Shown: piece after piece, positions 1-64,000 of the stretch
How positions within the stretch are numbered: position 1 is the first letter of the stretch
Layout: each line of letters starts with the position of its first letter
Origin: an uncultured Bifidobacteriaceae bacterium
GTDB taxonomy: Bacteria; Bacteroidota; Bacteroidia; Chitinophagales; UBA10324
DNA: 64,000 bases
Assembly (NCBI GenBank): GCA_964640655.1
Contig: CAZXFT010000007.1
Coordinates: 42,753 to 106,752 of the forward strand
Reading direction: 5' to 3'
The notes under the pieces: generated by a model
Seen by the model: the letters and a program-made list of their open reading frames with translations, nothing else
Database searches by the model: none
What the model was told of the DNA's origin: nothing
Position numbers and translations under genes: made by a program

Positions 1-1367
1 ACGAGGGTTTCTCACAGTATCTCCGCCAATATTGGCAGTTGCAGGAATTACCAACGGACGAAGCTGTAATTGCCTGGAACGACGGCACGATTCAGGAGTT
101 GAATAAAATGACCTGGAGTTCACAGAATGAATTCGTTACCGTACTGTACAATCGTATTATGTATCAAATAACCTTATGCAATGAATTTATTCGCCAGACA
201 TCTGACGATAACCTGGACAAACGAAATTTCTCCGATGCAGATAAGACTAAGCTAAAAGCGTATCGGGCAGAGGCTCGTTTTCTGAAAGCATTGAGTCTCT
301 GGCACGGTATGGATTTATATGCCAACATACCTGACATCACTGATGAAAGTAAATTTCCCGGATCGGATTATCCTACTCAAATTACACGCAGCAATTTATT
401 CAGATATATAGAAAGTGAATTAAAGGCCATTGAAAATGAAATTACTCCTGTTGCACAAAGTGAGTATGGACGTGCCAATCAGGCTGCCGTGTGGACTTTG
501 ATGGCGAAGTTATACTTAAACGCTGATGCACACATCGGTTCTCCTCGATATGGAGATGCCATCACTTATTGCGACAAGGTCATTAACTCTGGATATCAGC
601 TAGAACCAAAATATCGCAATCTGTTTTTAGCTGACAACAATTTATCAAGCGAAATTATTTTCCCCATTTGTTTTGATGGTATCAACACCAGATCCTACGG
701 CGGAACCTGTTACTTAGTGCATGCTCCTGTAGGTGGAACCACATGGAATGCTGCAGACAGTTTTGGAATAAGTGCCGGTGGTTGGTTTGGTTTACGTACT
801 ACTTTATCTTTTTTCAATCAATTTCCGGATACCGTTGATAGTCGTGCTTTGTTCTTCCGTGGCGGTCAAACAAATGATACCATTAAAAATCTTGGGACTT
901 TTTCACAAGGCATAGGCATCAAGAAATTTAGAAACATAACATCTACCGGTGCCAAAGGCAGCGACCCTGTTAACTTCCCGGACACTGATTTTCCAATGTT
1001 CCGTCTTGCAGAAATTTATCTGACATATGCAGAAGCTACTGTTCGCGGTGGCAGCGGTGGAAATACTGGAACTGCTATTGGTTATATCAATCAGTTGCGC
1101 GAACGTGCCTACGGTAACAGTTCTCAAAACATCAGTTCATTAACATTGGACGATGTCTTTAACGAACGCTCTCGCGAGTTATACTGGGAAGCGCAACGTC
1201 GTACCGATTTAATTCGCTTTGGCAAGTATACCGGGGGTAGTTATTTATGGCCCTGGAAAGGTGGCGTTCAAGATGGACAAAGTGTTGATGGTAAGTTCAA
1301 CATATACCCAATTCCATCTGCCGACATTATTGCAAATCCCAACCTAAAACAAAATACAGGTTACTAA
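1..1367 (+). CDS. RagB/SusD family nutrient-uptake outer membrane protein, C-terminal part (5' end lies outside the window)
   Basis: The frame is open from nt 3, upstream of the listed TTG at 39, so the gene enters from the left edge. The translation has SusD-like helical and C-terminal motifs (FRLAEIYLTYAEA, ERSRELYWEAQRRTDLIRFG). A hairpin terminator follows. Confidence 0.85.
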   Translation, partial: EGFSQYLRQYWQLQELPTDEAVIAWNDGTIQELNKMTWSSQNEFVTVLYNRIMYQITLCNEFIRQTSDDNLDKRNFSDADKTKLKAYRAEARFLKALSLWHGMDLYANIPDITDESKFPGSDYPTQITRSNLFRYIESELKAIENEITPVAQSEYGRANQAAVWTLMAKLYLNADAHIGSPRYGDAITYCDKVINSGYQLEPKYRNLFLADNNLSSEIIFPICFDGINTRSYGGTCYLVHAPVGGTTWNAADSFGISAGGWFGLRTTLSFFNQFPDTVDSRALFFRGGQTNDTIKNLGTFSQGIGIKKFRNITSTGAKGSDPVNFPDTDFPMFRLAEIYLTYAEATVRGGSGGNTGTAIGYINQLRERAYGNSSQNISSLTLDDVFNERSRELYWEAQRRTDLIRFGKYTGGSYLWPWKGGVQDGQSVDGKFNIYPIPSADIIANPNLKQNTGY

Positions 1368-1396
1368 ACCGAATAGCCAACCTAAAACCCAATTGA

Positions 1397-1429
1397 AAGC
1401 CGCACTTCAGTATTGGTGCGGCTTTTTTA
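1397..1429 (+). terminator. Rho-independent terminator after the SusD-like gene
   Basis: AAGCCGCAC (1397-1405) pairs with GTGCGGCTT (1416-1424) around a 10-nt loop, followed by a T-run (1423-1428). Confidence 0.8.
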
Positions 1430-1456
1430 TTACTTTGTGCTTTGAAAACAGCGGGT

Positions 1457-3925
1457 ATGAATTTGAATGATATAGCCTTCGACTATGTGGAATATACTCA
1501 AAGACATGTGCTCATCAGCGGTAAAGCCGGTACAGGCAAGACGACATTGCTGAAACGCATTAAGTACGGAACACATAAAAATACAGTAGTTGTTGCACCC
1601 ACAGGTGTAGCTGCTATCAATGCCGGTGGGGTAACTATTCATTCCTTTTTTCAACTTCCTTTTAATGCTTATGTTCCCGAAAAGTCTTACCTGACTTTAA
1701 ATGATGCCGTATTGAATCGTGAGCGACTACTCAGTAAACATAAACTCAACAAAGAACGTCTGGCGGTATTTAAAAGCATGGAACTGCTCATCATTGATGA
1801 AATCAGTATGGTGCGATGTGATGTGATGGATATGATGAATGTTGTTCTGCAACATGCAAGACAAGAACATCATTTGCCTTTTGGTGGCGTGCAGGTTGTG
1901 ATGATTGGCGATCTGTATCAGTTGTCGCCGGTAATTAAGGATGAAGAATGGCAGCACATGAAGCACTACTATAACAGTTCCTACTTTTTTGACAGTGGTG
2001 TTTATCCTTCCACGAATACTATCAACATTGAGTTAGATAAAATTTACAGGCAACAGGATGAAAATTTTATTGCCATACTGAATGGAGTGAGAAACAATGA
2101 ACTAACCGACAAGCAATATGAACAATTGCATCAATGCTTAGACGAGTATTATGAACCACGCAAAAATGATGGTGCCATTATTCTGACTACACACAACCAA
2201 ACGGCTGATGAGATTAATGTAAGCCGACTGACCTCAATCAAAAAAAATGAAGTGGTTTATTCGGCAGAAAAAGAAGGCTTGTTTGACGAGCGTAACACAA
2301 CAGCAGAAACCGAATTGCGGCTGAAAGTTGGTGCCCAGATCATGTTTGTCAAGAATGATATGGAAAAAGTTCGCCGTTTCTTTAATGGCAAAATAGCTTT
2401 TGTAAAAGAACTGAATGATGAAAATATTATAGTAGAAGATGAGAGCGGTACTGAGATAACTGTTACGCGTCACGTTTGGGAAAACATCAAGTACGAACAT
2501 AACTCAAAAGAGAATCGTGTTGATGAACAGGTGATCGGCCGATTCAAACAATTTCCACTTCGCCTTGCATGGGCTATAACCATTCACAAAAGTCAGGGGC
2601 TGACTTTTGAGCACGTGGTGATAGATGCCGGTCGTGCTTTTAGTCCGGGCCAGGTATACGTTGCTTTAAGTCGCTGTACCACACTAAAAGGTATCATCTT
2701 GAAAAGTCGTATCCCTAAAAACCATTTTAAAACAGATGAGCGAATCAAAGACTTTTATGCGTTAAGTGCATTGACTCGTGTAGATGAAGAACATTTACTG
2801 CACGAAAAGATTTTCTATCAGTTTGAGTGCGTGCAAAGTTTGTTCGACCTGTCGGCAGTCGAAAAACCAAATAATGCCTGGATGTTCATATTGATGGAAC
2901 ACAAGAATAGTATTAACAAGGAATATCACGATACAATGTTTGCATATCGTGAACGTGCAACATCATTGTACGAAGTTTCATTGAAGTTTATGGACGAGTT
3001 AAAACGTTTGCACCGCAACGATATAGCACCCGACAATAATGAACAACTTAAATTGAGAACCGCAAAAGCTGCAACATACTTCACAGCACAGTCTCTTGAA
3101 TTACTAAAACTATTACAGGAGACTAAATTTGTTACGGACAACAAACAGGCAGAAGCAAAATTGTACTCAATGGAAAAGGAGTTGTATGAGTTTTGGCATA
3201 AGAAGAATGCATTGTGGCTTGCACTAAACAATGGATTTGATTCAGCATTATATTTTAATGCGCTTAAGGCGCATCAAACTCCCCGACTTATAAAAGCCGG
3301 TAAATCCGAAGATGCCGTTGGAAACACGCGCTCCTTAAAGCAGCTACTGTTATCCTTACGCGATGAACTCTGCGAAGAACATCAACTGCCTGCATATCGC
3401 GTAGCTACTGTTCAAACCATTGAGGCACTCTGTGAACAGCTACCGCAAAACGAACAACAACTTTTGGATGTAAAAGGCTTTGGTCAAAGCCGTGTAAGGC
3501 AATTCGGCACACTCTTCCTACAGGTAATTCAGGATTACTGCCTCATCAATCATATTGACGTATCAACCATAAGCAGTGCTCCGGTTGAACAGAAAAAGAA
3601 AATCAAAAAAGAAAAAGTGCCTACACATGAGATTTCAGCACAATTATTCAGAGAAGGAAAGTCCATAGCGGAAATAGCTACTCTTAGGGGCTTTACAGTA
3701 GGCACCATTGAGAGCCATCTGGCTTATGCTGTTAGCAATAAATTGTTAAATGCTGAAGAAATCATTGGCGCAGAGAAACTGAACATAATAGTTGAAAAGT
3801 TAAAGAGTCATGCTCAGGCAAGTGTTACAGAAATTAAGCAATTGCTTCCACAACGCATTTCCTTTGGCGAGATACGAATAGGTATCAATCACTTAAAACT
3901 AATGGAGTCTATGCCGGCCGATTAA
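1457..3925 (+). CDS. PIF1/RecD-like superfamily-1 DNA helicase with C-terminal HRDC-like and helix-turn-helix domains
   Basis: Walker A is GKAGTGKTTLL and Walker B is LLIIDEISMV. Late helicase motifs are present (AITIHKSQGLTFEHVV, VALSRCT). The C-terminus has an HRDC-like stretch (LPAYRVATVQTIEALCEQLP..LLDVKGFG) and an HTH (SIAEIATLRGFTVGTIESHL). The ATG at 1457 is preferred over the listed TTG at 1442. Confidence 0.85.
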   Translation: MNLNDIAFDYVEYTQRHVLISGKAGTGKTTLLKRIKYGTHKNTVVVAPTGVAAINAGGVTIHSFFQLPFNAYVPEKSYLTLNDAVLNRERLLSKHKLNKERLAVFKSMELLIIDEISMVRCDVMDMMNVVLQHARQEHHLPFGGVQVVMIGDLYQLSPVIKDEEWQHMKHYYNSSYFFDSGVYPSTNTINIELDKIYRQQDENFIAILNGVRNNELTDKQYEQLHQCLDEYYEPRKNDGAIILTTHNQTADEINVSRLTSIKKNEVVYSAEKEGLFDERNTTAETELRLKVGAQIMFVKNDMEKVRRFFNGKIAFVKELNDENIIVEDESGTEITVTRHVWENIKYEHNSKENRVDEQVIGRFKQFPLRLAWAITIHKSQGLTFEHVVIDAGRAFSPGQVYVALSRCTTLKGIILKSRIPKNHFKTDERIKDFYALSALTRVDEEHLLHEKIFYQFECVQSLFDLSAVEKPNNAWMFILMEHKNSINKEYHDTMFAYRERATSLYEVSLKFMDELKRLHRNDIAPDNNEQLKLRTAKAATYFTAQSLELLKLLQETKFVTDNKQAEAKLYSMEKELYEFWHKKNALWLALNNGFDSALYFNALKAHQTPRLIKAGKSEDAVGNTRSLKQLLLSLRDELCEEHQLPAYRVATVQTIEALCEQLPQNEQQLLDVKGFGQSRVRQFGTLFLQVIQDYCLINHIDVSTISSAPVEQKKKIKKEKVPTHEISAQLFREGKSIAEIATLRGFTVGTIESHLAYAVSNKLLNAEEIIGAEKLNIIVEKLKSHAQASVTEIKQLLPQRISFGEIRIGINHLKLMESMPAD

Positions 3926-5208
3926 TGCGATTCAAACCATTCGGAAATGGCATTATATATAGCTTGCAGTTGCTCTCTGTTGATGCAATATGGTGGTACA
4001 GTATAAATGGTGGTACCTAATGGTCTCAACAATACTCCTCTGCGAATAAAGAAATCATACATGGCATCGCGCCACTCGCTTAGGTATCCATGCTTTTGAT
4101 GATCGGGTTTAAAGTCGACTGCAGCAATAGTTCCAAGTACTCTCGGATGATTGGCTTTTTCAAATCGCGAAATGCCTGAAGCAAATTCCAGGTGAGCCGA
4201 GTTTATCTGTTTGATGTTTTGCTGCGTGGTGTCCATAATCAATAATTCAAGCGATGCATAGGCCACAGCGCATGCCAATGGATTGCCGGTGTATGAATGT
4301 CCGTGGAAAAACGATTGATTGCGGTCAACATTATCAAATGCAGACACAATCTTATCATTGCACATAGTAACTCCCAAAGGCATAAAACCTGCCGTAAGTC
4401 CTTTAGACAAACAGATTAAATCCGGCGTTGCTGTTAACTGATGGTGTGCCAGCAAAGTACCCGTTCTATAAAATCCGGTAAATACTTCATCGGCTATAAG
4501 CAATATTTCATGTTGCCTCATAAGTAGCAGCAGGGCATTCATTTCATCTTTATCGTACATTACCATTCCCGCAGTGCCTTGCACTAAAGGCTCGTAAATG
4601 AATGCTGCTATTTGCTTGTTATCCATTTCATTCAACAATAGTTGCAAAGCCTGAATGCTATGTTGACTGCCATCAGGCACAGGAATAAATTTTACATCGA
4701 ACAATAAATCGTCAAAAGGCTTGGTAAACAATCCACGTGCACTGACTGACATAGCACCAAATGTGTCTCCATGATATGCATTGTCAAAAGCTATAATGGT
4801 ACGTTTTGGTGTTCCAGTGTTAAACCAGTATTGTAATGCCATTTTAATGGCTACTTCGATGGCTGTAGAACCATTGTCAGAAAAAAATATTTTTTGTTGA
4901 CCAAGTCCAGTATGTTGAATGAGTAGCTGAGAAAGTTTAACGGCTGGTTCGTGGGTGAAGCCGGCAAAAATGACATGTTCCAACTGTAATGCCTGTTCAT
5001 ATAACTTAGTGGCTATGTAAGGATGTGCATGTCCATGAATATTTGTCCACCAGCTGGATATAGCATCAATAATAGGTTTATGATCTTCAGTAAAAAGCAA
5101 GGCTCCTTCTGCACGGTGAACCGCAAGTATTTCTCGAAACTGTTTTAAGGGTGAATATGGATGCCAGATATACTCCGCATCAAGTTGTTGAAGTTTACTT
5201 TTGCTCAT
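3922..5208 (-). CDS. bioA: adenosylmethionine-8-amino-7-oxononanoate aminotransferase
   Basis: 428-aa class-III aminotransferase. The N-terminus (DAEYIWHPYS, SWWTNIHGHAHPYI) and overall layout are typical of BioA. Confidence 0.85.
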   Translation of the reverse strand: MSKSKLQQLDAEYIWHPYSPLKQFREILAVHRAEGALLFTEDHKPIIDAISSWWTNIHGHAHPYIATKLYEQALQLEHVIFAGFTHEPAVKLSQLLIQHTGLGQQKIFFSDNGSTAIEVAIKMALQYWFNTGTPKRTIIAFDNAYHGDTFGAMSVSARGLFTKPFDDLLFDVKFIPVPDGSQHSIQALQLLLNEMDNKQIAAFIYEPLVQGTAGMVMYDKDEMNALLLLMRQHEILLIADEVFTGFYRTGTLLAHHQLTATPDLICLSKGLTAGFMPLGVTMCNDKIVSAFDNVDRNQSFFHGHSYTGNPLACAVAYASLELLIMDTTQQNIKQINSAHLEFASGISRFEKANHPRVLGTIAAVDFKPDHQKHGYLSEWRDAMYDFFIRRGVLLRPLGTTIYTVPPYCINREQLQAIYNAISEWFESH

Positions 5209-6409
5209 GAATATTTACTCCTGTTTTTATAAGCTGCGTCCAAAACCTGGGAAATGATTTCTTGACGCAGTCTATATTATCAATCAGTACCCTGTTATTT
5301 ATAAAGCACAATGGCGCAAAAGCCATGGCAATTCGATGATCGTTAAATGTCTTAATTCTGATTTCTCTGTTTCGTATTCCGCCTGAGTAGATAGTAAACG
5401 CATTCTTAAACTCTTTGAATCTGACTTGACATCTAGTCAGATTGTCACATAATGCATCAATGCGATTGCTTTCTTTATCGCGTAAGTGACTAATGCCTTT
5501 GAAATGTGCAGTTATACCTAATGCTGCACAGGTTACAGTAAGCGAAGGAACGATGTCGGGGTAAGATGCACAATGAAAAGTAAGTTCATTCTGATGTGTT
5601 ACTTTTCTATTCTGAATCATCACACTATCATTGTCCTGTATTGTGAGAACCCCAAGCGATTCAAACAACAGACAACTAATCGCATCAGTTTGTAATGATT
5701 GCAATGAGAGTTTATTAAACTTAAATTTCAAATTAGAATTCAATGCAACAATCTGATAAAAGAATGAGGCACTACTCCAATCGTTTTCTACTGTACACTC
5801 CGGCAGTTGAATAGATTGATGAGGAATAAAACAACTTCTATCCTGACGCTCAAATTGAATACCTGCTGAATGAAGTGCTTGGAGTGTAAGTTCTAAGTAT
5901 GGCTCTGAAACAGCCTTACCAGTAAATTGCAAATGCAAACCTTCTGGAAATGCTGCGCCGCATAATAGCAATGCGCTCGTAAACTGAGAACTTAAACTCT
6001 GATTGATCCTGGTCTTATTCTTTATGATACATCCCCCTTGTATTTCAATGGTGCTTTTTTTAACACTAATGCGAGCACCAAGCATAATAAGTGAATCAAC
6101 TAAGGGTTGTATTGGTCTTTCCATCAAACGTTTTGCACCTTGCATTGTTGAATGAGTTTTCTTCAAACACAAGAATGGAAGCATAAACCGATAAACCGTT
6201 CCGGCATCCTGAACATCGTACAGAGTATCTTTTTGTTGAAGTAGAGACTTCATAATTATGGTGTCATTGGCTTTGCTCAGGTTATGTAATGGATACTTCT
6301 TTTCAGACAATGCACGCAAAATCAATAAACGATTACTGATACTTTTAGAAGCAGGAAGCTGAATATCAATAGATTTACTTTTTGAATGAGAATAAGTGAG
6401 CTCAATCAT
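5195..6409 (-). CDS. aroA: 3-phosphoshikimate 1-carboxyvinyltransferase (EPSP synthase)
   Basis: 404 aa, with the LPASKSISNRLLILRAL motif near the N-terminus and DHRIAMAF near the C-terminus. Overlaps bioA by 14 nt. Confidence 0.9.
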   Translation of the reverse strand: MIELTYSHSKSKSIDIQLPASKSISNRLLILRALSEKKYPLHNLSKANDTIIMKSLLQQKDTLYDVQDAGTVYRFMLPFLCLKKTHSTMQGAKRLMERPIQPLVDSLIMLGARISVKKSTIEIQGGCIIKNKTRINQSLSSQFTSALLLCGAAFPEGLHLQFTGKAVSEPYLELTLQALHSAGIQFERQDRSCFIPHQSIQLPECTVENDWSSASFFYQIVALNSNLKFKFNKLSLQSLQTDAISCLLFESLGVLTIQDNDSVMIQNRKVTHQNELTFHCASYPDIVPSLTVTCAALGITAHFKGISHLRDKESNRIDALCDNLTRCQVRFKEFKNAFTIYSGGIRNREIRIKTFNDHRIAMAFAPLCFINNRVLIDNIDCVKKSFPRFWTQLIKTGVNIHEQK

Positions 6410-7473
6410 TATGTATTCATTATTTCAATGGTTGCACGCAGTGCCTGCTCTATCTGTTTTTCTTTAACTGCGACATCCCATATCGGTTCACCAATATTTT
6501 TCAGCAACACCATTCTTATTTCACCGTTACTGTTCTTTTTATCCTGTCTCATGGATTTAATAATAATATTTACCTGGTTCATCTTCAGAGATAAAACAGG
6601 ACAATATCTTTTTATTTTTTGAATCAGCTCGTTGCTGATATTTTGTGGAAATGAAAATAATTTCTCTGACAGCAACAATGCAGCTACTATTCCATAGAAC
6701 ACACACATACCGTGCATTACAGGCAGTTGCTTGTTCAATAATAAACTTTCTATAGCGTGACCTGTAGTATGACCAAGGTTGAGTGTTTTTCTTATGTTCA
6801 GGTCATATAAATCTTTATTCACTAATTCGCATTTGTATGCTACCGACTGACGAATAATCATTTCCAGATTCATCTTTTCCAATTGCTGAATAACAATATC
6901 AAGATGTGTTTGAGAATCACATAAGCCATGTTTAAATGACTCGGCAATGCCATTCATTAACTCATCGAAAGGAAGTGTTTTCAGATAAGTGGTATTTATC
7001 CAAACCAGTTTGGGATGATAGACTGAGCCGATAATATTTTTAACTCCATTAAAATCGATGGCCGTTTTGGAACCAATTGCGGCATCAACCATAGCGAGCA
7101 TCGAAGTAGGGATATTGATATAAGCTATACCACGCTTATATACAGATGCAACAAATCCACCTATATCACTCACTACACCGCCACCCAGGTTGATGAGTAA
7201 AGTATGTTTATCGGCTTCGAGTTTAATCAACTGATTAATAATACGCTCAGTGGTTTGAAGATTTTTATTTTTCTCACCCGGTTTAATTACAATCACATCT
7301 GCCTTCTTGAGTATGGGCAACTGTTTCTTAAGCAAAGGCAAAACTTCTTTGTAACAATTTTTATCGGTTAGAATAACATACCTGGTATAGGCTGATGAGG
7401 TGATCCAATGTGAGATAAATTCAACTTCATTATCTAACCTGATGTTGACACTGTGATAGCGAAATGTTTCCAT
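6409..7473 (-). CDS. aroB: 3-dehydroquinate synthase
   Basis: 354 aa, with the nucleotide-binding GGGVVSDIGGFVA motif and metal-site region HGLCD..LNLGHTTGHAIE. The stop overlaps the aroA start by 1 nt. Confidence 0.9.
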   Translation of the reverse strand: METFRYHSVNIRLDNEVEFISHWITSSAYTRYVILTDKNCYKEVLPLLKKQLPILKKADVIVIKPGEKNKNLQTTERIINQLIKLEADKHTLLINLGGGVVSDIGGFVASVYKRGIAYINIPTSMLAMVDAAIGSKTAIDFNGVKNIIGSVYHPKLVWINTTYLKTLPFDELMNGIAESFKHGLCDSQTHLDIVIQQLEKMNLEMIIRQSVAYKCELVNKDLYDLNIRKTLNLGHTTGHAIESLLLNKQLPVMHGMCVFYGIVAALLLSEKLFSFPQNISNELIQKIKRYCPVLSLKMNQVNIIIKSMRQDKKNSNGEIRMVLLKNIGEPIWDVAVKEKQIEQALRATIEIMNT

Positions 7474-7482
7474 AAATAATAA

Positions 7483-7773
7483 TTAAGGATGAATACAGCG
7501 TAAACTGATTGCCTCTGCTCTTGAGGCAAATAATGCCTTAGTTCTGATCCATGTTTGTTTAAAAAACTCGGAGAAGCGATAGCGATTCAATGATTCTTCG
7601 TTTTCCCATATGCTGTAAGTCATCATCACACATTCGTCCGATACATCCTGCAACAAACTGACCGATTGGCAGCCCTCAAACGAACTAATAACAGGATAAA
7701 CTTCATGAAATAGTTTTTGAAAATCATCGACATATTCCTTCCTGAACGTCATTTTTACGATTCGTACAATCAT
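7483..7773 (-). CDS. antibiotic-biosynthesis-monooxygenase (ABM) domain protein
   Basis: 96 aa with a ferredoxin-like ABM pattern (MIVRIVKMTF..FEGCQSVSLLQD..YSIWENEESL). Confidence 0.6.
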   Translation of the reverse strand: MIVRIVKMTFRKEYVDDFQKLFHEVYPVISSFEGCQSVSLLQDVSDECVMMTYSIWENEESLNRYRFSEFFKQTWIRTKALFASRAEAISLRCIHP

Positions 7774-8549
7774 ATAAAATCAATATGAACCGAGTCACCA
7801 ACAGATACCCCATTCAACTCTGCGAGATTTCCCTGATGCATGGCAATTTCCAGATAATTGTTTGCGTTGAAGAAAGCTGCTACATCGCGCAAAGGCACTT
7901 CAGAATATGACTGCGATAGATGATCGGCTTCTACACTTCTCCTAACACGTATAATAAATTTGCGGTTTTTGCGAATTCTTTCAAATTCATCGCGCTTAAC
8001 ATTGAGAATGATATTTTGATGATGATCAATGTTGATTACAGCAGCAAGTATCATTTTTTCATAGGTGATCGGACGGTGAGTTTCGGAATGTTGAACTTCG
8101 TTAAACGGCTCAGACACCTGATCTAAATCTTTCTTTACCAATATGGCATTCAGTACAGCTGGAAAAATATCGATGGCGGGAAATGAAGGATGTTTCACGA
8201 AATCAATGGAATAAATGCGGCGTAAATCCTGTGGTTGTTGCCCTTCAAGTATCGCGGAGAATACACCTGTATCACAACTGCACACATACTGATCCTGTAT
8301 ACGCATAATCAGAAATGGTTTATTCTCATCAAATGAAAACGATACATCAATGAAGTGGATGGTGTCTGCAGGATAAAATTTTAACGAATTATGTACTTGA
8401 AAAGCAGCTGAACCATAATGATAAGGTTCAATCAAGTGCGTGATATCCACGATGTGTATATCTGCTGAAACCTGCAACAATTTTGATTTTAAAGCCCCTG
8501 CATAGTAATCTCTGCATCCGTAATCTGTAGTGAGGGTAACTATGTTCAT
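7770..8549 (-). CDS. SAM hydroxide adenosyltransferase family protein (DUF62, SAM-cleaving)
   Basis: 259 aa. The N-terminus IVTLTTDYGCRDYYAGALKSKLL matches the DUF62/SAM hydrolase signature. Overlaps the ABM gene by 4 nt. Confidence 0.7.
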   Translation of the reverse strand: MNIVTLTTDYGCRDYYAGALKSKLLQVSADIHIVDITHLIEPYHYGSAAFQVHNSLKFYPADTIHFIDVSFSFDENKPFLIMRIQDQYVCSCDTGVFSAILEGQQPQDLRRIYSIDFVKHPSFPAIDIFPAVLNAILVKKDLDQVSEPFNEVQHSETHRPITYEKMILAAVINIDHHQNIILNVKRDEFERIRKNRKFIIRVRRSVEADHLSQSYSEVPLRDVAAFFNANNYLEIAMHQGNLAELNGVSVGDSVHIDFI

Positions 8550-8598
8550 TCCCGCGATAATTATTTGTTATTTTTTCCTCATCAAAATAACTTAAAAA

Positions 8599-9606
8599 TT
8601 GACAGAACTTACGATCAGCATAGATAGCATTGATCCCCTAGATTTCTTAGGTGTCAACAATTCAAGACTAAACATTTTGAAGAAAGCATTTCCTAAACTT
8701 AAAATTGTTTCGCGCGGTAATGTGATTAAGGCAGAAGGCAGTCACAACGAGTTGGAGCAATTGCAGGACAAGGTGAACATGATGATTCAGTATGTAGAGC
8801 GATTCGGGAGGCTGAGCGACAAGCACGCCGAGGATTTATTAGGTGAAGATGTTGAACCTGAAGAAACCGGACTAACTCCACATACCGGGGATGTTATCGT
8901 TTATGGTACAAATGGCACAATCGTTCGTGCACGCACACCTAATCAGAAACGTATGGTTGAAGAAAGCGAAAAGAACGACATTCTTTTTGCCATTGGTCCT
9001 GCAGGAACAGGTAAAACTTATACTGCTGTAGCACTTGCCGTTCGCGCTTTGAAAAACAAAACTATCAAGAAAATAATTCTTACTCGACCAGCTGTGGAAG
9101 CCGGAGAAAGTCTTGGTTTTTTACCCGGTGATTTAAAAGAAAAGATTGATCCTTATTTGCGTCCACTATATGATGCACTTGATGATATGATTCCGCCTGA
9201 CAAGTTGGCATATTATATTACAAATCGCGTGATAGAAATTGCACCTCTGGCATTTATGCGCGGCAGAACATTAGACCATGCTTTTATTATTCTTGATGAA
9301 GCACAGAACACAACTGATCTGCAGTTAAAGATGTTTTTGACTCGTATAGGCTCCAATGCAAAAGCCATTATCACCGGCGACTTAACACAGATTGACCTTC
9401 CTAAGAATCAGCGTTCAGGTTTGTTCAAAGGTCTGAACATTCTGAAAAACATTGAGGGTATTGCTCAGATATTTCTTAGTGACCACGATGTGGTGCGTCA
9501 CCGTTTGGTGAAACAAATCATACGTGCATATGATAAAGACAGTGAACGTCAGGATGCAGGTCTGGATGACAACAATAACTCTTCCGAAAATAAAAAGAAA
9601 GATTAA
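8599..9606 (+). CDS. phoH: PhoH family ATPase
   Basis: Walker A is [13 protein letters not shown] and Walker B is FIILDEAQN, followed by [11 protein letters not shown]. The listed start is TTG. Confidence 0.9.
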
Positions 9607-9618
9607 AGACATTAATCA

Positions 9619-10401
9619 ATGACAGTTCTTCAGGCAATCATTATTGCCATCGTGGAAGGTATCACCGAGTTCCTTCCTATTTCATCGACAGGACACATGA
9701 TTATTACCAGCGCTTTGATGGGTATTGAAACCAACGAGGTTGTTAAGCTATTCAATGTATGCATTCAGTTTGGAGCTATTCTGGCCGTTGTAGTGCTTTA
9801 TTTCAAACGCTTTTTTCGCAGCCTGGATTTATACTACAAATTAGTAGTAGCATTTATCCCCGCTGCCATTGCAGGCTTATTATTCAAGCATATTATCAAA
9901 CAATTGCTCGAGAGTGTTTTCACTGTAGGAGTAACTCTTTTATTGGGTGGCATAGTTCTATTGTTCATAGATAAAATATTTAAGAAAAATGATGATGAAG
10001 AAATAATCATCACTTATCCCAAAGCATTTATCATCGGGTGTTTTCAGGTACTGGCCATGATACCCGGTGTATCACGCTCAGCAGCAACTATCATTGGCGG
10101 AATGTCGCGTGGCCTTAGTAGAAAACAAGCCGCAGAGTTTTCATTTTTTCTTGCGGTGCCCACTATGTTTGCTGCAACTGCATTAGACTTATTAGACAAC
10201 TTTAAACTAATCAACGAAGGAAATATTAAACTACTCCTCATAGGAAACCTGGTTGCATTTATAGTGGCGATATTGGCTATAAAAACTTTCATTTCAATAC
10301 TTACACGATATGGATTCTTTTGGTTTGGTATTTATCGTATTGTTGTTGGTGCCGCTATTTTGACTGCAATGGCTCTTGGTGTTAATTTGCACCTCGTATG
10401 A
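9619..10401 (+). CDS. uppP: undecaprenyl-diphosphate phosphatase
   Basis: 260-aa polytopic membrane protein with BacA/UppP motifs ([24 protein letters not shown]). Confidence 0.9.
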
Positions 10402-11105
10402 GATTAAAAGAATTTGACGAGGGCAAGGTGTTACTCCTCGACAAACCCTACCGGTGGACATCCAACGATTTAGTGAAGAAAGTAAAGTTTCTGCTACGTG
10501 CTAAAATAGGACATTGCGGCACCTTAGATCCATTAGCATCGGGGCTATTGATTCTTTGTACCGGAAAAGCAACCAAACAATGTGGAATAATACAGGGTCA
10601 AACAAAAGAATATACCGGCACTTTTACGCTTGGTGCCACTACGCCTTCGTTCGATATGGAAACCGGAATTGATGAGAAGTTTGACACAATTCACATTACA
10701 GAAGCACTGATTCATGAAACGTGTAAAGAGTTTATTGGCGAAATTGAACAAGCTCCTCCTGCCTTCTCTGCAAAAAAACATGAAGGCAAGCGTTACTATG
10801 AACTTGCTCGTGCCGGAGAAGCATTTGAAATTAAAAAGTCGAAAGTTAACCTGTACGAGTTTGAAATTACAGCAGTGCGAATGCCTGAGGTGGACTTTCG
10901 AATATTGTGTGGCAAAGGATTTTATGTTCGCTCTTTGGCTTATGATTTTGGTAAAGCGCTTGACAGTGGTGCTTATCTTAGTGCATTGCGTCGCACTCGA
11001 ATTGGAGATTACCGCATTGAAGATGCATGGCAAATAGATCGATTCGTTGAACACATTAAAAATTTGAAGAAAGAACATTATGCCAATTCACACAGACCTG
11101 AATAA
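10398..11105 (+). CDS. truB: tRNA pseudouridine(55) synthase
   Basis: Catalytic-Asp motif [14 protein letters not shown]. Overlaps uppP by 4 nt. Confidence 0.9.
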
Positions 11106-12009
11106 TCTACCCGTGTTTAAGAATGCTGTAATCACTGTAGGCACATTTGATGGTGTTCACAACGGGCATAAAATATTAATCCGACAGATTATTGATGAGT
11201 CTAAAAAACGTGGTGGCGAAAGTGTACTCATAAGTTTTGAACCACATCCCAGATCAGTATTACAACCTCAGAACGATACGTTAAAACTTCTGACAACAAC
11301 AAATGAGAAAACCGCATTGATTGTGCGTGAAGGCGTGGATCATATGGTGATAGCTCCATTCACTAAAGAGTTCTCAATGTTGAGTGCACGTGAGTATATA
11401 GAAAAATTTTTGATCCGGCGTTTTCATCCGGCGGCAATAGTACTTGGGTACAATCATCAGTTCGGACATCACAGAGACGGTAATATTGAATTATTAATGA
11501 AGTGCTCTTCTATTTATCAATACGATGTGATTGAAATTCACAAACAACTGGAGAATGATATTGAAGTAAGTTCAACACGCATAAGAATTGCTCTTCAAGA
11601 AGGTGATGTTAGCACTGCCAATATATTGCTTGGGAGGAAATATTCTTTTAGTGGGATCGTAGTTAAGGGAGATCAGCGCGGCAAAACAATAGGATATCCC
11701 ACAGCTAATGTGCACTTGGATGTTGAGCAAAAGTTGATACCTGCCCGTGGTGTTTATGCGGTGATTGTTTCAGTTCGCGACAAACAACATAAGGGAATGA
11801 TGAACATTGGTGTGCGACCAACTATTGACGGTACAAGTGAAACCATTGAAGCACATCTTTTTGATTTTAATGATGACATATATGGAGAACCTATTCAGGT
11901 TTCCTGTGTATCAAGAATTAGAGACGAAATAAAATTTTCATCCCTCGATGAACTCAAAAATCAGTTGCATCGCGATAAGCAAAATGCAATGATGTTGCTG
12001 CAGATTTAG
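11080..12009 (+). CDS. ribF: bifunctional riboflavin kinase / FMN adenylyltransferase
   Basis: N-terminal GTFDGVHNGH nucleotidyltransferase motif and C-terminal riboflavin kinase region (GYPTANV..GVYAV..GMMNIGVRPT). Confidence 0.9.
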   Translation: MPIHTDLNNLPVFKNAVITVGTFDGVHNGHKILIRQIIDESKKRGGESVLISFEPHPRSVLQPQNDTLKLLTTTNEKTALIVREGVDHMVIAPFTKEFSMLSAREYIEKFLIRRFHPAAIVLGYNHQFGHHRDGNIELLMKCSSIYQYDVIEIHKQLENDIEVSSTRIRIALQEGDVSTANILLGRKYSFSGIVVKGDQRGKTIGYPTANVHLDVEQKLIPARGVYAVIVSVRDKQHKGMMNIGVRPTIDGTSETIEAHLFDFNDDIYGEPIQVSCVSRIRDEIKFSSLDELKNQLHRDKQNAMMLLQI

Positions 12010-13580
12010 CCCACGGCCTTCGACAATTTCTTAATAAGTACAGCGGGTTCAAAGGGCTTAGGAATAAAGTCATTGGCTCCGGCGCTCATAGAGGCCTCTA
12101 ACTCGGCAGGTGTAACTCCTGCAGTCATAACAACAATTGGGATCTTATTACCAGATTCACGAATACGCTTGGTGGCCTCAATGCCATCCATCTCCGGCAT
12201 TTGAATATCCATAATAATCACATCATAATGCTCCTTGGCTAATTTTTCCAAAGTCTCCACACCATTGATTGCAGTATCTATTCGTGCCTGTTTAGCAATG
12301 GATTGAATCAAACCAACTGCAACTATCTGATTAAAGTGATTATCTTCTGCCAGCAATATATTCATGCCATTAACACGCTCAATATCTTTCGGGGTAGGCT
12401 CATCAGTACGTTTAGTGGTTTCATCAGTGCCTATAACATAGTTGATGTTGAATGAAAAGACTGAACCTTTGCCATACTCGCTATCAACCTGTATAGCACC
12501 ACCCTGCGACTCGACTAATTTTTTTGAAATGCTCAACCCTAATCCTGTGCCGCCGTACTTTCGTGTTATGTCTGTAGATGCCTGAGTGAATTTTTCAAAT
12601 ACTTTACTTAAATCTTCGGGCTTCATACCTATTCCCGAATCGCGAACTGAACAATACAGATTGAAATTTTTATTATCAATAAAATTACCAGCCAATAAAA
12701 CTTCAACACCACCCTTCTCGGTAAACTTAATAGCATTTCCCACCAGATTTATCAACACCTGACTCAGCCTTGTAGGATCGCCAATCAATGTGCCCGGCAC
12801 CCGTGAATCAACAATGCAATTTAAAGTAATGCCTTTCTCTTCTGCCTTGAAGCCGAGAGTATCTAACAGATGTTGTGCTATTTCCATGGGTCTGAAAGGA
12901 ATATTTTCAAACTCCATACGACCTGCTTTTACTTTACTCAGGTCTAATATATCATTGATAATTACAATTAAATTCTCGCAAGACATTCTGATTCCACTCA
13001 CATATTTAAGATGCTCTTCATCTTCAAGTTTCTGTTGCAACAAACGTGTCATTCCATAAACGGCATTAAGCGGTGTGCGAATTTCGTGACTCATATTCGC
13101 GAGAAATTGTTGTTCCATCTTTTCACGCTCTTCAGCACGTGTACGCTCTAATTTTTCCTGTTCTAACTGCTCGGCAGTTAAACGTGCGTTTTTAATAAAC
13201 TGCACCTCATCTAACGACTTGGAGAGAGTTTGTTCAAAATCAGAAAAGTCAATTGGTTTTGTTAAGAAGTCGAATGCACCGCGATTCATTGCTGTTCGAA
13301 TGTTTCCCATATCGTTATATGCCGAAACTACTACCACTTTAATGTTGCGATGAATTTCTTTGATGCGCGCCAACAAGGTTAGTCCATCCATATCGGGCAT
13401 ATTAATATCAGTCATAATTAAACCAATATCTGAGTCCGCTTTAAGAACCTCCAATGCTTCCACTCCATTGTTGGCAAAAACAAATTGATACAACCCCTGT
13501 CGTATTTCTCGGCGAAACTGTTGAGATACTAGCAGGGCAACATCAGGTTCATCATCTACAACTAATATTTTTTCAGGCAT
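12006..13580 (-). CDS. hybrid sensor histidine kinase / response regulator (REC-HisKA-HATPase-REC), no transmembrane segment seen
   Basis: N-terminal receiver (ILVVDDEPD..MTDINMPDMDG), H-box SHEIRTPLN, HATPase N/G boxes (NLVGNAIKFT, DSGIGM, GTGLGLSI), and a second receiver (ILLAEDN..IMDIQMPEMDG). Confidence 0.9.
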   Translation of the reverse strand: MPEKILVVDDEPDVALLVSQQFRREIRQGLYQFVFANNGVEALEVLKADSDIGLIMTDINMPDMDGLTLLARIKEIHRNIKVVVVSAYNDMGNIRTAMNRGAFDFLTKPIDFSDFEQTLSKSLDEVQFIKNARLTAEQLEQEKLERTRAEEREKMEQQFLANMSHEIRTPLNAVYGMTRLLQQKLEDEEHLKYVSGIRMSCENLIVIINDILDLSKVKAGRMEFENIPFRPMEIAQHLLDTLGFKAEEKGITLNCIVDSRVPGTLIGDPTRLSQVLINLVGNAIKFTEKGGVEVLLAGNFIDNKNFNLYCSVRDSGIGMKPEDLSKVFEKFTQASTDITRKYGGTGLGLSISKKLVESQGGAIQVDSEYGKGSVFSFNINYVIGTDETTKRTDEPTPKDIERVNGMNILLAEDNHFNQIVAVGLIQSIAKQARIDTAINGVETLEKLAKEHYDVIIMDIQMPEMDGIEATKRIRESGNKIPIVVMTAGVTPAELEASMSAGANDFIPKPFEPAVLIKKLSKAVG

Positions 13581-13677
13581 AGTTTATATTTTTTGGAGAA
13601 CTTGTAAATAAGATAAGGCTGCAGAATAATTTTTTGTTTGCAGACAAGCCACTGAATGAAATTGACTGAAACCATAC

Positions 13678-16600
13678 TTATGAATTATTTACCGGTAATT
13701 GAATTACAAACTCTGTGAATGATCCTGACTGTGTATTCACACGCATATCGCCACCGTGAGCTTTGATAATCTCATAACTCAAACTCAAACCTAATCCTGT
13801 TCCCTGCCCTGTAGGCTTTGTAGTGAAAAAAGGTTGGAATATTTTTTCCCTTATTTCATTGGGAATTCCTGTACCGTTGTCTTTAATACTAATAATAATA
13901 TTATTACCCTGCTGCTCTGATGATACAGTAACAGTTGGTTCATAACTGCCACCTTGTTTTTTGTGTCGTTCATTAACGGCATAAAATGCATTATTCAACA
14001 AGTTTAGTATGACACGACTTACATCCTGTTGAATAATATTGAGCTTCGGTAAATTATTTTGAAGCTGTTTTTTTATCTGACAGTTAAAATCAATATGTGT
14101 AGAGCGCATTCCCTGAAAAGCCAAAGTAGCTGTGTCGTCCAGCAACTTATTCAAGTCTGACATTTGTTTATCGTTTGATGACTGACGTGCGTGCATCATC
14201 ATACTACTGACAATATTATTTGCTCGTGCTCCATGTTCATGAATTTTTGAAATGTTCTGCTGTATCGTTTGAATAATATCTGCTTTGTCTTCCGCAGAAT
14301 CGCTCTCTAAAAATTCGTCAATAAGCTCTTTAGAGATTTTAGAAAAGTTATTGACAAAATTGAGTGGATTCTTGATCTCGTGAGCGATACCTGCAGTGAG
14401 CTGACCTAGTGATGCCATCTTCTCAGACTGAATCAATTGTTGTTGCGTTTGTTTCAGATCATTCAATGCTTTTTCCAGTTCAGTTGACTTCTTTTCAACC
14501 TTCTCCTTTTCTTCGCTCAACTGTCGGGTTCGTTCTGTTACACGACTTTCCAACAAGATATTGGCACGACGCAGGTTACGTGTGCGTAGTTGAAAGAACA
14601 AATAGATAAACAGAATTAAACTAAGTGCAGACAAGGTGTAGAACCACCACGTTCTCCAAAATGGAGGATTGATAACGATAGTGATGTATGCACCATCTTC
14701 ATTCCATATACCATCGTTATTAGCTGCTTTAACTTTGAAACGATAAGTTCCGTGGTCCAGATTAGTATATGCCACATAGCGCCGATTACCAGCATTCACC
14801 CAATCTTTTTCAGAGCCTTCCAGCATATATGCATATGTATTTTTATCCGGGAACACATAATTCAAACCTGAAAACTCAAATGAGATGAAGTTTTGATCGT
14901 AGTTGAGTACGATGCTTTTTTTCAACGATATGAGAGAATCAAGTTTGTGTTCTTTATCAAACAGTTTAAAACTGGTAATAACTACTGCCGGTTTGTTGTT
15001 GTTATAAATGATTTCGTCCGGATTAAAGATATTCATACCATTAACCCCACCAAATACAATGATGTTATTGCCAAGGTAGGCCGCAGAGCCGTTATTGTAC
15101 TTGTACTGTAAGCCATCAAGTTCATTAAAATTTCTAAATGCTACTTGTCCGGATTCAGTCTTTTTAACGTTGCTGATTCCGTTGCCTGTACTTAACCAAA
15201 CATCATCTTTACCATTGGTCATTATGGATAAGATAATGTTATCCGGTAAACCTGACTCTTCATTAAAATGTTTGAAATTATTTGATCCAACTGACTCGGT
15301 AATATTTAATCCGCCACCATACGTGCCTACGTATATTAATCCGTTATGGTCTTTCTTTAAACAATTGATATAGTTTGAACTAATACTCCCTGATGAGTTT
15401 GAATATTGAAGTGCCTTTATGGAGCCATCGCTCTGCATTACGTTAATGCCACCTCCACGTGTACCTATCCAGATGTTACCGTTGTTATCTTCTTCAAAAC
15501 CTGTAATCCAGTTATTATTGACACCACGAATTGATTCAGATTTGCTAAAGTCGTGTTGTTTGATAAGATAAACTCCTGAACCTTTGGTTCCAACCCATAT
15601 GTTATGTTGAGAATCTTCAAACAGTGCAGTTATATAGTGGGTTACTTTATTGTTAAGAGATACTGAATTCAATTTGCTGGAACCGGAAGTAAATACGGCA
15701 AGTCCCTCAGTAGTGCCGGCTAGCAATGCTCCGTTGGTAGTGTAAAGCAATGCAGTGATGTTATCTGAAGGCAAACCATCGTTGGTACGATATAATTTAT
15801 TCAGTCGTCCATATTTATTCAGATTAGCAAGACCATTACCGAGAATACCTACCCAAATTTCTCCATCTTTACCTGCCGAGAGTGCGAACACATTATTATT
15901 CAATGACTCCTGAATAGTGGTTGTACGGAATTTAATCTGACTGCGATCATACGTATTCAGTCCATATGTGGTGCCTATCCATAATGTGCCTGAGCGTTCT
16001 ACCATTACACACCAAACGGTGTTGTTACTGAGCGATGAAGGATTGTTTACATTGTTAGAGTATCGCGTGCATCGACCAGTACTTGTGTTCAAAGCATTTA
16101 ACCCACCACCAAGAGTTCCCACCCATAATGTACCGAACTTGTCTTCTGTAATAGCAAACACGCTATTCTGACTTAGTGATGCATCATTGCCTGGTTCATT
16201 GCTATATAATTTATACTGACCAGTACTTACATTTAAACTGTTTAATCCACTATTGAGTGTTCCAATCCAAACAGTATTGTTCTTGCCTACGAAAAGAGAT
16301 GCAACGTAATTTTCACTAATCGAGTTTGAGTTATTTCCGGATTCATATAACGACGACTTTTTTGTCATCATATTATAACGCACCAAACCGCGTCCGCTAC
16401 TGCCAATCCACAGTGAACCTTTTTCGTCGGTTGCTAAAGCTGTAATATATCGGGTAAATGGTACTGTGGAATTTCGATATAGCTTTTCAACCTCACCATT
16501 TTTCTTATTGTAAATGTTTACACCACCACCATTAGTTCCAATGCAAATGTAGTCACCGTACTCCGCAAATGCAGTGATGTGCATACTATTTAAATTGAAT

Positions 16601-16977
16601 TTGGATGTAGAATCGTTATTAAATCGCTTAAATATTCCACTTACCTGATTGAATAAACACAAGCCTTCATCGGTTCCTACCCACACATTATTTTCGGCAT
16701 CTACATGCAGCGCACGAACTACGTTGTTTGGTATAGTATGCGTATCAGTAGGATTATATTCATAATGATGAAAAGTATAACCATCGAATTTATTAAGACC
16801 GTCTTCTGTACCAAACCACATAAAGCCGAATTTATCCTGTGCTGTGCAGTATATGGTATTATTGCTCAAGCCATCAGTAACCGAATATCTTCTGAATGAT
16901 AGTGGTTGGGCAATAATTGATTCGCCGATTAATAAAAATAGCAGTAATAATTGTGTAGCCTGTAATTGTTTAACCAT
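13678..16977 (-). CDS. two-component-regulator-propeller sensor histidine kinase (periplasmic beta-propellers + Y_Y_Y domain + TM + HisKA/HATPase), no receiver or output domain
   Basis: Signal peptide, then many repeats of the type G.LW.GT..GL. Y_Y_Y-like region (YAYMLEG..W..RYVAYTNLDHGTYRFKVKA), one TM (WWFYTLSALSLILFIYLFF), H-box AHEIKNPLN and G-box GTGLGLS. Confidence 0.9.
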   Translation of the reverse strand: MVKQLQATQLLLLFLLIGESIIAQPLSFRRYSVTDGLSNNTIYCTAQDKFGFMWFGTEDGLNKFDGYTFHHYEYNPTDTHTIPNNVVRALHVDAENNVWVGTDEGLCLFNQVSGIFKRFNNDSTSKFNLNSMHITAFAEYGDYICIGTNGGGVNIYNKKNGEVEKLYRNSTVPFTRYITALATDEKGSLWIGSSGRGLVRYNMMTKKSSLYESGNNSNSISENYVASLFVGKNNTVWIGTLNSGLNSLNVSTGQYKLYSNEPGNDASLSQNSVFAITEDKFGTLWVGTLGGGLNALNTSTGRCTRYSNNVNNPSSLSNNTVWCVMVERSGTLWIGTTYGLNTYDRSQIKFRTTTIQESLNNNVFALSAGKDGEIWVGILGNGLANLNKYGRLNKLYRTNDGLPSDNITALLYTTNGALLAGTTEGLAVFTSGSSKLNSVSLNNKVTHYITALFEDSQHNIWVGTKGSGVYLIKQHDFSKSESIRGVNNNWITGFEEDNNGNIWIGTRGGGINVMQSDGSIKALQYSNSSGSISSNYINCLKKDHNGLIYVGTYGGGLNITESVGSNNFKHFNEESGLPDNIILSIMTNGKDDVWLSTGNGISNVKKTESGQVAFRNFNELDGLQYKYNNGSAAYLGNNIIVFGGVNGMNIFNPDEIIYNNNKPAVVITSFKLFDKEHKLDSLISLKKSIVLNYDQNFISFEFSGLNYVFPDKNTYAYMLEGSEKDWVNAGNRRYVAYTNLDHGTYRFKVKAANNDGIWNEDGAYITIVINPPFWRTWWFYTLSALSLILFIYLFFQLRTRNLRRANILLESRVTERTRQLSEEKEKVEKKSTELEKALNDLKQTQQQLIQSEKMASLGQLTAGIAHEIKNPLNFVNNFSKISKELIDEFLESDSAEDKADIIQTIQQNISKIHEHGARANNIVSSMMMHARQSSNDKQMSDLNKLLDDTATLAFQGMRSTHIDFNCQIKKQLQNNLPKLNIIQQDVSRVILNLLNNAFYAVNERHKKQGGSYEPTVTVSSEQQGNNIIISIKDNGTGIPNEIREKIFQPFFTTKPTGQGTGLGLSLSYEIIKAHGGDMRVNTQSGSFTEFVIQLPVNNS

Positions 16978-16981
16978 CCGC

Positions 16982-18256
16982 TTATTTTTTACCGGTGCCT
17001 TTACATACTATACAAGAAATATAACCTGCCTGACGAAGCACCTCATCTACTGTATATGTGACATAATTCTTGGGACCTATGCCATTACTGATATCCTTTG
17101 TAACCACTTTTTGTCTTTTTATTTCCTGCTGATAAACTTTACCGGTGCCGTTACACTTAGAGCATTTCAGTTCAACAGGTTTATCGGGGATAGTGTTACT
17201 CACATTACTATTAGTATTATCCAGATTTGTGTTGGCATCAATTGGCCTGTTGGCATCCGTAGTTCTTGATGAGTCTGGCTTAAGTGTGTTAATATCGGCA
17301 CTTTCAATTACCTTAGGTTTAATAAAAATGGTGTCGGTTTTTGATTCGTGAACAGCCAACAAACCTGAAACTAATTTTCCATTTTTATAAATCACAGGAA
17401 TACTATCTCCTTCAGCAGTTATTAAAACACCTTCACCTTCATATTCTCCATTATTAAATTTTCCAATGTACCTGTCGCCATTTTTATAATAATAAACACC
17501 CGAGCCGTGGTAAGCGCCATTCAAATAGGAGCCGTCAAACTTATCGCCGTTGCTGTATCGGCTAATACCTATTCCCTGAATACCATCATTCAAAAAGTCC
17601 CCTTCATATTCACTGCCATCAGGAAAATGATAAATGCCTTTGCCTTGCTTCACGTTGTTAATGAAATTGCCTTTGTAGAATGAGCCATCGTTATATGTAT
17701 AGGTTCCCTCGCCATTGTAGAGGTCAGCTTTGAAGTTACCCTTATATGAAGAACCATTGTTAAATAAAAACTCACCATATCCCTGCTTTTTGTTTTTAAA
17801 AAAGCCTCCGGTGAATTTATTGCCGCTGGCAAATTCGTAAGTGCCTTGCCCCTCAAATTGGCCATTGATAAAATCACCGGTGTATTTATCGCCATTGACT
17901 AATTCCAAAGTGCCTTTACCTTCCATTCTGTTGGCTACAAAGTTTCCGGTGTAGATATTACCGCTGTTGAAATACATCTTACCCTCACCTACTTTAATAT
18001 TGTTTTCGAAGTTGCCTTCATATTTATTTCCGTTCAGGTAGGTCATCACACCCTTACCATTTGGAGTTCCGTTCTTAAAAGAACCGGTGTATTTATTACC
18101 ATTTACATAATGTAATGTACCTGTTCCATTTTTACAATCACCAACAAGGCAGGTATCACCATAACTATTAACTGTTTGAGCACAAGCCGAGGAGGGTAAA
18201 AACAATGATGCACATGAGTATATAGTAACAAGATATATCAAGCGGATGAAGTTCAT
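16982..18256 (-). CDS. secreted MORN-repeat protein with a C-terminal DnaJ-type 2x CxxCxGxG zinc-finger module
   Basis: Signal peptide (MNFIRLIYLVTIYSCASLFLPSSACAQ) and about 12 MORN units (YxGxfxnGxxxGxG). After a linker come KCSKCNGTGK and SCIVCKGTGKK. The stop is 4 nt from the start of the propeller kinase gene. Confidence 0.8.
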   Translation of the reverse strand: MNFIRLIYLVTIYSCASLFLPSSACAQTVNSYGDTCLVGDCKNGTGTLHYVNGNKYTGSFKNGTPNGKGVMTYLNGNKYEGNFENNIKVGEGKMYFNSGNIYTGNFVANRMEGKGTLELVNGDKYTGDFINGQFEGQGTYEFASGNKFTGGFFKNKKQGYGEFLFNNGSSYKGNFKADLYNGEGTYTYNDGSFYKGNFINNVKQGKGIYHFPDGSEYEGDFLNDGIQGIGISRYSNGDKFDGSYLNGAYHGSGVYYYKNGDRYIGKFNNGEYEGEGVLITAEGDSIPVIYKNGKLVSGLLAVHESKTDTIFIKPKVIESADINTLKPDSSRTTDANRPIDANTNLDNTNSNVSNTIPDKPVELKCSKCNGTGKVYQQEIKRQKVVTKDISNGIGPKNYVTYTVDEVLRQAGYISCIVCKGTGKK

Positions 18257-18308
18257 TGGTTTCAGTTTCGGTGAGTTAAAATTAAAGCAATTGCTATAAT
18301 GATGCCGT

Positions 18309-18345
18309 AAAAAAAAATCCCCGCAGCTAATAGGCGGCGGGGATT
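18309..18345 (-). terminator. Rho-independent terminator after the small ORF 18369-18599
   Basis: ATCCCCGC (18317-18324) pairs with GCGGGGAT (18337-18344). On the minus strand the hairpin is followed by a 9-nt T-run (the A-run 18309-18317 on +). Confidence 0.8.
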
Positions 18346-18368
18346 CATAAAGTAGGGTTAGGGTATTT

Positions 18369-18599
18369 TTATTTCTTTACTCTTACCGAAAGTTCATCTA
18401 CCAGATTGAGTACGTTGCTATCGAGAAACTCGTCGAACTTATTGACAATTTCATTTTCAAATTTTTCGCAGCAGGCATCTGTAAGCTGAAGCTCAAGGTT
18501 GTCGTCGGTTTTGTGCAGTTGTATTCCGGCTGATTTATGATGTTCATTGCAAGTCATTAATCCTAATTGACGCTGAATAAACAGAAGTTGAAGATTCAT
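18369..18599 (-). CDS. small hypothetical protein (76 aa from the ATG at 18599)
   Basis: ORF with its own terminator. The listed 94-aa version starts inside an upstream hairpin, so the MNLQLL start is preferred. No recognisable motif. Confidence 0.4.
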   Translation of the reverse strand: MNLQLLFIQRQLGLMTCNEHHKSAGIQLHKTDDNLELQLTDACCEKFENEIVNKFDEFLDSNVLNLVDELSVRVKK

Positions 18600-18633
18600 G
18601 ATGGGTGTTTTTTTGATCTGACGTAAACATAAT

Positions 18634-18651
18634 ACGGCTGCTAACAGCCGC
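18634..18651 (-). terminator. short hairpin downstream of the alkylation-repair gene (possible weak terminator)
   Basis: ACGGCTG / CAGCCG(C) stem around a 4-nt loop. On the minus strand it is followed by the U-rich TATTATGTTT. Confidence 0.35.
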
Positions 18652-18746
18652 AAGAGGGATTTTGTAAAAGTTATTCACGTTTACAAGTCAGTAACTCTAA
18701 TGAAATATGCAGTTAAACGGCTTCGAAAAATGTCTGAGATAAAGCG

Positions 18747-19436
18747 TTACAAGTGTTTCAGCGCTTCGCGTACAGTTAAAGCCGGCAAGGAATGAGCGCC
18801 AACAAAGTCTTTTACTGCTTTAGCACTGGTGCGGGCATATTGGCGCAGTGCCCAACCCATTGCTTTTTGTATGAAAAATTCTTTCGACTTGCGGTGGTAT
18901 AAAATGTAATCGAAGAGTAACTCAGTGTCGGTTTTGTCTTTGTATGTTAATTGAAAAATGATACTTACCCTTTGCAACCACATATGATCTCCACGATTCC
19001 ATCGCCTGGTGATGGGTTTAATTTGTTTGGGATACAGTTTGAAATATTCTCCCACCAGTTTGCTGCTGATGTAGTCCACTGAGTCCCACCAGCTTTGGTG
19101 CGTAATCATCATTTCAAAAAGCTGAATAGTATCAATAGTCCAATGCTTTTTATAGTGCATCATCCACTCGATGGCGGCGTAGTGGTACTCTCTTTCTTTT
19201 TGCTGCCAGAGGAAGTTTACCAACTCGCAGACTTCGTTGAACGGCAGTGCGGCTTCGTTGATTAACACTTTGGTGTGCTTGCGCCGCTCGTTGGTATCGC
19301 AGCCATAAAACACAAACAAGTGGCGCATATATGCACCTGCACCGGCAGCTTTCACCGGGTTACTTAGCGTCTCGTGTAATTGTTTAAGTTGCTCAAATGT
19401 TTTATTAGCGGTTTTACTCATTTTAATTTTTGTCAT
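18747..19436 (-). CDS. DNA alkylation repair protein (AlkC/AlkD-like HEAT-repeat family)
   Basis: 229 aa with family-typical motifs (SWWDSVD, MWLQRVSII, EFFIQKAMGWALRQYAR, LPALTVREALKHL). Confidence 0.75.
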   Translation of the reverse strand: MTKIKMSKTANKTFEQLKQLHETLSNPVKAAGAGAYMRHLFVFYGCDTNERRKHTKVLINEAALPFNEVCELVNFLWQQKEREYHYAAIEWMMHYKKHWTIDTIQLFEMMITHQSWWDSVDYISSKLVGEYFKLYPKQIKPITRRWNRGDHMWLQRVSIIFQLTYKDKTDTELLFDYILYHRKSKEFFIQKAMGWALRQYARTSAKAVKDFVGAHSLPALTVREALKHL

Positions 19437-20206
19437 GATTTACCCATGGCGGCTGTGCGCATTTCATTGGCCAGTTGAGGCCCTAAATATTTTTCTATCT
19501 GATGATGTAATAAGTAGATTACGGGTGTAAGAATTATAGCCATCAGAAATTTATAAACGTAGTTCAACACACAAATGGCCAACACCAATTTAAAACTCCA
19601 TCCCTGACCTACATAAAATGCTATGAACAGCACCACGAAGCTGTCAATGAGCTGCGATACTAATGTGCTTCCTGTTGCGCGCAGCCAGATGAGCTTTTCG
19701 CCGGTGAAGGATTTTATTTTGTGAAACAACAACACATCAGTTATTTGCCCTATAAGAAAAGCGCACAGCGAACCAATAATAATCCAGGAGCCCTGACCAA
19801 AGATGGCTACATAAGCATGTTGCATGTCGGGTACTCCTTTCCCGTTGTTCACGCTTATCCAAAAATCGGCCGGAGGCAAAGCCATAGCCGCAGTGAACAT
19901 GATAAAGGTGTAAGCAATTAATGCCGCAGCTAGGTAGCTGAGCATTCGTACTCCTTTGGGACCGTAATACTCATTGATGACATCGGTGAAAATGAACACC
20001 ACAGGCCACAACAATACTCCCGCCGTGAGATTAAACGATAATCCTTCCACACCAAACAAGGTGAGGTTAGCTGTATTGAAGCCCAGCAACTTTTCCAACG
20101 AAAATATTTTTACCCCTATGCACTCGGCCACAATGGCATTGCATATAAAGAAAGCACTCAGGTAAATAAAAAGTCTTGTGCTTTTGTGCGAGAGGTTAGA
20201 GTGCAT
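19433..20206 (-). CDS. yhhQ: queuosine-precursor transporter (YhhQ/VUT family)
   Basis: 257-aa polytopic membrane protein with LWPVVFIFTDVINEYYG and the QLIDSFVVLFIAF motif. The stop overlaps the next start (ATGA). Confidence 0.75.
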   Translation of the reverse strand: MHSNLSHKSTRLFIYLSAFFICNAIVAECIGVKIFSLEKLLGFNTANLTLFGVEGLSFNLTAGVLLWPVVFIFTDVINEYYGPKGVRMLSYLAAALIAYTFIMFTAAMALPPADFWISVNNGKGVPDMQHAYVAIFGQGSWIIIGSLCAFLIGQITDVLLFHKIKSFTGEKLIWLRATGSTLVSQLIDSFVVLFIAFYVGQGWSFKLVLAICVLNYVYKFLMAIILTPVIYLLHHQIEKYLGPQLANEMRTAAMGKS

Positions 20207-20224
20207 GCTGTAGGCCGCTGAATA

Positions 20225-22465
20225 TTATTCGTAGTCCTGCTGCAGGATTTTTTCTATGGAATTATTATACAAATCTTTCCATTCATCCACATCACCAAAC
20301 TCCTGTTCATCAATAACCAAGTTACCACTAGTTACGTGACCAAGAGAGACAAACTCTATTTCGGTATTCATTAAATATTTGATGAAAGCATCTTCTTTGC
20401 TGCGGCTTACACTTACCACCACACGGCTTTGCGATTCGCCAAACAGGTATGCATCTTTTCTAAAATCTGTATCGGTGCTGATGTCGAAGCCCAATTCACC
20501 GGGCATAGCACTTTCAAGCAAAGCCACAAACAAACCTCCATCGGAACAGTCGTGTGCACTTTCAATCAATCCCTGTTGAATGATTTCATATAAATGTTTT
20601 TGTAACAACAATTCTTCGTCCATGTTAAAGTAAGGGGCTGGAGATTCTTTGATGTTGCGCACATTTGTGAGGTACTCGCTGCTTGCAATATCGTTGGTTA
20701 CCACACCCAGTAGATAGATACGGTCTAAAGGATTCTTGAAGTTTAAAGTCATGCGCTTGCTCATATCATCTATCACACCTACCATTCCTATTGTAGGAGT
20801 TGGAAACACAGGTCCATCATCAGTGGACTGGTTATAGAAACTGACATTACCTCCGGTAACAGGAGTATCTATAGCGCGGCAGGCATCTCCCATTCCTTGA
20901 ATAGCTTCAACGAATTGCCAGTACACGTGCGGATTATATGGATTGCCAAAGTTTAAACAATTGGTAACCGCAGCCGGACGGCCACCGCTACATACAATGT
21001 TGCGTGCCGCTTCGCTCACGGCTATCAATGCACCGGTGTAAGGTTGTGCAAATACATAACGTGAGTTGCAATCAACGGTAACAGCCAACGCCTTGTTGGA
21101 GTCTTTGATACGTATTACAGCCGCATCGCTCGGAGCATTGGTAGAAGTATTATTAATGCCCACCATAGAATCGTACTGCTCGTATATCCAGCGCTTGGAT
21201 GCCACGTTAGGCAACTGCACCAGCTTGCGCGCCATCACCTTATAGTCAATAGGCACGCGTATATCATCAGGATTAAAGTTTTCCAGTTCGTCTATATAAG
21301 AGGGTTGTTCATACTCGCGCTCGTAAACGGGAGCACCACCACCAAGCACCAGCACATCGGCTGGCACATCGGCAACCAGTTCGCCGTTGAAATAATATTC
21401 TAAAAATCGTGTATCGGTAACTTCACCTATCTGAACACAATTCAAGTCCCATTTGTCAAAAACATCCTGCACCAGTTTTTCTTTTCCTTTCTCTACCACC
21501 ACCAACATACGCTCTTGCGATTCGGAGAGCAATATTTCAAAAGGCTTCATGTTCTCTTGGCGTGTAGGTACTCGGTCTAAGTATATTTTCATGCCGCTTT
21601 CGCCTTTGGCGCTCATCTCTGAGGTAGAACAAGTAATACCTGCAGCACCCATGTCCTGCATGCCTATAATGGCGCCGGTGTTGATGGCTTCCAATGTAGC
21701 TTCCAGCAAAAGTTTTTCCTGAAATGGATCACCCACTTGCACGCTGGGCAATTTTTCTGCACTCTCTTCGGTGATGTCGGCCGAAGCAAACGTGGCACCG
21801 TGTATGCCGTCTTTGCCTGTTGCAGAGCCAACGATAAATACCGGATTGCCCACACCTTTGGCTATTGCCGAAACGGTTTTTCCTTTTTCAACAATGCCTA
21901 CACTCATGGCATTCACCAAAGGATTGGTATGAAAAGATTCATCGAAAAATACCTCGCCGGCAACGGTGGGAACCCCGAAGGCATTACCGTAGTCGCCAAT
22001 GCCTTTAACCACGCCGCGCAACAAATGTCTGGTGCGGCTCTCGTTCAGGTTACCGAAACGCAAGGAGTTCAGCGCCGCTATGGGACGCGCTCCCATGGTA
22101 AATATATCTCTATGAATGCCCCCTACTCCGGTTGCGGCCCCCTGATAAGGTTCAATGGCCGAGGGGTGATTATGACTTTCTATCTTGAAAGCACAGGCCA
22201 GATTATTACCTATGTCTATGAGGCCGGCATTTTCCTCGCCTGCTTTGCTAAGCAGAAGTCCACCTTCGCGCGGCAATGTTTTCAGCCACTTGATAGAGTT
22301 TTTATAGGAGCAGTGCTCGCTCCACATCACCGAGAAAATGCTCAGCTCCGTAAAGTTGGGATTGCGACCCAGTATGTCCACTATGTTATTGAATTCTTCT
22401 TCGCTTAATCCCAGTTTAGCAGCTGTTTCTACTCCGGGTAATGTCTCATTGATGGTTTGACTCAT
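20225..22465 (-). CDS. purL: phosphoribosylformylglycinamidine synthase subunit PurL
   Basis: 746 aa, with [28 protein letters not shown] and duplicated AIR-synthase-like domains. Confidence 0.92.
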
Positions 22466-22502
22466 GGTTTTTGTTTAAAAAAAATATAAAATGAATGAGG
22501 CA

Positions 22503-22510
22503 CAAAAGTA
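22503..22510 (-). promoter_or_regulatory. candidate Bacteroidota -7 box (TACTTTTG) for purL
   Basis: Minus-strand TACTTTTG matches TAnnTTTG and sits 38 nt upstream of the purL ATG. This spacing matches the other boxes found in this window. No clear -33 TTG. Confidence 0.4.
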
Positions 22511-22687
22511 AGGCGGGCAGAATATTTAGGAGGGGAAGAATGTGCGGCTGAATTTTGGAACGAGTGCCATGTTATTTGTGAAGTAATGTGGATGGTTGAA
22601 GTATGTACAACAGATGATGATGTTGCTACAGGGAAGGAAATGCTTTACTTCACTTCCTTATATCTACAACTACAGCATACTTAACTG

Positions 22688-22703
22688 CATACATATATAT
22701 ATG
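22688..22703. repeat. left copy of the flanking 16-bp direct repeat CATACATATATATATG (inside the 18-nt palindrome ATACATATATATATGTAT)
   Basis: Identical 16-mer at 22688-22703 and 23650-23665. Confidence 0.9.
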
Positions 22704-22721
22704 TATCATCCCCGGCTTTTA

Positions 22722-23253
22722 TTGAAATGCTCTTCGCTTGAATTGAACCAAGCTTAGCTTTTATTGAAAAACCCCTCGCCTAAGTTGAACCACACTCCCT
22801 TTTTATGGAAAAACCCCTTGCCTAAGTTGAACCACCCTTACCCTTTCTTGAACCAAACTCCCCTTTAATTGAAAAACACTCCCTAAAACCTGAACTAAAC
22901 TCACCCTTAGTCGAATCTGCCAAAATGTCCATTGAACGACATGAATCGGAAATTGAAGCAGTCGAAGATCGAGTTGAACGACCCGAAGATGCTTTCGAAC
23001 AACCCGACGTTTGAGTTGAACGACATGAAGGAGCTTCTGAACGACATGAATCGGAAATTGAAGCAGCTGAAGCGGAAGTTGTGTCAGTTGAAGATGCTTT
23101 TGAACGACCCGAAGATGCTTTCGAACAACATGAATCGGAAATTGAAGCAGTTGAAGCGGAAGTTGTGTCAGTTGAAGATGCTTTTGAACGACCCGAAGAT
23201 GCTTTTGAACGAGACGACGATGCTTTTGAACGAGATGACGATGCTTTCGAAAA
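22722..23253 (+). repeat. left arm of the 21-bp periodic array: 26 tandem 21-bp units with a TTGAAC-type core
   Basis: The core hexamer sits at 22722 + 21n for n = 0..25 with no indel. Variants are TTGAAA/TTGAAG/TCGAAC/CTGAAC, and degenerate units fall at 22806, 23079 and 23163. Central consensus is TTGAACGACCCGAAGATGCTT. Confidence 0.9.
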
Positions 23254-23596
23254 AATTCAGAAGCATCTTCATGTCGTTCAACGACATCTCACTGTCGTTC
23301 AGAAACTCCTTCATATCATTCACAAGCATGTGACTTTGGTTCAGAAACTCCTTATTCCGGTTCAGAAACTCCTTCATGCGGTTCAAAAACTCCTACCCTC
23401 TGTTAAATAAAAAGTGATTTTGCTTCAAAGCCAACTACCTAAGGTTCAAAAAAAAGTGAAGGTGGTTCAGAAGCCGGTTCAGGTTATTCAATTTAAAGTA
23501 AGTGAGATTCGAAAAGGGGGATGTTTTATAAAATGAAGTATCAGCGTTTTTCGACCGAAACTGTCTTATTAATATTTAGAAGTTCAAGTTTTTCAA
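23254..23596 (-). repeat. right arm of the array: about 12-16 units of 21 bp in inverted orientation (GTTCAA/GTTCAG core)
   Basis: The core is at 23276, 23297, 23318, 23339, 23360, 23381, 23402, 23423, 23444, 23464, 23485 and 23506, then decays. Positions mirror the left arm about 23253.5 (for example 23226-23231 mirrors 23276-23281). Confidence 0.85.
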
Positions 23597-23649
23597 CTTA
23601 AACAACATTGAATACTATACAACCGAAAAATGAAAATATTTAGGCGAGC

Positions 23650-23665
23650 CATACATATATATATG
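23650..23665. repeat. right copy of the flanking 16-bp direct repeat CATACATATATATATG
   Basis: Identical to 22688-22703. The two copies bracket the whole 21-bp array. Confidence 0.9.
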
Positions 23666-23707
23666 AATGTGCTGAAAAGAAATCATCCATAAAAGTCTAA
23701 GAAACAG

Positions 23708-24817
23708 TTACGATGAGTGATGGTTGGTTTGCCAACGAATTTTTGATAACGGCTTTTCAATCAGTAAATAAAAAAGCATGGAAAAAAAGATGGTGAGCAG
23801 CAAGAAGAAATATATCTTGAAATGCTGCGGCAATGGAGTGCGCAGCGCAAGGTTCAGAAAAAGCATATGAAACAGATACATACTGAAACTAATGCTGCCT
23901 ATGAAACGCAGGGGTTTAAACTCCAATATTTTTCTAATAAATCCACGGCCATATTTGGCAGCAATTAAAACTATACCCCACAGCAAAGCATAAGGGAAAT
24001 AATAAACTGATGATTGTGAATTGATGCTCTGATGAAACAACTTTTCAAAATAATAAGGGAATGAACAGAGAATAATAATCAATGACAGAGCGGCAAGTAT
24101 ATCGGCATAAAGCGGACGAATAATTTGGTGTAGTGGTTTCGTATTCCAGATTTCATAAACAGAGATAAAAGTGCCCACCAAAAACACCGGTAAAAAGCGG
24201 TAAGTTGAAATAAGCGGCAGATGAAAACTCAACTCAACAGCTATGGATGCAGCGATGAGTATCAGAAAAAAGAATAACATTTTTGTGCGCTCCCACTTCA
24301 GGTAAGTATGACAAAACCACATTAGTGCAGGTGAAAGAAAATAATACTTAAACTCAACCGGTATAGACCAAAAAACGTCCTTGCCCTTGAGTAACAGCAT
24401 GTGTAATGGTAAATCTATGAGTCGGTTTATCTTGGTCTCTATACCAAGTAGTGTAAACAATCCATAAATAAAAAGAGCTATAAGATAAAGCGGATAAATT
24501 CTTAAAAAGCGGCGAAGAAAATAATTCTTCCAATAATTGATTGATGCTTTTCGGTTATAAAAGGCTAATGCAATTTGCCTGTCTAAGAGATAAGCCGACA
24601 AGACAAAAAACAGATACACGCCAATTTTTCCGGTTTGCTTAAAATTCAATTGCTCGTGAAAAAACAATCCTGCGTTTGCCGAATGAGAGAGCAAAACCAC
24701 CAGCACCGCCAAACCGCGCAAACCATCCAAAGCTTTTAAATGGCTTTGGTTTTGATCGTGAGGTAAAAATAATTTATTTAATGTGTTTACTAGCATCTGT
24801 GCGCGTAAAGTACTCAC
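23708..24817 (-). CDS. acyltransferase family 3 membrane protein (O-acyltransferase type)
   Basis: About 10 predicted TM helices and the N-terminal signature LDGLRGLAVLVVLLSH. The listed start is GTG; an ATG 7 codons in (24796) is an alternative. Confidence 0.8.
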   Translation of the reverse strand: MSTLRAQMLVNTLNKLFLPHDQNQSHLKALDGLRGLAVLVVLLSHSANAGLFFHEQLNFKQTGKIGVYLFFVLSAYLLDRQIALAFYNRKASINYWKNYFLRRFLRIYPLYLIALFIYGLFTLLGIETKINRLIDLPLHMLLLKGKDVFWSIPVEFKYYFLSPALMWFCHTYLKWERTKMLFFFLILIAASIAVELSFHLPLISTYRFLPVFLVGTFISVYEIWNTKPLHQIIRPLYADILAALSLIIILCSFPYYFEKLFHQSINSQSSVYYFPYALLWGIVLIAAKYGRGFIRKILEFKPLRFIGSISFSMYLFHMLFLNLALRTPLPQHFKIYFFLLLTIFFSMLFYLLIEKPLSKIRWQTNHHSS

Positions 24818-24899
24818 ATAGTTAATAAATTATTATTTAGTTCAGCTGTACTAAAACTTTAGGTTACAGTGATAATATTTAAACGAAGCCTGAAAATAT

Positions 24900-25160
24900 T
24901 TAAACGTGCTGTGTGCGATACATCACATCGAGCCGGGAGCCGCCATCCTGGCAGGCTGCACCAGTCTCTTTAAGGTAGTAAGAAGCCTGAGCGCTTCGGT
25001 TTCCGCCGGCACAACAAAGCACTATGGGTTGTTGCATGGCTTTAATTTCTTCTATGCGCTGCAAAATTTACTGAAGCGGAATATGGATGCTGTCTGCCAC
25101 ATGGCCAGCGGCATATACGCCGCGCGAGCGCACATCTATGATGATTGAATTACTGTGCAT
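24900..25160 (-). pseudogene. rhodanese-domain gene remnant with an in-frame TAA (codon 31) and a shortened N-terminus
   Basis: The minus strand reads MHSNSIIIDVRSRGVYAAGHVADSIHIPLQ*ILQRIEEIKAMQQPIVLCCAGGNRSAQASYYLKETG.. The IDVR motif and active-site loop CAGGNRS are rhodanese hallmarks. The stop is at 25068-25070. Confidence 0.7.
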
Positions 25161-25337
25161 TTCTGTTAATATGATGATGATGCAAAAGTTGATGAGGTGT
25201 AGCAGATGAACGGCTACATTGGTTACAAACCCGATGAGATCTCAATTATATTTCTCAATGATACAACCGAATTCACTCTATGTAATGTTTTACAATATTT
25301 CTTGAATTTTATGTTCTGATCAGTTAAACTCCACGAT

Positions 25338-25628
25338 ATGAGAAAACCGCTTGCATTCATATTTCTATGTCTTATCCACTTTTCCTGCGGTTACACATAC
25401 AAATATAGAAAGCAACTTGAAAAAGAGTGGTTAGGAAAAAACATACACGATATAACCGCTAAATATGGAATGCCTGATTATATTAATATTAAAGACGTAC
25501 CCGGCACAACCATTTATATATATGTAGAAACCGATTTCACTCCGGATATACCACCAAACCATATCTCCAAAGATTTCTGGTTTAAGGAAGACAGTGTAGT
25601 GTACAAAGTGGAGAGCTTTAGTTGGTAG
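25338..25628 (+). CDS. small hypothetical lipoprotein
   Basis: Signal peptide with a lipobox-like LIHFSC|G. 96 aa, no other motif recognised. Confidence 0.5.
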   Translation: MRKPLAFIFLCLIHFSCGYTYKYRKQLEKEWLGKNIHDITAKYGMPDYINIKDVPGTTIYIYVETDFTPDIPPNHISKDFWFKEDSVVYKVESFSW

Positions 25629-25683
25629 ATGTAAACATGTACTGTTTCTCTTTAAGCAATTGTTAAAGACATAAATAAAAACA

Positions 25684-25716
25684 ATCGGCGCGGTGTGCTT
25701 CGCACACCGCGCCGAT
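25684..25716 (-). terminator. Rho-independent terminator after the alpha-2-macroglobulin-like gene
   Basis: 15-bp GC-rich stem ATCGGCGCGGTGTGC / GCACACCGCGCCGAT. On the minus strand it is followed by TTGTTTTTATTTAT. Confidence 0.8.
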
Positions 25717-25733
25717 ATACCAAAACCCACTCT

Positions 25734-28700
25734 TTATTTACTAATCGTTATCTGCTCGCCGGCTACCCAGTTCTTGTATTCAGAAGAGTAGTACAGGAAA
25801 ACATTGCTCGCTGCCGCTTCAAAAACACCGGGCACTTCGGCTTTTAAATCCACCGGCACCAAAAGTTTTTCTTCGGGCTTCATTTGGCGTAGATAAATCA
25901 CCAAATTATTTTCCCATATTTCGAAATAAGCAATCTTGTTTTGTTCCTGCAATGTTTTCAGTGCAGCAGCTTGAATACTTAATCCTGCAGGAATACCGAT
26001 AATTGCTGTTGTTGAAGGTTTACCTTCGTTTCGCAGGTTTTCAATTTCTACATTCATACGTACCATATCCCCTACTCTGCATTGTTTGGTATTTAAAGAA
26101 GTTTGCAATTGCACATCGCAATCTTCTGATGAAGGAGGTAATCCAATGTTATAAGTAACATTTACGCTATAAGGCAAAGCCACTTTGCAACCCTTGTATT
26201 TAATCTTTAGGTTATGCGAACCTTCTTTCACAAACTTTTCCAAACCTTTTATTTCAATGGTACCGTTCTCACCGGCTTTGAAACTTGCTTCGCCAATAGC
26301 TTCATCGTTCAGGTAAACGGTAATGGTTCCCGATTCGGCTGTGCGTTTAGAGAACAAACTGAATTTGCTCAATGCTTTCAGTGCTAAAATAGTAGCCTGC
26401 GTGTTGCCCCAGTCGCCATAGCCGCTGCGCGCGTTTACTAAGTACGAGGCAGCTTTTTCTGTTTTCACATAATCAGGATTGTTGCTTTGCATCATAGCCA
26501 GTAAACTCAGTGAGGTAGTTTCAACATCCAGTCCCTGACCGGTGGAACAGGTAATACTCTGCTTGGCACCTTTCATAGCCCCATCAGCACTTTGCGATTT
26601 CACCAGTTTTTCGAGAACAGTGTTGGCGCGGGATAAATCTTTTTTGTTATACAATGTATTGGCAACCAATGCCAGCACATAAGGGTCGCTCGAAGCCAGA
26701 GCAGTTTGGTAGGCATAGTCCACTTCTTTTTGAATATCGCCATATCCGGCTTCACTTAGTGCATAAGTAATATACACATTGGTTACTTCTTCGCTGGCGC
26801 GGCCAAAATAATCGAGTGCCTTGCCATCTCTTAAATATCCGCCTTTACCATCGCGACGTGCCATCAGCCAATCGGCAGTGCGCTTAATCATACTTTCGTC
26901 AACACCGCTGTATAACTTCTTGTATTCGTTAAACTGCATCAGTCCGTATGCAGTAAGGGCCTCGTGACCCGGTGCAGAACCAAACCATTCGTAACCTTTT
27001 TGTTTGGTTTCAAATGTTACCAGCTTGTTGTATCCTTCGGTTAAAAGTTCTTTAGCCTGAGCATATACTTTCTCGTCGCCGGTTTCGCTGTTCTTCAGAT
27101 AATCCATAATCATGGCATTAGGATAAGAACTCATACTTGTTTGTTCAAAACATCCACCCGGCCGGCGAAGTAATCCGCTGATGCCTTGAAGTATGGTGCT
27201 TACTGTGGAAGGATATGCAGTTAAAGAAACTTTCATAGAACCGGGTAAGGCATCTTTGATTCGTAATGAAAAGGTGCGGTCCAGGTCGCGGCCACTAAAG
27301 CTTTGCTGCACCGGAAAGCCGCGCGATTCCACTTTAACGGGTACAGTGGTTTCATCGCTGAAATCGCTGCTCATAAATGATAGTAATAATGTATCGTTCA
27401 TTTGAACCTGCTGTGCCGTGAAGCGGCGATACACCACCTGCGCTGTTTGCGGTGCTATGCTCAATGTGGTATCGGCAACAGCAGATGCAAAAACCTGCTC
27501 ATTGAACTTCACACTCAGTTTACCGGATAATGTTTTTGATGAATTGTTCTTTACAATCACCGGTAAACTCAGCACATCACCCGAAGTTAAAGTGCCGGGA
27601 GTTTTAGAACTGATGGTAACAGGTAATTGGGTGAAGATGAGTTTTTCGCCTCTGCCTGCCAGTCCGCTGTTGGAAACACCTTCTGCAATTATTTTGAATG
27701 AAGTAATTAAATCGTTGGTGGGGAATTCAAAAACTGCTTTACCATCCAAATCAGTTTCAATGGCATGTTTAAAAAATAAAGTAGAGGCAAAATCAGTACG
27801 GGTGTAGTTTGATGATGCACTGTATTTCCTAACCGGAAACTCACGTGATCTGTAATAGGTCGTTACTTTAATCTGATTATTTTCTACGATGCTGTCGAAC
27901 TTAAACAAACCTTTAACACGATTATCAGCAACAACGATTTCTTCATCCTTTAAATTCTTACTTTCATCGTCCTTTACTTGCTCAACGTTCTTCACAGGGA
28001 CCTTATTCTGAGCTGTTTCTTTATGCTTAATCACATTTCTTGAATGTTGGGGTGCACCAAACATTACTGCATCCTCATTAACCATCATATTCATTTGAGG
28101 CACCAATTGAATGTTTTTATGCCTCACACCAACATTCTCCACTACCACTTCTTCAAGCATATAATTTTTAGAATAAAGCCACACGGTATTGTTTGAAGTG
28201 TAGGATGTTACCTGAACACTGCCCGGGTTATAATTACCTGCTGTAATAGTAAACACAGCAGTTTCATACAAGTCAATATTGGTGAATAACGCTTTACCAT
28301 TTTTATCTGTCTGATAAACCGACCCGCTGTTATTTAGTTTTAATTGTGCATCTGGTATGGGCTTGCCGGTATTACCATCAACAACCTGAATAGAGAATGT
28401 AGCCAACTCACCTTCTTTTTTAACTAATGGTATTTCTTTATTTAAAACCTGCTTCCAGGTAAAGCGTCTCCATCCGGAGGTCATCATAACTAAGTCTAAG
28501 GCTGCTGTGGACTTGGCCTCGCTCTTATCGAAATAAAAATTAGGTTCGTCAATCTTTTCTTTAAGGTCGTATTCCAAAAGCATAGCTGATAAAAGGTTGC
28601 TTGATTTATCATCAGCATAACTCAGCAGTTGATCGTTCACCACCTTGGCAGAAACAATGGCCGGAATGGGGTTTCCGTTTTCATCAAGTGTGCGAACGGT

Positions 28701-30080
28701 AGTCTTCACTTTGTCGCGGCTTTGATATTGCTCGCGCTCGGTTTGAATGCTGATTTGCATTTGTCGGTCGCGGTTTACAAAAACCAAACGCTCGGCACGT
28801 GGAGTCATCTGTTGATCGAAAACAGAAATCTGTGCCACACCGGCAGGAAAACCAGAAACAGGAATGCTTAACATATTGTCGCCTTCATTCAAAACTCTCG
28901 ATGTGCTGAAATAAATTTTACCGCGCACCTGAGCTATCACCATAGCTTTAAACATACCGGTAGAGCGTAAGTTAACCTGTATGTCTTTGCTTTCGCTTTT
29001 CACTTCCATATTAAAACCATGTTGCAGGGCAACAGGCAGGTTCCAGGTCTTGGAAATTTCTTTGGGCTTGGTGATGCTCGCGGTATATGTTTCACCACTT
29101 TGAGGTGTGAAGTAGCAAGAGCCCATTCCTTTATGGTAAGTTTCCAGTTTACATACTTCTTTGCCTTTTGAATCTTTGATAACACCTTCCACACTCAATG
29201 CTTTTCCGTTTTCATCCCATGTTCTGAAAGCCACACGCGCGGGTAAACCTGCTATCATATCGCCACCCTCAGGAAAAAATTCCACCGAGATATTTTCACT
29301 TGAAACAGGCACAGGTTTGTTGATGCTTTCTGTTAACCCGTCATTTTCAATTTTCACATTCATCTGCACATCGCGAGTTTTCAGTTTTGCCGGAAGGTTG
29401 TATCGTACATACATTACGCCGTCGTCGCCGGTGGTTGAGGTACCTTCTTTAAATTTTAAACCATCAGCTTTCAGTTCATATGTAAATGATTTGTTTCTTA
29501 AAGGCTTGTTTTCATTAGTGCTCACAGAAAACTTTGAGATTACTTCCTCTCCTTTTGTATAACTGTCTTTGTCGAAAGTGAGGTTCATCTTCACACGTGG
29601 AAGTATCACTTTCTGCAACAACACTTCTTTTTCAAATGCAATGCTATCGTTCTCGTTACGCATCCAGTTGGTGTATGCTTTCACTTTATAATAGCCGCCT
29701 GCCATGGTAGTGTTGGTTCCAAAATCACCACCACATACTCCGTTTCGGGCTATCAGATTCATCGTTTGCACTACATTGCCCGACGGTGCCAGTAACTCAA
29801 CATGTATTATATCACTCTTATCCGATTTCCGGAGCTGTGCGTTTTTCAGAAATACCGTAAACCAAATGTTTTCACCCGGATTATATATTGGTTGGTTCGT
29901 ACTTAAGTATAGACGCTCTTCCGCAATAGCCTGCGATCGCATATTGAATAGTTTCTCTAAAGAATCGGTTTGTTCGTCTTTTAACTGAACTACATTATCA
30001 TGTGCCTGAAGCATAGAGATAATGGCGATAGCAGCAAGAACCAAAGCCGCTAAAGGTTTAAGGATGGTGAAGTTTCGCAT
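25734..30080 (-). CDS. alpha-2-macroglobulin family protein with a thioester-type CFEQ motif
   Basis: Signal peptide and MG-type beta-sandwich repeats, plus a CarboxypepD_reg-like insert (IQVVDGNTGKPIPDAQLKL). GGCFEQTSMSS (CFEQ at 27141-27152) precedes an alpha/alpha-toroid-like region. The ATG at 30080 (MRNFTIL) is preferred over the TTG at 30110. Confidence 0.8.
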   Translation of the reverse strand: MRNFTILKPLAALVLAAIAIISMLQAHDNVVQLKDEQTDSLEKLFNMRSQAIAEERLYLSTNQPIYNPGENIWFTVFLKNAQLRKSDKSDIIHVELLAPSGNVVQTMNLIARNGVCGGDFGTNTTMAGGYYKVKAYTNWMRNENDSIAFEKEVLLQKVILPRVKMNLTFDKDSYTKGEEVISKFSVSTNENKPLRNKSFTYELKADGLKFKEGTSTTGDDGVMYVRYNLPAKLKTRDVQMNVKIENDGLTESINKPVPVSSENISVEFFPEGGDMIAGLPARVAFRTWDENGKALSVEGVIKDSKGKEVCKLETYHKGMGSCYFTPQSGETYTASITKPKEISKTWNLPVALQHGFNMEVKSESKDIQVNLRSTGMFKAMVIAQVRGKIYFSTSRVLNEGDNMLSIPVSGFPAGVAQISVFDQQMTPRAERLVFVNRDRQMQISIQTEREQYQSRDKVKTTVRTLDENGNPIPAIVSAKVVNDQLLSYADDKSSNLLSAMLLEYDLKEKIDEPNFYFDKSEAKSTAALDLVMMTSGWRRFTWKQVLNKEIPLVKKEGELATFSIQVVDGNTGKPIPDAQLKLNNSGSVYQTDKNGKALFTNIDLYETAVFTITAGNYNPGSVQVTSYTSNNTVWLYSKNYMLEEVVVENVGVRHKNIQLVPQMNMMVNEDAVMFGAPQHSRNVIKHKETAQNKVPVKNVEQVKDDESKNLKDEEIVVADNRVKGLFKFDSIVENNQIKVTTYYRSREFPVRKYSASSNYTRTDFASTLFFKHAIETDLDGKAVFEFPTNDLITSFKIIAEGVSNSGLAGRGEKLIFTQLPVTISSKTPGTLTSGDVLSLPVIVKNNSSKTLSGKLSVKFNEQVFASAVADTTLSIAPQTAQVVYRRFTAQQVQMNDTLLLSFMSSDFSDETTVPVKVESRGFPVQQSFSGRDLDRTFSLRIKDALPGSMKVSLTAYPSTVSTILQGISGLLRRPGGCFEQTSMSSYPNAMIMDYLKNSETGDEKVYAQAKELLTEGYNKLVTFETKQKGYEWFGSAPGHEALTAYGLMQFNEYKKLYSGVDESMIKRTADWLMARRDGKGGYLRDGKALDYFGRASEEVTNVYITYALSEAGYGDIQKEVDYAYQTALASSDPYVLALVANTLYNKKDLSRANTVLEKLVKSQSADGAMKGAKQSITCSTGQGLDVETTSLSLLAMMQSNNPDYVKTEKAASYLVNARSGYGDWGNTQATILALKALSKFSLFSKRTAESGTITVYLNDEAIGEASFKAGENGTIEIKGLEKFVKEGSHNLKIKYKGCKVALPYSVNVTYNIGLPPSSEDCDVQLQTSLNTKQCRVGDMVRMNVEIENLRNEGKPSTTAIIGIPAGLSIQAAALKTLQEQNKIAYFEIWENNLVIYLRQMKPEEKLLVPVDLKAEVPGVFEAAASNVFLYYSSEYKNWVAGEQITISK

Positions 30081-30167
30081 AATCTTGTTGATTTTGATAA
30101 GAAGATGCAAGCTTTCACGTCTTTACATAAATGAATCTTCATTTTTAATTAAGTCGCGGTGTGATAT

Positions 30168-30765
30168 TTGTATTTTAGTGCGCGCACTTATTCTTTGAGC
30201 CCCGTTTCATACCATAATCACAGCGACAGCGAGTTAATCTCTCTTTATAAAGAAGAGAAAAACAAAGAGGCATTTGGTACTTTATACCAGCGCCATGCAC
30301 ATCTGGTATTTGGCGTTTGTATGAAATACCTTAAAAATCGTGACGATGCCGAGGATGCGGTGATGCAGATTTTTGAAAAATTGCTCACGGATATTTTAAA
30401 ACATGAAGTTCAGGAGTTCCGCTTTTGGGTGCATACAGTTGCTAAAAACCATTGCCTGATGCATTTACGTAAAGAGCAGAGTTTAATGAAGCATCAGAAC
30501 CAATTAAATAAAGATGCAGGTTTAATTATGGATTTTAGTGAAGATGCGCATCTGGATAAAAACGAATGGAAAGAATTTCAACTGAACGAAATGAATAACG
30601 CTTTAACCAAACTGAATGAGCAGCAACGCATCTGTGTAGAGCTTTTTTACATTCATGACAGGTCGTATCAGGAAATTGTGGAGCAAACTGGGTATTCCAT
30701 GAACGAGGTGCGCAGTTATATTCAGAATGGAAAAAGAAATTTGAAAATACAAATAGAAAAAAGCC

Positions 30766-30779
<14 letters not shown>
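30168..30779 (+). CDS. RNA polymerase sigma-70 factor, ECF subfamily
   Basis: Region 2 (ELISLYKEEKNKEAFGTLYQRHAHLVFGVCMKYL..DAEDAVMQIF) and region 4 (LNEQQRICVELFYIHDRSYQEIVEQTGYSMNEVRSYI). The start is uncertain (TTG at 30168 or in-frame TTG at 30195). Confidence 0.85.
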
Positions 30780-33917
<3,138 letters not shown>

Positions 33918-33940
33918 TTATTTTAATTTTTTAAGATGTC

Positions 33941-33948
33941 CAAAGTTA
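33941..33948 (-). promoter_or_regulatory. candidate -7 box (TAACTTTG) for gyrB
   Basis: Matches TAnnTTTG on the minus strand, 36 nt upstream of the gyrB ATG. Confidence 0.4.
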
Positions 33949-34078
33949 ACAAAAGCATACCTGTTTTTGTAGTAAAAAAAGGGCTCATTACAGCTTATTT
34001 TTTGTTGAAAACTTGTAGTGTAAAAACAGCATCCTGCAAGCTTTTTAAGGCATTTTTACCCAAAATTCAAGTTAGATC

Positions 34079-34654
34079 ATGAAACAAAAATTTTACAGCC
34101 TGCAGATAATGCTGACAATAACCATGTTATGCATTTCTTTGACAAACTTTGCTCAAAAGAAACCTGAAGTAACCAAACCCGACATGCCCATTGACGAGGA
34201 AACAAAAATTGTCAGCTATAAAGGTGTTGTTGAACTCGGAGGCGTAACAAAAGATGAGCTTTTTACGCGAGCACAAAACTTTTATAAAGCCAATTACAAG
34301 AACTACTCTCAGGTGATTCAAACAGCAGATGCCGAAGCCGGTAAGATTGAAGGCAAAGCACAATTTCCTACACAAAAAACTTTGAAGAATGGAGTTAAAG
34401 CACAAGCCGATATGGTGAAGTATAGTATTAACATAATGCTTAAAGATGGCAAGTACAAATATGAAATCACAAAGATAAATATTCAGGCACCAAGCTATAA
34501 GCCTATTGAATCATACTTCAGCGAAACCGATCCGCTGCGTGATGAACATTGGGAAACACTCACTCAGGCCGATGATTTCTTTAACACCCTTGTAGGTTTA
34601 ATTAAAGAATCAATGGAAAAGCCCAGCACATCAGTTAAAAAAGAAGACTGGTAA
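34079..34654 (+). CDS. DUF4468-like (TBP-like fold) secreted protein
   Basis: Signal peptide. The pattern YKGVVELGGVTKDELFTRAQNFYKANY..AEAGKIEGKA resembles the DUF4468 family as I recall it. Confidence 0.55.
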   Translation: MKQKFYSLQIMLTITMLCISLTNFAQKKPEVTKPDMPIDEETKIVSYKGVVELGGVTKDELFTRAQNFYKANYKNYSQVIQTADAEAGKIEGKAQFPTQKTLKNGVKAQADMVKYSINIMLKDGKYKYEITKINIQAPSYKPIESYFSETDPLRDEHWETLTQADDFFNTLVGLIKESMEKPSTSVKKEDW

Positions 34655-34710
34655 TGCAACACCAATAGTCCCTTTATCTTGTATATTTCAAACACCTAAA
34701 CCCAACCCTA

Positions 34711-37164
34711 ATGAAAAATAATTTATGGAGTAGCTTCATTTGCCTTGCTGTTGTTATTTGTTCGTACAGTTCATTTGCACAATCCTATTCAGGCTTTCGT
34801 ACAGGCAGCTATGCGGGTATCCATGGAGCATTGTTTAATCCCGCATTTATTGCTGACAACAGACTAAAGTATGATATCAATCTGGTTTCTATGAATGTAA
34901 GTGCAGGAAATAATTTCCTCACCATTGATAACAGTGCATTATTCAACCCTAAGAAGTTTAATGAAGAAGGATTTAAAGAGAAATATGTAACACAAAACCT
35001 GGATGGTAAAACCAAAAATGTATATCTGAACATTGACATTATAGGGCCTGCATTTTTTCTTGAACTGTCAGAAAAAGATGCCTTAGGGTTTTATATGCGT
35101 ACACGTGGAATGGTAAATGTTGACGGAATTGATCAGGGGACTGCCGAAATAGCATACCGTGATTTACGCGACGATGAATTATTAAAACCTTTCAGTGGCT
35201 CGCATGCTTTAATTAATCAAAATCTTTGGACAGAATATGCTTTCCCTTATGCACGTATTGTGCACAATGATGGAGAAAACGTAATTAAACTTGGCGGTAC
35301 CTTAAAACTATTGCAAGGCATTGCCAGCACATATGCCTCTGTAACAGATTACACCTATACTCACCTGAATCGTGATACCATGATTAACATGAGTGGTAAT
35401 GTAGGTTATGGTCGTTCGCAAAATACCTTCTGGCAGGAAGGTGGGGCTAAGTTTAAATTTGAACAAGCCGGCATTGGATTAGATCTGGGAATCATTTACG
35501 AGTATCGTCCAGATTTTGAAGAGCAGAAGTATGATCTAGATGGTGTAAAAGACATTATGCCTAAATACACTGATGTATATAAATTAAAACTTGGTTTTTC
35601 AATTACTGACATCGGAACCATACGTTATAAGAAATCTGACAAGTCTCGTGATTATATAGATAACACAGCTGTTATGGACTTAGACCTGTTCAAGAATCTG
35701 GCAAGCTTTGAAGATATGGACACCCGTATTGAAAATGTTCCCGGTAATGTCCCCGATGCTGCGAACAAGAAAAAGTTTAGTATGAATTTGCCTTTAGCAT
35801 TAAACTTTATGGCAGACTACAGAATAGGCAAAGGCTTTTATCTGAATTTAAATCCAATAGTTGCTCTGCGTGCGGGTAAAGGCGACGTTAATAAAACTCA
35901 TTACTTCACAAACTTCGCGCTTACTCCTCGTTGGGAGAATCGTTGGTTTGGTGTCTACATTCCTGTGGAGTACAACACTTATATGAAGTTCAATACGGGT
36001 TTATCACTACGGTTAGGGCCTGTGTTTGTAGGTTCCGGTAATATTTTATCGAATATTGGCTCCGGAGAAACAAACAAAATTGATGTTGCCGGTGGTGTGA
36101 AAGTGCCAATTCCATATCCTAAACCAAAAGATAGAGATAAGGATGGTGTGAGTGATAAATTAGATTTATGTATTAATCTGAAGGGAACTTGGGAAACCAA
36201 AGGCTGTCCAGACAGAGATGGCGATGGAATACTGGACGATGATGATAAATGTCCTGATGTACCTGGCATCAAAGCATTTAACGGCTGCCCTGATCGTGAT
36301 GGCGATGGTATTCAGGATAGTGAAGATGCATGCCCTGATGTAGCCGGTAAACTTGAAATGCAGGGTTGTCCGGATAGAGATAATGACGGAATTGCGGATA
36401 AGGATGATCGTTGTCCGGATATAGCAGGAATTAAAACATTTAACGGCTGCCCTGATACTGATAAGGATGGGATAGCAGATATTGATGATGATTGTCCAAA
36501 TATTGCAGGACCAAAAGAAAACAATGGTTGCCCATATGCTGATACCGATGGAGATGGGGTGCTGGATAAAGATGATCGTTGTCCAACTGTGAAGGGACCT
36601 ATTGCAAACTATGGTTGCCCATATGTTGACACAGATGAGGATGGTGTATTGGATAAAGACGATGCCTGCCCAACTATTAAAGGCCCTGTCGAGAATAAAG
36701 GTTGTCCATATTCCGATACAGACGGTGATGGCATAATAGATTTGGAAGATGAATGCCCCGCAACTCCTGGTCCTGCAAGTAATAAAGGTTGTCCGGTTAT
36801 TGAAGAAAAAGTGAAAGAAATTTTGAAAACGGTATTCGACAATCTGGAATTTGAAACAGGCAAATCAGTGATCCGTGAATCGTCTTACATAAGTTTAGAT
36901 GAACTGGCAGATTTGCTGATTAAAAAACCTGAGTACCGATTACTCATTGAAGGCCACACAGATAATGTTGGCTCTCGTGAGTCAAATATGACCTTGTCAC
37001 GAAATAGAGCTAATTCTGTTCAGGCTTATCTCATAAACAAAGGCGTAAAAGATTCTCAAATGAAGACCAACTATTACGGTCCTGATAAACCGGTAGACAA
37101 TAATGCTACACCAGAAGGACGTCAGCGTAACCGCCGTGTTGAGTTTAACATTTACTTCGAGTAA
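34711..37164 (+). CDS. OmpA family outer-membrane protein with N-terminal beta-barrel-like region and about 9 thrombospondin type-3 (calcium-binding) repeats
   Basis: Signal peptide and repeated DxDxDGxxDxxDxCP units between about 36120 and 36790. C-terminal OmpA domain (LLIEGHTDNVGSRESNMTLSRNRANSVQAYL..NRRVEF). Confidence 0.9.
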   Translation: MKNNLWSSFICLAVVICSYSSFAQSYSGFRTGSYAGIHGALFNPAFIADNRLKYDINLVSMNVSAGNNFLTIDNSALFNPKKFNEEGFKEKYVTQNLDGKTKNVYLNIDIIGPAFFLELSEKDALGFYMRTRGMVNVDGIDQGTAEIAYRDLRDDELLKPFSGSHALINQNLWTEYAFPYARIVHNDGENVIKLGGTLKLLQGIASTYASVTDYTYTHLNRDTMINMSGNVGYGRSQNTFWQEGGAKFKFEQAGIGLDLGIIYEYRPDFEEQKYDLDGVKDIMPKYTDVYKLKLGFSITDIGTIRYKKSDKSRDYIDNTAVMDLDLFKNLASFEDMDTRIENVPGNVPDAANKKKFSMNLPLALNFMADYRIGKGFYLNLNPIVALRAGKGDVNKTHYFTNFALTPRWENRWFGVYIPVEYNTYMKFNTGLSLRLGPVFVGSGNILSNIGSGETNKIDVAGGVKVPIPYPKPKDRDKDGVSDKLDLCINLKGTWETKGCPDRDGDGILDDDDKCPDVPGIKAFNGCPDRDGDGIQDSEDACPDVAGKLEMQGCPDRDNDGIADKDDRCPDIAGIKTFNGCPDTDKDGIADIDDDCPNIAGPKENNGCPYADTDGDGVLDKDDRCPTVKGPIANYGCPYVDTDEDGVLDKDDACPTIKGPVENKGCPYSDTDGDGIIDLEDECPATPGPASNKGCPVIEEKVKEILKTVFDNLEFETGKSVIRESSYISLDELADLLIKKPEYRLLIEGHTDNVGSRESNMTLSRNRANSVQAYLINKGVKDSQMKTNYYGPDKPVDNNATPEGRQRNRRVEFNIYFE

Positions 37165-37180
37165 TCAGTTAACAGCATCA

Positions 37181-37220
37181 AAAAGAAAACCCCGTCTGAA
37201 TCAGACGGGGTTTTCTTTTT
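37181..37220. terminator. bidirectional Rho-independent terminator (OmpA-family gene / LD-carboxypeptidase gene)
   Basis: GAAAACCCCGTCTGA (37185-37199) pairs perfectly with TCAGACGGGGTTTTC (37201-37215). U-rich tracts follow on both strands. Confidence 0.85.
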
Positions 37221-37240
37221 ATGTCCATTTATGAAATGGA

Positions 37241-38137
37241 TTACAGCATTTTCAAAACCATGTTATCATTCTCAGGATACATTTTATAATTAGCTCCCAT
37301 CACCAATGCGCGGTTGTCTTCATCGTGCCCGGCAGGAAAGTTAAACCACACAGGGTAATCATAATCCGCAACGTGATCGGCTATGATGTCATAAGCCTCA
37401 GCGCCATAAGGTGTTTCGTTGTCTTTCATATCAGTAAACTGACCTACAATAAGTCCGGTTAAATTTTCGAGTTTACCGCTACGTTTCAATTGCATCATCA
37501 TTCGGTCTATGTGGTATAAATATTCATCTATGTCTTCGATAAATAAAATTTTATCATTGGTGTCAATATCTGAATCAGAATTGCTCAATGCATATAACAA
37601 ACTCAGATTACCACCGCATAACTGACCTTCAGCTTTTCCGCTGCGGCACCATTCTGTTGTTTCACTTTTATATGATAGCTTATTACCATTCAATACACTC
37701 AAGATGCTTTGTAAACTCTCATGAGTGTTTGAAGAAAAATTTACAGGCATGCTACAATGCAAAGTAGCTACATCATATACTTTGTTTACATGACTGTGCA
37801 AAACAGTAACATCGCTATAGCCGGCTATCCATTTTGGCTTTTTTATGAATGCACGAAAATCGATGTCATCAATAATTCTCATCGTGCCGTAACCACCACG
37901 TGCACAAAAAATGGCCTGAACCTTAGGGTCGTTCAATTGAGTTTGCAGGTCTTCGGCACGTAGTGCATCGTCACCGGCGAATTGGTTGTGCTGCGCACCT
38001 ATTGATTTACCCAGCCTGACATTATAGCCGGCCTGTTTAAAAAAATCTATTGCCGGTTGGCATTCTTCGGCACTTATTTTACGGGCAGTAGAAACAAATG
38101 CAATTGTGTCGCCGGGGTTCAGCTGAGCAGGAATCAT
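37241..38137 (-). CDS. LD-carboxypeptidase (peptidase S66, LdcA-like)
   Basis: 298 aa. Nucleophile context WIAGYSDVTVLH, plus ARGGYG and a C-terminal FPAGHDEDN-type region. Confidence 0.8.
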   Translation of the reverse strand: MIPAQLNPGDTIAFVSTARKISAEECQPAIDFFKQAGYNVRLGKSIGAQHNQFAGDDALRAEDLQTQLNDPKVQAIFCARGGYGTMRIIDDIDFRAFIKKPKWIAGYSDVTVLHSHVNKVYDVATLHCSMPVNFSSNTHESLQSILSVLNGNKLSYKSETTEWCRSGKAEGQLCGGNLSLLYALSNSDSDIDTNDKILFIEDIDEYLYHIDRMMMQLKRSGKLENLTGLIVGQFTDMKDNETPYGAEAYDIIADHVADYDYPVWFNFPAGHDEDNRALVMGANYKMYPENDNMVLKML

Positions 38138-38254
38138 AGAGTAGTATTGTGGTTTGGTATATTTGAATCGTGATTAAGCATGCATTCTTTGCATAAAAGG
38201 ATAGAATACTTTTTTATTTGCAGGTGCAAGGTTACACAATAAGATTTAGAGTTC

Positions 38255-40327
38255 ATGAGCGATAAGAAACGATATTTAATTACAGCAGCATTACCTTATG
38301 CCAACGGAGGCATTCATTTAGGGCATTTAGCCGGCGCATATTTACCGGCAGATATCTATAGCAGATTTTTACGTTTGCAAGGTAAAGATGTATTATTTGT
38401 TTGCGGCAGCGACGAACATGGAGTACCAATTACACTTGGTGCCAGAAAAGAAGGCATTACACCTAAGCAATTTGTGGACAAATACCACACTTTGATGAAG
38501 CAGTCTTTTGAACGCTTTGGTATTTCGTTCGACATCTATTCTCGAACATCAAACGCCACTCACCATCAGACAGCTCAGGATTTTTTCACCACACTGTATA
38601 ACAAAAATGTTTTTACAGAAGAAACCTCAAAGCAGTACTATGATGAACAGGAAAAAATATTTTTAGCCGACCGATATATCACAGGCACTTGTCCCAACTG
38701 TGGATATGAAAAAGCTTATGGCGACCAATGCGAAAAGTGTGGTACATCACTGAGTCCACGCGAATTAAAAAATCCTGTTTCCGTGATTAGTGGTCAGGCA
38801 CCCAAATTGAAGGAAACCAAGCACTGGTACTTACCATTGAATCATTATGAAGGCTGGCTAAAAGAATGGATTCTACAACAACATAAAGACGACTGGAAAT
38901 CAAATGTGTTGGGTCAATGTAAATCGTGGCTGGATAATGGACTAAATGCGCGTGCAATGACTCGCGACTTAGACTGGGGAGTAAAAGTGCCATTACCCGA
39001 TAGCGAAGGTAAAGTAATGTATGTATGGTTTGATGCGCCAATAGGTTATATATCGGCAACAAAGGAATATTTTGAAGCTAATCCTTCAAAAGGCAAATGG
39101 GAAGATTACTGGCAAAGTGAGGACAGTTCTTTGATTCACTTCATCGGTAAGGATAACATTGTATTTCACTGCATCATCTTTCCAGCCCTACTGAAAGCTC
39201 ATGGTACTTTTATATTACCCGATAATGTCCCTGCTAATGAGTTTTTGAATCTGGAGGGTGATAAACTTTCTACTTCGCGCGGGTGGGCTGTGTGGCTGCA
39301 CGAATATTTAGATGATTTGCCCGGTAAACAGGATGTATTGCGTTATGTGCTCACTTCTACAGCACCGGAAACCAAAGACAACGATTTTACTTGGAAAGAT
39401 TTTCAGGCACGTAATAACAATGAGTTGGCTTCCATACTTGGCAATTTGGTGAACCGTGCTTTTGTATTAACACATAAATATTTTGACGGCACGGTGCCGC
39501 CGTTCGCCGAACAGAATATGAGTGATACAGAACGCGATATTATTTACCAGACCAACGTGATTAAAAAAAGTATAGAGGAAAGTATAAAACGTTTTCGTTT
39601 GCGCGAAGCATTAAATGAGGCAATGAATCTGGTGCGCCTTGGTAACAAATATCTCACCGATACCGAGCCCTGGAAAAAGTATAACACCGATCCCGCAGCA
39701 ACAGGTCACATTCTGAACTTCACACTACAACTGATAGCTAACAGTGCGGTGCTACTGGATTCGTTTCTACCCAACACTACTGAAAAGATTTTATCGATGT
39801 TGAACATCACCAAAAGCATCAGATGGAATGATGCTGGTAATTATCAAATAATTGGTAGCGGGCATAATTTGAACAAACCCGAAATACTATTTGCTAAGAT
39901 TGAAGACAGCGATATTCAAAAACAATTAGACAGACTACACGATCGTAAAAAACAAATGGAAGCCAATAAAACAAATGATTCTGAGACAGTGCAACAAAAA
40001 CAAATCATCACTTATGATGATTTCAGCAAGATGGAACTTCGAATAGGCAAAATTGAAAGTGCCGAAAAAGTTAAAAATGCTGATAAGTTGTTGCAGTTAA
40101 CTGTAAATATGGGAGATGAAATTCGCACAATAGTATCCGGCATAGCTGTGTATTACACACCCGAACAGATTGTCGGACAACAGGTCTGTGTAATATGTAA
40201 CCTTGTACCACGAAAAATTAAAGGGATAGAATCCAAAGGCATGATACTGATGGCCGAAGATGCTGATGGTACTTTACGTTTTATAATGCCTTCTGCCGAG
40301 GTAAAGAATGGATCTGGAGTGTCGTAA
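38255..40327 (+). CDS. metG: methionine--tRNA ligase
   Basis: HIGH-type motif (NGGIHLGHL), zinc knuckle CPNCG..CEKCG, KMSKS variant KLSTSRG, and a C-terminal tRNA-binding domain. Confidence 0.95.
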
Positions 40328-40395
40328 GCCAATAATTCACTCACAGGTGTATAAATTTAATAAGCTAAAGTTCAACTCCGTTATATTTTCGGGCT

Positions 40396-41412
40396 ATGGT
40401 TATCAGAGAGAACTTCAACCTCCAATCATTCAATACCTTTCACATCAATGTGAATTGCCGATACTTCACCGAATCCAACACAATTGATGACATTCTTGAA
40501 GTATTAAATGATAAAGAATTTCAAAGTACAGATAAACTCATCTTAGGCGGCGGGAGTAATATTTTATTTACCAAGGATTACAATGGCCTTGTTATTAAGA
40601 ATTCTATTCCCGGAATTGAAATCATCAGAGAAGACAGTGAGCATGTGTATGTAAAAGCATCTGCCGGTGTGAATTGGCATCAGTTTGTTTTGTGGTGCAT
40701 CGAAAACAATCTTGCCGGAGTAGAAAACCTCTCGCTCATTCCCGGACAGGTAGGTGCAGCACCAATGCAAAACATCGGAGCGTATGGTGTGGAGATCAAA
40801 GACGTGTTTGACTCTTTGCAGGCACTGCACATAACAAGCAGCGAAATACATTCATTCAATTTGCAGGATTGTGGATTTGGCTACAGAGAAAGTGTATTCA
40901 AAAACAAATACCGAAATCAATACATCATATTAAATGTATGCTTCAGGCTCAATAAAAGACCTGTGTTTTATATAAACTATGGCGATATTAAAAAAACACT
41001 GGAACAGATGCAGGTAAACGAACTCAGCATCAAAGCTGTTAGTGATGCCGTCATTACCATTCGCTCATCTAAACTACCCGACCCTGCGGTTCTAGCTAAT
41101 GCCGGTTCATTTTTTAAGAACCCTGTTATCAGCCAAGATCAATTTGATCAACTCATTCTTCAGTACCCACTGATGCCTAATTATCCGCAGTTTAACGGAG
41201 AAGTAAAAATTCCTGCCGGATGGCTGATTGAACAATGCGGATGGAAAGGAAAAGTGATTGGTAACACCGGCTCCCACCAATCACAGGCACTGGTACTTGT
41301 CAACTATGGCAAGGCTACAGGACCGGAGATTTATCAATTGGCTTTAGATATACAGCAATCAGTGATAGAGAAGTTTGGTATAGTTATTCATCCCGAAGTG
41401 AATCTGGTATAA
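40396..41412 (+). CDS. murB: UDP-N-acetylenolpyruvoylglucosamine reductase
   Basis: 338 aa. FAD-binding N-terminus (ILGGGSNILF), GAAPMQNIGAYG, GYRESVFK, AGSFFKNP. Confidence 0.9.
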   Translation: MVIRENFNLQSFNTFHINVNCRYFTESNTIDDILEVLNDKEFQSTDKLILGGGSNILFTKDYNGLVIKNSIPGIEIIREDSEHVYVKASAGVNWHQFVLWCIENNLAGVENLSLIPGQVGAAPMQNIGAYGVEIKDVFDSLQALHITSSEIHSFNLQDCGFGYRESVFKNKYRNQYIILNVCFRLNKRPVFYINYGDIKKTLEQMQVNELSIKAVSDAVITIRSSKLPDPAVLANAGSFFKNPVISQDQFDQLILQYPLMPNYPQFNGEVKIPAGWLIEQCGWKGKVIGNTGSHQSQALVLVNYGKATGPEIYQLALDIQQSVIEKFGIVIHPEVNLV

Positions 41413-41440
41413 ACACATCGTGTAATCGGGGCTACACGGC

Positions 41441-41448
41441 TATATTTG
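41441..41448 (+). promoter_or_regulatory. candidate -7 box (TATATTTG) driving the tRNA-Arg pair
   Basis: Exact TAnnTTTG match ending 7 nt before the first tRNA 5' end (41455). Confidence 0.5.
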
Positions 41449-41454
41449 CAGCGA

Positions 41455-41526
41455 GGCCCCGTAGTTCAATGGATAGAACGAGAGTTTCCTAAACTCCAAA
41501 TACAGGTTCGATTCCTGTCGGGGCTA
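41455..41526 (+). tRNA. tRNA-Arg (anticodon CCT)
   Basis: Hand-folded cloverleaf. Acceptor GGCCCCG/CGGGGCT, D stem GTTC/GAAC, anticodon stem AGAGT/ACTCC with loop TTCCTAA, T arm ACAGG-TTCGATT-CCTGT, discriminator A. CCA is not encoded. Confidence 0.85.
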
Positions 41527-41548
41527 CAAAGGTTCTTTAAATCATTAT

Positions 41549-41620
41549 GGCTCCGTAGTTTAATGGATAGAACGAGAGATTCCGGTTCTCTTGGTGGGGG
41601 TTCGATTCCCTCCGGAGTCA
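41549..41620 (+). tRNA. tRNA-Arg (anticodon CCG)
   Basis: Hand-folded cloverleaf. Acceptor GGCTCCG/CGGAGTC, D stem GTTT/GAAC, anticodon stem AGAGA/TCTCT with loop TTCCGGT, T arm GGGGG-TTCGATT-CCCTC, discriminator A. Confidence 0.85.
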
Positions 41621-41673
41621 CTATTAAAACATATATACAATAGCAGCGTTATATTAGCGCAAAATCAATCCAA

Positions 41674-42420
41674 TTGAAAAAAATTATTCTCTTCTCCTTA
41701 TTAGTTGCTCTGACAACAAACTTATTGGCTCAAAGAAATACTTCATTCGGAAGTTCTTCAGAGTACATCTTTTCATTAGCCAACACAAGTACCAAAAACG
41801 GTCCATCTGTCGATCCGGTGTTGCGTTTTTCCATGTGGTTTAACAGCGGTGCTGTTGTTCAGCAAAGGTTAAACAACAACTTTGCCTTAGTTAGTGGTAT
41901 TAATATCCGTAATGTGGGTATGATCAATAGTATTGATTCTATACGACTCAAACATCGCGTTTATGGTGTAGGCGTACCTTTAGCTGTTCGCATAGGCGAC
42001 TTGAATAAAAAAATCTCGGTTACTCTTGGTGCTGAAGCCGAGTTGTTTTTGAACTATAAAGTCAAAGAATTTATTAACAAGGATAAAATTTATAAAAAGA
42101 ATGAGTGGCTTGCAAATGAGGTTGAACTATTTAACCCATCAGTATTTGCTCAGTTTCACTTTGGAAAGAATTATTACATCCGCATTAAATATTATCTCAA
42201 TAATTTCTTAAAAGAATGTGTTGCTGCACCAGGATCAACTGCACCTTGCGGCTATACTATGCACAACAATTCAGGTACAGTTATTAATGGTTATCCACTC
42301 AGCACACAGCTGTTCTATATCTCTTTAGGTAGCGAGCGTTTGAAGTCGAAAAAAGTAAAAACCAATAATACAGATGACAAACCAGAGCCAACACCAACTA
42401 AGAATACAAGAGACATATAA
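41674..42420 (+). CDS. hypothetical outer-membrane beta-barrel-like protein
   Basis: Signal peptide MKKIILFSLLVALTTNLLAQ and alternating beta-strand-like pattern. TTG start, no specific motif. Confidence 0.5.
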   Translation: MKKIILFSLLVALTTNLLAQRNTSFGSSSEYIFSLANTSTKNGPSVDPVLRFSMWFNSGAVVQQRLNNNFALVSGINIRNVGMINSIDSIRLKHRVYGVGVPLAVRIGDLNKKISVTLGAEAELFLNYKVKEFINKDKIYKKNEWLANEVELFNPSVFAQFHFGKNYYIRIKYYLNNFLKECVAAPGSTAPCGYTMHNNSGTVINGYPLSTQLFYISLGSERLKSKKVKTNNTDDKPEPTPTKNTRDI

Positions 42421-42436
42421 ATAAGAAGCATTATCA

Positions 42437-42483
42437 AAAAGCAAAGAGGCTGATAAATAATATTTATCAGCCTCTTTGCTTTT
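42437..42483. terminator. bidirectional terminator between the beta-barrel gene and the suf operon
   Basis: Perfect long inverted repeat AAAAGCAAAGAGGCTGATAAAT / ATTTATCAGCCTCTTTGCTTTT, with A/T runs on both sides. Confidence 0.85.
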
Positions 42484-42580
42484 GAACACGCATTAACAGA
42501 GACTTTTTACCCGCTTATTAAGGTTCAGTTACATTGCAAACTATTCTAATTAGTATTACACAATGTTATATTCTAATTTC

Positions 42581-42928
42581 TTACATAAAACCTAATTCAA
42601 GGCGAGCTTCCTCGCTCATCATGTTCTGGTCGTATGGTGGATCCCAAACTATTTCAACCTTCACTTCGTTTACCCCTTTAACTACTTTAACTTTTTGTTC
42701 CACTTCGGCCGGTATTGTTTCAGCCGCAGGACAAGAAGGTGATGTTAAAGTCATACGGATGTAAATATTATTCAAACCATAAATACTCAACTCATATATT
42801 AAACCCAGTTCCCAAATGTCAACGGGTATCTCCGGATCGTAAACCGTTTTGATGGCTTCAATAATTTTCTCACGGGTAACAGGAACAAAGTCCTGCGTTT
42901 CGGATAATTGTGCAGGTATGTCTGTCAT
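42581..42928 (-). CDS. sufT: SUF-system Fe-S assembly protein (DUF59/SufT type)
   Basis: 115 aa, with VYDPEIPVDIWELGLIY and LTSPSCPAAE. Overlaps sufE by 4 nt. Confidence 0.8.
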   Translation of the reverse strand: MTDIPAQLSETQDFVPVTREKIIEAIKTVYDPEIPVDIWELGLIYELSIYGLNNIYIRMTLTSPSCPAAETIPAEVEQKVKVVKGVNEVKVEIVWDPPYDQNMMSEEARLELGFM

Positions 42929-43359
42929 AAGTGTTGTTGTTTTTTTTTGAGCTGAAAACCAAGTGCATATGATTTCATCAGTTTTATCATGGATACTAAC
43001 CCATTAGAACGATTAGGACTTAAGTGCTCCTTCAACCCAATATCATCAATAAATTTTAGATCATTGGCAAGAATAGCTTCAGGTGTTTCGCCAGATAGAA
43101 TTCGAATCAGCAATGCAACAATGCCCTTGGTAATAACTGCATCACTGTCAGCTTTATAAAATACCTTTCCGTCAATAAAGTCAGCTGTAAGCCATACTTT
43201 TGACTGGCATCCTTTAACTACATAATCATCTGTCTTAAACCCTGAATCAATTATTGGCAATGATTTCGCCTGATCTATGATGTGTTCGTACTTGTCCATC
43301 CAGTCATCAAACAAATCAAACTCCTCAATCAATTCTATTTCTTTCTCTGATATGCTCAT
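42925..43359 (-). CDS. sufE: SufE-family sulfur acceptor protein
   Basis: 144 aa, with the conserved Cys context VKGCQSKVWL. Confidence 0.85.
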   Translation of the reverse strand: MSISEKEIELIEEFDLFDDWMDKYEHIIDQAKSLPIIDSGFKTDDYVVKGCQSKVWLTADFIDGKVFYKADSDAVITKGIVALLIRILSGETPEAILANDLKFIDDIGLKEHLSPNRSNGLVSMIKLMKSYALGFQLKKKQQHL

Positions 43360-43361
43360 GA

Positions 43362-44612
43362 TTAAAACATCTTCTGTATTCGTTTAAGTGCCTTAATCAG
43401 AGAGTCAATTTCCTCATTTGTATTATAGACCGCAAGCGATACACGTACTGTACCCGGAATGTTAAAAAACTGCATCAGTGGTTGTGTGCAATGATGGCCG
43501 GTTCGAACTGCTATCCCCATCTTGTCAAGTAATACTCCGGTATCGTATGGGTGTATTTTATTTAAGAGAAACGACGCGACAGAAATTTTATGCTTTGCTT
43601 CGCCATAAATATGAAGTCCTTTTATACTTTGTAATTGAGATGTCAAATAGTCAAGTAAAGTATTCTCATAAGCAGACATGGCTTCAAGACCAATGTCTTG
43701 AATAAAACGAATTGCTTCGGCAAGTCCGATGATTCCTTCAATGTGTGGTGTACCCGCTTCAAACTTAAATGGTAACTCGGTGAATGTTGTTTTATTAAAT
43801 GTCACATCTTTAATCATCTCACCACCACCCTGATAAGGTGGCATCTTGTCAAGCCACTTTTTCTTTCCATATAAGATTCCAATCCCTGTTGGACCATAAA
43901 GTTTATGACCGGAGAATGAATAAAAATCACAATCCAGTTTCTGAACGTCAACCGCTATATGTTGCACTGCCTGTGCTCCGTCTATGCTAACCGGTATGTC
44001 ATATTGATGAGCGATACGAATTATCTCTTCAGCCGGATTAACTGTACCCAATGTATTGGACACGTGAACAATACTAACCAATTTTGTTCTGGGTGAAATA
44101 AGTTTTTCGAATGATTCGAGGTTAAGTTCACCTGTTTCAAAAATGGGAATCACTCGAAGTGTTAACCCCAAACGCTCACACGCCAGCTGCCATGGGACAA
44201 TGTTAGCGTGGTGCTCCATAGCACTGATAATAATTTCATCACCGCTATTCAACAATTGTGTAAATGAAGAAGCCAACAGGTTTATACTTCCAGTAGTACC
44301 TGATGTAAAAATAATTTCTTCATCACTCGATGCATGGATAAACTGTTGTACAGTTTTACGTGCTGCTTCCATAGCATCAGTGGCCTTCTGACTCATGTAA
44401 TGTACACCTCTGTGCACATTACTATTATATGATGAATAATATTCGCTAATTGTATCAATAACACGTTGTGGTTTTTGTGTGGTAGCGCCATTGTCAAAAT
44501 AAATTAACGGCCTTGCATAAACCTGTTGTTGTAAAATCGGAAACATACTACGCACTTTATCTGAATCAAATGAAGATGAAGATGGTATGTAAGTGGCAGA
44601 TGTTTTTGTCAT
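43362..44612 (-). CDS. sufS: cysteine desulfurase, SufS type
   Basis: 416-aa class-V aminotransferase. PLP-Lys context FSGHKLYGPTGIG and active-site RTGHHCTQP. Confidence 0.92.
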   Translation of the reverse strand: MTKTSATYIPSSSSFDSDKVRSMFPILQQQVYARPLIYFDNGATTQKPQRVIDTISEYYSSYNSNVHRGVHYMSQKATDAMEAARKTVQQFIHASSDEEIIFTSGTTGSINLLASSFTQLLNSGDEIIISAMEHHANIVPWQLACERLGLTLRVIPIFETGELNLESFEKLISPRTKLVSIVHVSNTLGTVNPAEEIIRIAHQYDIPVSIDGAQAVQHIAVDVQKLDCDFYSFSGHKLYGPTGIGILYGKKKWLDKMPPYQGGGEMIKDVTFNKTTFTELPFKFEAGTPHIEGIIGLAEAIRFIQDIGLEAMSAYENTLLDYLTSQLQSIKGLHIYGEAKHKISVASFLLNKIHPYDTGVLLDKMGIAVRTGHHCTQPLMQFFNIPGTVRVSLAVYNTNEEIDSLIKALKRIQKMF

Positions 44613-45925
44613 TATTGCAACTTTTGTTCAATAGTTGTATTCAACCAGGATTTAATTTCCTCATTGTTGATAGACGAGATAATATCCTCTGCAAAAGCAA
44701 GCATCAGCATTTTTTGTGCGTCTTGTTTTGAAATTCCTCTAGCCTGAAGATAGAACAATGATTCATCATCTAATTGACCCGATGTAGCACCATGACTACA
44801 TTTAACGTCGTCGGCAAAAATTTCGAGTTGTGGCTTTGTATAAACAATAGCATCTTCGGTCAACAAAATATTCTTGTTAGACTGAAAGGCATTTGTTTTT
44901 TGAGCGTCTTTACGAACTAATATTTTACCATTGAAGACAGCTTTGGCACTGTCGTTCACGATTCCTTTGTACAACTCGTTGCTGTAGCAATTTGGAACAG
45001 CATGATCAACGTGAGTGTGGTTATCAATTAATTGCTTGTTGTTGGGAGTATATAATCCATTCAGGTAAGATTCACTGTTTGAACCTGTCATTTTAATATG
45101 CAGGTTGTTTCGAATAAAACTGCCATTTAAAGCGAGTGTATAAACATATAACGAGGCACGCTGCTGCAAACAAGCTGATGTATAATTAACAAGCGATTGT
45201 GGTACGCTGTCAATTGATTGCAATTGCTGTAGTTTAATTAAAGTTAATCGTGCATCAGTAGCTATTTCAAGATGCTCTATACAATTACTCAATGAAGCTA
45301 CACATCCAGTTGTATGAAAACTTTCAAGAATCGTTGCTTCAGCATTAGCTTCAAAAATGATGTGATGCCTATTTTGAATAAACAAAGGTTTATCCGTAGT
45401 ATCGGCAATGTGTAACAAGCGTACTGGATATAAAGCTGTCGTATTTTTTTTGATGCGCAGGCAAATACCGTCTAAAATAAAAGCATCATTCAAGTGCTTC
45501 CAACCATCTTTAGGTAAAATGGATGCGGCATTGTTAAAGGCTGCATCATCCTTACTCAATAATTCCTTGATGCTTGTTATCTCAATACTGTCATCATCTG
45601 TTTGTAGCTGTGATAATTGTTTCTGAAAATATCCATTGACGAAAACCAACAAATGGCATTTGAGTGGCAGTTGATTAACAACTGACGAATAATTACCTGA
45701 GGGAGTAATCGAGGATGGCAATGCATAATCGTAGCGAAGCGAAGGTTCTACATTGGTATATTTCCATTCTTCATTTTTAGTGGAAGGTAAGCCAATAGTC
45801 AACACACGGCTCATGGCCTCTTCCGAAGTATAAGGGTACAAATCGCTGTGTTGCTGAACAACTCTGAACTGTTTTTCGAGTTGTTCCAGAAATAGTTGTT
45901 GTGTACTGCCGGCTAATATGCTCAT
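44612..45925 (-). CDS. sufD: Fe-S cluster assembly protein SufD
   Basis: 437 aa, C-terminal beta-helix region with PQLEIFADDVKCSHGATSGQLD. Lies between sufC and sufS. Confidence 0.9.
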   Translation of the reverse strand: MSILAGSTQQLFLEQLEKQFRVVQQHSDLYPYTSEEAMSRVLTIGLPSTKNEEWKYTNVEPSLRYDYALPSSITPSGNYSSVVNQLPLKCHLLVFVNGYFQKQLSQLQTDDDSIEITSIKELLSKDDAAFNNAASILPKDGWKHLNDAFILDGICLRIKKNTTALYPVRLLHIADTTDKPLFIQNRHHIIFEANAEATILESFHTTGCVASLSNCIEHLEIATDARLTLIKLQQLQSIDSVPQSLVNYTSACLQQRASLYVYTLALNGSFIRNNLHIKMTGSNSESYLNGLYTPNNKQLIDNHTHVDHAVPNCYSNELYKGIVNDSAKAVFNGKILVRKDAQKTNAFQSNKNILLTEDAIVYTKPQLEIFADDVKCSHGATSGQLDDESLFYLQARGISKQDAQKMLMLAFAEDIISSINNEEIKSWLNTTIEQKLQ

Positions 45926-45930
45926 AACAA

Positions 45931-46695
45931 TTATACAGTTTCCAAATCTTTAATCCAGTCGTAACCTTTTTCTTCAAGTTCGAGCGCCAGCTCTTTGGTG
46001 CCTGACTTCACAATACGTCCGTTACTTAAAACATGAACAAAATCAGGAACGATATAATCAAGCAAACGTTGATAGTGAGTGATAACAATAAATGCGTTGT
46101 CTTTATTCTTTAATTGATTAACTCCGTTGGCAACAATTCGCAACGCATCGATATCGAGACCTGAATCAGTCTCATCCAAAATTCCTAAAGACGGCTCAAG
46201 CATAGCCATCTGAAAAATCTCGTTTCGTTTTTTTTCACCGCCGGAAAAGCCTTCGTTCAAGGAACGTGATGTTAAACGTGAATCCATTTCTACAACTTTC
46301 ATTCTTTCCTTCATCAAAGCCAGAAAAGCTTTGGCTTCCAGAGGCTCCAGGCCGCGTGCCTTGCGAACTTCATTAACTGCGGTTTTTAAGAAATTTGTTG
46401 TGCTGATGCCGGGAATTTCAACAGGATATTGGAAAGCCAGAAATACACCTTGTTGTGCGCGCTCTTCGGGTGGCAGTTCTAATAAATTGATGCCTTTGTA
46501 TTTTACTTCACCGTCTGTTACCTCATACTCGCTTCTACCTGCAAGCACTGAGGCTAATGTACTTTTACCCGAACCGTTAGGTCCCATAATGGCATGAACT
46601 TCTCCCGATTTAACTGTCAGGGATAAGCCTTTGAGTATTTCTTTTCCTTCAACATTAGCATGAAGGTTCTTTATTTCAATTATATTCATTTTCAA
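45931..46695 (-). CDS. sufC: Fe-S cluster assembly ATPase SufC
   Basis: Walker A GPNGSGKST, ABC signature FSGGEKKR, Walker B GILDETDSGLD. Confidence 0.95.
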   Translation of the reverse strand: MKMNIIEIKNLHANVEGKEILKGLSLTVKSGEVHAIMGPNGSGKSTLASVLAGRSEYEVTDGEVKYKGINLLELPPEERAQQGVFLAFQYPVEIPGISTTNFLKTAVNEVRKARGLEPLEAKAFLALMKERMKVVEMDSRLTSRSLNEGFSGGEKKRNEIFQMAMLEPSLGILDETDSGLDIDALRIVANGVNQLKNKDNAFIVITHYQRLLDYIVPDFVHVLSNGRIVKSGTKELALELEEKGYDWIKDLETV

Positions 46696-46704
46696 TATGA
46701 TTTA

Positions 46705-48153
46705 TTATCCAACAGAGCCTTCTAAACTGATGGCTAAAAGTTTTTGTGCTTCAACAGCAAATTCCATGGGCAGCTGATTAAATACCTCACGACAATAACC
46801 ATTCACAATCAGGTTTACTGCTTCTTCATTTGCTATACCTCTCTGATTACAGTAAAATAAAATATCCTCACCTATCTTGCTTGTGGTAGCCTCATGCTCC
46901 ACACGAGCTGTAGGATTTTGTACTTCAAGGTAGGGAAATGTATGTGCACCGCATTCGTCAGTCATCAGTAAAGAATCACACTGTGAGAAATTGTGTGCGT
47001 TTTCTGCATTCTTGCCAATACGCACCAAACCACGATAGCTATTATGACTTTTTCCGGCACTGATGCCTTTTGAAACTATTCTGCTCTTGGTATTCTTCCC
47101 AAGATGAATCATTTTAGTTCCTGTATCAGCTTGCTGGAAATTATTAGTTACAGCAACTGAATAAAATTCACCAACCGAATAGTCACCTTTCAATATCACG
47201 CTTGGATATTTCCATGTGATGGCAGAACCGGTTTCAACCTGTGTCCAGGAAATACGTGACCAATTACCTGCACAAATACCTCTTTTAGTAACGAAATTAT
47301 AAATACCTCCTTTACCTTCTTTATCGCCGGGATACCAATTCTGTACTGTTGAGTATTTAATCTCGGCATTCTCATGTGCCACCAGTTCAACTACTGCGGC
47401 ATGTAATTGATTCTCATCACGCATAGGCGCAGTACATCCTTCGAGGTATGACACATAACTATCTTCATCTGCAACTATTAATGTTCGTTCAAACTGCCCA
47501 GTGTTAGCTGCGTTAATGCGGAAGTATGTAGAGAGTTCCATAGGGCAACGCACACCCTTAGGAATATAAACAAAAGAACCATCACTGAATACAGCTGAAT
47601 TGAGTGCTGCAAAGTAGTTGTCAGTAACAGGTACCACAGTTCCCAGATATTTCTCGATTAGTTCAGGATGCTCCTGAACAGCTTCAGTGAATGAGCAAAA
47701 GATGATTCCAAGTTCTTTGAGTTTATCCTTGAAAGTTGTCTTCACACTAACGCTGTCTATTACGGCATCAACAGCTACTCCTGCTAATATCATTTGTTCC
47801 TCGAGCGAAATGCCCAATTTGTCAAAAGTACTTTTGATTTCAGGGTCTAACTCATCTAAACTTTTGAGTTGCTTTTTTGGTTTTGGTGCAGCGTAGTAAT
47901 GATAATCCTGATAATCAATTTTGGGATACTGAACATTAGGCCATGTAGGCTCAACCATTTTCTGCCATTGGCGAAATGCTTTCAATCGCCAATCTAATAA
48001 AAACTCAGGTTCGTTTTTCTTAGCAGAGATGAAACGAATAGTGTCTTCATTTAATCCTTTTGGAGCTAATTCCTGATCCAGATCCGATACAAAGCCATAT
48101 TTATAATCACTTTGTGTTAACTCATTTAATACCTCATCCTGTTTTTCTGCCAT
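46705..48153 (-). CDS. sufB: Fe-S cluster assembly scaffold protein SufB
   Basis: 482 aa, highly conserved SufB sequence ([29 protein letters not shown]). Confidence 0.95.
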
Positions 48154-48191
48154 AGTGTATCGGTTTGCTTATTTAGACAAATTCTAAAACA

Positions 48192-48199
48192 CAAAAATA
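48192..48199 (-). promoter_or_regulatory. candidate suf operon promoter (-7 box TATTTTTG, with TTG 20 nt upstream)
   Basis: The minus strand reads TTG-N20-TATTTTTG, 39 nt upstream of the sufB ATG. A small inverted repeat, TTGCT-CTC-AGCAA (48210-48222), overlaps the -33 position. Confidence 0.5.
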
Positions 48200-48258
48200 G
48201 AGTAATGGTTTGCTCTCAGCAATTATTTACCGCGTTTTTTTCAAAAAATCGAATGAAA

Positions 48259-48741
48259 TTATTCCGCAGTCACGGAAATTTCGAGAATCTCAAACCGGAT
48301 AACTCCGGCAGGAACACTAATTTCGGCAATTTCACCCACTATCTTTCCTAAAAGTCCTTTTCCTATAGGAGAACTCACCGATATTTTACCCAATTTAATG
48401 TCTGCTTCATTTTCTGATACCAACATAAACTTAGCGTCTTGCTTGGTATTTAAGTTCTTTACTTTCACCGACGAAAGAATCATAATCTTGGAAACATCCA
48501 TTTTGCTTTTGTCAATGATTCTTGCTTTAGAAAGTGTTGATTCCAATTGCGCAATCTTCATTTCCAGCATACCTTGTGCATCTTTTGCAGCATCGTACTC
48601 CGCATTTTCCGAAAGATCACCCTTATCGCGAGCTTCAGCTATTGCTTTGGCCACATCGGCTCTTCCTTTGGTTTTTAATTCTGACAGTTCCAGTTTCAAT
48701 TTCTCTAAGCCTTCAGGAGTGAAGTATTGTATATCAGTCAT
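48259..48741 (-). CDS. greA: transcription elongation factor GreA
   Basis: 160 aa. Coiled-coil N-terminus with DLSENAEYDAAK and a C-terminal FKBP-like domain. Confidence 0.92.
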   Translation of the reverse strand: MTDIQYFTPEGLEKLKLELSELKTKGRADVAKAIAEARDKGDLSENAEYDAAKDAQGMLEMKIAQLESTLSKARIIDKSKMDVSKIMILSSVKVKNLNTKQDAKFMLVSENEADIKLGKISVSSPIGKGLLGKIVGEIAEISVPAGVIRFEILEISVTAE

Positions 48742-48772
48742 TGGACAAAAAAGTAAATTTTATGTTGTGATT

Positions 48773-48809
48773 AAAAAAACAAAAAACGCTCTCTTGCGAA
48801 AGCGTTCCT
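48773..48809 (-). terminator. Rho-independent terminator ending the TBDR-like/1275-aa/PorV-like operon
   Basis: AACGCTCTC / GAAAGCGTT stem (one mismatch) with loop TTGC. On the minus strand it is followed by TTTTTTGTTTTTTT. Confidence 0.75.
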
Positions 48810-48833
48810 AGTGTATGATGTAAAGTTAATAAA

Positions 48834-49898
48834 TCAGAGATTAATGCGCACGCCAACGGTATGCGTTCCACCCCATGGACTACTTGTGCGATAGGAGTAG
48901 TCGAAGGCTACATTTGGTCCACCTTTTTTTGTAGGTAAGTCTATTGTAATACCACCACTTAAACCGGTGAATGCAGTACTTCTTTCATTTGAATCAAGCA
49001 ATCCCTGTTGGTAGTTATAACCCCCTCTAATCATAAATTGCTCTTTAAATGCATACTCTAAACCCGCACCAATCTGATCGCGGTAAAAAGAGTTGGACGT
49101 AAAGTTACCTGCAAGTGTAAGACGCTGATTACGATTTGCATCATCAGCACCACCAAATTTAAAGTCGTATGACAAACCAATATTCAACATGGATGGCAAC
49201 TCAAATTGCTGAGAACGTTTTTCAATTGTTAAAGGATAAGTTCCTTCCGGTGCTGTACCTTTGAAAGACAAAGCATCGCCACGAAAACGCATAGGTGTAC
49301 CGATATTGCGTAATGCAATTCCAAACTTAATTTTCTCAGGATCTTTCTTGGTACCTGTTTGATACTGAATACCAGCATCAAGAGCCACACCCGTAGCCTG
49401 AATATCAGAAACTGATTCAGAAATTCCACGAACGACAAAACCACCATAAATACTCTTCGAGAAAATCTTAGAATAAGCTAAAGCAATATTTAAAAACTGA
49501 GGACGGAATGTACCGATACCTCCTTCTGGGTTATCAGTTGTTGTTACCTGTATTTCGCCAAAAGTCATAGCCATTACACTAACACCCAGCACACCACCTG
49601 ACTTACCAACTGTTTGCGCCAATCCAAGTGCATTGATGTTAATGCCTGTTCCTGTCAAATAATTAGTGTGGGCAAATCCAATCTCTGTCTTTTTGGTGAA
49701 TGCTAATCCGGCTACGTTTTGATTGATTGCCTCAAAGCCGCGTACCGTTGATGTATTCAAACCATTCCAGCCACTGCTGCGACCCCAAGGGTTAATAAGT
49801 AGCTCATAAGCACCGGCCTGACCGGCACGATCTTTATTACCGGCTATGACAACACTCAGGTTTGTTACTATTAATACTATTACTAAAAGTTTTTTCAT
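48834..49898 (-). CDS. PorV/PorQ-family-like outer-membrane beta-barrel protein
   Basis: Signal peptide from the ATG at 49898 (MKKLLVIVLIV). N-terminal pattern AGQAGAYELLINPWGRSSGWNGLNTSTVRGFEAINQNVAGLAF resembles the G.AGA..L.I...R....G........A...NPAGLA signature of PorV/PorQ-type barrels. The C-terminus ends in a beta-strand pattern. Confidence 0.55.
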   Translation of the reverse strand: MKKLLVIVLIVTNLSVVIAGNKDRAGQAGAYELLINPWGRSSGWNGLNTSTVRGFEAINQNVAGLAFTKKTEIGFAHTNYLTGTGININALGLAQTVGKSGGVLGVSVMAMTFGEIQVTTTDNPEGGIGTFRPQFLNIALAYSKIFSKSIYGGFVVRGISESVSDIQATGVALDAGIQYQTGTKKDPEKIKFGIALRNIGTPMRFRGDALSFKGTAPEGTYPLTIEKRSQQFELPSMLNIGLSYDFKFGGADDANRNQRLTLAGNFTSNSFYRDQIGAGLEYAFKEQFMIRGGYNYQQGLLDSNERSTAFTGLSGGITIDLPTKKGGPNVAFDYSYRTSSPWGGTHTVGVRINL

Positions 49899-49923
49899 TG
49901 TAACGGGTTTTCGATTGTATGTT

Positions 49924-52900
49924 TTAGAATGAGTCAAGATCAATTGGACGTGTTACACCAAACCATTTTAATGTTTTTTCACCTATGCCTTCAGCATCAA
50001 TGTGGATAAGGTACATACCGCTGGCAATAGGAACACCGGCAGTATTCTTTAAATCCCAATCAAGAGATGTAATAGAGTCATCATCACGATTGTAGCGTCG
50101 AATTAATGTGCCATCTAATGAATAGATTGTGATTACACACTTTTTAGGAAGGTTAGCAATCTTAACGCGGTTATCTACCTGATTTCGCTCATAGCCTGAA
50201 TACGCATAATATGGATTGGGTATCACCTTTATTGTATCCAATGCACTTTTTGCAGTAGCTAAATCATTTTTAATAGCAGCAATATTAGCTGTATTAAATG
50301 TGTAGCGAGGTTTTGTTTCATTTATCACATCGCCTGCCTGGAATCTTTCGTAAGGTCTTGTAATACGAATCTTTAAAGTGGTCTCAGTTGGAATTAAACC
50401 ATCTTCAACAGACAATAACTGTTCGTCATTAAGTAGTAATGGTTGTGCAACCCAGGCAACTGTTTTATAAACATTAAGACCGGCAGAAATGGGAACGGAA
50501 GCTGTGTTAGGTGCTAATAAAAGCTGACTCTTAATATATGCACATTCATCATACTGTGTTTTCATTACATATACCCAATGGCGACCTCCTAAAGTAGCTT
50601 CTCCATTTGGAGTAAATAATGTTGATGTTGGATTCCAAATCATATCACGACCATTCTGACCAACCAGCCAAGAATCTTCACCAAACATAATATTCAAGCG
50701 CATACCAGTTTCAGGGTCAATAGCGTAGCCGGGGAACCAGCTCATTCCTAAATCGTTAGGGTCGGATGATTGTACTCCATTTTGATCAACAGAACGACCA
50801 CGACGTACAGCCATCTTAGGGACACCGCCTTCTGATAATCCTATTTCAGGACAAGTTTCAATAACTACACAACGTGACCATTTTGACTTGTCTGATGTAA
50901 ACACAAGATCAATACTTGGTAAATCGCTCAATGAATTTTGTGAACGAGCTGCTGCATTATTTAATATAGGTCCATAGTAAATATTTTGTGAGCATAAGCG
51001 ATAAGGAGCAATAGTCCTGTCCGCTATGTTCTCAAACTGTTGCGTTGGATCCTCGAATTGAAGAGTTCCACCTGGAGGAGTTGAACCGTAATCCGTAGTT
51101 TGATTAAATTGTGGTGTTCCATTCTCCTGATAGGTTCCTGAAAGAATCCAATTAAGGAAAGGATTACCATCAACGTCAGGTATGCCCCCCAACCAAGATT
51201 TACTATTGTCTTTTGCGATTAACTCCCATCCTACAATAAAATTGTTCTGACTATTCAGAGCCGGTGCGGTAACCTGACTAATATATACAGATAAACCCCA
51301 GTCCGGAATTAACTGTTCGTTACCAAGCTTAATATCTGTTTCGGACAGAACAGTTTCACCGTCTTTCATTTGCAATACCCATGTTGAGGCATCAGACATA
51401 GTGTTACCTGTTCCAACTGTTGAACCTTTAATCATCAATTCAAAGTCTGCGTTAGGAACAGATTTTGGGTCATAAACTTTTACCTCAATAGGTCCGCTGG
51501 CTTTTTTATATTTAGGTGTTGGTGAAAAACCGTTTTGTAAAATCTCATTTACGCTCTCCTGAGTTAATTCAACAAACAACCCCCCATTACCTTTTCCTTC
51601 CTGACGTATTATTTCAGGTCCATCACCATAAGTTGAATTCAGCGTCATTCCTGTGAATTCAGGTTCTGTGACGTGAGGTATTCCTTTAAGTATGGTTACA
51701 GATCGGCTCGACAAGTATGGAATTTTTTGATTGGTTGTAATTGTTTGTGCTACGCTATCTCCGTTTTCATCAAATAAATAACCGGTAATCTGTATATCTT
51801 CAAATCCGTTATAAGCATATGGAACCACTGCAAAGTAATAAGTCTGATGATTAATCAATCGTTTGTCGGTAGTAGCAAAAGCATTGCTGGTAATTTCAAA
51901 TGAGTGTCGAATACCTGAGTCTTCGCCATCAACTTTAAGTTCAGGAACATCATCTCCAATAGTAGCATCATAAACATAGTTAATCAGTTTGCTTACACCA
52001 TTCTTCAGATCGCACTGAAATATTAATTGTGCCTTTGAACCATCACCTAACTCTTGAAGAGATACTGATGAGGACTTTAATTGATAAATCTGATAACCTT
52101 CAAACTTATACAAAGAATCTGCAATTCCAAGTTTTTTCAAAACTGGATCAGCTTGTGAATAGGCTTCAGTGTTTTTGTAACCTTCGATAGCAAGTATCAG
52201 TTTGCGATCTAACTCAATAATTTTTACCTGAGGTTGAGCAGGACCATCTAAAATCTTAAAACAAGATTCAAATAAAGCTTGTGCTTTGTTGTCTGCTTTA
52301 AGTAATAAATCATATGAAGGGCAGGGTGCATATGTTCCTACAGGTGGACGAACCCAAACAACACCCACTACGATATCGTTTGAAGCTCCAGGTAATAAAG
52401 TGAAAGGACCTGAACTCTGAACGGTACGACGGTCAGCAGCGGTATTTTGTTGTGAACATTCTGACCAACCACTGTTCGTACTTGGTTTATCCGGGAACAC
52501 ATAATGTGTTGGAGTAGATCCACCATAGGCGTTTCCACCCTCTGTGAATGGTGAACCATCTTTCCATTTACCGGACAGATAACCATAGAAGTCAGATGTT
52601 TTTTCAGGATTACCCGTTACGGTGAAGTCGTTATTATAGTATAGGAAATTTGACATTCCAAGTTCGTTTCCATTTTCATCGAGAGGACCCTGGAAATAAT
52701 CGATACCAACTAATGGTGGCTGATTGCTATAAAAACCACCAGAACCACAGGGTTCATCTAAGGGGTCAGCATTATAAACTATTCCTAAACCCTGAACTGT
52801 ATCACAACCGATATAATCATCTGTATAGCAACCCAAATCAGGGTCAACCCATTTCCCCATATAACAGTTAGAAATAGCAGTTAAAGATTTGTTTAATAAA

Positions 52901-53751
52901 CGATATTTATAGAATGTCATATCGTTTACTTCATCAGATGTTTTAAAGGCAAATGCCAACGCTTGTATTTCCATGCCAATGGCTTCACCTCCTGTCTCTG
53001 AGTGAATATTACCATTATCATTATATACCCACCAAATCATTTGGTCGGCATAAACATTAGACTGACACTGACCAATTATTGGGTAATCACCTTGAGTTGG
53101 GTCATAATTACCATCTTCATCCCGGTCGAAAAAAGGCGCCATATTTCGGCTTCCTACCAATGTGTTATAAGGATTGTTCCGAGCGGGCCAATTTAAAATG
53201 TTTGAAGGAATCACATCAGCAGAAAGTGGATTGCCTCCGTTGCCATTCCACAAATTAATAGCCTCATCTATTTCTGCACCTAACACTTGCCAATGACGGT
53301 CAAAGTCACTACATACATCTGCTGTAGTTGTGCCTCCAAAACCATCTAAAGGACCTGGAAAGAAATCATTACCTGTTTGACGATAAGTTTGACAAGCAAC
53401 TTTCAACTGATTGTTCTGGTCGATACCACCAATCCAAATTGCACCAGCAAACATAGAGTTAGCCGGTGTTTGTCCGGTTTCTACTTTAGGTACTTCGTAT
53501 TTGGCGTTATTTACCAGATCCCACCACATATCGCCGCCATTTTGAATTTTAGCGCGAACGTTATTAATGTTCAGATCAATAGAAGATGTGGCCGGTGAAC
53601 AATCTCCGTTAGCAATTCTATTACCTATGTCTTTGCGATATGGTAAACCAGTTAAGTCTTTTGCGACAGCATTTATAGAAAATGCTCCGACTAGAAGAAT
53701 TAATGAAGCGGAATTAAGCCAATTTGTTTTCATAACAGAAAAGTTTAGCAT
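49924..53751 (-). CDS. large secreted protein of unknown function with a T9SS-type C-terminal beta-sandwich domain
   Basis: Signal peptide (MKTNWLNSASLILLVGAFSINAVA). No catalytic motif recognised across about 1150 aa. The last 100 aa (VIPNPY..ITIYSLDGTLIRRY..WDLKNTAGVPIASGMYLIHI) resemble a T9SS/FlgD-Ig-like sorting domain. Confidence 0.7.
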   Translation of the reverse strand: MLNFSVMKTNWLNSASLILLVGAFSINAVAKDLTGLPYRKDIGNRIANGDCSPATSSIDLNINNVRAKIQNGGDMWWDLVNNAKYEVPKVETGQTPANSMFAGAIWIGGIDQNNQLKVACQTYRQTGNDFFPGPLDGFGGTTTADVCSDFDRHWQVLGAEIDEAINLWNGNGGNPLSADVIPSNILNWPARNNPYNTLVGSRNMAPFFDRDEDGNYDPTQGDYPIIGQCQSNVYADQMIWWVYNDNGNIHSETGGEAIGMEIQALAFAFKTSDEVNDMTFYKYRLLNKSLTAISNCYMGKWVDPDLGCYTDDYIGCDTVQGLGIVYNADPLDEPCGSGGFYSNQPPLVGIDYFQGPLDENGNELGMSNFLYYNNDFTVTGNPEKTSDFYGYLSGKWKDGSPFTEGGNAYGGSTPTHYVFPDKPSTNSGWSECSQQNTAADRRTVQSSGPFTLLPGASNDIVVGVVWVRPPVGTYAPCPSYDLLLKADNKAQALFESCFKILDGPAQPQVKIIELDRKLILAIEGYKNTEAYSQADPVLKKLGIADSLYKFEGYQIYQLKSSSVSLQELGDGSKAQLIFQCDLKNGVSKLINYVYDATIGDDVPELKVDGEDSGIRHSFEITSNAFATTDKRLINHQTYYFAVVPYAYNGFEDIQITGYLFDENGDSVAQTITTNQKIPYLSSRSVTILKGIPHVTEPEFTGMTLNSTYGDGPEIIRQEGKGNGGLFVELTQESVNEILQNGFSPTPKYKKASGPIEVKVYDPKSVPNADFELMIKGSTVGTGNTMSDASTWVLQMKDGETVLSETDIKLGNEQLIPDWGLSVYISQVTAPALNSQNNFIVGWELIAKDNSKSWLGGIPDVDGNPFLNWILSGTYQENGTPQFNQTTDYGSTPPGGTLQFEDPTQQFENIADRTIAPYRLCSQNIYYGPILNNAAARSQNSLSDLPSIDLVFTSDKSKWSRCVVIETCPEIGLSEGGVPKMAVRRGRSVDQNGVQSSDPNDLGMSWFPGYAIDPETGMRLNIMFGEDSWLVGQNGRDMIWNPTSTLFTPNGEATLGGRHWVYVMKTQYDECAYIKSQLLLAPNTASVPISAGLNVYKTVAWVAQPLLLNDEQLLSVEDGLIPTETTLKIRITRPYERFQAGDVINETKPRYTFNTANIAAIKNDLATAKSALDTIKVIPNPYYAYSGYERNQVDNRVKIANLPKKCVITIYSLDGTLIRRYNRDDDSITSLDWDLKNTAGVPIASGMYLIHIDAEGIGEKTLKWFGVTRPIDLDSF

Positions 53752-53754
53752 TTA

Positions 53755-56700
53755 TTAGAAGTTTAAGACTACACCAGCCCAGATTCTGCGAGGTTGAGTG
53801 AAGTTATTAGGGTTTAACAATTTAACTTGATACAAATCCTGGTAAGATTGTACATCTAATTTTCCTTGAAGTGATTGCTGACCGAATGCAGATGCTATAT
53901 ATCCATCATCAGTTGGAGAACCGGTGAAGCTATAAACACTTACAACGTTCCTGATGTTTAAAGCATTTTGGATTAACACAAAAGCATTAATGTAAGCTTT
54001 CTTCTTTTCGTCTTTTGTTGAAAGAACAATATCGCGATCCAAGCGCAAGTCAATTTTAAATGTGTAAGGTAAACGCGAACCGTTAAGGTTTCCTTTGAGC
54101 GATGATTGTGCAGCTACACCGAATAATGCATCTGGAGTAGGATTTTGTTGACGAGTATATGGAGTTCCGGATCCCACGCGGAAGATGGTATTCAATCCGG
54201 TGTTCTTTAATATCTGTTTGCCATTTTTAGTAACTGGTCCATTGTATTCTTTCCCTTCCGAGAATCGATAATCTACTGTAGCGTTTATTGTATGGCGCTG
54301 ATCGTAGCTGAAAGGTATGATGGCACGTAAGTTTGGTTGACCGGAATTTATTAGGTTAACTGCTGATGTGTTATTGGAACCTGTACCTTCGGCAAACTGT
54401 AAAGTATAGTTGAAGTCCATACGTATATTTTTGGTACGACGCATTTCATAAGTAACTTGTAATGATTTTACAGTTCCAAAATCTATATTGCCATAAGTCT
54501 TATAGTCTATTGGTAAAGCATAAACTATGTTACGTGCCTGTACCATGTTCTTTAACTCTTTATAAGTTAATGAAATAGTCAATGCTGTAGATTTACTGAG
54601 TGCCTGTTGGAAACCTACCTGATAGTCAATAGTTTTTTCAGGTAACAGGTTAGGATTTGCAAAACGCGCGTTAACAGCAATTTGCTGGAAGTAGTCAAAC
54701 GTAAACGGAGATATACGGTTATTTCCGGGACGTTGAACCAATACATCATAATGCGCAAAGAATAATGCTTCGTCAGAAATAGGGAATGAAAAAGCTATTC
54801 GGGGAAGGAAATTAACTTGTGGATCGTAATCCTGAAAACCATCTTCTGAAATGGGTGACTTTCTGGTGTATCCGGCTGCTAAATACGGTTCAATACGACC
54901 GGTGGCAGAATTTTGAGCTATCAATTTGGGATCCGCAATCTCTGCACCATTGGCATCATACCATTTGTCTTTGAAACGATAACCTAACACGGCAGTTGGA
55001 TTTTCAGCATTGTTCACATATACCACATAGTCTTTACCGATGTTTTCAGGGTGTACTATAGGATTACCATTAATGGTTTCAACATCACCCACAGTACGTA
55101 TAGGGAACAGGGAGTACTCATCTTTTAATACCTTTTGGTTGGCATCGTAGCGGTCAATACGCACACCTATATTAAACACCAAGTCCTTAAAGTTAAAACG
55201 ATCTTGTATGTATGCTGCTGTATAAATTGGACGGAAAGAACCAATTGGTCTTGTAAATATCTCACGACCATTGACTGTTTCTTTTTTGGTGAAATAATCG
55301 AAGAATGAAGGTTGAGATTTCATTCTGTTGCCACGCCAGTCGTAACCCCAATATTGAATATAATTATTACCGTTATTATTTAACTCATCCGGACTGAACA
55401 TATCGATACTGAATGTTGATGGGTCTAAACTATTGATGTCAATAAATTCGGACTGCGAAGCGCCAATTATATTACGAAGGTTATAATCAAAGAATGATTG
55501 ATTGCCTCCGTCTTTGTAGTTGTAGTTTACAGTGTCCTGAAATATTCCATCATTGCTGTAAACCATCAAAGGATTATCTATATCGAGAACTAAATGATTG
55601 TTGGTAAGTTGACGCGCAAGACCCCATATGCCAATACCCCCGGTTGGGAATACTCTGTATCCACGGTCGTCGCGTTGCTCGTACTCAAAACCAAATTCTA
55701 AAGCATGACGATTCTTTTCTCCTCCGATTGATGAGGGACGAACAATATCCACAGAACCCTGAAACGAAATGCGGTACTGTTGGTTGGTCAGATTACGAAT
55801 CTCGCCTTGTGTGAAACCTGTGGCACGATAGAGTGAGTATATGTCGCTTGGAGAAAATCCATTAAACACCCCTCCATTATTTAATATGGTATTCAAACTG
55901 CGAAACAGCGAAGAATTACCATTTAAGCCATAAACACCATCAATAGGTGTACTACCTGAAAGTGTGTAATAATCAATTACATAATTTGCAAGATCCGGAT
56001 TAAGCTCAGTTGGTTGATATGTAACTAATGTATCTGCAAAGCCGGTAAAGTAGTGTGCTGTGATTGGACGAAAGCCCTGAGGTGTATTGATACTATCAGT
56101 AGTATATGAATAAATTGGTGCTTTGTATGTATTGAACTTGCCATAATAGCTATAATCAAAAGGTTGAGTCAGTATATCATTGTCAATCGTTTGTTTGAAA
56201 TGTGTATAGTCTAATTGAAGGTTATAAAAGGCGTTCTGGAACACTGAAGCAGATTTACCATCTGCTGTTTTGGCATTTTTGAATCTCTGAACAAAGCGAA
56301 CAAATCCACGATATGTTCTTTCATCCAAACGTGGATTATTATAATAATTAAACATTGAATTCAACCCGTCATAGTCAAACTGTGAACGCTGAATATCGGC
56401 GTTTCCACCAATAGTGATATTCATATAGTCTGTTAAACGGAAGTCAATCTTAGAGGCAAATCGGAAATTATTATCAGCAGTGTTTAATCGTGATTTAACA
56501 TTTTGTAAATCAGATTTTCTGATAAAAGATGCACTGTTTGAGTAACCAACACCTACTGGATTAGGTACCAAAGGATTTTTACGGATAGCATTTAATTTAT
56601 CTTCCTTAACTCGCCAAATGCCCAAAGCTGATGGATCGCTGTCTGTATTACCTAAATATTCTCCTGAAAAGAAATAACCAATCTTGGCTACAGAAGTATC

Positions 56701-57501
56701 TGTGTTTTTATATTTCGTGTATAGAGGTCCGCTGATATTGAAGTTTACAAGTTTATAACCAAAGCCATCAAGGAATTGAGATGTGTTCAGTTCAAGACCA
56801 CCTGAAACTATTTTTGAAGGACCTCGAGTTGTGATGGTAATGATACCTCCTGTGGCATCACCATACTTAGCCGGAATACCCCCTGTTATCAATGTCAATT
56901 GCTCAATAGCTGTTGACGGCAAGTTGATATTCCCACGCATCGGAATACCATCAACGTAATATCTGTTATTGTAATCACGGTTACCACCAACGTTAAGTGC
57001 CGCACCGTTATCTCTTTGGAACACACCTGCCGACATACCCACTAAGTCGTTCGGGTTGTTACGCGATGTTGCTAACTGTTGAATCTCAGTTTTGGTCTTG
57101 GTATCACCCGTTTGAGTCTTATCAGGATCAACTAGTTTCCTGTCAGCTGTAATAATAACCGGTTTAATTTCATTCACCACTTTTGTCAACTTGATTGTAA
57201 GCGTTGACATTTTATCTGAGCTGATCAAAACGTTATTAACTTCTGTAGGGTTGTAACCCACATAAGACACCTTAACTATATAAGTACCAGGTATGATTGG
57301 TTTAATGGAATACGATCCATCGTCTTCTGTGTAACCACCGGCCTTTTGAACGCCTCCCTGCATAATTACTACAGGTGCGAATCCGATTCCTTTGTTAGTT
57401 TCTGCGTCAATTACCTTTCCTTGCAATTCACCGGTTTGCGCTTTAGCACCAACTGCTGCAATAAGAAGAGCGATAAATACGAGCGAGTAAATTTTTCTCA
57501 T
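53755..57501 (-). CDS. TonB-dependent-receptor-like outer-membrane protein with N-terminal CarboxypepD_reg-like domain and plug
   Basis: Signal peptide from the ATG at 57501 (MRKIYSLVFIALLIAAVGAKAQ). Carboxypeptidase-regulatory fold (GKVIDAETNKGIGFAPVVI..GTYIVKVSYVGYNP) and plug-like region (VDGIPMRG..ITGGIPAKYGDATGGIITITTRG). A long barrel ends in ..GVVLNF. Confidence 0.8.
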   Translation of the reverse strand: MRKIYSLVFIALLIAAVGAKAQTGELQGKVIDAETNKGIGFAPVVIMQGGVQKAGGYTEDDGSYSIKPIIPGTYIVKVSYVGYNPTEVNNVLISSDKMSTLTIKLTKVVNEIKPVIITADRKLVDPDKTQTGDTKTKTEIQQLATSRNNPNDLVGMSAGVFQRDNGAALNVGGNRDYNNRYYVDGIPMRGNINLPSTAIEQLTLITGGIPAKYGDATGGIITITTRGPSKIVSGGLELNTSQFLDGFGYKLVNFNISGPLYTKYKNTDTSVAKIGYFFSGEYLGNTDSDPSALGIWRVKEDKLNAIRKNPLVPNPVGVGYSNSASFIRKSDLQNVKSRLNTADNNFRFASKIDFRLTDYMNITIGGNADIQRSQFDYDGLNSMFNYYNNPRLDERTYRGFVRFVQRFKNAKTADGKSASVFQNAFYNLQLDYTHFKQTIDNDILTQPFDYSYYGKFNTYKAPIYSYTTDSINTPQGFRPITAHYFTGFADTLVTYQPTELNPDLANYVIDYYTLSGSTPIDGVYGLNGNSSLFRSLNTILNNGGVFNGFSPSDIYSLYRATGFTQGEIRNLTNQQYRISFQGSVDIVRPSSIGGEKNRHALEFGFEYEQRDDRGYRVFPTGGIGIWGLARQLTNNHLVLDIDNPLMVYSNDGIFQDTVNYNYKDGGNQSFFDYNLRNIIGASQSEFIDINSLDPSTFSIDMFSPDELNNNGNNYIQYWGYDWRGNRMKSQPSFFDYFTKKETVNGREIFTRPIGSFRPIYTAAYIQDRFNFKDLVFNIGVRIDRYDANQKVLKDEYSLFPIRTVGDVETINGNPIVHPENIGKDYVVYVNNAENPTAVLGYRFKDKWYDANGAEIADPKLIAQNSATGRIEPYLAAGYTRKSPISEDGFQDYDPQVNFLPRIAFSFPISDEALFFAHYDVLVQRPGNNRISPFTFDYFQQIAVNARFANPNLLPEKTIDYQVGFQQALSKSTALTISLTYKELKNMVQARNIVYALPIDYKTYGNIDFGTVKSLQVTYEMRRTKNIRMDFNYTLQFAEGTGSNNTSAVNLINSGQPNLRAIIPFSYDQRHTINATVDYRFSEGKEYNGPVTKNGKQILKNTGLNTIFRVGSGTPYTRQQNPTPDALFGVAAQSSLKGNLNGSRLPYTFKIDLRLDRDIVLSTKDEKKKAYINAFVLIQNALNIRNVVSVYSFTGSPTDDGYIASAFGQQSLQGKLDVQSYQDLYQVKLLNPNNFTQPRRIWAGVVLNF

Positions 57502-57543
57502 ACTCTTTTTGGGTTTTAGTGGGTTCTTTTTTTTGAAGGTGGA

Positions 57544-57551
57544 CAAATATA
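57544..57551 (-). promoter_or_regulatory. candidate promoter -7 box (TATATTTG) for the outer-membrane operon
   Basis: Exact TAnnTTTG on the minus strand, 43 nt upstream of the ATG at 57501, with TTTTG 17 nt further upstream. The listed TTG start (57546) falls inside this box. Confidence 0.45.
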
Positions 57552-57662
57552 ACCGTTAAACTGAATTGCAAAACGAAAGTATATTTTATTCTAAAAGCTT
57601 GTATATGTTGCTGTTTGCTTTTACATTTCCATGACAGTATTTTGACACTTACATGACAATTA

Positions 57663-58583
57663 TTAAAGCCTGGAAATCTTATGCAGAAGGACCTTGGCGT
57701 GCTGAAACCTTGTGCTGTGGCTCTTTCCGGCGATATGCGGTGTAATAAACAAGTTTTTTTGTTGAACTAATCGCTGATAAAGAAATTTCTCATTATCAGT
57801 GTATGTTTCTGTTTTTTCGTTGTCTAAAACATCAATGAATGTTGCCCGATTGCTTTCTTCATCAAGCCATTGAAGCAGCGCATTCAGATTGAGTATGTGC
57901 CCGCGTGATGTATTAATAATGTATCGAAGACGCTTACATTTCGAAAGAAAGGCTTCATTAATCATGTTGTTTGTTTCATCAGTTAAAGGCAGGTGAATAC
58001 TCAGAATATCCGACTCTTGTTGTAAATCTTCAAGTAAAACTTTCTCGCAGTATGCATCAAACACAGTGCGGTATTTATCATAACCAATAACACGCACACC
58101 AAAGCCTTGAAGCCTTTTTGCGAACTCCGGCCCTGTGTTACCATAACCTATGATGCCTATTGTCTTGCCTGATAATTCAAACACACGATGTGGTTCACTT
58201 TGATAAATACCTTTCTTCACATCTTCATTGGATGATGCGAAGTTGTGCATCATACTGATAAGCATGCCAACAGCATGCTCCCCAACACTTCCCGCATTAG
58301 CTTCAGGTGTAGTTAGAATTTTTATATCCCTCTCCTTTGCTGCAATCTGATCCACATGATCAAGACCTGAACCTAGCCGTGCAACAAACCTTAATTGCCC
58401 TGCTTGCTCAATCAATTGCCTTTCAAGACTAATTTTAGTGGTGATGATAAGTCCATAATATTCTTGAATCACGCTTTCTACCTCTTGTTGTGTAATATTT
58501 GGAAGATAATCAGTTTCATATCCTAGTTGATGAAGACCATCTAATAAAATCGTGTCAACTAAATCAGTTATCAATACTTTCAT
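57663..58583 (-). CDS. D-isomer-specific 2-hydroxyacid dehydrogenase (phosphoglycerate dehydrogenase-like)
   Basis: NAD-binding GIIGYGNTGPEFAKR and catalytic region with SRG..ID..H. The ATG at 58583 (MKVLITD) overlaps the rsmA stop as ATGA. Confidence 0.8.
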   Translation of the reverse strand: MKVLITDLVDTILLDGLHQLGYETDYLPNITQQEVESVIQEYYGLIITTKISLERQLIEQAGQLRFVARLGSGLDHVDQIAAKERDIKILTTPEANAGSVGEHAVGMLISMMHNFASSNEDVKKGIYQSEPHRVFELSGKTIGIIGYGNTGPEFAKRLQGFGVRVIGYDKYRTVFDAYCEKVLLEDLQQESDILSIHLPLTDETNNMINEAFLSKCKRLRYIINTSRGHILNLNALLQWLDEESNRATFIDVLDNEKTETYTDNEKFLYQRLVQQKNLFITPHIAGKSHSTRFQHAKVLLHKISRL

Positions 58584-59356
58584 CGTAAGCTTATCAGGTT
58601 TGCAAATGAAATCCAATCCTGAACACTTAATTGTTCTGCACGTTTGCCAAGTATCTCGTTGTCAGCAGCAGTCAACTTTAATTCAAGCGACGACAATGCA
58701 TTTCGTAAGGTTTTACGTCTGGTATTGAAACCGGCTTTTACCATTCGTCTAAATAACAACTCATCTTGCAATTCAGGTTGATTTGCTTTTCTGTTTATTC
58801 TGATAACACCCGAAATAACTTTAGGTGGTGGTGAAAAACAACCCGGCTGTACATCAAATAAATATTCAACATCGTAATATGCTTGTAATAAAACAGTAGT
58901 AATACCATATTCTTTGTTACCATGAGTTGCAGCCAGTCTTTTAGCAACTTCTTTCTGAAACATTCCAACTATGACAGGCACCTGTTCTTTATGTTCAAGT
59001 AATTTGAAAATGATTTGAGTTGAAATATTGTATGGAAAATTTCCAATAACACTCACTTGCTTTTTGGCAAAAAATTTTTCAAAATCAAGTTGTAATATAT
59101 CGGCTTGAATTATTTGCAACTGATACTCGGGAAATTGTTCTGACAGGAATGTAATGCTGCGTTCATCTATATCGCATAAATACGCTTGCTTCTGATATTT
59201 ATTAAACAAATGCTTGCTGAGCACTCCTTTGCCAGGCCCAACTTCCAATACCAATTCGTGCGATCTTGTTCCGAATGCATCCATTATTTTTTGAACTACA
59301 TGCGCATCGTTTAAAAAATGCTGACCTAATGATTTCTTAGCCGTGTAATCGTGCAT
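58580..59356 (-). CDS. rsmA: 16S rRNA (adenine1518-N6/adenine1519-N6)-dimethyltransferase
   Basis: KKSLGQHFLND at the N-terminus, SAM motif VLEVGPGKGVLS, and NFPYNIST. The ATG at 59356 is preferred over the long listed extension. Confidence 0.9.
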   Translation of the reverse strand: MHDYTAKKSLGQHFLNDAHVVQKIMDAFGTRSHELVLEVGPGKGVLSKHLFNKYQKQAYLCDIDERSITFLSEQFPEYQLQIIQADILQLDFEKFFAKKQVSVIGNFPYNISTQIIFKLLEHKEQVPVIVGMFQKEVAKRLAATHGNKEYGITTVLLQAYYDVEYLFDVQPGCFSPPPKVISGVIRINRKANQPELQDELLFRRMVKAGFNTRRKTLRNALSSLELKLTAADNEILGKRAEQLSVQDWISFANLISLR

Positions 59357-59409
59357 ATCAGATGTGTTGGCAGATGCTGCGCGTAAAAGTAATGGGTAAA
59401 AATTATCAG

Positions 59410-59417
59410 TAGTTTTG
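59410..59417 (+). promoter_or_regulatory. candidate -7 box (TAGTTTTG) for pepA
   Basis: Exact TAnnTTTG, 28 nt upstream of the ATG at 59445. The listed TTG start (59415) lies within this box. Confidence 0.4.
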
Positions 59418-59444
59418 CCCGCGCCAAAAAAACTGTGGCACACT

Positions 59445-60878
59445 ATGAAGCCTACCATTCAACTCGATACAAAATCTTCCAAGTTCGATGCTCAGATTAT
59501 CCTGATAGATAAAAAGACAAACCTCAACAAATGTGGCTTTTCAAAAAGCGAAATAGCCAATGTTCAGAGTTGGATGAAAAAAGAAATCAAAAACATTCCA
59601 CTTACCGGGCATCCCTTGAGAATAGTTCAGGTGCTGGAAACGAAAGAGCCTGCTACCCGCGCCCATGAGGAACTGCGTAAAGCCGGAAACTCCTTGCTTT
59701 CTCAAACCAATAAATTTAAATGTAAAATCATCAGCGTTGTTAATAATAGCGCAGTAACTCGTGCTTCATATTACATAGCAGAGGGCCTTGCTCTTGGAAA
59801 TTATCAGTTCATTCAATATAAAAAGGACGCCGATAAAAAGTCAAACAGCTTACAAACCATTCGCATCACAGATGCCAACGTCAGCAAAAATGATGTGACA
59901 GAATTAAATGCTATAGTTGATGCATCATATAAAGTAAAAGATATGGTTAACGAGCCGGTGAATCATCTGAATGCAGAAGGGCTTGCCGAACAACTTAGTG
60001 CGTTGGGTAAAGAAGCTGGAATCAAAGTAACGGTGTTCAACAAAAAGAAAATAGTGGAATTGGGGATGGGTGGCCTGTTATCTGTTAATCAGGGCAGCAT
60101 TGATCCCCCAACCTTTACCATTATGGAATACAAGCCGTTAAATGCTGTGAATCAGAAACCAATTGTGCTGGTGGGTAAAGGAGTGGTATATGATACCGGC
60201 GGATTGAGTTTGAAACCTACCGGCAACAGCATGGATTATATGAAGTGCGATATGGCAGGCGCCGCAACAATGGGTGGTGTGATATATGCCGCTGCAAAAA
60301 TGCAATGGCCACTACATATAATAGCTCTTATGCCTGCAACAGATAACCGTCCTGGTGGGAATGCTTTTGCTCCCGGCGACATAATTAAAATGTACAATGG
60401 CTTGACAGTTGAAATGCTAAATTCAGATGCAGAAGGCCGTATGATACTTGCCGATGCTTTGAGTTACGCCAAGCAATATGAACCACAGTTGGTTATTGAT
60501 ATGGCAACATTAACTGGAGCAGCTCACAGAGCCCTAGGCAATTTTGCTATTGCTTATATGAGTACTGCCGATGCCGCTGTAAATCAGAAAATGGAAAAAG
60601 CCGGTGAAGATGTTTTTGAGCGTTTGGTTTACTTTCCCTTATGGGATGAATACGGTGAGTTACTGGACAGCGACATTGCTGACATGAAAAATGTCGGAGG
60701 TGCATTGGCCGGTCACATCACTGCAGGAAAATTTTTACAAAAGTATACTGACTATCCTTGGATTCATCTTGACATTGCAGGCCTTGCTTTCTTGCATTCA
60801 TCTATGAGTTATCGTGGAAAAAATGCCACAGCAATTGGTTTAAGATTATTGTTGCAGTTCCTTAAACATCATATTTAA
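59445..60878 (+). CDS. pepA: leucyl aminopeptidase (M17)
   Basis: VGKGVVYDTGGLSLKP, MKCDMAGAA, and the NSDAEGRMILADAL signature. Confidence 0.9.
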   Translation: MKPTIQLDTKSSKFDAQIILIDKKTNLNKCGFSKSEIANVQSWMKKEIKNIPLTGHPLRIVQVLETKEPATRAHEELRKAGNSLLSQTNKFKCKIISVVNNSAVTRASYYIAEGLALGNYQFIQYKKDADKKSNSLQTIRITDANVSKNDVTELNAIVDASYKVKDMVNEPVNHLNAEGLAEQLSALGKEAGIKVTVFNKKKIVELGMGGLLSVNQGSIDPPTFTIMEYKPLNAVNQKPIVLVGKGVVYDTGGLSLKPTGNSMDYMKCDMAGAATMGGVIYAAAKMQWPLHIIALMPATDNRPGGNAFAPGDIIKMYNGLTVEMLNSDAEGRMILADALSYAKQYEPQLVIDMATLTGAAHRALGNFAIAYMSTADAAVNQKMEKAGEDVFERLVYFPLWDEYGELLDSDIADMKNVGGALAGHITAGKFLQKYTDYPWIHLDIAGLAFLHSSMSYRGKNATAIGLRLLLQFLKHHI

Positions 60879-61930
60879 TGACTACCAAGAAATACACCAT
60901 AGGATTAACCACCGGAGACATTAACGGCATTGGTTTGGAAGTTGTACTCAAAACTTTTTCCGATAACAGAATGTATGAACGCATTACTCCTGTATTATAC
61001 GGTTCAACAAAAGTAATTGCCTATCACCGCAAAGCGCTTAACCTGAGTGCCATAAACTCTGTAAATCATAGAACAACGGAGCGTCTGCAATTGAATACCC
61101 TTAACATTTTGCAGTGTTACGAAGATGAAGTAAATGTTCAATTAGGAGTGCAGAATGAAGTAGGAGGTGCTTATGGTCGCAAGAGTTTAGAGGCTGCGAC
61201 TGCTGATTTACTTGCCGGTAATTTGGATGCTCTTGTAACTGCACCCATCAATAAGAAAAACATTCAGTCTTCCACTTTTAATTATACAGGACACACAGAA
61301 TATCTTGCAGCTAAAACCAATCAGGAACCATTGATGATATTACTGAGTGGTAATTTACGAGTAGCAACGGTAACAACTCATGTGCCTTTGCAGGAAGTGG
61401 CTGCCCTGATTAAGCGTGAGCGCATCGAAAAAAAAATCAACATACTTCATCAATCATTACAACGGGATTTTGGAATTGATAAACCTCGTATTGCTGTATT
61501 GGGATTAAACCCGCACGCCGGTGATAATGGTTTAATTGGTCAGGAAGAAATCAATGAAATAATTCCAGCTATCGCAAATGCTAAACAGAGCGGTAAACAG
61601 ATATTCGGCCCCTACTCTGCCGATGGATTTTTTGGTTCAGGACAGTTCAATTCCTTTGATGCTATTTTGGCTATGTACCACGACCAGGGATTGGTACCTT
61701 TTAAAACGCTGAGTTTTTCTTCGGGTACTAACTACACCGCAGGATTAAGTCTAGTGCGCACGGCACCAGATCACGGTACCGGTTTCGATATTGCCGGAAG
61801 AAATAAAGCAAGCGAAGAATCGTTTCGTCAGGCAATATTTACAGCAATTGATATTCTCGATCAACGTGCGGCATTCGACGAGCGAAATTCCAATCCGATA
61901 AATCGTCAGGAATTAGCTAAAGAAAGATAA
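60878..61930 (+). CDS. pdxA: 4-hydroxythreonine-4-phosphate dehydrogenase
   Basis: GLTTGDINGIG, GHTEYLA, GLNPHAGDNG, MYHDQGL, TAPDHGT. The start overlaps the pepA stop by 1 nt. Confidence 0.9.
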   Translation: MTTKKYTIGLTTGDINGIGLEVVLKTFSDNRMYERITPVLYGSTKVIAYHRKALNLSAINSVNHRTTERLQLNTLNILQCYEDEVNVQLGVQNEVGGAYGRKSLEAATADLLAGNLDALVTAPINKKNIQSSTFNYTGHTEYLAAKTNQEPLMILLSGNLRVATVTTHVPLQEVAALIKRERIEKKINILHQSLQRDFGIDKPRIAVLGLNPHAGDNGLIGQEEINEIIPAIANAKQSGKQIFGPYSADGFFGSGQFNSFDAILAMYHDQGLVPFKTLSFSSGTNYTAGLSLVRTAPDHGTGFDIAGRNKASEESFRQAIFTAIDILDQRAAFDERNSNPINRQELAKER

Positions 61931-62028
61931 AATATTGCCACTGAACGGCTTATTTAGCCTGTTAAACGATAATACGATACACCCGAACCTACTTGGCTCA
62001 ATCTTTACCAATAAAATTATTGGTAATC

Positions 62029-62469
62029 ATGAAACGCATCCTATTTCTGCTCTTTCTCCACACAGCTCTTAGCGTGGCAGTTCATGCGCAAACTGTCGAT
62101 GACAAAAAACCAATAGACTCATTAATGGTGCGTAAGTATTCGCTAGATAGTAAAAATGAAACGGCACAGAGTGGTAAATACAAAAACTTCAAACCAGAAG
62201 TTGTTTTCAATAAACAAGAGAACGCCTACTACCTTTCAATGATTGATTCGAAGGGCTATCATGTATACATTCAAATTAAAGACGATGATGACAATGTGAT
62301 TCTGTTTAAAGAAACCCAAATAGAGACTGGAAACACTAGCATTAAATTTGAAACTGAAGAAGGTGAACAAAAAAGTTTCAAGGTAACCTTTCAGGAGTTA
62401 GACGGAAGCAAGTCGGCAACATATATGTTCGAATCATACGACGAACTGGTTTACATATATAGTAAATAA
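62029..62469 (+). CDS. hypothetical secreted protein
   Basis: Signal peptide from the ATG at 62029 (MKRILFLLFLHTALSVAVHAQ). No motif recognised. Confidence 0.45.
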   Translation: MKRILFLLFLHTALSVAVHAQTVDDKKPIDSLMVRKYSLDSKNETAQSGKYKNFKPEVVFNKQENAYYLSMIDSKGYHVYIQIKDDDDNVILFKETQIETGNTSIKFETEEGEQKSFKVTFQELDGSKSATYMFESYDELVYIYSK

Positions 62470-62503
62470 GAATTACTTTGCGTCGTCTCACACGGCGCAA
62501 AAA

Positions 62504-64000
62504 ATGGCATCCACACCCAAACCTAAAAAGCAAAAAAGCGCAAACACTGTTTCAGCAGTTCGTAATGCATTTCCCCGGCAGGCAGAAATCATTTCTATAA
62601 TCTTCTTTATGCTGTCGATCATCGGATTGTTGAATCACGAGCCCTGGCGCGATGAATTACAGGCATACCTGCTTGGTCGAGAAAGCCACTCCATCAGCGA
62701 TCTTATAAACAATATCAAATATGAAGGCCATCCCCCTTTTTGGCACATCATCATGTTTATTCAATCACACATCGTGGATAGTTTACTAGTGATGCAAATT
62801 CTGCATACACTTATTGCTACGGCAACAGTTTATATCATCAATAAATACTTTTATATCGAATACCGTTTTAAAATATTACTCTCTTTCAGCTACTTCTTCT
62901 TTTACGAATATAATCTTGTAGTACGCAGTTACGGATTAGGCATCATGCTTTTCTTTACCTGCATTGCACTTTACACTCAACTTATTGCTAAGTCAAAAAA
63001 TGAACATTTAAAACTGTGGCCTTATTTGCTGATAGGTGTACTTTTCATTTTGTTGAGCAACACCAGCGTCATGGGTCTTGTAATGTCAGCATCGTTTATG
63101 GCATTGTTATTCGGAGATTATATTATAGCCTATCAGCAAAAATTATTATCACATGTCAGAATTCGTGGAGGCGCCTTATTGCTTTTGTTTTTTATTATAG
63201 CATGTGGCATAGGCATTTACTTCATTAAAAGTGAACCCGATAATTCATATCCGGTTACTTACAATAAAGAATTTTCTTTTAGTGCTGTAAAATTTGCTGT
63301 ATCAAAAATTTTTACCAATTATTTCACACTACTACCTACTGATAGCCATATCTATTGGAATAAACACATACTTGATCAAAAAGAACTGAGTACAGCATTC
63401 TTTTTGGGACTGATAACGCTGCTATTATTTTCCCTTTATTTTTTAAAGAACTCCAGAGTAGCCTTGTTTTATTTGAGTGGTACCATAGCAACGCTTGCAT
63501 TTATTTTCTTCACCAACATGCGACCCTTTCGTTACTCAGGTCATTTGTTTGTATTTATGATTGCGGCATATGCATTAGCTGAATTTTATAAAGACGAAAA
63601 ACAATTATTTCGCTTCAACTTACCCCAATTCATCTTGCCGATGACACGCATTTCATTTATCGTAGTATTAGTGTGTAGTTTTTACTCTGCAAGCGTTGCT
63701 TACTACAAAGATCTAAAATATCCTTTTTCGAATTTTACAAAAGCCGGTGAATATATACTGCAAAACAATTTAGATCGATTTGCCATTATGGGTAGCAGCG
63801 ATTTTATCATATCTCCAATTACGTACTACACTCACAAGCCTATACATCTTCCTGAATCTAAACGCGACCAACTATTTATGATTTGGGACGGAGCCCGTAG
63901 AAATCAAATTGATTTTAACGACATCATTGCGGAATTGAATAGTCAGGTTAAGATACACGACACTGTAGTGCTCATATTAAGTACACCACTCACCTATATT
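62504..64000 (+). CDS. polytopic membrane protein, possibly a GT-C-type glycosyltransferase (3' end outside the window); not in the supplied ORF track
   Basis: Hand translation from the ATG at 62504 gives 499 codons with no stop up to the window edge (MASTPKPKKQKSANT..EPWRDELQAYLLGRES..). There are at least 10 hydrophobic helices, then a soluble-looking C-terminal part. The function guess rests on topology only. Confidence 0.65.
   Translation, partial: MASTPKPKKQKSANTVSAVRNAFPRQAEIISIIFFMLSIIGLLNHEPWRDELQAYLLGRESHSISDLINNIKYEGHPPFWHIIMFIQSHIVDSLLVMQILHTLIATATVYIINKYFYIEYRFKILLSFSYFFFYEYNLVVRSYGLGIMLFFTCIALYTQLIAKSKNEHLKLWPYLLIGVLFILLSNTSVMGLVMSASFMALLFGDYIIAYQQKLLSHVRIRGGALLLLFFIIACGIGIYFIKSEPDNSYPVTYNKEFSFSAVKFAVSKIFTNYFTLLPTDSHIYWNKHILDQKELSTAFFLGLITLLLFSLYFLKNSRVALFYLSGTIATLAFIFFTNMRPFRYSGHLFVFMIAAYALAEFYKDEKQLFRFNLPQFILPMTRISFIVVLVCSFYSASVAYYKDLKYPFSNFTKAGEYILQNNLDRFAIMGSSDFIISPITYYTHKPIHLPESKRDQLFMIWDGARRNQIDFNDIIAELNSQVKIHDTVVLILSTPLTYI

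Follow-up and report, generated by a model that had tools for sequence, protein, structure and literature searches.

Foldback elements, which are known from eukaryotes, and inverted-duplication palindromes have long, imperfect inverted arms made of tandem subrepeats that follow each other in colinear mirror order. In the origin iterons of plasmids and phages (for example, the P4-like ori/crr sites in the viral contigs L134, L135, and L138), conserved cores lie about two helical turns apart, both as direct and as inverted copies, in clusters of 3–10 sites adjoining an initiator gene on a replicon. LytTR regulators bind 9-bp direct repeats separated by 12 bp (PMC6193735), which gives a 21-bp center-to-center spacing, and their sites come in pairs 4–11 bp upstream of a promoter, beside the regulator's own operon. 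Finally, heptad-repeat or coiled-coil ORFs consist of a 7-codon unit repeated without indels, with a fixed hydrophobic position and a strong codon phase. Small intergenic ORFs of this kind occur in many phyla, such as L043 (LNDLKxP, 139 aa) and L098 (RFEQVDK).

Here, we describe a 0.8-kb block of 38 units in exact 21-bp phase, arranged as two mirror-image arms, which has something of each of these systems. It lies upstream of purL, between this gene and an Acyl_transf_3 gene, in a 64-kb window (the whole stretch of DNA that was analyzed, 64,000 nucleotides). The array has the 21-bp spacing of LytTR sites, but it comprises 38 sites, no promoter is suitably spaced from them, and the scanned genes include none for a LytTR protein. 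While its cores are spaced and oriented like those of iterons, the 38 units are contiguous, there is no initiator gene, the context is chromosomal housekeeping DNA, and the units carry a codon-like imprint. Its inverted arms recall foldback elements, but we found no target-site duplication outside its boundary repeats, no other copy in the window or the loci compared, and no transposase gene nearby. With heptad-repeat ORFs it shares the 7-codon unit, the absence of indels, the fixed hydrophobic position, the strong codon phase, and a central ORF that is likewise predicted to form one long helix, but it differs from them by five stops, a lack of homologues, no purifying selection, and a mid-way reversal. 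We tentatively read the array, with slightly less than even confidence, as a heptad-coding minisatellite or ORFan remnant with an inverted duplication. What we most likely see is an ORFan repeat gene that is either decaying or very young, rather than a functional element that has been conserved. Its parts are as follows.

22688..22706, no strand: left boundary, AT-rich palindromic 20-mer CATACATATATATATGTAT, detected by inverted-repeat search (19 nt, 95%)
22722..22931, plus strand: outer left arm, with 10 G-poor, degenerate units of 21 bp, TTGAA(C/A)CAC..CT..TTTTA type
22932..23253, plus strand: inner left arm, TTGAACGACCCGAAGATGCTT and its variants in about 15 units
23240..23267, no strand: symmetry center, GATGCTT, 14 nt, AAGCATC
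23254..23414, minus strand: inner right arm, about 7 units, reverse complement of the TTGAACGACATGAAGGAGCTT type, with GTTCA(A/G) cores
23415..23527, minus strand: outer right arm, about 5 degenerate units mirroring the outer left type
23650..23669, no strand: right boundary, where the AT-rich palindromic 20-mer occurs again, CATACATATATATATGAATG

The hexamer cores of the left arm start at 22722+21k, with k running from 0 to 25 (26 units, 22722–23267), which bears out the 26 strictly phased units that a previous, sequence-only reading of this DNA had counted. Its list of left hexamers matches ours except at 23163, which is TTGTGT like 23079; several other units have CTGAAC, TCGAAC, TCGAAT, or TCGAAA. 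The right arm has 12 units in reverse orientation, with cores exactly at 23276+21k, k = 0 to 11, which read:

k = 0–5: GTTCAA, GTTCAG, ATTCAC, GTTCAG, GTTCAG, GTTCAA
k = 6–11: GTTAAA, CTTCAA, GTTCAA, GTTCAG, ATTCAA, ATTCGA

A 1-bp slip previously reported in this arm does not exist, because 23464, 23485, and 23506 had each been noted one position off. An extra TTTCAA at 23591 is also in phase with the right-arm cores. There is thus no indel across the 38 units, and the higher-order periods of 42, 84, and 105 bp are all multiples of 21. Tandem Repeats Finder (TRF) reported periods of 21, 42, 84, and 105 for the array and found no other intergenic array in the 64-kb window. The 42-bp repeat lies in the outer left arm (22722..22931), which has stops in every frame, and the 84- and 105-bp repeats lie in the inner left arm, which displays a very strong period 3. 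The predicted period-21 signal is well above shuffled controls, with an autocorrelation at lag 21 of 0.53 over 22688–23665 (z ~18 versus shuffles) and similar values at every multiple of 21 up to 126, while no other stretch of the window has a lag-21 autocorrelation above 0.42. As had also been noticed from the sequence, the core is better conserved than the remaining unit, with a mean pairwise identity of 0.83 at unit positions 1–5 (TTGAA) versus 0.39 for the rest. Unit position 8, a third codon position, is conserved as well, beside variable first and second positions. The Fourier spectrum has the anticipated peaks at harmonics of 21, including 10.5 bp (above shuffles), but the strongest is at 3.0 bp.

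The array is not an assembly artefact, a possibility that had been raised. Logan contigs of SRR14932695 cover 22300–23097 and 23176 onward at 100% identity, and the part from 23176 onward is likewise covered by another sample, SRR31643649. The flip is therefore present in both short-read samples, and the arms and flip were independently assembled from two different samples; the short-read contigs break only in the 84-bp higher-order repeat. The window holds a single copy of the array. Upstream of purL, it is absent from all five relatives examined (PurL 85–92% identical), which shows that it is strain-specific, as is the neighboring acyltransferase gene, with which it shares a 2.4-kb strain-specific segment. 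In each of these five relatives the purL junction carries a different gene, so the empty site that the sequence-only reading proposed to look for was not found, since the flanks differ in all relatives examined. A Pfam scan of the flanking genes revealed mostly housekeeping functions and no replication, partition, regulator, or mobile-element genes nearby. There were no relatives of the acyltransferase in viral contigs, and blastn against plasmid and phage collections left the array unmatched.

The array flips between 23253 and 23254, where the previous reading had placed its center, as determined by the best reverse-complement register (i+j = 46507, center 23253.5), with GATGCTT at 23240–23246 pairing with AAGCATC at 23261–23267. 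The arms are ~70% complementary across the first 84 nt, falling to 53% (156/294) when 294 nt are taken. Units follow each other in colinear mirror order, the inner right arm resembling the inner left (up to 19/21) and the outer right arm the outer left (up to 17/21). Both boundaries contain the 16-nt CATACATATATATATG, which has no third occurrence in the 64-kb window. These inverted, colinear arms built of tandem subrepeats, the 16-nt direct repeat at both ends, and the confinement to the present strain, in a 2.4-kb specific segment with the acyltransferase gene, would suit a foldback-type nonautonomous mobile element or a small integrated cassette inserted between two CATACATATATATATG copies. 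This is very unlikely, however, as the boundary repeat is itself palindromic and so equally part of the large palindrome, there is no target-site duplication outside the palindromic 20-mers, and there is neither a transposase, integrase, or tRNA gene near nor a second copy in the window, the plasmid and phage collections, or the loci compared.

The same arms could be transcribed into a long imperfect hairpin RNA, e.g., a structure in the acyltransferase 3' UTR or an RNase III substrate, as had been suggested. The 311-nt center does fold as one long hairpin (−93 kcal/mol on the plus strand and −106 on the minus strand, with z of −4.3 and −5.2, respectively), and no terminator-like site was found on the minus strand from the acyltransferase stop up to the array. 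Such a fold, however, comes with any inverted repeat. Watson–Crick pairing is only 53% over 294 nt, there is no G-U strand asymmetry (22 versus 25), the array is not conserved, and the best Rfam hits are miRNA-precursor models with 23.7 and 19.9 bits, versus gathering thresholds of 84 and 60. With 53–70% complementarity and no G-U strand bias, a long hairpin RNA is therefore a weak idea, and we regard it as highly improbable.

A reading that takes the phased cores at face value is that a putative DNA-binding protein recognizes TTGAA every two helical turns and polymerizes over ~800 bp, with the arms converging, in which case the array might be an iteron-like site, a centromere-like site, or a nucleoid scaffold. 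We consider this unlikely. The phase and core on which the earlier proposal of a cooperative protein-binding array was based are real: spacing is exactly 21 bp, with a 10.5-bp harmonic above shuffles, and TTGAA is conserved (0.83 versus 0.39 identity) even in units with every frame closed. The core shows no synonymous variation (GAA 41:1, CGA 11:0), and unit position 8 is conserved despite being a third codon position. There are also 21-bp precedents, in LytTR sites (PMC6193735) and in the P4-like origin iterons of L134, L135, and L138. But no gene for a candidate binder, or for replication or partition, is near, the neighborhood being mostly housekeeping and free of mobile-element genes, and there is no second site, since the TTGAAC-N15-TTGAAC pair occurs nowhere else in the 64-kb window. 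The array is absent from all five relatives examined and unmatched in the plasmid and phage collections, and the two most similar arrays among the matches listed lack a mirror arm. Moreover, a binding array would give no grounds to expect the period-3, G-phase, and codon-usage signals described below. More specific candidates were rejected. A replication origin has against it the absence of a GC-skew turn, of an adjacent Rep gene, and of any plasmid or phage match, and a partition centromere of the parC, sopC, or parS type the absence of a parA/parB or parM/parR operon among the Pfam-scanned ORFs. A scan of viral contigs for mirror patterns turned up the P4-like origin iterons, which are analogous to the array but unrelated to it.

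The signal of the array is not purely noncoding. Period-3 power in 22932–23267 is 19.1, versus a shuffle maximum of 2.5 and 2.7 in a purL coding segment. In the inner left arm, 62% of the bases at codon position 1 of plus frame 3 are G, an enrichment that persists at variable positions alone (Fisher p = 5e-5; distinct units, p = 3e-4). When codon usage was scored as log-odds per codon, plus frame 3 was the best of the six frames, with +0.21 for the whole array, +0.44 for the inner left arm, and ~0 for the right arm. As controls, purL and a phoH-like gene scored +0.32 and +0.36 in frame and at most +0.11, mostly negative, out of frame. Plus frame 3 also has the fewest internal stops, with 5 in 271 codons versus 10, 10, 11, 17, and 32 in the other frames. 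We agree with the sequence-only reading that there is no conserved gene in this gap, but a strong codon-like imprint in plus frame 3 had been missed.

Read in plus frame 3, heptad codon 7 is hydrophobic in 35 of the 38 units, although the codons vary (I, V, M, L, F), and this hydrophobic register is continuous through the flip. The left core N-T-Y-G-A-A translates as a hydrophobic codon followed by Glu, and the right core RTT-CAR as Val/Ile/Leu followed by Gln; heptad codon 3 of the right arm is V, I, or L without exception. Variation of the right-arm core is wobble-like, CAA and CAG alternating after GTT, ATT, or CTT, while the equivalent change, which is nonsynonymous in the left arm, is rare there (24:2 versus 7:5, p = 0.02). 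The heptads change from acidic to basic at the flip. Conceptual plus frame 3 peptides include EDAFERPEDAFE and VQKLLH. Codon ratios for Gln, Lys, Asp, and Phe agree with those of the genome. Glu is encoded by GAA in a ratio of 41:1 and Arg by CGA 11:0, compared to 71:29 and 13% CGA in the genome, a uniformity which indicates core identity at the nucleotide level, beyond amino-acid constraint alone. A strict 21-bp period with a conserved core thus calls for caution, since it resembles phased binding sites and can equally be a hydrophobic-plus-Glu codon pair every seven codons.

In-frame stops of plus frame 3 begin at 22739, 22781, 22823, 23012, and 23408, those at 22781 and 22823 having been duplicated along with the 42-bp unit. 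Open pieces, with single stops between them, run from an ATG at 22925 to the stop beginning at 23012, through the longest open stretch, and downstream over 23414–23536, and no ATG, GTG, or TTG start is able to cover the whole array.

23081..23410, plus strand: longest open stretch of plus frame 3, 109 codons, GTG start

On the Logan contigs, a gene caller chose frame 1 for the left fragment and frame 3, i.e., the 109-codon ORF, for the right one. The N-terminal half of this ORF has a net charge of −20, with heptads such as EDAFERP, and the C-terminal half, after the flip, has a net charge of +8 and 7 His, with xxVQKLL heptads. AlphaFold2 (AF2) predicts one long helix (pLDDT 82) instead of an acid–base helical hairpin, a fold that we had entertained and rejected, although a monomer model is blind to inter-chain pairing.

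A word search with frames 3 and 1 against 5.8 billion proteins found no homologue, and an exhaustive HMMER search with frame 1 as a query yielded just 5 weak, repeat-driven matches. Exact-protein look-ups of both ORFs returned no record, and nothing in Pfam, NCBIfam, or PHROGs scored above threshold, with generic coiled-coil noise only. Between units, Nei–Gojobori omega is 0.92 in plus frame 3 of the inner left arm and 0.9–1.4 across all open frames, i.e., ~1, and we thus see no purifying selection; in the two 84-bp copies, all 5 codon differences are nonsynonymous in frame 3, as read from the sequence. What we found is therefore not the intact, conserved heptad gene under purifying selection that the previous reading had set against its noncoding view, as there are stops, no homologues, and an omega of 0.92; that view is weakened, yet not refuted. 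It is distinctly unlikely that the 109-codon ORF is an expressed gene born from the palindrome, its C-terminal half being an antisense translation of its N-terminal half. In such a protein, an acidic helix would lead into a basic Val/Leu-zipper helix, and antiparallel coiled coils could form between them. If true, this ORF would exemplify, in nature, how new protein sequence can arise when a repeat is duplicated in inverted orientation.

In the heptad-coding reading that we favor, a strain-specific minisatellite of seven-codon (21 bp) units would have grown by in-register slippage or unequal recombination, leaving the 42-, 84-, and 105-bp higher-order repeats. One arm would have been duplicated in inverted orientation to give a degenerate palindrome of ~980 bp, both ends of which carry the AT-rich palindromic 20-mer, after which the left arm may have gained about seven further units. 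Translation in plus frame 3 would have been imprinted on the units, in a frame that is now broken by five stops. Both this succession of expansion, inverted duplication, and decay and the shaping of the units by translation are our inference. If this reading is right, the locus offers a snapshot of how bacterial repeat-built ORFan genes arise and decay, and shows that a reading frame can be lengthened by inverted duplication, with its own antisense sequence as the added part.

Growth without any coding phase is rather unlikely. A GAA-rich 21-mer might have expanded by slippage and become palindromic by template switching, as a harmless, neutral satellite whose core is kept uniform by recombination initiating within it. 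Such a satellite would be in keeping with the strain-specific distribution and the only copy seen, with an omega of ~1, with a stop duplicated together with the 42-bp unit (22781, 22823), and with higher-order repeats whose identities of 91% and 76–77% indicate recent in-register duplications. It would not be expected, however, to have five positions at 83% while the remainder are at 39%, G at one codon phase in variable positions, or a gene-like score in a single frame.

As the conserved promoter of purL is outside the array, the locus has no bearing on the regulation of this gene.

22466..22541, minus strand: conserved purL upstream region, from comparison with the closest relative

The Bacteroidota-type −7 box TAnnTTTG of purL is at 22503–22510 (reverse complement), outside the array, and similarity to the closest relative ends at 22541, which places the array beyond the conserved promoter. 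Its absence from close relatives also counts against a role in the purL promoter, which had been proposed earlier. No Bacteroidota-type −7 box was found on the plus strand of the array. The resemblance to the −35/−10 spacing of ECF-sigma promoters, another earlier suggestion, does not hold either, as 20 nt, and not 16–17, separate GAAC from the CGAC that follows, and the repeat, read from the sequence, has TTGAA instead of CGT 16–17 nt past GAAC. An ECF sigma gene is present at 30168–30779, 7 kb from the array.

A literature search for described 21-bp intergenic repeats returned nothing relevant. When other genomes were surveyed for four TTGAA at period 21, at least 120 heterogeneous arrays were detected, comprising coding heptads, 7-bp repeats, and noncoding arrays, with many short heptad ORFs among the matches listed. 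One of these, L043, has 0 stops and an omega of 0.36 in its open frame. By blastn, the present array has no resemblance, among the matches listed, to these at least 120 arrays. A metagenome scan with TYGAACGANNNNANGATGNNNTYGAACGA gave 39 matches, mostly high-GC coding sequences; comparable ones are L179 (unit 18/21 identical, GC 38%) and perhaps L168, a likeness that is partly forced by the pattern. Since a palindrome score used as a flip detector is confounded by self-palindromic units, a run-based test was used in its place. Of the matches listed, the two arrays most like the present one (L179 and L183–185) are one-directional, without a mirror arm. Among ~160 arrays examined, from the matches listed, the flip is seen at the present locus only, which suggests a one-off rearrangement rather than a designed architecture.

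On the − strand, purL starts at 22465 and an Acyl_transf_3 gene stops at 23708; the 1.24-kb gap separating them is occupied by a repeat array, for which a strict 21-bp period had been claimed. Autocorrelation bears this out, with a lag-21 identity of 0.53 (z about 18) and all multiples to 126 alike. In the rest of the 64-kb window lag-21 identity never exceeds 0.42, and the array is the sole intergenic tandem repeat there.

Elements of the repeat array (window positions)
22722+21k, k = 0 to 25: left-arm hexamers, TTGAAC-like
23276+21k, k = 0 to 11: right-arm hexamers, GTTCAA-like
22688 and 23650: boundary AT-rich palindromic 20-mer, the same at both array ends

The 1-bp slip that the sequence-only reading placed in the right arm is absent: its three last right-arm positions were each off by one, so that all 38 units are in phase. 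Its mirror arrangement stands, the best reverse-complement register putting the axis, at which unit orientation flips, at 23253.5. The two arms mirror each other colinearly, with inner right units resembling inner left ones (up to 19/21) and outer right resembling outer left (up to 17/21). Between the axis and the boundary 20-mer there are 556 bp on the left side and 406 bp on the right, as would fit a palindrome that was once symmetric and whose left arm would later have gained about seven units. Logan short-read contigs from the same sample, one stopping at 23097 and another beginning at 23176, are 100% identical to the window, as is a contig from a second sample that likewise begins at 23176. 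Since these contigs come from two samples, both arms and the flip are independently assembled; the copy number of an 84-bp higher-order repeat (23016-23212, 91% identity) alone depends on the window's own assembly. A terminator-like hairpin, GCTTGAATTGAACCAAGC, with a T-rich tail (22736-22753, + strand), the only one in the gap, lies within the first repeat units, and downstream of the acyltransferase gene the − strand showed no such hairpin.

A number of tests favour translation in + frame 3, where the core (TTGAA, unit positions 1-5) reads xTT-GAA. Fourier analysis did return a periodic signal, with its top harmonic at 3.0 rather than at 21 or 10.5 as had been expected. Period-3 power was 19.1 in 22932-23267 (shuffle maximum, 2.5; purL coding segment, 2.7), and codon position 1 is G at 62%, a bias that persists at variable positions (p = 5e-5). 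On a codon log-odds score trained on the window's own 18,447 codons, + frame 3 was the best of six, with +0.21 for the whole array and +0.44 for the inner left arm (purL control in frame, +0.32). Its internal stops number 5 in 271 codons, compared with 10-32 in other frames. In this frame, the left core gives N-T-Y (hydrophobic) followed by GAA (Glu), the right core gives RTT (Val/Ile/Leu) followed by CAA/CAG (Gln), and core variation is confined to wobble or hydrophobicity-preserving positions. Heptad codon 7 encodes a hydrophobic residue in 35/38 units (I, V, M, L, or F, through varied codons), the register being unbroken across the flip, and right-arm heptads read xxVQKLL, hydrophobic at a as well as at d. 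An AF2 model of the 109-aa ORF in this frame (23081..23410, + strand) predicts a single long helix (pLDDT 82), which agrees with the heptad sequence but proves nothing.

Against a working gene stand those five stops and the lack of a start codon from which the frame would span the whole array. Across all open frames, units compared with one another give an omega of 0.9-1.4, as against 0.36, 0.43, and 0.48 in L043, L179, and L113 (loci from other genomes and metagenomes). No −7 box was found on the + strand, neither open frame yielded homologues, and searches of Pfam, NCBIfam, and PHROGs gave sub-threshold coiled-coil noise only. The Logan records carry gene calls in frame 1 for the left fragment and in frame 3 for the right one. 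Array codons are far more uniform than genome usage (Glu = GAA 41:1, Arg = CGA 11:0), so core identity extends to the nucleotides themselves, which fits recent copying, core-seeded recombination, or DNA-level constraint. Conservation along the unit is very uneven, with a pairwise identity of 0.83 for the core vs. 0.39 for the remaining unit positions, which is not expected of a neutral satellite. The best-supported reading, which we hold tentatively, is a seven-codon (21-bp) repeat minisatellite or ORFan remnant, part of which would have been copied in inverted orientation.

The nucleotide-level identity of the core and the exact two-turn spacing would also suit a phased protein-binding array, and 21-bp spacing has precedents in P4-like iterons and in LytTR operators (PMC6193735). 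We consider such an array unlikely because it comes without a partner gene, a second site in 64 kb, or conservation, and it would leave the codon imprint unexplained. No tRNA, integrase, replication, partition, or regulator genes were found near the array, and GC skew showed no origin signature. Clusters of TGAACCA(CG/ACA) sites, direct and inverted and several at 21-bp spacing, occur in viral contigs L134 (3600-4000), L135 (50-300), and L138 (900-1150), adjoining ORFs of 668-705 aa in the first two. We take these clusters to resemble P4-type ori/crr iterons; their 8-mer TTGAACCA also begins the window's outer left units, which is probably coincidence. A hairpin RNA formed by the two arms is a weak candidate, with pairing of 53%, an absent G-U bias, no Rfam match, and fold z-scores of −4 to −5, as expected from any inverted repeat. 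A foldback mobile element is improbable, with no target-site duplication, no transposase gene nearby, and no other copy in the 64 kb or the loci compared, and the suggested likeness to ECF-sigma promoters fails because the spacing is wrong.

By PurL comparison, the organism groups with uncultured Bacteroidota; Chitinophagales-like relatives are about 72% identical. At the purL junction of five relatives (PurL 85-92% identical) no array was found; upstream gaps are 74-565 bp, and the gene upstream differs per relative (DinB, a response regulator, two beta-eliminating lyases, YCII-like, and an unidentified gene). Similarity to the closest relative ends at 22541, just past a Bacteroidota-type −7 box (reverse complement, 22503-22510). 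Because the 85% relative has four other genes between its A2M and rhodanese genes and purL, a stretch of some 2.4 kb, from 22542 to about 24900 and made up of the array and the acyltransferase gene, is strain-specific. The array is real and striking, yet strain-specific and unconserved. The junction upstream of purL is a gene-content hot spot (window 22466-24900; L124, L125-L128, L129, L132, and L133). In one related lineage, the lyases at the junction are accompanied by MbnP and MauG, and gene order downstream of purL is largely syntenic among related lineages. No relative of the acyltransferase gene (23708-24817) was found in viral contigs. Beside that gene, the rhodanese-like ORF (24900-25064) has only 54 aa here vs. 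85 aa in the relative L129, which may reflect truncation or a different start.

A survey for TTGAA x4 at period 21 across 185,579 species genomes returned at least 120 arrays, and many among the matches listed are short heptad-only ORFs in intergenic gaps. At least six genomes among the matches listed carry two separate arrays each (L014/L074, L015/L043, L017/L121, L023/L064, L024/L118, and L061/L076); with so few matches listed, this implies that some genomes accumulate many such arrays. The nearest relatives found are L179, a metagenome contig (GC 38%) with 15 units of TTGAACGACCACAAGATGCCT whose frame 3 reads ERPQDAF, and L183-185, with unit TYNAACGATTGCAAGATGNNT and frame 1 alone open; L043 is likewise linked by a DNA profile. 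Orientation reverses in none of these, nor in any of about 160 arrays examined, so the flip is particular to the window's locus, and accidental inverted duplication suits it better than a designed architecture. Heptad tandem repeats were already known; what is new here is their palindromic arrangement. In L026 (1-440; Ignavibacterium MAG), CCCCTCCACTTCTGAAGTACC units (PSTSEVP in one frame) lie on both sides of ACGTTGAACAAAAAAGGTTCA units, each of which contains an inverted pair TTGAAC...GTTCAA. In L185 (1520-1715), a hairpin motif, GACCCCACGGGGGTCACACAGAAA, REP-like in appearance, occurs twice next to an LNDCKML-type array. The window itself also has coding tandem repeats of 87 bp (36484-36722), within an OmpA/TSP_3-type gene (34711-37164), and of 27 bp (31303-31354), within an unannotated 389-aa ORF after an ECF sigma gene.

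Follow-up and report, generated by a model that had tools for sequence, protein, structure and literature searches.

A conserved Bacteroidota operon predicted to encode a TonB-dependent transporter, a large surface protein and its own PorV/PorQ-type carrier

The 64-kb stretch of DNA analysed here (the window) carries on its minus strand three closely packed genes, called g1 (57501-53755, 1248 aa counted from the ATG), g2 (53751-49924, 1275 aa) and g3 (49898-48834, 354 aa) on the basis of ORF calls. The intergenic gaps are 3 nt between g1 and g2 and 25 nt between g2 and g3, which confirms the coordinates and spacing of the initial annotation; an alternative, TTG-extended ORF for g1 would start at 57546. 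Upstream lies a candidate Bacteroidota promoter (57572-57544, minus strand), read from the sequence as a -33 TTTG box at 57572-57569, a 17-nt spacer and the -7 box TATATTTG at 57551-57544, its end 42 nt from the g1 ATG. This two-box pattern occurs a single time in the window, directly before the operon, but shuffled sequence yields a mean of 3.0 matches, so the promoter box that had been noted here is present and well placed, yet statistically unremarkable. At the other end, an intrinsic terminator (48772-48809, minus strand) with a 12-bp stem, a 4-nt loop and a T-run closes the operon. The hairpin itself, spanning 48809-48782, folds at -15.5 kcal/mol (z = -4.95), and none of 200 shuffles was equally stable, in agreement with its earlier description as strong.

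Housekeeping genes flank the trio, with greA and sufBCDSE on the downstream side and a 2-hydroxyacid dehydrogenase gene, ksgA, pepA and pdxA upstream. No SusD, CAZyme, regulator, sensor or sigma/anti-sigma pair is found among the genes around the operon, and with such surroundings the trio is therefore best regarded as a self-contained unit. Rfam detects no riboswitch in the operon or its leader that would name a substrate, and there are no additional copies of g1, g2 or g3 elsewhere in the window.

The g1 protein is composed of a signal peptide (aa 1-22), a CarboxypepD_reg N-terminal domain (aa 26-106, Pfam), a candidate TonB-box region (about aa 115-130), a plug (aa 135-220, Pfam) and a barrel with long extracellular inserts (about aa 233-1248). 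Its Plug score of 23.9 bits is exactly the Pfam cutoff; among its relatives, Pfam detects CarboxypepD_reg in 36/36, Plug in 35/36 and TonB_dep_Rec_b-barrel in 14/36. Nothing useful came from a single-sequence search of the PDB, matches being obtained with the family profile only, which found the plugs of Cir, PirA and PfeA (E 6e-12). The AF2 model (pLDDT 76.6, pTM 0.72) has low confidence in the plug region (pLDDT about 45-69), and Foldseek matches it end to end to PirA, PfeA, FhuA and FoxA (E about 1e-25, TM 0.57-0.69), with the XusA-XusB complex also among the matches. HMM and fold comparisons together indicate that g1 is a true TonB-dependent transporter. A manual count of the long strands in the DSSP output gives roughly 22-24, and the extra length of the protein, as modelled, appears to consist of long loop inserts in a standard 22-strand-type barrel with no added strands. 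Thus the CarboxypepD_reg domain, the plug and the length first described for g1 hold, but the supposed oversized barrel becomes a normal one with long loops. At the expected position of the TonB box, the g1 family has a conserved stretch (consensus l.ev.V..YKVPLID) from which the g1 of the window diverges (VNEIKPVIITADRKLVD), and its TonB box is thus a candidate only. The SusC/RagA families, for which we take TIGR04056 to be the signature model, are absent from the NCBIfam matches of all 36 g1 relatives, and g1 is not of the SusC type.

The assignment of g3 to the PorV/PorQ-type barrels, made initially from its N-terminus, was upheld by the HMM check, in which no unrelated porin family appeared: g3 scores 137.9 bits with the NCBIfam PorV_fam model (NF033709, cutoff 90), aligning to model positions 6-326 of 326. 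It stays below the cutoffs of the models for PorQ (NF033711, 76.8 bits, cutoff 220), PorV (NF033710, 56.9 bits, cutoff 250), PorV2 (NF052325, 36.6 bits, cutoff 325) and BamG (NF053685, 27 bits, cutoff 250), the last of which led us to reject a BamG-like identity. All 33 aligned g3 relatives follow the same pattern, matching the family model and failing the specific equivalog models; the PorP model is touched weakly by four of them. Because the family cutoff is passed and all four equivalog cutoffs are missed, g3 can be placed in a separate subfamily, which by score seems nearer to PorQ than to PorV. Close relatives are named 'PorV/PorQ family protein' in NCBI. As with g1, a single-sequence search of the PDB gave nothing useful; the family profile alone found PorV of F. 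johnsoniae (6h3i_F, E 3e-18), the alignment covering the first 210 residues of g3.

The g2 protein is ordered as a signal peptide, a conserved N-terminal region (aa ~49-780), a variable middle, a conserved C-terminal region (aa ~990-1160) and a C-terminal domain (CTD). The Sec signal peptide (aa 1-30) has no lipobox; a type I signal peptide followed by a 'KENIG'-like start is present in 37/37 homologues, and a lipobox in none of the 37, hence g2 must stay on the surface by other means. Pfam matches no family, SusD included, in the g2 of the window, and finds tail domains only (FlgD_ig, Por_Secre_tail) in 4/37 of its relatives. The AF2 model (pLDDT 83.5) is mostly beta. Its matches to PDB folds are weak and partial (TM <=0.24) and fall on non-catalytic beta-supersandwich domains belonging to glycoside phosphorylases and hydrolases (GH94, GH116, GH65, GH161), while matches to FN3 and tail proteins in a viral fold library were judged to be noise; neither fold search offers a clue to the ligand. 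A single-sequence search of the PDB likewise gave nothing useful and no enzyme family. On these grounds we rejected an enzymatic identity for g2, and the earlier view of it as a signal-peptide protein of no known enzyme family is borne out by Pfam, PDB and fold searches. Comparison with a relative (P0055) reveals a modular protein, the varying middle part of which has Big_9/cadherin-like inserts in relatives. The family comprises ~7,500 clusters at 50% identity and has no Pfam model of its own; one relative carries the NCBI name 'T9SS type A sorting domain-containing protein'.

The T9SS-type sorting domain at the end of g2 (49954-50271, minus strand, aa ~1161-1266) resembles those of PorZ and PorU. 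Residues 1161-1254 align to positions 660-743 of the 757 positions of the NCBIfam PorZ model (NF052228) with 26.8 bits, that is to its CTD part only, and the full-length PorZ cutoff of 260 bits is not reached; g2 would thus share the CTD type of PorZ without belonging to the PorZ protein family. Among the 37 g2 relatives, the PorZ model matches 30, Por_Secre_tail (TIGR04183, E<0.01) 16, PorU 10 and PF18962 one. The best PDB match of the single CTD sequence is the C-terminal region of PorZ (5m11, E 0.14) and the CTD profile has no significant match there (PorU, E 1.2); since these PDB matches are non-significant, the PorZ-like label rests on the NCBIfam models. Beyond the last CTD strand, g2 ends in a nearly invariant tail of nine residues (49927-49953, minus strand, TRPIDLDSF), for which the alignments give the family consensus RPxDLDxF. 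The end of g2 thus looks PorZ/PorU-like rather than like a clean type A sorting domain, and its score with TIGR04183, 18.4 bits (E 0.0016), falls short of the 23-bit cutoff, which qualifies its first description as a T9SS-like sorting domain. The frequency of the major residue in the g2 alignment is 0.69-0.80 in the CTD versus 0.45-0.63 in the middle, and the CTD is conserved on a par with the best-conserved parts of the protein. In ordinary type A cargo, CTD surfaces are poorly conserved, and the translocon structure shows a conserved CTD Lys in contact with PorV (PMC10994853). The last CTD strand of the g2 family contains an invariant Lys in the alignment, which we take, by its position only, to be this residue. 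Across 83 related loci, matches of an HMM for the CTD subtype are confined to g2-type ORFs.

The order and strand of g1-g2-g3 are kept in 55/60 related loci with enough flanking sequence, and in as many, across orders, g1 comes first with near-zero spacing to g2; the co-occurrence of the three genes is thus a feature of several orders of Bacteroidota. Genomes with the trio belong to Chitinophagales, Saprospiraceae, Flavobacteriales and Bacteroidales. Every one of the top 80 related genomes is a MAG, and lineages from lakes, the sea, groundwater and the rumen are represented. The gene after the trio is usually greA, and this greA-side position is conserved across several orders. That the trio keeps its place beside core genes suggests that it serves a broadly shared requirement and not a niche glycan. 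Five loci carry g2 alone, as solitary paralogs, and so g2 is not strictly dependent on an adjacent g1. A solitary g2 can share a genome with a full trio, as loci L017 and L008 come from the same MAG, and the idea of a carrier dedicated to one giant cargo was therefore too strict. Our search of the literature on the trio, on PorQ-like and PorV paralogs and on transporter-T9SS complexes found no description of it. Being so widespread, the trio is probably an important part of the outer membrane in environmental Bacteroidota that has escaped annotation.

We tentatively favour, with confidence a little short of even, the reading that the trio is a TonB-dependent uptake machine whose surface partner is delivered and held by T9SS logic, with no lipid anchor. 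In this scheme g2 would cross the outer membrane through the general T9SS translocon of the cell, encoded elsewhere. At the translocon its CTD would be picked up by g3, as its cognate carrier, instead of PorV. The CTD would then stay uncleaved, leaving g2 non-covalently anchored on g3, much as PorZ is on PorQ and PorU on PorV, and the conserved N-terminal part of g2 would capture the ligand and hand it to g1 for TonB-powered import. Both PorU and PorZ retain the CTD, with PorV anchoring the former and PorQ the latter (PMC10947112, PMC12365241). The PorZ/PorU-like tail of g2 points to permanent anchoring on g3, and not to the shuttling first ascribed to this barrel. The carrier/cargo step between g2 and g3 we consider rather probable by analogy with these pairs, with operon linkage and the literature suggesting that g3 may act as a carrier, binding the CTD by its extracellular loops and docking to SprA/Sov. 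Cooperation between g1 and g2, suggested by gene linkage and analogy, would be the weaker link; the linkage of the genes is also what points to a possible physical three-part complex with contact between g1 and g2. This idea of a surface complex, put forward in the initial annotation, came through the comparisons of g3 with porin families, of g2 with enzymes and of gene order across genomes, and is partly supported.

The linkage of g1 could, however, reflect no more than co-transcription, with g2 and g3 forming a carrier-anchored surface protein (an adhesin, a component of a surface layer or an unrecognised enzyme) and g1 an importer that never contacts them. The largely FN3/Ig-like and sandwich architecture of g2, as in adhesins and phage fibre proteins, would suit such a division of labour, as would its variable middle with Big_9/cadherin-like inserts and the existence of solitary g2 paralogs without g1. 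Yet the near-zero spacing of g1 and g2 in 55/60 loci would be hard to keep without functional coupling, and solitary copies come from genomes able to hold a full trio (L017, L008). We regard this explanation as unlikely, if one to be taken seriously.

It is also conceivable that g2 is conventional T9SS cargo, its CTD cleaved off, and that g3 is an extra PorV-like shuttle delivering it to the PorU sortase, to be released or attached to LPS. That 16/37 relatives match the type A tail model, and that the first 210 residues of g3 can be aligned with PorV, would fit this route. A disposable signal is not expected to be among the best-conserved parts of its protein, however, as the CTD and nine-residue tail of g2 are; moreover, the best CTD matches are to the uncleaved CTDs of PorZ and PorU, and g3 scores higher with PorQ than with PorV. 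Taken together, this makes cleavage and release rather improbable.

Two further proposals give g1 a role in moving g2. In the first, g1 would work outwards in the manner of Oar, exporting or assembling g2 for g3 to receive, by a pathway independent of SprA/Sov. No further transport gene lies close to the trio, which is closed in itself as such a pathway would have it, but the T9SS-type CTD of g2 and the T9SS carrier family of g3 mean that an established route is enough, a transporter barrel with a plug offers little room for a cargo of 1275 aa, and solitary g2 paralogs exist; we consider outward transport very unlikely. In the second, to which we give equally little credence, force exerted by TonB on the plug of g1 would serve to extract, displace or reshape the pair of g3 and g2, or to export g2. 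If true, it would couple T9SS carrier logic to TonB instead of to the GldLM/PorLM motor. Least probable of all is a divergent polysaccharide-utilisation locus with g2 in place of SusD and surface glycan-binding proteins, for which the weak similarity of g2 to the beta-supersandwich domains of GH94, GH116, GH65 and GH161 and the occurrence of CarboxypepD_reg domains in SusC proteins could be cited: we reject it, in line with the initial annotation, because 0/36 g1 relatives match SusC/RagA, SusD, CAZymes, a sensor and a sigma/anti-sigma pair are all absent nearby, the g2 fold matches do not exceed a TM of 0.24, and the greA-side position is conserved across orders, unlike that of mobile, niche-specific loci of this kind.

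An uptake machine with a T9SS-delivered partner would combine traits of several known systems. Among its closest counterparts are PorZ-PorQ and PorU-PorV of the Porphyromonas gingivalis attachment complex, in which a CTD-retaining T9SS surface protein likewise sits on a PorV/PorQ-family barrel (PMC10947112, PMC12365241). The CTD of g2 best matches the PorZ and PorU models and g3 belongs to the same barrel family; nevertheless, g3 misses the PorQ and PorV cutoffs, and its binding of g2 is a prediction. The similarity of g2 to PorZ is confined to the CTD, and no beta-propellers were detected in g2. The attachment complex also lacks a TonB-dependent transporter, whereas g2 and g3 share an operon with one.

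The juxtaposition of genes for a transporter and a surface partner is the standard layout of Bacteroidota uptake systems, and we have counted it as support. Like SusCD, RagAB, XusAB, BtuB-BtuG and HmuR-HmuY, the trio has adjacent genes for a plugged CarboxypepD_reg barrel and a large surface partner, and the role proposed for g2, ligand capture for the transporter, is that of SusD, XusB, BtuG and HmuY-type lipoproteins. Unlike these partners, g2 is not a lipoprotein, is not SusD-like and has a T9SS CTD; the third gene supplies the proposed anchor, and g1 has no SusC/RagA match.

Dedicated carrier barrels adjoining cargo genes are known from SprB-SprF and PG1035-PorP, type B systems in which a PorP/SprF-like carrier collects the cargo at the translocon and serves as its anchor (PMC9143113, PMC10994853). 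There the resemblance ends, as g3 is a PorV/PorQ-type carrier and the CTD of g2 is type A/PorZ-like, not type B. Oar of Myxococcus xanthus is, by its description, similar to g1 in being a long CarboxypepD_reg TonB-dependent transporter linked to the handling of a secreted protein, in this case PopC, the secretion of which requires Oar (PMC6434023), but it comes from a different phylum, with no T9SS and no carrier barrel. In BamG-BamH, a FadL/PorV-like 14-strand barrel is the platform for a surface-exposed protein (PMC12578637), although the partner there is a lipoprotein, the context is BamA, and g3 remains far from the BamG cutoff, as noted above.

We found no published description of an operon that combines a TonB-dependent transporter, a large surface protein and its proposed PorV/PorQ-type carrier. 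As anchors of the PorV/PorQ family, we found only the T9SS's own PorU-PorV and PorZ-PorQ described in the literature. To our knowledge, every well-studied TonB-dependent uptake system of Bacteroidota uses surface lipoproteins as partners. If our reading of the trio is correct, a transporter could obtain its surface component in a third manner, as T9SS cargo docked on a PorQ-like barrel reserved for it, and PorV/PorQ-family carriers would have diversified into cargo-specific anchors. The trio also offers a defined three-gene handle on carrier-cargo specificity in the T9SS.

The operon comprises three minus-strand genes, encoding a TonB-dependent transporter (g1, 57501-53755, 1248 aa from its ATG), a large secreted surface protein (g2, 53751-49924, 1275 aa) and a PorV/PorQ-family barrel (g3, 49898-48834, 354 aa). 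We would class this trio as a transporter-partner system combined with a type IX secretion system (T9SS) carrier-cargo pair, the combination being new and the kinds of component known. Each component falls in a known superfamily; we count the trio as new because g3 falls below the cutoff of every named equivalog, no family model covers g2, and our literature search found no published description of the trio or of PorQ-like paralogs.

The close packing described in the initial annotation holds, with gaps of 3 nt (g1-g2) and 25 nt (g2-g3) in a trio spanning 57501-48834. The mechanical ORF of g1 begins at TTG 57546, overlapping the promoter match; judged from the sequence, its likely start is ATG 57501, which yields a normal signal peptide. 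The start preferred for g3 is likewise an ATG (49898), over a TTG (49943) that overlaps g2's end. The candidate promoter 5' of g1 (TTTG-N17-TATATTTG, 57572-57544) is present and well placed, as annotated, but it is a consensus match and not a statistical signal, since the two-box pattern occurs once in the whole window against a mean of 3.0 in shuffled sequence. The strong terminator reported to close the operon is confirmed: a hairpin 3' of g3 (48809-48782), with a 12-bp stem and a T-run, has a folding energy of -15.5 kcal/mol (z-score -4.95), and 0 of 200 shuffles were as stable. An Rfam scan found no riboswitch in the operon; its sole match there, a sucC RNA inside g2 (53467-53534, minus strand), is attributed to chance, since it stays below the gathering score (21.1 bits, threshold 50; E 0.82).

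The first gene, g1, is a complete TonB-dependent transporter. It carries a CarboxypepD_reg domain (aa 26-106) and a Plug domain (aa 135-220) scoring exactly at the Pfam cutoff; among 36 orthologues from related loci these domains are matched in 36 and 35, respectively, and the TonB_dep_Rec barrel in 14. The family profile matches the plugs of Cir, PirA and PfeA (E 6e-12), and an AlphaFold2 model of aa 110-1248 (pLDDT 76.6, pTM 0.72, plug low-confidence) aligns end to end with the 22-strand transporters PirA, PfeA, FhuA and FoxA (E about 1e-25, TM 0.57-0.69). The fold matches also include XusA of the XusAB complex. The ~450 extra residues lie between barrel strands as long inserts (model residues about 389-458, 509-649, 678-785 and 1070-1129); therefore the barrel annotated as oversized is indeed longer, but through large loops and not through more strands. 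A TonB-box-like stretch is conserved across the family and divergent in the window protein.

The PorV/PorQ-type assignment of g3 was correct, its 137.9 bits against the family model being above the cutoff of 90. The protein falls below the equivalog cutoffs for PorQ (76.8 versus 220), PorV (56.9 versus 250), PorV2 (36.6 versus 325) and BamG (27 versus 250), a pass/fail pattern repeated in 33 of 33 orthologues. Its family profile matches F. johnsoniae PorV (6h3i_F, E 3e-18), and NCBI labels close relatives 'PorV/PorQ family protein'. The T9SS-like sorting domain (CTD) proposed for g2 is supported by a match of aa 1161-1254 to the PorZ model (positions 660-743 of 757); with TIGR04183 the C-terminus scores 18.4 bits, under the cutoff of 23. 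Of 37 relatives of g2, 30 match the PorZ model and 16 the type A tail; the PorU sortase model is matched by 10, probably also in its C-terminal domain. Across all related loci examined, an HMM of the CTD subtype matches g2-type ORFs only. Ordinary CTDs end at the last strand; g2 continues beyond it into a nearly invariant tail, RPxDLDxF, with an aromatic last residue (aa 1267-1275, 49927-49953), which g3 or g1 may contact.

The remainder of g2, first noted for having no recognisable enzymatic motif, matched no known enzyme family. Its signal peptide is of type I, without a lipobox, as in 37 of 37 aligned homologues. No Pfam model matches the window protein, Pfam matches among its 37 relatives are confined to tail domains (FlgD_ig in three, Por_Secre_tail in one), and PDB searches, including a profile search, gave no sequence match. 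Modelled with AF2, aa 31-1175 (pLDDT 83.5) are almost entirely beta; Foldseek returned weak partial matches only (TM 0.24 or less), to FN3 arrays and to non-catalytic beta-supersandwich domains of GH94, GH116, GH161 and GH65 enzymes, with no catalytic fold among them. Conservation, as major-residue frequency, is bimodal: high in the N-terminal ~450 residues (mostly 0.67-0.75, one 50-residue block 0.53) and the CTD (0.69-0.80), and low between them (mostly 0.45-0.63, one block 0.69). Both conserved ends are retained in a variant that carries a Big_9 insert. The family is very large (clustering at 50% identity gives 7,524 clusters at E<=1e-3 and 2,753 at E<=1e-30), and among the matches listed nearly all are named 'hypothetical protein'.

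PorU and PorZ are T9SS substrates with uncleaved CTDs, and their anchors are the barrels PorV and PorQ (PMC10947112; PMC12365241), and a cognate carrier recognises its cargo at the translocon, then carries or anchors it (PMC10994853). The g2 CTD resembles those that PorZ and PorU retain and is unusually well conserved, while 25 nt downstream lies the gene for a private PorQ-like barrel, g3, recalling PorQ as the anchor of PorZ. On these two grounds, g3 probably serves g2 as its cognate carrier and as a permanent anchor: the CTD would be taken by g3 and kept, leaving g2 permanently anchored there. The anchored g2 could then act as a surface partner capturing ligand for g1, the job elsewhere of SusD, XusB, BtuG and HmuY-type lipoproteins. 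With no lipid anchor on g2 and a complete transporter in the same operon, this is the simplest role for g2. The whole chain, from carriage by g3 to ligand capture for g1, is offered tentatively, as slightly short of an even prospect.

Our survey scanned one genome per species and found at least 591 loci encoding relatives of g2, the best 80 of which are all in metagenome-assembled genomes labelled as Chitinophagales, Saprospiraceae, Flavobacteriales (Cryomorphaceae, Crocinitomicaceae), Bacteroidales or Lentimicrobiaceae. The co-occurrence check proposed earlier gave a positive answer: the three genes share order and strand in 55 of the 60 loci whose flanks are sufficiently long on either side (a script count of 51 plus four loci dropped solely for overlapping alignments), and wherever sequence exists in loci ending early, the expected neighbour is present. 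In the other five g2 stands alone. Set against the 55 loci with the full trio, a surface protein formed by g2 and g3 with no tie to g1 is unlikely. That g2 is ordinary cleaved cargo and g3 a spare shuttle seems more doubtful still, the CTD being of the PorZ/PorU kind. An outward, Oar-like role of g1 (PMC6434023) would be very improbable. A divergent polysaccharide-utilisation locus is hardly credible: no g1 relative matches a SusC/RagA model, their matches being generic or siderophore-type receptors, and the flanks contribute no regulator, SusD or CAZyme to the trio.

Other envelope and signalling genes lie in the window. A 1458-aa bacterial alpha-2-macroglobulin-like protein (25734-30110, minus) has MG2, A2M and TED domains, and an uncharacterised 817-aa envelope protein (34711-37164, plus) combines DUF5723, thrombospondin type 3 repeats and a C-terminal OmpA domain. 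A three-gene minus-strand cluster (12006-18256) encodes a histidine kinase/response-regulator hybrid (12006-13580), a Reg_prop/Y_Y_Y sensor kinase of 1099 aa (13678-16977) and a protein with MORN repeats (16982-18256).

The flanks of the trio are housekeeping genes: greA (48259-48741) and sufBCDSE downstream; 2-hydroxyacid dehydrogenase, ksgA, pepA and pdxA upstream. In 52 related loci greA comes after g3 in the same orientation (for example L005 11256-11729 and L031 11621-12013, local coordinates); a HIT-family gene follows in 47 and ruvC, on the opposite strand, in 29, and the dehydrogenase lies 5' of the trio in 16. The greA/HIT/ruvC neighbourhood spans several orders. With such conserved neighbours, the trio looks like an old, vertically inherited module rather than a mobile niche island. 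Extra stand-alone g2 paralogs, without g1 or g3, occur in L001 (17327-21316) and in L017, L030, L051, L071 and L074 (g2 match about 6001-9900 in each); one solitary paralog adjoins a DDE transposase. These paralogs retain the same CTD, which suggests that a single carrier and transporter may serve several alternative g2 'heads'.
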